Shown here piece after piece: positions 1 to 24,000 of a DNA stretch of 24,000 nt. This DNA is from Thermocrinis minervae. Its GTDB lineage: Bacteria > Aquificota > Aquificia > Aquificales > Aquificaceae. The translations under genes and the position numbers were made by a program. The stretch lies in NCBI RefSeq assembly GCF_900142435.1, contig NZ_LT670846.1:204486-228485 (forward strand), given 5' to 3'. The number at the start of each line of letters is the position of its first letter. Positions within the stretch are counted from its first letter, which is position 1. Below the pieces are notes generated by a model that was not told the DNA's origin, made no database searches, and saw only the letters and a list, made by a program, of their open reading frames with translations.

Positions 1-915
1 ATCGTATAGCTCTGATATCTTAAACAGGTCTGCTCTGGGCCCCATGTAGACACCGAGCAGCTCTATCTCCCTTACGAAGATGTACCTTATGTCTATTTTT
101 GTCTCACTTCCTGTAGTAGTTCCGAAGAAAACCAACTTTCCACCCTTTCTCAGGCACTCCACACTCTTCCAGAAGGTGGAGCTTCCCACATGGTCCATCA
201 CTATGTCCACACCTTCTTTAAAGATCGATCTTACCTCTTTGACCACATCCTGCGTGTAATGGTTTATAACCACATCAGCCCCAAGCTCTTTGCATCTCCT
301 GGCTTTTTCCTCGTTTCCTGCCGTTGTTATGACAAAGGCTCCAAAGAGCTTAGCAACCTGTATACCCACTACACCAACACCGGAAGAGCCACCCCATATG
401 AGAACCTTATGGTAAGGCTTTATCTGAGCCTTCTCAACTAGAGCGTTCCAAACAGTAAGAGATGTAAGGGGAAAGCTGCAAGCCTCCTCAAAGCTCAAGT
501 TTTTAGGCTTTGGTAAGACGTTTCTCTCCGGAACCTTAACAAACTCTGCATAAGCTCCCTTAGTTTTGAGTCCTAGTATGTCGTAATCCCTACAATGGTT
601 ATCATGTCCCTTCTGGCAGTCGTAGCACACGCCACAGGATAGCCCAGGAGCTACTATAACCTCATCTCCTTCTTTCACACTTTTAACACCTTCTCCCACT
701 TTGCATACAACACCACTAACATCTGAACCTAAGATATGAGGCAGCTGCGGTTTTACAGCCAACGCTCCCATCCTAACCCAAAGGTCAAGGTGGTTAAGGG
801 CTACGCACTTAACCTTTATGAGTACCTCACCAGGACCTACAGAAGGTTCCGGAAAATCCTCTACGTACTGTAGGTTCTCAACACCACCGAAGTCCTTCAA
901 AACTACTGCACGCAT
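1..915 (-). CDS. Zinc-dependent alcohol dehydrogenase / quinone oxidoreductase family (MDR) protein; C-terminal end runs off the window
   Basis: Absent from the ORF track because it is open to the window edge. My minus-strand translation from ATG at 915-913 gives 305 codons without a stop: MRAVVLKDFGGVENLQYVEDFPEPSVGPGEVLIKVKCVALNHLDLWVRMG... It has the structural-zinc motif CGVCYDCQKGHDNHC (C-x2-C-x2-C-x7-C) and the glycine-rich nucleotide fold IWGGSSGVGV. Confidence 0.8.
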   Translation of the reverse strand, partial: MRAVVLKDFGGVENLQYVEDFPEPSVGPGEVLIKVKCVALNHLDLWVRMGALAVKPQLPHILGSDVSGVVCKVGEGVKSVKEGDEVIVAPGLSCGVCYDCQKGHDNHCRDYDILGLKTKGAYAEFVKVPERNVLPKPKNLSFEEACSFPLTSLTVWNALVEKAQIKPYHKVLIWGGSSGVGVVGIQVAKLFGAFVITTAGNEEKARRCKELGADVVINHYTQDVVKEVRSIFKEGVDIVMDHVGSSTFWKSVECLRKGGKLVFFGTTTGSETKIDIRYIFVREIELLGVYMGPRADLFKISELYD

Positions 916-920
916 GTAAG

Positions 921-1178
921 TTACATCCCATTTACCATGTTCTCAAGCTTTACACCTTCACCCTCTTGCGGACTGTTTATGTGGTGGGAATGCCTAACTT
1001 TAAACGTTACTTTGTGTTTTCTATGCTTTTTGTGTTTTTTGTGTTTCTTGTGTTTCTTGTGCTTGCTAAACTTAACCACCTTCATCCTTTTTTCTTTAGC
1101 GTCTGCATGGTTAACAAACACAGGCTCTAGCAGGCTAAAAGAAAAAAGGGCTAGCATAAGAAATAGTAGCTTCCTCAT
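921..1178 (-). CDS. Small secreted His/Lys-repeat protein (hypothetical)
   Basis: 85 aa. The N-terminus MRKLLFLMLALFSFSLLEPVFVNHADA looks like a signal peptide, followed by the tract KHKKHKKHKKHKKHRKHK. GGAGGTG lies 5 nt upstream of the ATG, inside the end of the upstream gene, and the gap to that gene is 2 nt. Confidence 0.6.
   Translation of the reverse strand: MRKLLFLMLALFSFSLLEPVFVNHADAKEKRMKVVKFSKHKKHKKHKKHKKHRKHKVTFKVRHSHHINSPQEGEGVKLENMVNGM
1011..1064. repeat. Six tandem 9-bp units (TTTGTGTTT, TCTATGCTT, TTTGTGTTT, TTTGTGTTT, CTTGTGTTT, CTTGTGCTT) encoding the HKK repeat on the minus strand
   Basis: Read directly from the sequence; the period is 9 bp, in frame with CDS 921-1178. Confidence 0.85.
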
Positions 1179-1180
1179 GA

Positions 1181-1717
1181 TTACACCTCCTCTTGAGTAG
1201 TATACACCTCAAACAGCTCTCTGTAGAGCTCCGAGTCTATCCTCCTAGCAGTGTGCCTCTCCTTTGGTATTTCATCCAACTCAACAAAGTAAAGGCAGTT
1301 GGTAACACATTTAGAGACGCAGGAAGGTAAAAGACCCCTTTCTACTCTACTGTAGCAGTAGTCACACTTTTCTACCTTCATGGTGGATGGGTTAAAGCTT
1401 ATAGCACCGTAAGGACAAGCTATTATGCAGGCTTTGCAGCCTATACACAACGGCTTTTCCACGTACACTATACCATCCTTTTCCCTCTTCTTCATAGCAG
1501 AAGTAGGACATGCAAACACGCATGGAGCAGGATCGCAGTGAAAGCAGTTCATGGGAAGGAAGAAAGCATCGGCAGCGTCACCCACGTGTCCTATCCTGAA
1601 GACCTTCATAGGTCTTATGCCAAACTCCTCTATACCTTTTTCCTGCTTACATGCCACCTCACAGGAGAGGCAGCCTATACATCTGTCAAGGTCTATGAGC
1701 ATAACTGGTTTTGCCAT
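1181..1717 (-). CDS. Four-cluster 4Fe-4S ferredoxin-like protein (DmsB/NrfC/PsrB-type electron-transfer subunit)
   Basis: 178 aa with four Cys clusters: CIGCLSCEVAC, CFHCDPAPCVFACP, CIGCKACIIACP and CDYC...CVSKC. Confidence 0.85.
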   Translation of the reverse strand: MAKPVMLIDLDRCIGCLSCEVACKQEKGIEEFGIRPMKVFRIGHVGDAADAFFLPMNCFHCDPAPCVFACPTSAMKKREKDGIVYVEKPLCIGCKACIIACPYGAISFNPSTMKVEKCDYCYSRVERGLLPSCVSKCVTNCLYFVELDEIPKERHTARRIDSELYRELFEVYTTQEEV

Positions 1718-1758
1718 ACTACCTGTGATTATAACTTAGCGGTTAAAATACTATACCC

Positions 1759-2676
1759 ATGGAGTACGCATTCTTTGAAGGCAAGATAGTTCCCGTAGAA
1801 GAGGCCAAGATAAGCATAAAGACCAACTCTTTCCACTACGGTACTGCCGTGTTTGAGGGGATAAGGGCCTACTGGAACGAAAAAGACCAACAGCTCTATA
1901 TGCTCTTCGCAAAGGAACACTATGACAGGCTCATCAGGAACGCAAGGGCTCTTTTTATGGAACTCCCCTACACGGCCGAAGATTTAGTAGAGATAACCAA
2001 AGAACTCTTAAGAAAGAACCAGATAAGGCAGGATGTCTACATAAGACCCATAGCCTATTTTAAGGACCTTGCACTGACTCCAAAGCTCGTAGGTTTCACA
2101 CCTGAGGTGGCCATATACACCTACAATTTTGGAAGATACCTAAACACTTCTTCAGGTATAAGGGTAAAGGTGTCCTCCTGGAGAAGGAACGACGACAACT
2201 CTATACCCTCAAGGTGGAAGGTGGCGGGAGCTTACGTCAACAGTGCGCTGGCCAAGACAGAAGCCCTGCTAGCAGGATACGACGAGGCCATAATGCTTAA
2301 CCAACACGGCTTTTTGGCAGAAGGCTCAGGCGAGAACATATTTCTGATAAGGGAAGGGAAGGCTATAACACCTTCCTACCAGGAGCACATACTGGAGGGT
2401 ATAACTAGGAAGGCTGTGATTATGCTACTCAAAAAGGAACTCGTAATGGAGGTTATAGAAAGACCTGTGGCCAGGAGTGAACTTTACGTAGCCGACGAGA
2501 TATTCTTGACAGGTACCGCTGCTGAGATAACTCCTGTGGTAGAAGTAGATAATAGGAAGGTAGGAAACGGCGAAATAGGGCCTATAACGAGGGAGCTTCA
2601 AGAGATCTACTTTAACGCCGTAAGAGGTAACATAGAAAGGTACAAGGTCTGGCTAACACCCGTGTATGAAAAATAG
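1759..2676 (+). CDS. ilvE: Branched-chain amino acid aminotransferase
   Basis: 305 aa. It has class IV aminotransferase features (HYGTAVFEGIRAY, AGAYVNSALAK, EGSGENIF, TGTAAEITPV). Confidence 0.9.
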   Translation: MEYAFFEGKIVPVEEAKISIKTNSFHYGTAVFEGIRAYWNEKDQQLYMLFAKEHYDRLIRNARALFMELPYTAEDLVEITKELLRKNQIRQDVYIRPIAYFKDLALTPKLVGFTPEVAIYTYNFGRYLNTSSGIRVKVSSWRRNDDNSIPSRWKVAGAYVNSALAKTEALLAGYDEAIMLNQHGFLAEGSGENIFLIREGKAITPSYQEHILEGITRKAVIMLLKKELVMEVIERPVARSELYVADEIFLTGTAAEITPVVEVDNRKVGNGEIGPITRELQEIYFNAVRGNIERYKVWLTPVYEK

Positions 2677-3730
2677 TACATTTGAGGAGCTGAAAGAAAG
2701 AGCAGAATCCCTTCTCAGAGAGGAAAGGTTCTTATCCTCAAAGGAACCAATAAAAAGGTTGCTCAAGGACAAGGGCATACCTTACCAAGAAGAAAAGTTT
2801 GAAGTTGAAGTACTGGTTCCGCAAGAGGTAAAACTGCAGGTAGATAACAGAACTGTACCCGCTGTGGGATACGTAGGAAGCCCAAACATCGAAGTTGAAG
2901 GATACGTAAAAGAAGACCCTTTGGCTGGAGATATAGCATTAACTCCCAAAAGGTCTGACAGAAGGGTTTTTCAGAAACTAAAGGAAAAGGGTGTAAAGGC
3001 CATTATAACGTACATGGAAGATCTAGATGCACATTTCCACGGTAGCGCGGTGGGTCTTGACCTTCCAATAATCAACGTAAGAAAAGAACATGTAGAGTTA
3101 CTCAAGGATGCATACGTAAAGCTCAAAGTAAAGAGTAAGCTCGTAAAAACCACAGGAACCAACCTTCTGTCAGAAGTAGGAAGAGGAGCCATATTCTACC
3201 TCGTAGCGCATACTGACACAAAGCCAGGCACTTTTGGAGCCATAGACAACGGCATAGGCTTTTTAACCCTTATATACATATTTGACGAGCTAAGAAGAGA
3301 CTACAAACTTCCCTTTAAACTTAGGCTGCTACTTACAGACTTTGAAGAAGTAGGCCTTCTAGGATCAAAGCATCACGTACAGAAATTACCAAAACACACT
3401 TACTACTGTATAAACGTAGACTCCATAGGATGGACAAACCCATCCGTCCTGTACAAGGATGCAGAAGGCTACAACGGTCAAACTATAAACGAAAAGTTTT
3501 TCAAGCACGCGTCTGAGTTCAGTGTAAACATAGAATGGAAGGCTGTACCGTCCGCCATCAGCGACCATATACCCTTTAAACAGCAGGGAGTAGAAACGCT
3601 CTTTTTGACCTCACATCCCTTCTCTATAAGACATACGCCGTACGATAACGTTCACAGCATAGACTGGGATATGGTACGCATGTGGTTTGACCTTATACTT
3701 TCCTTCATAAGGAGGTTTCACAAGATATGA
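2666..3730 (+). CDS. M28-family metallopeptidase / aminopeptidase
   Basis: 354 aa. Metal-ligand regions typical of M28 are present: AHTDTKPGTFGAIDNGIG and DFEEVGLLGSKHH, with a distal SDHIPF. It overlaps the ilvE stop by 11 nt. Confidence 0.75.
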   Translation: MKNSTFEELKERAESLLREERFLSSKEPIKRLLKDKGIPYQEEKFEVEVLVPQEVKLQVDNRTVPAVGYVGSPNIEVEGYVKEDPLAGDIALTPKRSDRRVFQKLKEKGVKAIITYMEDLDAHFHGSAVGLDLPIINVRKEHVELLKDAYVKLKVKSKLVKTTGTNLLSEVGRGAIFYLVAHTDTKPGTFGAIDNGIGFLTLIYIFDELRRDYKLPFKLRLLLTDFEEVGLLGSKHHVQKLPKHTYYCINVDSIGWTNPSVLYKDAEGYNGQTINEKFFKHASEFSVNIEWKAVPSAISDHIPFKQQGVETLFLTSHPFSIRHTPYDNVHSIDWDMVRMWFDLILSFIRRFHKI

Positions 3731-4299
3731 TGTTTCTGCTGATTCTCATACTACCACTCCTTGTATGGTCGGATACACTTAGCAACCTAAGCAAGAAGCT
3801 TGAGAAGGTAAGGACCATAAGGGTAGACTTTATACAGAGAGTTCAGTACCCATGGTCAGCAAGACCTGAGATTTCAAAGGGCATAATATACGCACAGAAG
3901 GGTGGCAAGTTCAGGATAGAGTACACAAGCCCACAAAGGCTTTTGATAGTATCAAACGGTAAAGACATACTCATAGAGTACCCCGGGAAAAATATAAGGT
4001 ATATAGACAACATTCAGAACAACAGATCCTCAGTGGTGGAGGCCATCTTTTTACTTTCAAAACCCCTGGAAGATGTATTTAAACCAGTGCTCGAGAGTTC
4101 AAGGAACGGTAAAGTAATGCTAACGCTTGTACCTAAGGTAAAAGATAGCACTATAGAAAGAGTAACGCTAGAGTTAGAAGACTTGGACATACGGAAGATG
4201 TGGATAGAGGCCCCAGACGGTACACGTGTGGAGCTAGAGTTCATAAACATAAAGGAGAACTTTACACCATCCCCAAACCTGTTTACAGTATGGAAATAA
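3727..4299 (+). CDS. lolA: LolA-like outer-membrane lipoprotein carrier protein
   Basis: 190 aa with signal peptide MMFLLILILPLLVWS. The LolA-like pattern is L...L..V.TIRVDFIQ followed by alternating beta-strand sequence. ATGA overlap with the upstream peptidase gene. Confidence 0.65.
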   Translation: MMFLLILILPLLVWSDTLSNLSKKLEKVRTIRVDFIQRVQYPWSARPEISKGIIYAQKGGKFRIEYTSPQRLLIVSNGKDILIEYPGKNIRYIDNIQNNRSSVVEAIFLLSKPLEDVFKPVLESSRNGKVMLTLVPKVKDSTIERVTLELEDLDIRKMWIEAPDGTRVELEFINIKENFTPSPNLFTVWK

Positions 4300-4748
4300 G
4301 AAGGCTTACACCAGAGGATATACCAAGCATGGTAGACCTGTATCTGGAAGGCTACAAGGGTTTGGAAGAGTATGCCTACACGAACCGAGAAGATGTAGAG
4401 GCTTACATGGGGTGGCTCTTCAGAAGAGATGTAGCTGGAATATGGGGTGCATTTGACAACGGTAAACTTGTGGGCTTTGTAGCAGCAGATGGCAACTGGT
4501 TTAGCAAGAGAGAGGGTAAAGTGGTTGGAGCCATACACGAGCTTGTAGTACATCCCAAGTACAGAGGTATGGGATTAGGTAAGAAGCTTATGAAGAAAGC
4601 TTTGGAATACTTCAAAGAAAGAGGTCTTGACCTTGCTGAACTTTGGGTGGGAGATGAAAACAAAGATGCAATAAACTTTTACAAGTCTTTGGGTTTTAAG
4701 GAAAGAGACAGGTTTAACTACTGGATAAGGATGGTAAGGAATGTTTAA
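4290..4748 (+). CDS. GNAT-family N-acetyltransferase
   Basis: The ORF-track frame 4200-4748 overlaps lolA heavily. The internal ATG at 4290 (MEIRRLTPEDIPS...) gives a typical 152-aa GNAT with acetyl-CoA motif VHPKYRGMGLGKKLMKKA. Confidence 0.8.
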   Translation: MEIRRLTPEDIPSMVDLYLEGYKGLEEYAYTNREDVEAYMGWLFRRDVAGIWGAFDNGKLVGFVAADGNWFSKREGKVVGAIHELVVHPKYRGMGLGKKLMKKALEYFKERGLDLAELWVGDENKDAINFYKSLGFKERDRFNYWIRMVRNV

Positions 4749-5478
4749 GGAAGGTGATTACATCCTTATAGTCTACGGAGACAAAAGATTCTTAAAAAGA
4801 CTAAGTAAAGGCTTCAGCCTTAACGTAAAGGATGCAGTCTTGAAATTCGAGGATGTGGTAGGAAAGGAAGAAGGGAGCAAAGTAGGAGATTTTTACCTAT
4901 TTAGACCAACGGTAGAAGAGATAATTCTGTACGGTTTTAAGAGAAAAACTCAGATAATCTATCCGAAGGATGCCTTCTACATAGCTTACACCCTTGGTTT
5001 GGACAAGAGTAAGAGGGTACTAGAGTTTGGAACTGGAAGCGGAGCCCTTACGACTGTACTTTCTCTACTCGGAGGTGAGGTGTGGACCTTTGAGGCTTCT
5101 GAGAATTTCTATAAGCTAGCCCTTAGCAACTGGGAAGCTTTTGGTCTTTGTAAGGAGGTAAAGCACTTTAACATGGACTTTATGCAAGCAGAGTTGGAAG
5201 AAGAGTTTTTTGACGCTGCCTTTGTAGACGTAAGAGAACCATGGCACTACCTTGAAAAGCTTCACAAAGTACTAAAGAAGGGAGCAAGGTGTGGATTCTT
5301 ACTCCCTACAACAAACCAAGTTAGCACCCTTCTTAAAAACCTACAGGGTTTATTCTCGGATGTGACAGTCCTCGAGATACTCCACAGGTACTACAAAACA
5401 AACCCAGATAGACTAAGGCCCGAAGACAGGATGGTAGCCCACACGGGCTATCTTATATTCTGCAGGAAGATAACGTAG
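4741..5478 (+). CDS. trmI: tRNA (adenine-N1)-methyltransferase, TrmI/Gcd14 family (m1A58)
   Basis: 245 aa. N-terminal beta domain (FKEGDYILIVYGDKRFLKRL), then IIYPKDAFYI and SAM motif I LEFGTGSGALT. Confidence 0.7.
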   Translation: MFKEGDYILIVYGDKRFLKRLSKGFSLNVKDAVLKFEDVVGKEEGSKVGDFYLFRPTVEEIILYGFKRKTQIIYPKDAFYIAYTLGLDKSKRVLEFGTGSGALTTVLSLLGGEVWTFEASENFYKLALSNWEAFGLCKEVKHFNMDFMQAELEEEFFDAAFVDVREPWHYLEKLHKVLKKGARCGFLLPTTNQVSTLLKNLQGLFSDVTVLEILHRYYKTNPDRLRPEDRMVAHTGYLIFCRKIT

Positions 5479-5954
5479 CTTTCCTTTATGTCAGGCAGGC
5501 TTATTCTGCAATAATCAAAGCCCGTGGGAACTTCAGACCCCTTCATTATGAATATGTACCTACTTGACAGTCTCCTCAGAAGCTCAAGTATATCTTCAAG
5601 CTTCCCTAGAGCCCTACAGACCACTAGGTCAAAAGTCCTTTCTACCTTCTCGGCCCTTGTACAGAGGACCTCATAGTCCAAAGAGAGCTTTACCTTAAGG
5701 TACTCCAAGAAGGAACACTTCTTATGAACGCTCTCTATTAAAGTAAGGTTTATCCTGTCGCCGTAGAATATCTTTAAGGGTACACCTGGAAAGCCAGCTC
5801 CGCTACCCACATCACAGACAGAAAGGCCATCTACGCGTATGGACTTCTCCTCAAAACAAAGGCTAAGACTGATCGAGTCTAAAAAGTGTCTTACCACTAT
5901 GAGATGATCTTCTTCTATGGAGGTTAAGTTATGAACCTTGTTCCATCTTTTCAA
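5448..5954 (-). CDS. rsmG: 16S rRNA m7G527 methyltransferase RsmG (GidB); conservative TTG start, the true start is probably further upstream
   Basis: KRWNKVHNLTSI, RHFLDS and VCDVGSGAGFPGVPLKI are classic RsmG motifs. The frame stays open and RsmG-like up to 6068 (see finding). Confidence 0.85.
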   Translation of the reverse strand: MKRWNKVHNLTSIEEDHLIVVRHFLDSISLSLCFEEKSIRVDGLSVCDVGSGAGFPGVPLKIFYGDRINLTLIESVHKKCSFLEYLKVKLSLDYEVLCTRAEKVERTFDLVVCRALGKLEDILELLRRLSSRYIFIMKGSEVPTGFDYCRISLPDIKESYVIFLQNIR

Positions 5955-6028
5955 CTCTTGGAGGTATACGTAGAAAAGGTCTATTTGCTGTTGATTAAGC
6001 TGAAAGCCGTTCCTTGAAAAGACCTCCT

Positions 6029-6622
6029 TTATAAGCTCCTTAGTATGTATCGCAGATCCTCCGCCATCTTATCAGGATCCTGCTTACCTGGTGTGTAGAT
6101 TGCCTTTATCTTCATATCTGGAGTGACTAGGTAGACGCTAGCCGTATGGTCCACCAAGTAGCCCACGGCAGAACCGCTGTTTTCTACCTTCCTGTAGTAG
6201 ACTTTGTACTCCTTTGCCACATTTCTTATCTCATCAGGGGTTCCAGTAAAGCCCATGAAGTTAGGATTGAAAAAGGGTACGTAGCCTTTTAGCTGCTGCG
6301 GTGTGTCCCTTTCTGGGTCAACGCTTATGAATATTACCTTAACTCTCTTTTGCTCCTCAGGGGACAACTTTTTGTACATGGTTGCGAGCCTTTGAAGTGT
6401 ATCGGGGCATACGTCTGGACAGTTGGTGTAGCCGAAGAATATGAGGGCAACTTTATCCTTGCCCAGGAGTTGGGAAAGCTTCTCCCTCTTGCCATCCTGG
6501 TTGGTAAGCTCAAAGTCATACGCGGGCAGATCCACCACATGACCGTAGAACTTGTAGGGCTTTTGACAAGACCAGAGAATCATAAGGAAGGTAAAGACAA
6601 AGAGAAAGTTAAACCTACTCAT
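6029..6622 (-). CDS. SCO1/SenC-family copper chaperone (thioredoxin fold), probable lipoprotein
   Basis: 197 aa with signal and lipobox-like LILWSC, the CPDVCP (CxxxC) copper motif and downstream DHTASVYLV. Confidence 0.85.
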   Translation of the reverse strand: MSRFNFLFVFTFLMILWSCQKPYKFYGHVVDLPAYDFELTNQDGKREKLSQLLGKDKVALIFFGYTNCPDVCPDTLQRLATMYKKLSPEEQKRVKVIFISVDPERDTPQQLKGYVPFFNPNFMGFTGTPDEIRNVAKEYKVYYRKVENSGSAVGYLVDHTASVYLVTPDMKIKAIYTPGKQDPDKMAEDLRYILRSL

Positions 6623-6635
6623 AAGATACTAAATT

Positions 6636-7079
6636 TTAACCACCAAAGGCTGTTATGTAGTCAGCAACTGTGGACGCTGCTATAGACCTTGGCTTGACCA
6701 CAGGTTTTAAACCCTGAGCAAGAACGTAACCTATGGCTTCCTTTATTATGATGCTTGAACCGTGCTCAGGGTTAGGGTTTATGTCTAGGTGTACCTCAAA
6801 GGGTCTGTCTTCCACCACTTCCGCTATCTCCAAGGCTACAAGGACGGCCCTGCTTACCTCTTCCATAAGTCTCTGCCTTAGAGACTTTATCTTGTTAACC
6901 TTCTCCGTCTTCCAGAAGACCTTAGCTCCCCTACATGAATCTATATGAACCACGATAACTGTCACAAATAGGGTCTTGTCCTTCAACTGCCTTGAATCAC
7001 AACCCACGTAAACGGCTGTCTGCTTTGAGGTTTCTCTTATAAACCTTTTGACCTCTTCCACGTCGCTGTACTGGGGCAT
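6636..7079 (-). CDS. YkuK/DUF458-like protein (RNase H-like fold family), function unknown
   Basis: 147 aa. VYVGCDSRQ...FVTVIVVH...GAKVF and the C-terminal KPRSIAASTVADY match my recollection of the DUF458 pattern. No search was run. Confidence 0.55.
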   Translation of the reverse strand: MPQYSDVEEVKRFIRETSKQTAVYVGCDSRQLKDKTLFVTVIVVHIDSCRGAKVFWKTEKVNKIKSLRQRLMEEVSRAVLVALEIAEVVEDRPFEVHLDINPNPEHGSSIIIKEAIGYVLAQGLKPVVKPRSIAASTVADYITAFGG

Positions 7080-7081
7080 GT

Positions 7082-7402
7082 TTATATCTTAAAGTCTACG
7101 TTCTTTACCCAGGTGGGCCTGAAGAATATCCAATCTTTCATGTTTTCCGGCGTTCTTGAGTAGCAGACTTCACACAGAAGTCCGTTCTCTACTAGCTTAG
7201 AGTTGTCATCGCAGCAGTCTGTAAGGTTCCAAAACTCATACCCATCGTGGAAGATTAATTTTCCACATGAAAGACAGTTGTAAAGCTTACATCCCTTAGA
7301 AGCGAGAAAATCTTCAAGTTCAAGCTCTTGATCAAGCTCATCAAGTTCAAACGTGGTCTTTAAAAACTCCCTCTGCTTTTCAGATAGTTCCTTCAGCTTC
7401 AT
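7082..7402 (-). CDS. Cys-rich hypothetical protein (putative zinc-ribbon)
   Basis: 106 aa with an acidic N-terminal helix, then CLSC...(30 aa)...CEVC plus a CC pair. It overlaps the cmk stop by 23 nt and ends 2 nt before the next gene. Confidence 0.5.
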   Translation of the reverse strand: MKLKELSEKQREFLKTTFELDELDQELELEDFLASKGCKLYNCLSCGKLIFHDGYEFWNLTDCCDDNSKLVENGLLCEVCYSRTPENMKDWIFFRPTWVKNVDFKI

Positions 7403-8039
7403 GCTTTTGTAATATATAGCTCAAGATCTCCTTTACAACCTCCTCAAGGGTCTTGTTGGTAGTGTCTACGATTATGGCATCCTCGGCAGGCCTGAAAGGA
7501 TAAAGGGGTCTTTCACTGTCTCTCTTGTCCCTCTCTACTATGCTCTTTAAAACCTCTTCATATGTTACCTTAATGCCTTTGCTTACAAGGTCTTTGTACC
7601 TCCTCCTTGCCCTTTCACGTGGATCTGCCGTTATGAAGAACTTTATGTCTGCGTTTGGGAATATATGTGTACCTACGTCCCTTCCCTCTGCTACGACCTG
7701 CCTCTGTCCCACCAAGGCCCTAAAGAACTCTATCATCTTCTCTCTTAGCTCCGGCAGAGATGCAAGCTTGGAAGCCTCTGTACTTACCTCTTCAGTGTAA
7801 AGCTCCTCAGACAACTCTTTACCTCTGTAAAAGACTCTAGTTATGCCTATGTCAAAGACCACATCAAAATCTTCGTTAAACAAGGAAAGGGGGTATTTTA
7901 CCTTATTCTGGGATGCTATATAAGCGAACAGCCTATAGACCTTACCCGTTTCAAGATACGGTAGGTTTAAAATCTTAGATAGCTCTCTAGCTACTGAGCT
8001 TTTACCACTAGCTGCAGGTCCATCCACAGCTATCTTCAT
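7380..8039 (-). CDS. cmk: Cytidylate kinase
   Basis: MKIAVDGPAASGKSSVAREL has the P-loop at the usual distance from the N-terminus. The ORF track starts 7 codons earlier at a TTG (8060); I prefer the ATG at 8039. Confidence 0.9.
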   Translation of the reverse strand: MKIAVDGPAASGKSSVARELSKILNLPYLETGKVYRLFAYIASQNKVKYPLSLFNEDFDVVFDIGITRVFYRGKELSEELYTEEVSTEASKLASLPELREKMIEFFRALVGQRQVVAEGRDVGTHIFPNADIKFFITADPRERARRRYKDLVSKGIKVTYEEVLKSIVERDKRDSERPLYPFRPAEDAIIVDTTNKTLEEVVKEILSYILQKHEAEGTI

Positions 8040-8087
8040 AGATGTGTTATCATAATACAATTAGCTACATTTTTGAAAGGAGGTGGT

Positions 8088-9158
8088 GTGTTGAAAGTTC
8101 TAGCGCAGCTAGCTCAAAAAGCAAGAGAGATTAGTCAGGTTAGGCTTTACAAGAAAAACGTGGAAAGGGTACTTTCTGCATTGCTTGTCAGCGGTGATTT
8201 TTGGGAGTTGGTTGACATGTCTGACCTTCCTGTACCTGCAGCTTCGGGAATAGTAAGGGTGCTAGTAGAGGAAGGTCTTGCCTTTATAGATGATGAAGAG
8301 AACATAAGGCTTACACAAAAGGGGCTAGACCTAGTTAAAGAACTGGGTATAGAACCCTACGTGGACTACACTTGTCAAGCATGTGAGGGTAGAGGTATAC
8401 CCTTCTACGCCAACATAGAGTTCTACAGGGAATTCCTGCAAGTAACCAAAGAAAGACCTAAGGCAATAAGAGACTATGACCAGGGTTCAGTTACTCCAGA
8501 GACTACGGTTACCAGGGTTCTGTTCATGGATTCAAGGGGAGATCTGAGAAACAAGGAAATAGTAGTTCTCGGCGCTGAGGACGACCTAACAGGTCTAGCA
8601 GTTGCCCTGTTTAGGAAGGCGAAGAGGGTACTGATCTTAGATATAGACAAAAGACTCATAGACTTTGACAATGCCATATTCAAGGAGTTGGGCATAGACA
8701 ACGCAGAAGCCATAGTTTGGGATCTTAGAAAACCCTTAGATAGCAGTATGCTGGGTAAGTTTGATGTGTTCGTATCAGACCCCCCAGAAACCATACCGGC
8801 CTTTAGGGCCTTCATAGGCAGAGGAATAGCGACTCTCAAAGAAGATGGAGGAGTAGGATACTTCGGCCTCACCCTAAGAGATTCATCCGTGTTCAGATGG
8901 AGAGACTTTCAGATAGCCCTAACCACAGAGTTTGGAGTTGCCATAACCGACATAGTCCAAGACTTTAACCACTACATAACCTGGGATTACCATGCAGAGA
9001 CTAAGGCAGCAGAGATAGCTCCAGTAAAAAGGTTCCCTGAAGGCATATGGTATAGGTCTGCCTGGTACAGGATAGAGGCACTACCTGGCTTTAAGAGGTG
9101 GAACGAACCCATATCGGATGATGTTTTCTACCTTGATGAGGAAGGTTCTACCACTTGA
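8088..9158 (+). CDS. bpsA: N4-bis(aminopropyl)spermidine synthase-like protein (BpsA/DUF43 family, branched-chain polyamine synthase)
   Basis: About 356 aa: an N-terminal winged-helix-like region, then the methyltransferase-like fold VVLGAEDDLTGLAV and DVFVSDPPET. AAAGGAGGTGG (8076-8086) sits inside the ORF-track start, so GTG 8088 or TTG 8091 is the likelier start. Confidence 0.7.
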   Translation: MLKVLAQLAQKAREISQVRLYKKNVERVLSALLVSGDFWELVDMSDLPVPAASGIVRVLVEEGLAFIDDEENIRLTQKGLDLVKELGIEPYVDYTCQACEGRGIPFYANIEFYREFLQVTKERPKAIRDYDQGSVTPETTVTRVLFMDSRGDLRNKEIVVLGAEDDLTGLAVALFRKAKRVLILDIDKRLIDFDNAIFKELGIDNAEAIVWDLRKPLDSSMLGKFDVFVSDPPETIPAFRAFIGRGIATLKEDGGVGYFGLTLRDSSVFRWRDFQIALTTEFGVAITDIVQDFNHYITWDYHAETKAAEIAPVKRFPEGIWYRSAWYRIEALPGFKRWNEPISDDVFYLDEEGSTT

Positions 9159-9183
9159 CAAGGGTAGACTTTTATGGTAGAAT
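9155..9183 (+). promoter_or_regulatory. Near-consensus sigma-70-type promoter for tRNA-Glu (and probably gyrB)
   Basis: TTGACA (9155-9160), a 17-bp spacer and TGgTAGAAT (extended -10; hexamer 9178-9183). The -35 overlaps the bpsA stop codon. The tRNA starts about 16 nt after the predicted TSS. Confidence 0.55.
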
Positions 9184-9205
9184 ATAACTTAGGTTTAGGT
9201 TTGGA

Positions 9206-11656
<2,451 letters not shown>

Positions 11657-11673
11657 GCTTGGGGTAAACTCAC

Positions 11674-12456
11674 ATGTACCAAAGGATACTTGTAGGGCTT
11701 GATCCTTCTCATCCAAGTTTATACGAGTATGCTTTTTTACTTGGTAGCATCTTAAACATACCAGTGGTAGGTATTTACGTACTAGACACAAGGCTTTTGA
11801 AGGAAGTCCTTTTGGAAGACCTTATAAGCTCGCTAGGTCTTGCACCCAAAACAGATCTTTACTCCACAGTAAAGGAGTTTATGGAAGCTCAGGCAGACTT
11901 GGTGTTAGACAGCTTTCTATCTCTAGGCAGACAGAGGGGTGTTAAGGTGTCTTCCTTCCAAACTGAAGGTGTACCTTACGAGGAAATAGTAAAACAAGCC
12001 GATCAAGAGGACCTCATCGTAGTAGGTAAAAGGTCCAGGAAAGTGATAGAGGGTCTTATGCTAGGCTCCACTTCTGAAAGGGTTGTAAGGCTCGCCAAAT
12101 GTGACGTTCTCGTAGTACCACATACAAAGAGGGATCTGAAAAGATTGGGTGTAGCCTACGATAGTAGCCAGAAAGCAAGAAAAGCCTTAGAAGTAGTTCA
12201 GAAGCTTGCAGACTTACTTAAGGCCGAACTTACTGGTCTTTATGTAGGAGATGCGTACACAGAAGAATTACCTACCTTCATAGAGGTCAGGAAGGGTATA
12301 CCAGAAGAGGAGATAGTAAAGTTCTGTGAGGAGAAAAACCTTGACCTCCTTGTAATGGGAGCCTTCTCTAAGAGTGGCATCAAAGAACTTATCCTTGGAA
12401 GTACTACCCACTTTGTGCTTAGCCATGCTAAAATACCTTTACTGCTTGTAAAATAG
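11674..12456 (+). CDS. Tandem-domain universal stress protein (UspA family)
   Basis: 260 aa. There are two USP C-terminal nucleotide-binding patterns: VVGKRSR...LMLGSTSERVVRLAKCDVLVV and LVMGAFSKSG...ILGSTTHFVLSHAKIPLLLV. Confidence 0.8.
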   Translation: MYQRILVGLDPSHPSLYEYAFLLGSILNIPVVGIYVLDTRLLKEVLLEDLISSLGLAPKTDLYSTVKEFMEAQADLVLDSFLSLGRQRGVKVSSFQTEGVPYEEIVKQADQEDLIVVGKRSRKVIEGLMLGSTSERVVRLAKCDVLVVPHTKRDLKRLGVAYDSSQKARKALEVVQKLADLLKAELTGLYVGDAYTEELPTFIEVRKGIPEEEIVKFCEEKNLDLLVMGAFSKSGIKELILGSTTHFVLSHAKIPLLLVK

Positions 12457-12458
12457 AA

Positions 12459-13127
12459 ATGGGTAAGTTGTACGTTATAGCCACTCCTATAGGTAACTTG
12501 GGTGATATTACCTACAGAGCTATTGAAATCTTAAAAAAAGTAAACTTTATAGCATGCGAGGATACAAGAAGGACTATGATACTTTTGAACCACTATGGGA
12601 TCAAAGACAAAAAGCTTCTCTCCTACTACGAGCCTAAAGAAAGCCTGCAGGTGCCAAAGATTCTAAAGCTCCTTGAAAAGGAAGACGTAGCCCTTGTGTC
12701 TGACGCGGGCATGCCTTCCATATCTGATCCTGGCTACAAGCTCATAAAACAGTGTATACAGAAGAATATACCCGTTGAGGTCATACCCGGGCCAAGCGCC
12801 GTGACTACAGCACTAGTCGGCTCTGGACTACCCACAGACAGGTTCCTGTTTGTAGGATTCTTACCCAAGAAGGGTCTTGAAGGCTACCTTGAAGAGTTAA
12901 AAACATGCACGGATACAACCATAATAGCCTTTGAATCTCCCAACAGAATCCTCAAGACTCTTGAGGTCATGAAAAAAGTGTTTCCACCTCAAACGGAAAC
13001 GTGCGTAGCCAGAGAGCTTACAAAGATCCACGAGGAATATATAAGGGGATCACTAGAGGATGTATACAATCAGTTAAAAGAAAGGGGAGAGATCAAGGGA
13101 GAGATTGTCCTCCTCTGGAGACTGTAA
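12459..13127 (+). CDS. rsmI: 16S rRNA (cytidine1402-2'-O)-methyltransferase
   Basis: 222 aa with LYVIATPIGNLGDITYRAIEIL, ACEDTRRT and SDAGMPSISDPG. Confidence 0.9.
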   Translation: MGKLYVIATPIGNLGDITYRAIEILKKVNFIACEDTRRTMILLNHYGIKDKKLLSYYEPKESLQVPKILKLLEKEDVALVSDAGMPSISDPGYKLIKQCIQKNIPVEVIPGPSAVTTALVGSGLPTDRFLFVGFLPKKGLEGYLEELKTCTDTTIIAFESPNRILKTLEVMKKVFPPQTETCVARELTKIHEEYIRGSLEDVYNQLKERGEIKGEIVLLWRL

Positions 13128-13140
13128 AATATACCAAGTT

Positions 13141-16100
13141 ATGATACCAAGCTACTTCTTAAGACTGTGTCCTAACTGCGGTGGCGATATAAGCTCTGAA
13201 AGGTTGTATGCTGGTCTTCCGTGTGAGAAGTGCATGCCAGAGATAAGGCAGGACGTATGTTCTTACGAAGACCTCAAGGGGTTTATGGAAAAGATATGCA
13301 AGATGGAGGAGGAACTAAGCGAGTGGGAAGCCTTCTTCCAAAAGAGGATCGGCTCTAAACCTTGGAGCCTCCAACTTGCATGGGCAAAGAGGGTACTTCT
13401 GGGCAGATCCTTTGCTCTGCTCGCACCAACGGGCGTAGGAAAAACCTCCTTCGGCACATCCATGGCCGTCTTCTTAGCCAAGAAGGGTAAAAGATCTTAC
13501 ATAATAGTGCCTACCAAATTACTCCTGAAGCAGATCCATAACAAACTTCTCAGCTTAGGACTGGAGGAAGAAGAACTTTTGTACTTCGGTGATGAGACCG
13601 AGAAAGAAAAGGAGAAGAAAAGACAGCTTCTACAAGAGGGAAGGTTTAAGGTCCTTTTAACTACTTCCATGTTCCTCTATAGGAATTACCAAGCTATACC
13701 CAGAGGCTTTTCCTTTGTCTTTGTGGACGACGTAGATTCCTTCTTAAAAACAGCAAAGAATATAGACAAAGCCTTATACCTCCTAGGTTTTGACGAGGAG
13801 GACATTCAAAAAGCCTTAGAGCTTATAAAGGAAAAATCAAGCCACAACAGGGATTACGAGAAGATAAAGTCCCTATCCGAGGAAGTAAAGAAGTTATCTC
13901 TGAAGGCAAAGGGTGTTCTTGTGGTGTCTTCTGCCACTTCCAACCCAAGGTCAAACAGGGTAAAGCTCTTTAGAGAACTTTTAGGCTTTGAAGTAGGAAC
14001 ACCTACCTTCTACCTTAGAAATGTAGTAGACGCTTACGTACATGAAAGGCCTACCATTGAGACTCTAGTAAACTGGATTAGGAAGCTAGGCAAAGGGGGC
14101 TTGGTGTTTGTTTCCTCCGACATGGGCAAAGAACAAGTAGAAAAACTGAAGGAAGCTTTAAGTCACCATGGTATTAACTCCCTAACGTACGAAGAGCTGA
14201 CAGAAGAGAATCTAAAGCTTTACGAAGAGGGTAAGGTAGAGGTACTCATAGGCATAGCCTCCTACAGAAACCCGCTAGCCCGTGGCTTCGATATGCCCCA
14301 TGTAGTCAGGTATGCCATCTTTTACGGAGTTCCCAAGATGAGCATATCCCTAAAGCTAGAGGAAAACCTCTCACACCTCCTTTGGGCTTTAACCTCCATA
14401 AGGTCGCTAATAGTAAAGCAGCTTCCCCATTATGGGCCAACGCTAGAAAGATGGATAGAAAGACTAAGAAGGTACCAGTACTTGTCAGAGGAATTCCTCG
14501 AAGAAAAACAGGATCTAAAAGAAAAGGTTGATAACTTGAAGCTTGAAATATCCAAATTCCTGAACTCTGAAGATGTTATAGCCATACTGGAGAGCAGCAA
14601 TGAAGTAACCTTAAGAAGATCGGAAGAAGGATACTATCTTGTGGTTTCGGACGTTACAGGCTATCTCCAGGCAAGCGGTAGAACATCAAGGATGTACGCC
14701 GGTGGTATAAGCAAAGGTCTTTCTCTTGTATTAGTCGATGATGTAAGAGCTCTAAACCACCTGCAAAAAAGGGTAAGATGGTTCAACGAAGATATAAAGC
14801 TTACACCCATAGAAGAAATAGACATAGGGAAAATAGTAGAGGAGATAGACAGAGATAGGGAAAAGATAAAGAATATATTGGCTGGTAAGGAAAAGCCTCA
14901 GTCTAAAGACATTCTAAAACCCATCCTCATAGTCGTGGAGTCACCCAACAAAGCTAGAACTATAGCCAACTTCTTCGGTAAGCCTGTAAGAAGAAGGGTA
15001 GGAGATCACGAACTTCTCGAAACCTCTGTAGAAGACAGATACATAATGATAACCGCATCCTTGGGACACATAACAGACCTAAACAAAGAAAGAGACTTTC
15101 ACGGTGTTTATGTAAGCGAGGACAGCATTGTACCCTACTACGAAGTTATAGAGGGAAAGGAAGGTATAGTAGAGAGTCTCAGGCTTATGGCTATGGAATG
15201 TTCTGAGGTGCTTGTAGCCACAGACCCGGACACAGAGGGTGAGAAGATAGGCTGGGATATAAGGCTTATCCTCAGACCTTATGTAAAAAACATAAAACGT
15301 ATGGAGTTCCACGAAGTTACCAAAAAGGCTATCTTAAAGGGGATAAAAGAACCAAGGGACTTTAACGAAAACCTAGTAAAAGCTCAGATAGTAAGAAGGA
15401 TAGCTGACAGATGGGTAGGTTTTGAGTTCTCTCAAGAGCTTTGGAGAGCCTTTGGCAAAAACTGGCTTTCTGCAGGAAGAGTTCAGACGCCTGTGCTTGG
15501 TTGGATAATAAAGAGAGAGCAAGAATACCGCCAAAAGATATACAAAGTAATAATAAACCTGGACCAGGATGATAAAAGGCTAAGGATTGAATTCACCTTT
15601 GACAACAAGCAGGAAGCCAAAGAGTTCTTTGATAACTTAGACAGCATTAGAATAGAAAAAATAGAGGAAGCTGAAGAGTACATTCACCCACCGCCACCTT
15701 ACAGAACGGACACACTTTTAAAGGACGCAAGCGACAAGTTCAAATTCTCACTTCAAAAGACCATGGACCTTGCTCAAACCCTCTTTGAACTCGGCTTTAT
15801 AACTTACCACCGGACAGACTCGGTCAGAGTTTCGGACTATGGCATAGCTATAGCCAGGGAGTTCATAGAAGAAAACTTTGGCAAAGAATACTTCCATCCT
15901 AGAGTTTGGGGAGAAGGTGGAGCCCACGAATGTATAAGGCCCACAAAGAACATAGAACCAGAAGAGCTAAGATCTTTAGTACTCAGCGGGCAGGTAGAAG
16001 GTCTCAATAAAGATCATCTAGCTATCTACACCCTTGTGTTTAAACGGTTTATGGCAAGCCAGATGAAGCCAGCTAAGGTAAGAGTAATAAAAACTCTAAT

Positions 16101-16587
16101 AAAAGCTTTAGACAAAGAGCTGACTGTAAGTCTAAGAACTCATATACTTGAAGAAGGCTTTAACAATATACTTCCCATAGAACTCAACCCATCCTACGAG
16201 GATGTCACCCTGAGTACCGAAGGAAGAAAATACTTAAAAGCATCACCGAGGGCATATCTGTACACCTACGGCGAGCTAGTTATGGAGATGAAAGAAAAGG
16301 GTATAGGTAGACCTTCCACCTATGCCACGATAGTAGAAAAGCTGATAGAAAGGGGGTACGTCATAGAGAAAAAGGGCTTCCTTATCCCCACAAGGCTTGG
16401 GAAGGAGATATACCAATACCTGAGCTCAAAAGACCAGATAAAGGGATTCGTCTCCGAGGAGTTTACAAAAGAGTTAGAAAAGATGATGGACATGGTGGAG
16501 GATGGAAAAGAAAACTACATAAGCATACTAAAAAAGCTATACAGGGATATAATAATCTTGGAAAAAGAGTTGGAGGTAGGAAGATGA
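13141..16587 (+). CDS. rgy: Reverse gyrase (helicase-like domain fused to type IA topoisomerase)
   Basis: N-terminal zinc finger CPNCGG...CEKC, Walker A APTGVGKT, DDVD box, Toprim VVESPNKA and DPDTEGE, and catalytic-Tyr motif ITYHRTDS. The ORF track starts at TTG 13105, inside rsmI; the ATG at 13141 (MIPSYFLRLCPNCGG) is the likelier start. Confidence 0.97.
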   Translation: MIPSYFLRLCPNCGGDISSERLYAGLPCEKCMPEIRQDVCSYEDLKGFMEKICKMEEELSEWEAFFQKRIGSKPWSLQLAWAKRVLLGRSFALLAPTGVGKTSFGTSMAVFLAKKGKRSYIIVPTKLLLKQIHNKLLSLGLEEEELLYFGDETEKEKEKKRQLLQEGRFKVLLTTSMFLYRNYQAIPRGFSFVFVDDVDSFLKTAKNIDKALYLLGFDEEDIQKALELIKEKSSHNRDYEKIKSLSEEVKKLSLKAKGVLVVSSATSNPRSNRVKLFRELLGFEVGTPTFYLRNVVDAYVHERPTIETLVNWIRKLGKGGLVFVSSDMGKEQVEKLKEALSHHGINSLTYEELTEENLKLYEEGKVEVLIGIASYRNPLARGFDMPHVVRYAIFYGVPKMSISLKLEENLSHLLWALTSIRSLIVKQLPHYGPTLERWIERLRRYQYLSEEFLEEKQDLKEKVDNLKLEISKFLNSEDVIAILESSNEVTLRRSEEGYYLVVSDVTGYLQASGRTSRMYAGGISKGLSLVLVDDVRALNHLQKRVRWFNEDIKLTPIEEIDIGKIVEEIDRDREKIKNILAGKEKPQSKDILKPILIVVESPNKARTIANFFGKPVRRRVGDHELLETSVEDRYIMITASLGHITDLNKERDFHGVYVSEDSIVPYYEVIEGKEGIVESLRLMAMECSEVLVATDPDTEGEKIGWDIRLILRPYVKNIKRMEFHEVTKKAILKGIKEPRDFNENLVKAQIVRRIADRWVGFEFSQELWRAFGKNWLSAGRVQTPVLGWIIKREQEYRQKIYKVIINLDQDDKRLRIEFTFDNKQEAKEFFDNLDSIRIEKIEEAEEYIHPPPPYRTDTLLKDASDKFKFSLQKTMDLAQTLFELGFITYHRTDSVRVSDYGIAIAREFIEENFGKEYFHPRVWGEGGAHECIRPTKNIEPEELRSLVLSGQVEGLNKDHLAIYTLVFKRFMASQMKPAKVRVIKTLIKALDKELTVSLRTHILEEGFNNILPIELNPSYEDVTLSTEGRKYLKASPRAYLYTYGELVMEMKEKGIGRPSTYATIVEKLIERGYVIEKKGFLIPTRLGKEIYQYLSSKDQIKGFVSEEFTKELEKMMDMVEDGKENYISILKKLYRDIIILEKELEVGR

Positions 16588-16991
16588 GTCTCTTTTTGCA
16601 TTCCTTGTTTGCTTATAGCACTATATTCCTAAACTTCTTGGCAGCGATCCTCTACGCGCTAAACTACATCATACTGAAGGATGAAAGAGTGCTTAAGTAC
16701 GCGATAGTGTTCCATGGTGTATCCGTAGTGACCTCTGTGTTTGCCGCTATCAATGGCCTGTATGTATCCAATATACCCTTGGTTGCTTCCAAACTACCTT
16801 TTATCTGGGGTTTTCCACACAAGTGGAACGGACTATTCTTATCACTCGTGAACCTAGTGACCTTTGCCTTAGTATGGCTAAAGAGGGAAGCACTTGGTAG
16901 AAAGTTGCTATACATATCTATACTGCTAATCCTACTTTTGTTCCTCCAGACTCTAACGGGTTGGATGATAAAGCTTGTTTTCTTCGCCTGA
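16584..16991 (+). CDS. Hypothetical integral membrane protein (about 4 TM helices)
   Basis: 135 aa with four hydrophobic segments. The ATG overlaps the rgy stop (ATGA at 16584-16587), and GGAGGTAGG lies at 16572-16580. Confidence 0.55.
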   Translation: MSLFLHSLFAYSTIFLNFLAAILYALNYIILKDERVLKYAIVFHGVSVVTSVFAAINGLYVSNIPLVASKLPFIWGFPHKWNGLFLSLVNLVTFALVWLKREALGRKLLYISILLILLLFLQTLTGWMIKLVFFA

Positions 16992-17411
16992 CAAGAGCCA
17001 ACCTTCCAGGGAGAAGAAAAGTTTGGCTTCTTCTCCTCCCTTCTCGTGATCATAACCCAGTAGATGTACAAGACCATGAGCTAGGAGTCTCTTCAGTTCC
17101 TCTTCCAAAGAGTGTTTCAGCTCTTGTGCTTGCCTTTTTGCAGTATCCAATGATATGACTATCTCTCCAAGCAGTGTAAATTTTCCCACATTTTCGTTTA
17201 ACTCAAAAGATAGGACATCTGTAGGCTTATCCTTGTTCCTGTAGATCCTGTTTAGCTCCCTTATGGTTTCGTCAGAACATAAAAAGACACTTACCTCTAC
17301 TCCTTCAAGATCAAGCATTCTAAGGAACTTGATGAGGGTTTCTTTAAGAGTTTTCAGCCTTAGACCTTTTACCCTCTTTTCTGTCCTTATGCTTACCTTC
17401 AAACTCTTCAT
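16953..17411 (-). CDS. ybeY: rRNA maturation endoribonuclease YbeY
   Basis: 152 aa with the zinc motif HGLVHLLGYDH, preceded by DKPTDVLSF. Confidence 0.9.
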   Translation of the reverse strand: MKSLKVSIRTEKRVKGLRLKTLKETLIKFLRMLDLEGVEVSVFLCSDETIRELNRIYRNKDKPTDVLSFELNENVGKFTLLGEIVISLDTAKRQAQELKHSLEEELKRLLAHGLVHLLGYDHEKGGEEAKLFFSLEGWLLSGEENKLYHPTR

Positions 17412-18354
17412 AGGCTTTTATTATCTTTGCAACTATAGGATGTCTTACTACATCTTCTTGAGTAAAGTAGATAAAAGCTATGTCGTCTATGTCTTTGAGC
17501 ACCTTTATAGCTTCCACAAGACCAGACTGTTCCTTACTGGGAAGGTCTATTTGAGTGATATCCCCTGTAATTACTACCTTAGAACCAAAACCTATACGTG
17601 TGAGGAACATCTTCATCTGTTCTCTCGTAGCGTTCTGTGCTTCATCAAGTATTATGAAAGCATCGTTTAGGGTTCTACCCCTCATGAATGCTAGAGGGGC
17701 TATCTCTATTATGTTTCTCTCAAGCATATAAGCTGCCTTATCGTAGTCCACCATATCATAGAGAGCATCGTAGAGAGGCCTAAGGTATGGGTCTACCTTC
17801 TCTGCTATACCACCTGGAAGAAAGCCTAACTTTTCACCTGCTTCTACTGCCGGTCTTGTGAGTATTATCTTGCTTACTTTGTTTTCCTTGAGATGCACCA
17901 AGGCCATGGCCATAGCTAGATATGTTTTTCCTGTTCCAGCAGGACCTATTCCGAAGACTATATCCTTCTCCTTTATGGCATCCACGTAAAGTTTCTGAGT
18001 CTTTGTCTTTGGATATATGGCCTTTTTGCGATGTGTGACAAGTATTACTTCCTCCTTCTGCGGTTGTACCTGAATTTCCTTTACAAATTCAGCAGCTCTT
18101 TCTCTAACTTCCTGGGCTGTCATGCTTCTATTTTTTAACTCCTTTATGATGTCGGTTATGAACTTGTGAGCTCTTGCTACCTTGTCCTCTTCACCCTTTA
18201 GTATTATCTCTGTTCCTCTAGCGGTTATTTTTATACCAAAGAGCTCAGAAAAGTATTTGAGGTTTTCGTCTGCTCTACCTACTATGGCATAAAACTTTTC
18301 ATCAAAACTACCAAGATCTACCCTTTCTTCAACCTTTTCCATATTCGTTGACAT
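17344..18354 (-). CDS. ybeZ: PhoH/YbeZ-family ATPase with N-terminal KH-like extension
   Basis: 336 aa with Walker A GPAGTGKTYLAMA, Walker B FIILDEAQN and ITGDITQIDLP. It overlaps the ybeY start by 68 nt. Confidence 0.9.
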   Translation of the reverse strand: MSTNMEKVEERVDLGSFDEKFYAIVGRADENLKYFSELFGIKITARGTEIILKGEEDKVARAHKFITDIIKELKNRSMTAQEVRERAAEFVKEIQVQPQKEEVILVTHRKKAIYPKTKTQKLYVDAIKEKDIVFGIGPAGTGKTYLAMAMALVHLKENKVSKIILTRPAVEAGEKLGFLPGGIAEKVDPYLRPLYDALYDMVDYDKAAYMLERNIIEIAPLAFMRGRTLNDAFIILDEAQNATREQMKMFLTRIGFGSKVVITGDITQIDLPSKEQSGLVEAIKVLKDIDDIAFIYFTQEDVVRHPIVAKIIKAYEEFEGKHKDRKEGKRSKAENS

Positions 18355-18375
18355 GCTATCTTGTTAGAATAATAT
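18348..18375 (+). promoter_or_regulatory. Possible htpX promoter
   Basis: TTGACA (18348-18353, overlapping the phoH start codon), a 16-bp spacer and TAATAT (18370-18375). AAGGAGG at 18407-18413 lies 6 nt before the htpX ATG. Confidence 0.35.
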
Positions 18376-18419
18376 ATTATCACTAACCACTCAGTCAACA
18401 GTAATAAAGGAGGCAAACC

Positions 18420-19286
18420 ATGGGTTATATGATAAGGAGTGCTCTATTACTTGGTCTGTTGACTGGACTTTTTCTTTTTGTAGGTCATATGATAGCAGGG
18501 AAGACGGGTATGCTCATAGCCCTTATCATGGCAGGTATCATGAACTTTATAGCCTACTTTTTCTCAAGCAAGATAGTGCTTGCTATGTACGGAGCACGCG
18601 AGATAACTGAAGAGGAAGCCCCGTGGCTGCATAGGATTGTGGAAGAGCTTGCTAGAAATGCTAACATCCCTAAACCCAAGATATACCTGGTTCCTATGGA
18701 ACAGCCAAACGCCTTCGCCACGGGGAGAGGACCTTCAGACGGAGCAGTTGCAGTAACAAGCGGTATACTACAACTGCTTGACGAGAGGGAACTAAGAGGA
18801 GTTCTTGCCCACGAGATAGGTCATATAAAGAACAGAGATGTACTCGTAGCAACCATTGCAGCAACTATAGCCGGTGCTATCTCTTACCTCGTTAACATCT
18901 TGCAATGGTCCCTTATATTTGGTGGAAGTAGAGAAGAGGAAAACAAAAACCCGCTATCCTTAATAGCAGCTCTTGCCACCATAATCATAACACCCATAAT
19001 AGCTACCATAATCCAGCTTGCTATATCAAGGACTAGGGAGTACCTGGCAGACGAAACAGGTGCTTACATATCTGGAGACCCACTTGCCCTAGCAAGTGCT
19101 CTTGAAAAGATCCATAACTATGTATACCAAATACCTGCAGAGGTAAACCAAGGTACGGCACACCTATTCATAGAGAATCCTCTTTCTGGACAAGGTTTAT
19201 GGGAACTCTTCTCAACTCACCCACCCACGGAGAAGAGGATAGAAAGGCTCAAAGAAATAGCCAGGAAGATGGGGAAGGCGTATTAA
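18420..19286 (+). CDS. htpX: M48-family zinc metalloprotease HtpX
   Basis: 288 aa with N-terminal TM helices, the HEIGHIKNRD (HExxH) motif, further TM helices and a distal EYLADE. Confidence 0.9.
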   Translation: MGYMIRSALLLGLLTGLFLFVGHMIAGKTGMLIALIMAGIMNFIAYFFSSKIVLAMYGAREITEEEAPWLHRIVEELARNANIPKPKIYLVPMEQPNAFATGRGPSDGAVAVTSGILQLLDERELRGVLAHEIGHIKNRDVLVATIAATIAGAISYLVNILQWSLIFGGSREEENKNPLSLIAALATIIITPIIATIIQLAISRTREYLADETGAYISGDPLALASALEKIHNYVYQIPAEVNQGTAHLFIENPLSGQGLWELFSTHPPTEKRIERLKEIARKMGKAY

Positions 19287-20230
19287 AAGCTTGCCTTCTT
19301 CTCCGTACCTTTATAACCTACCATAGATTTTATAGCTAGAGCGAACTCTCTTATCTCTTTCTGCGCATGTCTGTCTTCTCTCAGGCTTATAAAGTTATCA
19401 AGAGAAATCCTAGGAACGGTCCAATAGAAGCGTGTCTTCATAAATTGAGGAAGAACACCCCGTGCAAGTTCTTTCGCAACCCCAACCTCCACAAGCCTGT
19501 TGTAAAGGTTCAAAGATTCCTTAAGATGTACTTCAATTAGGCTTAAGTATTCTTGTTGATTTTCTATAGGCTCATCCTCGCTAGCCTGCTTGTTGTACTT
19601 TGATTGTACCCTTAGGATGCTTGGTATGTAAAAGCTTATGTTATAAGAAGTGTACCTTCTGCTCACTTCGTTGAAAGACCCAAACCTATGCCTAAACCAC
19701 TGCCTGGCTACAAAAAGAGGACACTCCACCACAAAGGTATAGTAATCCATGTCGGTATCTAACTCTAGGCTGTCCACAAGCCCTATCCATCCTGAAGAGG
19801 TTTCCATACGATTCTTTACAAAAGAGCTATCCAAGGTGTAGTTAGTGTTTTGTATATCCTGATTGGTCAGGAGGGCATAGCACGTGGGAAGCTTTTCTTT
19901 AACAGCTTCAAGCACCACCTGTGGAATAAAATTCACCGCCTTCATAAGGTTGCGTAGGTTCATCCATACGTACCCACCCGAGTAGTAAGCTTGAAACGTA
20001 GGGTTATCTACGGACGATATTAGGTTTAACCACTCTTCTTTTGAACCTTCAAAAGCTATCACCACATGCTCAAAAACGCTGGTATGTCTGTTCTCATAAA
20101 GATACTTAAGTAGAGCCTTATCCCTGTTTACATCCACTTCCTTATCATCCTTAGAGTAGGATACTCTTGCACACCTGACAATCCTTTGATCTGAACCCAT
20201 TATGTATATTTTTCTTGGACTACTCAACAT
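19283..20230 (-). CDS. thyX: Flavin-dependent thymidylate synthase ThyX, unusually long
   Basis: 315 aa with the ThyX signature RHRFGSFNEVSRRY (RHRxxSxxxxSxR), plus ARVSY, FEH and LREDRHAQKEIR. Confidence 0.85.
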   Translation of the reverse strand: MLSSPRKIYIMGSDQRIVRCARVSYSKDDKEVDVNRDKALLKYLYENRHTSVFEHVVIAFEGSKEEWLNLISSVDNPTFQAYYSGGYVWMNLRNLMKAVNFIPQVVLEAVKEKLPTCYALLTNQDIQNTNYTLDSSFVKNRMETSSGWIGLVDSLELDTDMDYYTFVVECPLFVARQWFRHRFGSFNEVSRRYTSYNISFYIPSILRVQSKYNKQASEDEPIENQQEYLSLIEVHLKESLNLYNRLVEVGVAKELARGVLPQFMKTRFYWTVPRISLDNFISLREDRHAQKEIREFALAIKSMVGYKGTEKKASF

Positions 20231-20624
20231 TTTCTATGCTGTAAGAGTAGGAGATATGAGCTTTTTCTTTGAGCATAGCATGAACGCTACAGTACTTTTC
20301 TAAAGACAACTTTATAGCATCCTCTACGGCTTTGGGGTTTATATTCTTGCCTACGATCGTGTAATGTATTTCTATCTTCTCGTAGTACCTTGGATGTTCG
20401 TCTCTTCTTAAACCTAACACATCTATCCTTATGTCCTTGACTTCCTGCCTTTTCTTTTTGAGTATGATGGATACATCCACCCCAGAGCATCCTGCCAAAG
20501 AAACTAGCAGAAGCTCCATAGGTCTGTGTCCCTTTTCTCCGACCAAAAGCTGCCCAAAAGATGTAGAAGCTACGTAGGTGTTCTCCTCTTCGGATAACCG
20601 TAGACTTACCCTTTTGCTTTCCAT
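20220..20624 (-). CDS. OsmC/Ohr-family peroxiredoxin-like protein
   Basis: 134 aa with the two conserved Cys contexts LAGCSGVDV and EKYCSVHAML. Confidence 0.8.
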   Translation of the reverse strand: MESKRVSLRLSEEENTYVASTSFGQLLVGEKGHRPMELLLVSLAGCSGVDVSIILKKKRQEVKDIRIDVLGLRRDEHPRYYEKIEIHYTIVGKNINPKAVEDAIKLSLEKYCSVHAMLKEKAHISYSYSIENVE

Positions 20625-20626
20625 GG

Positions 20627-21076
20627 TCAGACGTTTGTATCGATCAAAAATAGAGGTTGCCCATACTCTACAGTTTCTCCATTCTCTACCAGTATCTTAA
20701 CTACCCTCCCCGCTACGTCGCTCTCTATCTCGTTCATCACCTTTAGGGCTTCTATTATACACAGCACCTGTCCTGGAGAAACTATGTCACCCACTTCTAC
20801 AAAAGGTGGAGCGCCAGGAGATGGTGATCTATAAAAGGTACCCACCAAAGGACTTCTTATAACATGCAGGTTTTTCTCCTCTGTGGGAACAGAAGGAACC
20901 ATCACCTCCAACTGCTTATGTGTTTCCGGTTTAGCAGGCATACTAAACGCCTGAGGTTCTTCAACCTTATAGGTTTCTATTGTTATCTCAAAACCTTCCG
21001 CCTTTAGGGATAACAGCCTTATGTTGCTGTTCTTTACCTCCCTTATCAGCTCCTTTATAAGCTCCTTATCCATCAC
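20627..21076 (-). CDS. accB: Acetyl-CoA carboxylase biotin carboxyl carrier protein
   Basis: 149 aa. The C-terminal biotinyl domain has EALKVMNEI (an EAMKM-type biotinyl-lysine motif) and a Pro/Ala-rich linker. Confidence 0.9.
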   Translation of the reverse strand: MMDKELIKELIREVKNSNIRLLSLKAEGFEITIETYKVEEPQAFSMPAKPETHKQLEVMVPSVPTEEKNLHVIRSPLVGTFYRSPSPGAPPFVEVGDIVSPGQVLCIIEALKVMNEIESDVAGRVVKILVENGETVEYGQPLFLIDTNV

Positions 21077-21642
21077 TTTACCCTTTCCACATAGCTACCA
21101 GTCCTTGTGTCCACACGTACTATATCTCCCTCGTTCACGAAGAAGGGTACCTGTATAACTGCACCTGTTTCAAGCTTAGCAGGTTTACTACCGCCTGCTG
21201 CTGTATCACCTTTAAAAGCAGGTTCTGTTTCTACCACCTTAAGATCTACATGTTTAGGAAGCTCTATACCCACAGGTTGGCCTTTGTAGAGGAACACTAC
21301 AACCGTCATCCCTTCCTTCAGAAACTTGGTCTCTTCCTTTATGTTTTCATAAGGTACAGCTATCATATCGTAGGTGGTTTGGCTTATAAAGTAGTAGTTG
21401 TCACCGTCGTTGTATGAATACTCTGCAAACACCTGTTCAAAGTCTGCGAGTTCTATGGAGTCAGAGGATTTGTAGGTAAGTTCTATGGTGTTTCCCGTCT
21501 GCATGTTTTTGGCCTTTATCCTTACAAAGGCCTGCCCCTTACCCGGCTTAACGTGTTCGTAGTCTAAGACTCTGTACGGTTGCCCGTTATGTTCAATAAA
21601 CATATCTCTTTGAATGCTGTTTATGTCGATTTTCACACCCAT
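21073..21642 (-). CDS. efp: Translation elongation factor P
   Basis: 189 aa with HVKPGKGQAFVRIKAKN (the loop carrying the modified Lys) and a three-domain length. ATGA-type 4-nt overlap with accB. Confidence 0.95.
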   Translation of the reverse strand: MGVKIDINSIQRDMFIEHNGQPYRVLDYEHVKPGKGQAFVRIKAKNMQTGNTIELTYKSSDSIELADFEQVFAEYSYNDGDNYYFISQTTYDMIAVPYENIKEETKFLKEGMTVVVFLYKGQPVGIELPKHVDLKVVETEPAFKGDTAAGGSKPAKLETGAVIQVPFFVNEGDIVRVDTRTGSYVERVK

Positions 21643-21763
21643 GTTTTTATTTTACCATGCATCCCCTATCTTCTTTCTCTTACTTACCTTAATTAATACT
21701 TATAGTGTTTTAGAAGAAGATGATGATAGGCCTTGAGTCCTGTAAACTCAACTTTTTAACAGA

Positions 21764-21831
21764 TCCTTGAAAATCAATCGTTTGGTAATTTGAATTCCAC
21801 ACTCCATATCTAAAGTCTTTGATTCTCAAGG
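21764..21831. repeat. Inverted repeat, unit A: CCTTGAAAATCAA (21765-21777) / TTGATTCTCAAGG (21819-21831), 41-nt spacer enclosing TTCCACA
   Basis: Read directly; 12 of 13 arm positions are complementary. Confidence 0.8.
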
Positions 21832-22024
21832 CTTTTCTGAAATAAAAATTGTACAGTAATTTCCTAGAGTTATGAAACATACTGGAAGTTTTTCACATCT
21901 TGTTGTGTAACTCCTATAAATACGTGAAATTTTTAAATGTACTTTCCTAATGTTATAGTGCAGAATGTGGAAAACTCATATGATCCTTGTGTATCAAAGC
22001 TTAGACCCTGTGAAAATCGTATGG

Positions 22025-22092
22025 TCCTAGAAAATCAACGCTTTGGCGATTTTATTTTCACATCCTGTATCCGAAGCTCTTGATTTTCTAAG
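22025..22092. repeat. Inverted repeat, unit B: CCTAGAAAATCAA (22026-22038) / TTGATTTTCTAAG (22080-22092), 41-nt spacer enclosing TTTTCACA
   Basis: Read directly; 12 of 13 arm positions are complementary. It is a paralogous copy of unit A, about 260 bp downstream. Confidence 0.8.
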
Positions 22093-22170
22093 TTTTTATG
22101 AAGTGAAAATTGTTCAACAAATTCCGAAACTTATAAAACATTCACAGGTTTAGGGTGTTTTCACATTTGA

Positions 22171-22215
22171 GTATGTGGAAAGTGTGAAAAGTATGTGGAA
22201 AAAGTATGTTTATAA
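22171..22215 (+). repeat. Head-to-tail array of four 9-13-bp box units: GTATGTGGAAA | GTGTGAAAA | GTATGTGGAAAAA | GTATGTTTATAA
   Basis: Read directly. Further copies are GTATGTGGAAA at 22244-22254 and GTATGTGAAAA at 22409-22419. Confidence 0.8.
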
Positions 22216-22358
22216 GTTACCGATATTACGATATTTTCTACGAGTATGTGGAAATTGTTCAAGTTATTGAGAGTAAAGTTTTATACGTTTTTACATTATG
22301 TTAACATGGTGTATTTTTAGTGCCTTATTTACAGACATTATAAAATGAGGCGTGAGAA

Positions 22359-22376
22359 TTATGATATATATCATAA
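22359..22376. repeat. Perfect 18-bp AT-rich palindrome TTATGATATATATCATAA
   Basis: Read directly; the reverse complement of the first 9 nt equals the last 9 nt. Confidence 0.9.
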
Positions 22377-22476
22377 ATTGAACCCGTTGCTATTAAGATT
22401 ACAGATAAGTATGTGAAAAAGTTAGAAGATTATGTTAACATGTCGAAGCTATACTTACAGCCTCTGCTATGTCTTT

Positions 22477-23238
22477 TTAGGAACTTAGCTTTATCAATTC
22501 AGCTCCGAGCCCATTCTTGATAAACTCTTTGACGAAGGGTACGCTGGAGTAAAGAATCTCCTCTTTAGTACCTATCTGTACTACTCTTCCCGACTGCAGA
22601 ACCATTATCCTGTCAGATATGGAAAAGGCGCTTACAAGGTCGTGAGTAACCACTATGGAGGTTATTCCCGTTTTTTCTCTTAAGGAGAGAATAAGCTGGT
22701 CTATGAGCCTGCTCGTTATTGGATCAAGGCCGCTTGTCGGTTCGTCGTATATTATAAGTCTTGGATCTGTGGCTATGGCTCTTGCTATTCCTACCCTCTT
22801 CCTCATCCCTCCAGACAGCTCCGAAGGGTACAGGTCAAGTACCTCTTCTCCTAAACCTACAAGCTTTAGCTTCTCAATGGCGAGGTTCCTCAGTTCATCT
22901 TGGTTCCTGTCTGTCTTTTCAAGGTAATAGAAAACTACGTTCTCCCATACTTTTAAGCTGTCGAAGAGAGCAGCACCCTGAAAGACATAGCCTATCTGCT
23001 TTCTTAGTTCATCCAGCTCCACTTTTTTGAGCGAAAGAAGGTCTTTCCCCAGCACCTCTACCTTTCCAGAGGTGGGTTGCCACAATCCTACTATACATTT
23101 GGTTATGGAGGTCTTACCGCTTCCACTACCGCCTACTATGGTGAATATTTCACCTTCTTTCACCTCGAAGGATATATCTTGAAGTATTATCCTCCCGTTT
23201 ATGACCTTGGTTAAGTTCTCTACTTTTACCGCGTACAT
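22477..23238 (-). CDS. ABC transporter ATP-binding protein (MlaF/Ttg2A-like)
   Basis: 253 aa with Walker A GGSGSGKT, Q-loop FQGAALFDSL, signature LSGGMRKRV and Walker B LIIYDEPTSGLD. Confidence 0.85.
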   Translation of the reverse strand: MYAVKVENLTKVINGRIILQDISFEVKEGEIFTIVGGSGSGKTSITKCIVGLWQPTSGKVEVLGKDLLSLKKVELDELRKQIGYVFQGAALFDSLKVWENVVFYYLEKTDRNQDELRNLAIEKLKLVGLGEEVLDLYPSELSGGMRKRVGIARAIATDPRLIIYDEPTSGLDPITSRLIDQLILSLREKTGITSIVVTHDLVSAFSISDRIMVLQSGRVVQIGTKEEILYSSVPFVKEFIKNGLGAELIKLSS

Positions 23239-23445
23239 TCAGCCACCGCCTACTATGTGTACTATCTCTATCCGGTCTCCTTCCTTTAAGAAGACATCTT
23301 CGTACTGAGACTTGGGTACGACTGTCTGGTTTACTGCTATCGCCAGCCCCACGTTCCGTATGGGTATGTTTAAAAACTCCAGAAGACCCTTTATGGATAG
23401 ACCTTGGGGTACTTCTCTTTCTTCGCCGTTTATGTAAACCTTCAT
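23239..23445 (-). CDS. thiS: ThiS/MoaD-family sulfur-carrier protein
   Basis: 68 aa, beta-grasp size, with a C-terminal Gly-Gly end (IVHIVGGG). Its stop codon directly abuts the ABC gene ATG (TGAATG). Confidence 0.75.
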   Translation of the reverse strand: MKVYINGEEREVPQGLSIKGLLEFLNIPIRNVGLAIAVNQTVVPKSQYEDVFLKEGDRIEIVHIVGGG

Positions 23446-23456
23446 AGTTAATTAAT

Positions 23457-24000
23457 TTAGGCTCCGTACTTGGCAAGCCGTAGGGAGTGTGCTAGCATTA
23501 GGTTTATGAGCTTATACGCTGGGAATATGCCAAGCTCTCCCTTTAGAGCTTCCTTTTCTGTAAAGCGCTGGCTAGTTCCACCTAGCACGTAAGGGGACTT
23601 AAGGAGAACCGGGACGGGATGCCAAGAATGACCCTTGAGTACAGAAGGTGTTGAGTGGTCTCCTGTGATTACAAGCACATCGGGGTTGAGGGATAGTATG
23701 GAGGGCAAGGCTTCGTCAAACTCTTCTATAACTCGGACCTTCCCTTTGTAGTTTCCATCCTCTCCGTAAGAGTCTGTTTTCTTGATGTGTAAGAAAAAGT
23801 AATCGTAGTCTTTGTAAAGCTCTTCGAGCTTTTGGAGCTCCTCTTGTATACCGCCCTCTACTTTTACTACCTGCATGCCCACAAGGCTTGCAAGCCCCCT
23901 GTACATGGGATATACAGCTATGGCGCAGGCTCTTAGACCGAACCTTTCCTCAAAGTTCTTTATCTTTGGCTTTTGAGAAAATCCCCTGAGAAGAAGATAA
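23457..24000 (-). CDS. apgM: Cofactor-independent phosphoglycerate mutase, archaeal type (ApgM family); N-terminal part lies beyond the window
   Basis: The ORF-track piece starts at M in MYRGLASLVGMQVV, but the frame stays open to the window end (...LLLRGFSQKPKIKNFEERFGLRACAIAVYP). Further motifs are FFLHIKKTDSYGEDG and VITGDHSTP. Confidence 0.8.
   Translation of the reverse strand, partial: YLLLRGFSQKPKIKNFEERFGLRACAIAVYPMYRGLASLVGMQVVKVEGGIQEELQKLEELYKDYDYFFLHIKKTDSYGEDGNYKGKVRVIEEFDEALPSILSLNPDVLVITGDHSTPSVLKGHSWHPVPVLLKSPYVLGGTSQRFTEKEALKGELGIFPAYKLINLMLAHSLRLAKYGA

Follow-up and report, generated by a model that had tools for sequence, protein, structure and literature searches.

A probable chromosomal replication origin, unlinked to dnaA, in an AT-rich intergenic gap of Thermocrinis minervae

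The stretch of DNA analysed here, from the hot-spring bacterium Thermocrinis minervae (24 kb, referred to throughout as the window), contains a gene-free gap of 834 bp, bounded on the left by the start of efp and on the right by the stop of an ABC transporter ATPase gene, with coordinates as follows.

21073-21642, minus strand: efp, left flanking gene, transcribed away from the gap
21643-22476, no strand: candidate oriC, non-coding AT-rich region (ORFs of at most 56 aa, 30.9% G+C, no Rfam match, no Pfam match for the small ORFs)
22477-23238, minus strand: MlaF/ProV-like ABC transporter ATPase gene, right flanking gene, transcribed toward the gap

The longest ORF inside the gap is 56 aa, and its G+C content is 30.9% compared with 43.1% for the whole 24-kb window (0.29 to 0.33 in sliding windows within the gap). 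An initial annotation made from the letters of the sequence had described an AT-rich gap of this length with no listed ORF, flanked on both sides by minus-strand genes, and had placed tRNA-Glu in the bpsA-gyrB gap; coordinates, composition, the strands of efp and the ABC ATPase gene and the tRNA position all hold, and its range of 0-65 bp for the other gaps needs correcting only for one of 74 bp (5954-6029 in the ORF list). The efp promoter is probably located in the left 100 bp or so of the gap as well. The ABC ATPase gene is the last in the run apbE-apgM-thiS-ABC, all four members of which point toward the gap and so would meet a rightward fork head-on, which counts against an origin at this position. 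It should be noted that gyrB and gidB, which are frequent neighbours of origins, lie 10 kb and 16 kb from the gap, respectively. Local GC skew across the window (24 kb, 1.5 kb of which lies to the right of the gap) tracks the coding strand and is therefore uninformative.

A long stretch without a called gene might hold an unannotated RNA gene or small-protein gene, but we regard this as highly improbable. Relaxing an Rfam search of the gap to E = 1 still produced no match, the top two candidates lying far below thresholds and nothing reaching the gathering score of a known non-coding RNA family, and single-strand folding of the gap showed no excess (z-scores of -0.64 and -0.18). The RNAs of hyperthermophiles are G+C-rich, unlike this gap at 31% G+C. 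As for a small protein, the 56-aa ORF has no family match and a Pfam scan of the small ORFs in the gap found no domain.

What the gap does contain is a cluster of DnaA boxes. The core TTTYCACA occurs 10 times against 0.15 expected (about 65-fold), the stringent E. coli-type consensus TTWTNCACA four times against 0.17 expected, and ATGTGRAAA eight times against 0.04 expected; in 2000 dinucleotide shuffles of the gap sequence itself, which served as the null, none reached 10, 4 or 8 occurrences, respectively. In 1.17 Mb of fetched loci the background of TTTYCACA is 0.18 per kb, with no more than three cores in any 600 bp of the other loci. The local enrichment of 9-mers that the initial annotation had proposed as a check is thus far above both shuffles and other loci, and the ten 9-mers it had listed are all present, in both orientations, over about 530 bp (21889-22420). 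Their degree of match had been overstated for six of the ten: TTTTTCACA (21889 and 22412) was given as 8/9 against TTATCCACA and is 7/9, and ATTTTCACA (two copies), GTTTTCACA and CTTTTCACA were given as 7/9 and are 6/9, whereas 8/9 is correct for TTTTCCACA. The consensus in the gap is TTTYCACAT, which is a recognised DnaA-box variant. The sites are listed below, with an additional weak one to the left of the ten.

21793-21801, plus strand: weak DnaA-box-like site AATTCCACA, whose counterpart in the second repeat unit (see below) is box 22054
21889-21897, plus strand: DnaA box TTTTTCACA, which fits the relaxed consensus TTWTNCACA
21966-21974, minus strand: DnaA box TTTTCCACA, 8/9 against TTATCCACA
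22009-22017, minus strand: DnaA-box-like site ATTTTCACA
22054-22062, plus strand: DnaA-box-like site ATTTTCACA
22157-22165, plus strand: DnaA-box-like site GTTTTCACA, counterpart of box 21889 in the first repeat unit
22174-22202, minus strand: tight head-to-tail triple array CTTTCCACA, CTTTTCACA, TTTTCCACA, with starts 9 and 11 bp apart
22247-22255, minus strand: DnaA-box-like site ATTTCCACA, left border of the main AT-rich region, counterpart of box 21966 in the first unit
22412-22420, minus strand: DnaA box TTTTTCACA, right border of the main AT-rich region, with AT-rich DNA on its unwinding side

The motif also contains TGTGA and TCACA, which are half-sites of CRP-type regulators too, so it could be asked whether ATGTGRAAA is bound by another regulator, the gap being a long efp regulatory region or the remnant of a rearrangement. 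We consider this improbable. As 9-mers the sites are asymmetric, they occur in both orientations, and they are not spaced as palindromic pairs; their consensus fits TTWTNCACA, and ten copies of a single motif are not what a rearrangement scar would leave. Furthermore, promoter-like sites in the gap were found at chance level only, and a terminator scan gave nothing.

Duplex stability calculations place the weakest DNA of the window beside these boxes. Boxes 22247 and 22412 flank a candidate DNA unwinding element (DUE). Inside it lies the 100-bp segment of lowest stability in the 24 kb (22279-22378), and the corresponding 200-bp segment (22179-22378) overlaps it. The right-hand part of the gap had been described previously as AT-rich and palindromic, a description that agrees with these segments and with the presence there of ATGTTAACAT (twice) and ATGATATATATCAT. 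A second AT-rich spacer, across which boxes 21889 and 21966 face each other, includes the 50-mer that ranks third for instability in the window (21908-21957) and is a candidate alternative or auxiliary unwinding site.

21898-21965, no strand: second AT-rich spacer, from duplex stability and box orientations
22256-22411, no strand: candidate DUE, about 24-27% G+C, from duplex stability
22295-22308, no strand: exact 14-nt repeat ATTATGTTAACATG, copy 1, containing the palindrome ATGTTAACAT
22391-22402, plus strand: four DnaA-trio-like triplets (TAT TAA GAT TAC), 9 bp from box 22412
22429-22442, no strand: exact 14-nt repeat ATTATGTTAACATG, copy 2

The two copies of ATTATGTTAACATG bracket the right 120 bp or so of the candidate DUE together with box 22412. 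The triplets should be read with caution: in random sequence of the same composition three or more occur at 34% of positions and four or more at 12%, so the DnaA-trio signal is at chance level and not significant.

The left part of the gap has a history of its own. An old tandem duplication, repeating every 261 bp or so, makes up two thirds of the gap. Its copies are identical at 84 of 117 bases (null 54.4, sd 1.7), and boxes are found at matching positions in both repeat units. In the alignment of units A and B the box columns are identical at 27 of 32 positions and the others at 109 of 201, a comparison in which the features were picked after viewing the alignment.

21764-21974, no strand: repeat unit A of the old tandem duplication, period 261 bp
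21767-21829, no strand: palindromic sites TTGAAAATCAA (21767-21777) and TTGATTCTCAA (21819-21829), forming an inverted repeat around box 21793
21772-21784: IHF-consensus match AATCAATCGTTTG, unit A
22025-22255, no strand: repeat unit B of the duplication, with extra boxes at 22174-22202
22028-22090, no strand: palindromic sites TAGAAAATCAA (22028-22038) and TTGATTTTCTA (22080-22090) around box 22054, unit B
22033-22045: IHF-consensus match AATCAACGCTTTG, unit B

Direct repeats of AGTATGTGGAAA and the tandem duplication look like iteron arrays, which raises the question of whether the gap is the remnant or the origin of an integrated plasmid, virus or mobile element. However, the neighbourhood, with housekeeping operons on either side, has no rep, integrase or transposase gene; BLAST of the gap against 72,556 plasmids and 50,697 phage records revealed no similarity, and the small ORFs are devoid of Pfam domains. 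The combination of iterons, a rep gene and a mobile setting that marks a plasmid or phage iteron origin was therefore not found, and we give this explanation very little credence.

The closest matches of T. minervae DnaA (P0191) are the A. aeolicus DnaA structures (E = 7e-96). By comparison with E. coli domain IV (PDB 1J1V), four of the six base-contact residues are kept (R399, D433, H434 and T435) and two are changed (P423V and H439Y). On this basis the protein is canonical and is predicted to be able to read boxes of the kind found in the gap, although the two changes mean that its true box preference may differ from that of the E. coli protein. As the initial annotation had stated for the 24-kb window, neither dnaA nor dnaN is found there, and the same is true of a further 1.2 kb or so of right flank obtained past the window from a Logan contig. 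In a near-identical strain dnaA lies on a different contig with other neighbours, where a scan of 12.6 kb (3.7 kb upstream and 7.7 kb downstream of dnaA) found an upstream gap of only 105 bp, no box cluster and no AT-rich gap. The dnaA flanks of H. thermophilus, Pampinifervens florentissimum, Aquifex pyrophilus and one Aquificota MAG similarly have no box cluster or AT-rich gap; an AT-rich stretch near the MAG dnaA (positions 4450-5400 of locus L041) was considered as an origin and rejected, as ORFs are present there and a box cluster is not. As all five of the Aquificota dnaA loci are without a box cluster, a dnaA remote from the candidate origin appears to be normal for the group.

Comparison of the efp-to-ABC region with relatives, another check proposed at the outset, gave a divided answer. 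The near-identical strain keeps all ten boxes, and none of its five SNPs over 734 bp touches a box. Elsewhere there is no equivalent. Among 56 Aquificaceae loci none has an equivalent region upstream of efp: a short gap next to various genes is found instead, AT-rich gaps and box clusters are absent from that position, and only the order efp-accB-(osmC) is kept. Likewise, no equivalent gap is found downstream of the ABC orthologues in H. thermophilus TK-6, an Aquificaceae MAG (two assemblies) or a Thermocrinis-like contig. The lack of an equivalent is explained by gene order, which is disrupted to the left and right of the gap. The T. minervae gap is the sole ORF-free AT-rich stretch of at least 300 bp in about 0.9 Mb of Aquificaceae DNA examined, and no comparable box cluster was found in about 0.9 Mb of relatives' DNA. 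An 855-bp gene-free stretch in loci L208/L209 was considered as an equivalent and set aside, having normal G+C, the appearance of decayed coding DNA and no box cluster. A metagenome scan with GTATGTGRAAA-N(0-30)-GTATGTGRAAA gave at least 120 matches, all of them unrelated and none homologous to the gap; they included, for example, tandem repeats resembling satellites as well as contigs from gut or marine sources. The gene-order break on both sides also counts in favour of the gap being a rearrangement remnant or another regulator's target, as discussed above. The SNP density of the gap relative to the near-identical strain (0.68%, comparable with third-codon positions) indicates no strong constraint over its full length, a further point in favour of the same explanation.

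The organization of the gap resembles that of E. coli oriC (a DnaA-oligomerisation region and a DUE, between mioC and gidA) in several respects: multiple boxes that face both ways and include tight head-to-tail arrays, an unwinding segment, AT-rich and at one edge, adjoining a box in the R1 orientation, an IHF-consensus match (a candidate site in the gap), a distant dnaA, one neighbouring gene read toward the origin and one read away, and gidB in the wider neighbourhood. It differs in its consensus (TTTYCACAT, not TTATCCACA), in having no 13-mer repeats or clustered GATC sites, in its length (about 830 bp, three times longer) and in its internal tandem duplication. Cyanobacterial origins, e.g. 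that of Synechococcus elongatus, have TTTTCCACA boxes and adjoin dnaN. The gap shares this box variant in multiple copies, but no dnaN or dnaA is found in the window or the extended right flank. The basal unwinding system (BUS) of B. subtilis incC has one or more DnaA boxes followed, after a spacer no longer than 16 bp, by DnaA-trios and AT-rich DNA (PMC6669920, PMC8287927), and the published search rule (PMC8287927, where S. elongatus is among the species named) calls for a box with at most two mismatches and, across a spacer of 0-16 bp, three or more NAN triplets 5' on the TGTG-reading strand, with AT-rich DNA beyond them. Box 22412, its 9-bp spacer, four A-centred triplets and AT-rich DNA fit this rule in order and orientation, although there is a single box rather than a tandem pair and the trio run is short and of a length reached by chance at about 12% of positions. 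The Thermotoga maritima oriC, according to the passage citing it in PMC6669920, is a 149-bp minimal origin with 12-mer boxes AAACCTACCACC. It is like the T. minervae candidate in being a hyperthermophile origin served by a thermostable DnaA, but T. maritima DnaA has a changed box specificity whereas the T. minervae boxes are of the canonical type, its DnaA keeping the signature DHTT and R399 while differing at two other contact residues.

The most serious alternative is that the gap is a DnaA-box cluster that is not an origin, comparable to datA and DARS of E. coli or the clusters of B. subtilis, which titrates or recycles DnaA or controls efp, with oriC lying elsewhere. datA and DARS are made up of many boxes plus an IHF site, and the gap shares with them, and with the B. 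subtilis clusters, an intergenic position for its DnaA boxes and a possible IHF site. Neither skew nor synteny ties the locus to an origin, and the genes on both sides share one strand. Nevertheless, we think this alternative unlikely: the known clusters usually have fewer boxes and are without a long, strongly AT-rich unwinding segment, whereas here ten boxes lie beside the least stable duplex of the window, as in an origin; a non-coding stretch of 834 bp is extreme for such compact genomes; and the dnaA locus has no rival cluster.

Taken together, these results lead us to infer that the gap is likely to be the chromosomal oriC of T. minervae, unlinked to dnaA. It has a DnaA-box cluster above chance with an easily melted AT-rich DUE beside it, and the DnaA of the organism has, to judge by its sequence, a suited DNA-binding domain. 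The gap does not adjoin dnaA or dnaN; such adjacency is common in origins but not defining, E. coli being without it. The oriC reading of the initial annotation therefore gains from the boxes, the weak duplex, the canonical DnaA and the absence of a rival cluster at the dnaA locus, and loses from the absence of an equivalent in relatives. The candidate oriC would in that case be an ordinary unannotated origin, an element of a known kind. A more specific proposal, that it is a lineage-specific, relocated and internally duplicated oriC in which both copies of about 261 bp are under selection, situated at a synteny break unshared by the sampled relatives, is put forward tentatively and we rate it as possible but doubtful.

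If the gap is oriC, DnaA would bind at least ten boxes of consensus 5'-TTTYCACAT-3' over about 530 bp (21889-22420), and the triple array at 22174-22202 with its neighbouring boxes would nucleate an ATP-DnaA oligomer. Duplex opening would then occur in the 24-27% G+C segment 22256-22411, between boxes 22247 and 22412, the latter being in what would be the orientation of the basal unwinding type (box, spacer, A-centred triplets, AT-rich DNA). Tandem copying of a module of about 261 bp may account for the left two thirds of this origin. Each of the modules would comprise a palindrome pair, a putative IHF-consensus site and three predicted DnaA boxes, and might be bent by an architectural protein.

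Crystal structures of Aquifex aeolicus DnaA underlie much of what is known structurally about the bacterial initiator, and no experimentally defined Aquificae oriC was found in the literature searched. Methods that estimate growth rate from metagenomes, such as GRiD, take dnaA as the origin marker (PMC8579995), an assumption that appears unsafe in this family because none of the five dnaA loci examined adjoins an origin-like region. If our interpretation is correct, an Aquificaceae origin with ten boxes, a tight triple array and a candidate DUE would allow thermostable DnaA to be studied on its cognate DNA. The more specific proposal of a relocated and internally duplicated oriC, should it hold, would show that an origin can be duplicated and moved naturally in the compact genome of a hyperthermophile, and the structurally best-studied DnaA family, that of Aquifex, would gain a cognate origin with well-defined boxes.

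The gap at 21643-22476 (834 bp) lies between two housekeeping operons and its G+C content is 30.9%, against 43.1% for the window. Its longest ORF is of 56 aa, and a Pfam search with its small ORFs gave no match, even at E = 1. Elsewhere genes fill the window closely: what look like gaps at 4299-4741 and 1-1180 contain a GNAT acetyltransferase gene, a left-end-truncated dehydrogenase-like ORF and a small ORF, and tRNA-Glu sits in the only other gap of note. The view of the initial annotation that this is an exceptional non-coding stretch is thus borne out.

Features of the gap and its flanks (boxes are named by the position at which they start)
21073-21642, minus strand: efp, left flank, start codon bordering the gap
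22477-23238, minus strand: MlaF/ProV-like ABC transporter ATPase gene, right flank, stop codon bordering the gap
21793, plus strand (TTTYCACA reading): weak site
21889, 22054 and 22157, plus strand (TTTYCACA reading): strong boxes
22174, 22183 and 22194: boxes in a tight head-to-tail array, starts 9 and 11 bp apart
21898-21965: second AT-rich spacer, flanked by the mutually facing boxes 21889 and 21966
22295 and 22429: exact 14-nt repeat ATTATGTTAACATG, its copies enclosing box 22412 and about 120 bp at the right of the candidate unwinding segment

Some other features of the window were recorded. gyrB and the reverse gyrase gene (9293-11656 and 13105-16587) are on the same strand 1.4 kb apart, with a Usp-family gene and a tetrapyrrole-methylase-family gene between them. 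In an 85-aa ORF (921-1178, minus strand) a His/Lys repeat (KHKKHKKHKKHKKHRKHK) comes after a signal-peptide-like N-terminus; no Pfam family matches the ORF, which may encode a small secreted metal-binding protein. The 315-aa product of thyX (19283-20230, minus strand) matches the 211-position family model in two stretches and may be extended at its N-terminus or contain a partly duplicated domain; a similar Thy1 protein (316 aa) is encoded near dnaA in Aquifex pyrophilus.

All ten DnaA-box-like 9-mers first reported in the gap are where they were placed. Their match counts to TTATCCACA had been set too high, TTTTTCACA scoring 7/9 rather than 8/9 and ATTTTCACA, GTTTTCACA and CTTTTCACA 6/9 each rather than 7/9. 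The repeated element is real and sharper than had been described: the core TTTYCACA is present in all ten boxes (seven of them reading it on the minus strand) and TTTYCACAT in eight, while TTWTNCACA, the relaxed E. coli consensus, fits four. When the gap sequence itself was shuffled 2000 times, the mean number of copies was 0.15 for TTTYCACA (10 observed), 0.17 for TTWTNCACA (4 observed) and 0.04 for ATGTGRAAA (8 observed), and for each pattern 0/2000 shuffles reached the observed number. Across 1.17 Mb of DNA from other fetched loci the core had a density of 0.18 per kb, with a maximum of three copies in 600 bp per locus.

An old tandem duplication, of period 261 bp, makes up the left two thirds of the gap. 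In an ungapped alignment, 21764-21880 and 22025-22141 share 84 of 117 bases (null 54.4, sd 1.7, maximum 61 in 200 resamplings), and the alignment of the two units (A, 21764-21974; B, 22025-22255) continues to about 230 columns, matching boxes 21793/22054, 21889/22157 and 21966/22247. Identity is 27/32 in box columns and 109/201 in the others (Fisher p = 0.0016, which overstates the case as the features were picked post hoc), a difference that points to selection having acted on the boxes. Each unit keeps two palindromic sites of the type TTGA-N3-TCAA, forming an inverted repeat around its first box, and each has one putative site for an IHF/HU-type protein, matching the IHF consensus WATCAANNNNTTR, these being the only two consensus matches in the whole window.

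Nearest-neighbour duplex stability, computed across the full 24 kb, is lowest at 22279-22378 for 100-bp segments and at 22179-22378 for 200-bp segments. The main AT-rich segment (22256-22411) has boxes 22247 and 22412 at its two ends. At R1 of E. coli the unwinding side is 5' of the TGTG-reading strand. The same orientation rule applies to the basal unwinding system of B. subtilis, where that side is 5' of the strand reading TGTG... (PMC6669920, PMC8287927). Judged by this rule, box 22412 faces the AT-rich segment. Ahead of the box come a 9-bp spacer and four A-centred triplets (TAT TAA GAT TAC); these are compatible with such a system and were not counted as evidence for it because about 12% of random positions score equally.

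The Logan assembly of SRR12999146 contains a near-identical strain, whose contig covers 734 bp of the gap and differs there by five SNPs, none in a box. That assembly is interrupted within the gap, the ends of contigs L081 and L207 overlapping by about 28 nt (window 22376-22403) in the interval from the AT palindrome to box 22412; the break may be due to strain heterogeneity or to the repeats nearby. The DnaA of T. minervae is canonical and is matched most closely by the A. aeolicus crystal structures. The roles of the domain IV residues in E. coli were reportedly set out by Fujikawa et al. in 2003. In an alignment with E. coli domain IV bound to a DnaA box (PDB 1J1V), R399, D433, H434 and T435 are kept, and P423 and H439 are replaced by V and Y. 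This residue pattern fits that of the boxes, in which CACA is invariant and the 5' half variable and T-rich.

The surroundings of dnaA were examined as a possible rival site. In the near-identical strain this gene lies between those for an aldo-keto reductase and a TonB-dependent receptor, with an upstream gap of 105 bp and no AT-rich region at the locus; the only two cores there (8078 and 8152) are intragenic, about 3 kb downstream of dnaA. No box cluster was found at the dnaA loci of H. thermophilus, Pampinifervens florentissimum, A. pyrophilus and one Aquificota MAG, and dnaN was detected in none of the fetched loci. Evidently the Aquificaceae oriC is not beside dnaA, and the original caveat that the window contains no dnaA therefore has little weight. 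The aldo-keto reductase gene directly upstream of dnaA is shared by T. minervae (L084, the near-identical strain, 2589-4889), P. florentissimum (L206, 8840-11200) and A. pyrophilus (L210, 8901-11194), a conserved pair despite otherwise scrambled gene order. In the Aquificota MAG (L041, 4499-5285), two small minus-strand ORFs (161 and 103 aa, 30-39% G+C) 1.3 kb from dnaA have no DnaA-box cluster and could be a toxin-antitoxin-like island.

Among relatives, synteny at 56 Aquificaceae efp loci is limited to efp-accB-(osmC), and the gap upstream of efp is absent in all 56. On the other side, the end of the H. thermophilus ABC orthologue overlaps a convergent gene, and there is no such gap at the ABC gene in two assemblies of an Aquificaceae MAG or in a Thermocrinis-like contig. 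The gap is thus located at a gene-order break on both sides. The neighbourhood of the ABC gene is retained loosely in H. thermophilus: the SCO1-gidB-GCD14 trio is common to both (window 4741-6622; L083, the H. thermophilus ABC locus, 7142-9029), lying 1-3 kb from the ABC gene there and 16 kb in T. minervae, a sign of local rearrangement near the candidate origin. No box cluster occurs in the H. thermophilus SCO1-gidB-GCD14/ABC stretch. A metagenome scan with a two-box pattern gave at least 120 matches, and those listed were unrelated to the gap, among them dense GTATGTGRAAA tandem arrays (L151 2496-2886, L157, L120 and L108; Ga0105054 and others) with up to 24 cores per 600 bp, which look like satellite repeats in contigs of unrelated environments. 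In the Aquificaceae MAG (L208/L209, 7935-8789), a stretch of 855 bp without a called gene has a normal G+C content and reading frames that look protein-coding, and is thus probably a decayed gene rather than an origin.

Within the gap there was no Rfam family match, no excess folding as single-stranded DNA, no plasmid or phage similarity and only a chance level of promoter-like sites. The serious rival reading is a cluster of DnaA boxes without origin function, of the datA, DARS or DBC type. The right-hand genes, apbE-apgM-thiS-ABC, are all on the minus strand and would be head-on to a rightward fork from the gap, so their orientation counts mildly against an origin; in E. coli, mioC is likewise a neighbour transcribed into oriC, as the ABC gene is into the gap. 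A survey of about 0.9 Mb of Aquificaceae DNA gave no other ORF-free AT-rich stretch of at least 300 bp, so gap-like regions are rare here, in line with a once-per-genome feature. On balance, the gap is probably the oriC of the Thermocrinis minervae chromosome, not linked to dnaA, and we infer that DnaA would bind there, open the candidate segment and start replication. The internal module duplication, and the finding of no equivalent region in relatives, add modestly to its interest, and the gap may be of use as cognate origin DNA for the DnaA family whose structures have been studied best.

Follow-up and report, generated by a model that had tools for sequence, protein, structure and literature searches.

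What is the function of a long AT-rich intergenic region in which two diverged copies of one sequence each carry a widely spaced inverted repeat? We analyzed this question in Thermocrinis minervae, in a 24,000-nt stretch of DNA (the window) that has a single ORF-free gap of 300 bp or more, located between efp and an mlaF-like gene (Table 1). The genes on both of its flanks lie on the minus strand, and rsmG/gidB and gyrB are found 10-16 kb away. Comparison of the T. minervae efp region with the efp loci from 55 Aquificaceae genomes shows a gap of only ~10-40 bp upstream of efp in all of these loci, none of which displays mlaF near efp or any similarity to the T. minervae intergenic sequence. 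The nearest homologue of the mlaF-like gene is 79% identical; the mlaF homologue of Hydrogenobacter thermophilus TK-6 occupies a different gene context, with no spacer beside the gene. Three other ORF-free gaps of at least 300 bp are present in 462 kb of sequence from relatives, none of them rich in the DnaA-box-like motifs described below. An intergenic region of 834 bp is thus exceptional for Aquificaceae.

The region contains two related units, A and B. A repeat search delimits a core of 117 nt (21764-21880 and 22025-22141), which aligns gap-free at 72% identity with a spacing of 261 bp; its 33 mismatches comprise 22 transitions and 11 transversions. With gaps, the similarity extends over ~21762-21903 and ~22023-22171, both copies ending at a common TTTTCACAT. 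Local alignment of 21730-21910 against 21985-22175 yields a score of 79, compared with 18.7 +/- 2.6 and a maximum of 38 in 1000 dinucleotide shuffles (z = 23), which places the ~140-bp internal duplication, noted by eye at roughly two-thirds identity in the first-pass annotation, far above chance. The duplication does not appear to be wider than these units: similarity of the flanks is not significant (z = 0 to 0.6), and the 261-bp period is not detected by TRF. A coding or pseudogene origin finds no trace in the units, which have stops in every frame, mismatches distributed over the codon phases as 12/9/12 and no tblastn similarity to relatives.

The arms of the inverted repeats pair at 12 of 13 positions in both units and enclose a spacer of exactly 41 nt, as the first-pass annotation had described; the swap at the fourth arm position, T:A in A and A:T in B, is likewise confirmed. 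The sequence CCTWGAAAATCAA, allowing at most one mismatch, occurs four times in 24 kb, and the four occurrences are the four arms. The equality of the 41-nt spacers is less special than it appears, because the entire first 117 nt of the units is free of indels. To the earlier description we add an inner helix, which lengthens the dyad of each unit. The arm centers lie 54 bp apart, and a box-like element occupies the middle of the dyad: the box and dyad centers are 21798.0 and 21798.0 in unit A, and 22058.5 and 22059.0 in unit B. Weaker third copies of the arm had also been proposed upstream of each unit, at 21738-21752 and 22005-22018. These copies are weak: the one at 22005-22018 was not recovered, and only 21982-21997 is plausible as a degenerate arm. 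The segments 21739-21751 and 21985-21997 match the arm with three mismatches, a class that occurs at chance frequency in the window (24 observed, 19.5 expected).

Table 1. Features of the intergenic region between efp and the mlaF-like gene of T. minervae, in window positions
Feature	Position	Strand	Basis or remark
AT-rich intergenic region, candidate oriC or DnaA-box cluster	21643..22476	.	834 bp, 31% GC, between efp and mlaF-like ABC ATPase gene; ORF map, GC count, box count
Unit A of diverged duplication	21762..21903	+	Repeat search, local alignment; covariance model 167 bits
Unit A left arm CCTTGAAAATCAA	21765..21777	+	Read in sequence, mismatch scan; with next bases forms IHF consensus match AATCAATCGTTTG, 21772-21784
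Unit A inner helix	21781..21814	.	TTTGG (21781-21785) / CTAAA (21810-21814)
Unit A central box TTCCACA	21795..21801	+	Centered on dyad (21798)
Unit A right arm TTGATTCTCAAGG	21819..21831	-	12/13 complementary to left arm
Unit A terminal box TTTTCACA	21890..21897	+	9-mer TTTTTCACA at 21889 fits TTWTNCACA
Box AGAATGTGGAAAA (TTTTCCACA on minus strand) between units	21962..21974	-	Repeat search, motif scans
Possible degenerate extra left-type arm GATCCTTGTGTATCAA	21982..21997	+	81% over 16 nt; 3-mismatch match to 13-mer; starts 41 nt upstream of unit B arm block
Unit B of diverged duplication	22023..22171	+	Repeat search, local alignment; covariance model 180 bits
Unit B left arm CCTAGAAAATCAA	22026..22038	+	With next bases forms IHF consensus match AATCAACGCTTTG, 22033-22045
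Unit B inner helix	22040..22077	.	GCTTTGG (22040-22046) / CCGAAGC (22071-22077)
Unit B central box TTTTCACA	22055..22062	+	At dyad center (22059)
Unit B right arm TTGATTTTCTAAG	22080..22092	-	12/13 complementary to left arm; also repeat search
Unit B terminal box TTTTCACA	22158..22165	+	Motif scan
Same-orientation box array	22170..22255	-	AGTATGTGGAAA at 22170, 22190, 22243; TGTGAAAA at 22183
Box AGTATGTGAAAAA (TTTTTCACA on minus strand)	22408..22420	-	Repeat search, motif scans

The central elements belong to a much larger set of DnaA-box-like motifs. The intergenic region contains 10 occurrences of TTTYCACA/TGTGRAAA, whereas 0.16 are expected from dinucleotide shuffles of the same region, and 4 occurrences of the relaxed DnaA-box consensus TTWTNCACA, against 0.17 expected in such shuffles. 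As many as 11 of the 15 box matches of the window fall within 21630-22412, about 800 bp. Among the relatives and the unrelated metagenome matches compared, no other locus displays at least four such motifs within 600 bp. The AGTATGTGGAAA 12-mers (three perfect, two with one mismatch) all share one orientation, and the extended box consensus is approximately TTTTYCACAT. An enriched cluster of DnaA boxes, one of the marks by which a DnaA-dependent oriC is recognized, is therefore present in the region. This dense cluster, probably oriC, had been missed in the first-pass annotation, and it changes the meaning of the 'boxes' that were noted there.

We consider it a serious possibility, falling slightly short of probable, that the region is the T. 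minervae oriC or its main DnaA-box cluster, with units A and B as a duplicated origin module and an accessory protein bound to the paired arms. The units would be paralogous copies of one module that was duplicated locally in tandem long ago, with a period of 261 bp. Each module contains two DnaA-box-like sites (TTYCACA) of the same orientation, one at the dyad center and the other ~95-100 bp downstream, and the AGTATGTGGAAA box array to the right of the units has the opposite orientation; DnaA would accordingly assemble on two sets of sites that face each other. The 13-bp arms would form an inverted site pair for a dimeric or bending accessory protein, framing the central DnaA box, and since 54 bp corresponds to about five helical turns, both sites would lie on the same face of the DNA. 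A counterpart in function would be the R1-R5M interspace of E. coli oriC, which IHF/HU occupies; a stable hairpin is not how we interpret the arms. Three options had been offered earlier for the dyads, among which the symmetric protein site fits best, the hairpin or cruciform is unlikely, and the MITE/REP-like element finds no support. The duplication, the dyads, their geometry and the enrichment of boxes are established, whereas DnaA binding, origin function and the existence of an arm-binding protein are inferred.

The location of dnaA bears on this proposal. We located dnaA loci by a homologue search with the Aquifex DnaA sequence (PDB) and read the encoding contigs: the dnaA neighborhoods of T. 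minervae, H. thermophilus, Pampinifervens and Aquifex pyrophilus contain neither a box cluster nor a long spacer, and therefore the origin must lie elsewhere. The T. minervae dnaA gene itself is not adjacent to the box-rich region and is located elsewhere in the genome. Other observations do not favor an origin. No GC-skew switch is found at the region or within 24 kb, the skew here following the gene strand, and the genes to the right, being on the minus strand, would be head-on to a rightward-moving fork. The AT content is fairly even across the region (60-80%), without a sharp minimum, and we recognize in it neither a discrete unwinding element nor an array of 13-mers. A canonical DnaA-trio run was not recognized either, the polarity of the GAAGAAGATGATGAT run at 21713-21727 being wrong for one.

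The proposed origin resembles characterized systems in several respects. The oriC regions of E. coli and Thermotoga maritima likewise display dense DnaA-box-like 8-9-mers in an AT-rich spacer, arranged in two opposed groups, and that of the hyperthermophile Thermotoga maritima uses extended 12-mer DnaA boxes, as does the T. minervae region. Box-flanking sites suited to a bending protein, known from origins with an accessory bending-protein site, are also present, but while E. coli oriC has one accessory site between two boxes, the candidate accessory sites of T. minervae are two, inverted to each other and 54 bp apart, with a single box between them. Unlike these systems, the T. minervae region does not lie beside dnaA and shows no recognizable unwinding element or DnaA-trio array. 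Regulators that overlap or flank DnaA boxes are found in the origins of diverse bacteria: CtrA in Caulobacter, Spo0A in Bacillus, HP1021 in Helicobacter, and MtrA/AdpA in actinobacteria. Their sites are short and specific, lie around DnaA boxes in the origin and could gate DnaA, and the arms are placed likewise. We know of no such origin regulator or motif in Aquificaceae, and the arm sequence fits no consensus known to us for CtrA, Spo0A, HP1021 or MtrA/AdpA. A bolder version of the proposal, which we regard as quite improbable, would make the dyad-box-dyad arrangement a new origin element of hyperthermophilic Aquificaceae, where a symmetric factor or a transient cruciform would frame the DnaA box at the dyad center and gate DnaA loading by licensing or sequestration, and the duplication would have produced two switches.

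The left arms display one resemblance to a known binding site. Together with the bases that follow, they match the IHF consensus WATCAANNNNTTR perfectly, at 21772 and 22033. Two matches compare with 0.16 expected (p = 0.017), and the 24-kb window contains no others; being copies of one another, however, they represent one event. The right arms fail the consensus at its final R. IHF has been reported only from Proteobacteria, Nitrospirae and Nitrospinae (PMC10325909), so that HU, a protein without sequence specificity, is probably the only one of the two in an Aquificaceae genome. IHF is probably not what the consensus match of the left arms indicates.

Whether the dyad itself is under selection, as had been claimed from its preservation against the divergent background, is a separate matter. 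Between the two units, the arms differ at 4 of 26 positions (15%) and the 41-nt spacer at 17 of 41 (41%; Fisher p = 0.03), and the probability that both copies keep at least 12 of 13 pairs is ~0.003 at the drift rate of the rest of the unit, falling to 0.0002 at the spacer rate. One compensatory pair is observed in the arms (p ~0.08 by a rough estimate). The lower divergence of the arms and the compensatory pair are suggestive of selection on the dyad and stop short of establishing it: the retained pairing is explained equally well by plain sequence conservation of the arms, and the 3' tail, with 12 differences in 49 positions (24%), is not significantly different from them, so the arms may be no special element within the unit. 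This comparison also speaks for a neutral relic, in which AT-rich DNA that was already palindromic became tandemly duplicated and the functionless arms kept their dyads through short time or diffuse constraint. The single compensatory pair, the indel-free core, which deprives the identical 41-nt spacers of information, and the 2:1 excess of transitions, typical of unselected drift, all agree with such a history. Against it stand the 12 of 13 pairs held by both copies across a spacer diverged by 41%, the position of a box at the exact dyad center in both copies, and the oddity that a 1.37-Mb genome whose spacers are tiny should keep 834 bp without function; we regard the relic as unlikely. The dyads could instead be paired operators through which a regulator acts on the promoter of the efp-accB operon or on promoters within the region, the duplication having added a second regulatory module. 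The efp operon promoter must indeed lie here, and sigma-70-like minus-strand sites are found just downstream of unit A (TTGAGT-17-TATCAT, 21751..21723) and in its conserved tail (TTCATA-17-TACAAT, 21876..21848), with TTTATA-17-AACAAT at the matching position of unit B. Such promoter-like sites, however, occur in the region at chance frequency (4 found, 4.6 expected), efp is over 380 bp away from unit B, and efp in ~50 relatives manages with its ~10-40-bp upstream gap and so needs no such region. The operators would also leave 10 DnaA-box-like motifs unexplained, and we find this account quite unlikely.

Pairing in RNA offers another explanation of the dyads: each unit might encode a small RNA, a 5' leader or a terminator-like hairpin, with the 13-bp stem continued by the inner helix and followed by a U-rich run on the plus strand (CTTTTCT in A, TTTTTAT in B). 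The 81-nt hairpins reach -16 to -21 kcal/mol at 37 °C (z = -1.7 to -3.7), and on the minus strand, with G·U pairs allowed, the 13-bp stem of either unit runs without a break and pairing is kept at each of the three variable pairs. The covariation, which comprises two sequences only, consists of the one compensatory pair and two wobble-compatible arm changes that favor the minus strand, whereas the inner helix favors the plus strand; no single strand is thus favored. Structured RNAs of hyperthermophiles are GC-rich, and a tRNA in the window has 67% GC, whereas the units have 31-32% and the arms 23-38%. The predicted RNA fold of the units falls to ~0 to -3.2 kcal/mol at 75 °C and ~0 at 85 °C, compared with -11.6 and -6.9 kcal/mol for the tRNA; all these high-temperature energies are for RNA, as folding with DNA parameters above 37 °C is non-physical and was set aside. 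Rfam yields no match at either the gathering or a permissive threshold, scanning for terminators detected none, and the well-conserved 3' tail lies outside any such hairpin. The folding energies make a stable hairpin in T. minervae unlikely, contrary to the earlier suggestion of a hairpin or cruciform, and we deem an RNA function of the units very unlikely. In the ABC-primosome 'A site' of R6K and pBR322, single-stranded DNA forms a stable hairpin whose stem contains a DnaA box. That site shares with the units the combination of a DnaA box and an inverted repeat, but the T. minervae box lies between the arms, in the 41-nt spacer, and the AT-rich stem is not stable at growth temperature.

The last of the earlier options, a MITE/REP-like element, would have the 67-bp palindromic core, with its 13-bp terminal inverted repeats, inserted twice. 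The short inverted termini around a small core are indeed superficially MITE-like, and two copies lie 261 bp apart. Unlike MITE/REP repeats, however, the units are not dispersed, and the arms are not their boundaries: the homology begins 2-3 nt before the left arm and runs ~75 nt past the right arm. No target-site duplication is apparent in the flanks (CAGAT/CTTTT and ATGGT/TTTTT). A covariance model recovers units A and B alone in 486 kb, which comprise the 24-kb window and 462 kb from ~60 Aquificaceae loci; no copy is found in the 11 kb around dnaA of T. minervae, and the plasmid and phage collections contain no match. The arm pattern GAAAATCAAN{39,43}TTGATTYTCWARG retrieves one viral and 52 metagenome sequences, all of them unrelated chance matches without flanking similarity or boxes. 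In the DNA scanned, the arms and the unit are thus confined to one locus with two adjacent copies, and a mobile element appears extremely improbable. An iteron-pair pattern searched in viral contigs gave 56 matches, which are alike by construction only.

If the region is an origin, its value lies in the initiator. Aquifex aeolicus DnaA is the main structural model of the bacterial initiator, and we know of no characterized cognate origin for it; to our knowledge, Aquificaceae replication origins are known from computational prediction only. Apart from a schematic that mentions a long A. aeolicus oriC, we found no account of an Aquificaceae origin in the literature; the predicted A. aeolicus origin is, like the T. 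minervae region, described as long (PMC10325909). A delimited candidate origin would offer testable substrates for Aquificaceae DnaA: extended boxes, two facing groups of sites, and a duplicated module. Should the arms bind a specific protein, a hyperthermophile would have yielded a new accessory factor of replication origins; should they be merely a relic, the locus would still be a clear case of growth of an origin region by internal duplication at a synteny breakpoint.

A few other site types were considered. The window contains no parS site, and a CRP-type site (TGTGA-N6-TCACA) is absent. The double occurrence of TTATGTTAA raised the possibility of dif, which was rejected as there are two copies and no CATAA-N6-TTATG core. 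A second sample, 99.3% identical, carries 5 SNPs, none of them in arms or boxes, which is weak evidence in favor of the proposed module as ~0.35 would be expected in the arms. In favor of the proposed origin, the T. minervae DnaA protein has a canonical DNA-reading domain and retains its DHTT motif, with K-DHTT-AIYA aligned to R-DHTT-VLHA of E. coli; the position of E. coli H439 is occupied by Y.

Units A and B, the two copies of a non-coding module in the intergenic region between efp and an mlaF-like gene, align over a 117-nt core (21764-21880 and 22025-22141) at 72% identity, with no gap and a 261-bp offset in the repeat search. The diverged internal duplication of ~140 bp proposed in the first-pass annotation is thereby confirmed, and it withstands a shuffle-controlled comparison of the two segments: the local alignment score is 79, whereas 1000 dinucleotide shuffles average 18.7 ± 2.6 (z = 23). 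If a 7-nt gap is allowed, the similarity extends to TTTTCACAT, common to both right ends. Direct reading of the sequence also bears out the four arms of the inverted repeats, the two 41-nt spacers between them and the T:A to A:T swap at arm position 4. At up to one mismatch, the arm 13-mer occurs only at these four sites in the 24 kb. The identical 41-nt spacing is not separately informative, because the entire core is indel-free. Each dyad is extended by an inner helix, and the exact dyad centre is occupied in both units by a central box, TTCCACA in A and TTTTCACA in B, with the arms 54 bp apart from centre to centre. The weaker third arm copies noted upstream of each unit are mostly at chance level (24 matches with three mismatches, 19.5 expected), whereas GATCCTTGTGTATCAA at 21982-21997 (direct repeat D4) is slightly outstanding. 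The stretch CCTTGAGTCCTGTAAACTCAA at 21731-21752, which overlaps a predicted minus-strand promoter of efp, begins with a resemblance to the reverse complement of the unit A right arm (CCTTGAG), ends in ACTCAA and forms a palindrome of 6 bp (TTGAGT/ACTCAA); perhaps it is a copy of the arm that has degenerated and gained an insertion.

Positions, orientation and properties of the principal features in the window
Feature	Positions	Strand or orientation	Properties
Intergenic region holding units A and B	21643-22476		834 bp; 31% GC versus 43.5% in the remainder of the window
efp	21073-21642	minus	left neighbour of the intergenic region
mlaF-like gene (ATPase)	22477-23238	minus	right neighbour of the intergenic region
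Arms of unit A	21765-21777, 21819-21831
Arms of unit B	22026-22038, 22080-22092
Inner helix extending dyad A			TTTGG/CTAAA
Inner helix extending dyad B			GCTTTGG/CCGAAGC
AGTATGTGGAAA boxes	21962, 22170, 22190, 22243, 22408	one common orientation	three perfect, two with one mismatch
tRNA	9206-9281		67% GC; immediately upstream of gyrB
gyrB	9293-11656	same strand as reverse gyrase
Reverse gyrase	13105-16587	same strand as gyrB	full-length, 1160 aa

Units A and B differ at 4 of 26 arm positions, 17 of 41 spacer positions and 12 of 49 positions in the tail. The suggestion that the dyad is under selection is sustained in part: the arms diverge less than the 41-nt spacer (Fisher p = 0.03), but do not differ significantly from the tail, and the sole evidence for complementarity as such is one compensatory double change (estimated p ~0.08). 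For arms drifting as fast as the remainder of the unit, the probability that 12 or more of 13 pairs persist in both copies is ~0.003; ordinary conservation of the arm sequence would also produce this pairing. A second T. minervae sample (SRR12999146) carries a 99.3% identical copy with five differences over 734 bp, all of them outside arms and boxes, which is weak evidence, as ~0.35 differences are expected in the arms. A neutral relic is an unlikely reading of the units.

A coding origin of the units was rejected: stops occur in every frame, and the 33 mismatches are spread 12/9/12 over the three codon phases. Six-frame peptides of the 834-bp spacer have no match in relatives. A known RNA was likewise rejected, with nothing in Rfam at the gathering threshold and otherwise only chance-level matches. 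The growth optimum of T. minervae is ~75 °C. At 37 °C the RNA fold energy of the units is -16 to -21 kcal/mol, but it shrinks to 0 to -3 at 75 °C and ~0 at 85 °C, compared with -11.6 and -6.9 kcal/mol for the tRNA at 75 and 85 °C; their GC content is 31-32% (arms 23-38%), far from that of the tRNA. The one imperfect pair of each arm dyad reads as G·U on the minus strand and the inner-helix wobble pairs are on the plus strand, so no single strand is favoured. Given these fold energies at 75-85 °C, the AT-rich arms and the want of a favoured strand, the stable hairpin or cruciform put forward earlier is unlikely, as is a structured RNA, which by itself is very doubtful. With a covariance model derived from the two units, the only matches in 486 kb are A and B themselves; the search covered the window, 11 kb flanking dnaA in the same species and ~60 loci from relatives. 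Plasmid and phage collections gave no match, and all arm-pattern matches (52 metagenomic, one viral) are unrelated, without flanking similarity or boxes. Moreover, the arms do not bound a repeated unit, because the A/B homology passes the right arm by ~75 nt. The proposed MITE/REP-like element thus finds no support in the sequences searched, and a mobile element is very improbable. On the reverse strand of unit B the covariance model gives a further match (21960-22097, minus; 26 bits, E = 0.04), whose leftward extension takes in the TTTTCCACAT box (21962-21974); thus unit B has outward-pointing boxes on both sides, ~90-100 bp from the dyad centre.

The window is chromosomal, from a hyperthermophilic member of the Aquificaceae, and encodes GyrB, RsmG/GidB, EF-P, AccB, ThyX, reverse gyrase and other housekeeping proteins; in none of 55 Aquificaceae genomes does the identity of EF-P exceed 90%. 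The 834-bp spacer has no orthologous counterpart among the relatives covered: in 55 of them the upstream gap of efp is ~10-40 bp and mlaF is located elsewhere, and the 834-bp spacer lies at a synteny breakpoint on both sides. The efp-upstream gene varies among Aquificaceae genomes, with several different neighbours (loci L003-L058). In H. thermophilus TK-6, mlaF adjoins GidB/SCO1/GCD14 genes, whose window homologues lie at 4.7-6.6 kb. The units could also be operators for the efp promoter, a reading we consider quite improbable.

The DnaA-box-like motif TTTYCACA/TGTGRAAA occurs 10 times in the 834-bp spacer against 0.16 expected, and the relaxed consensus TTWTNCACA four times against 0.17, both from dinucleotide shuffles of the spacer itself; 11 of the 15 box matches of the window are concentrated in 21630-22412. 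Boxes within units A and B are oriented opposite to the AGTATGTGGAAA boxes, and the region therefore has two facing site groups. None of the other loci covered by a scan for such motifs, from relatives and unrelated metagenome hits, has four or more of them within 600 bp. ORF-free gaps of at least 300 bp are very rare in the family, numbering three in 462 kb of loci from relatives; the largest of these, the one other long gap of the kind (L035, 2370-3057; 688 bp, 38% GC), looks like a decayed gene and is devoid of box motifs. In T. minervae DnaA the DHTT DNA-reading motif is intact. The dnaA flanks have neither a box cluster nor a long spacer in T. minervae, H. thermophilus, Pampinifervens florentissimum and Aquifex pyrophilus; therefore, the Aquificaceae origin lies away from dnaA. 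Immediately upstream of dnaA, the loci of T. minervae, Pampinifervens and A. pyrophilus (L138, L140, L141) share an aldo-keto reductase gene. On the combined evidence, the 834-bp spacer is the strongest candidate for an origin among the sequences covered, and it is probably oriC. Counting against an origin are the minus-strand genes on both flanks, the lack of a GC-skew switch or parS site in the window, and the lack of a delimited unwinding element or DnaA-trio array in the spacer.

If the spacer is an origin, units A and B would be an old tandem duplication of one origin module, in which DnaA would occupy two boxes, the weak one at the centre and a better one ~95-100 bp downstream of it. A dimeric or bending accessory protein would recognise the two arms as inverted sites and thereby frame the central box; the arms are about five turns apart and so on the same helix face. 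The role would be analogous to that of the IHF/HU-bound interspace between R1 and R5M of E. coli oriC. We put this composite of duplicated module, DnaA boxes and arm-binding protein forward tentatively, at slightly less than an even chance. Both left arms fit the IHF consensus WATCAANNNNTTR without a mismatch, and the window holds no other match to it. They are not classed as IHF sites, because IHF is reported only from Proteobacteria, Nitrospirae and Nitrospinae, HU being universal (PMC10325909). A predicted origin with internal repeats is of an already known kind. We know of no described origin with the dyad-box-dyad geometry, for which the basis here is a single genome with two paralogous copies; there is a slim chance that the module is a distinct origin-gating element.

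Several smaller elements accompany the boxes. A perfect 14-nt direct repeat, ATTATGTTAACATG, lies at 22295-22308 and 22429-22442, 134 bp apart (D9, I21 of the repeat search); each copy includes the 10-bp palindrome ATGTTAACAT, and between the two copies lies that part of the spacer which is most continuously AT-rich. The copies are similar to the XerD arm of dif (TTATGTTAA); a dif site was nevertheless rejected, as no full core was found. Between the two ATGTTAACAT palindromes, a perfect 14-bp AT-rich palindrome, ATGATATATATCAT (22361-22374), could be part of an unwinding element. Just upstream of efp, a trinucleotide-periodic run, GAAGAAGATGATGAT (21713-21727), borders AT-rich DNA and a small GC cluster (AGGCC); the run recalls DnaA-trio arrays, yet its polarity is the wrong one for such an array. 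A tandem 8-nt repeat, CGATATTA CGATATTT (22221-22236), lies between two AGTATGTGGAAA boxes. Elsewhere in the window, gyrB and the reverse gyrase gene are <2 kb apart.
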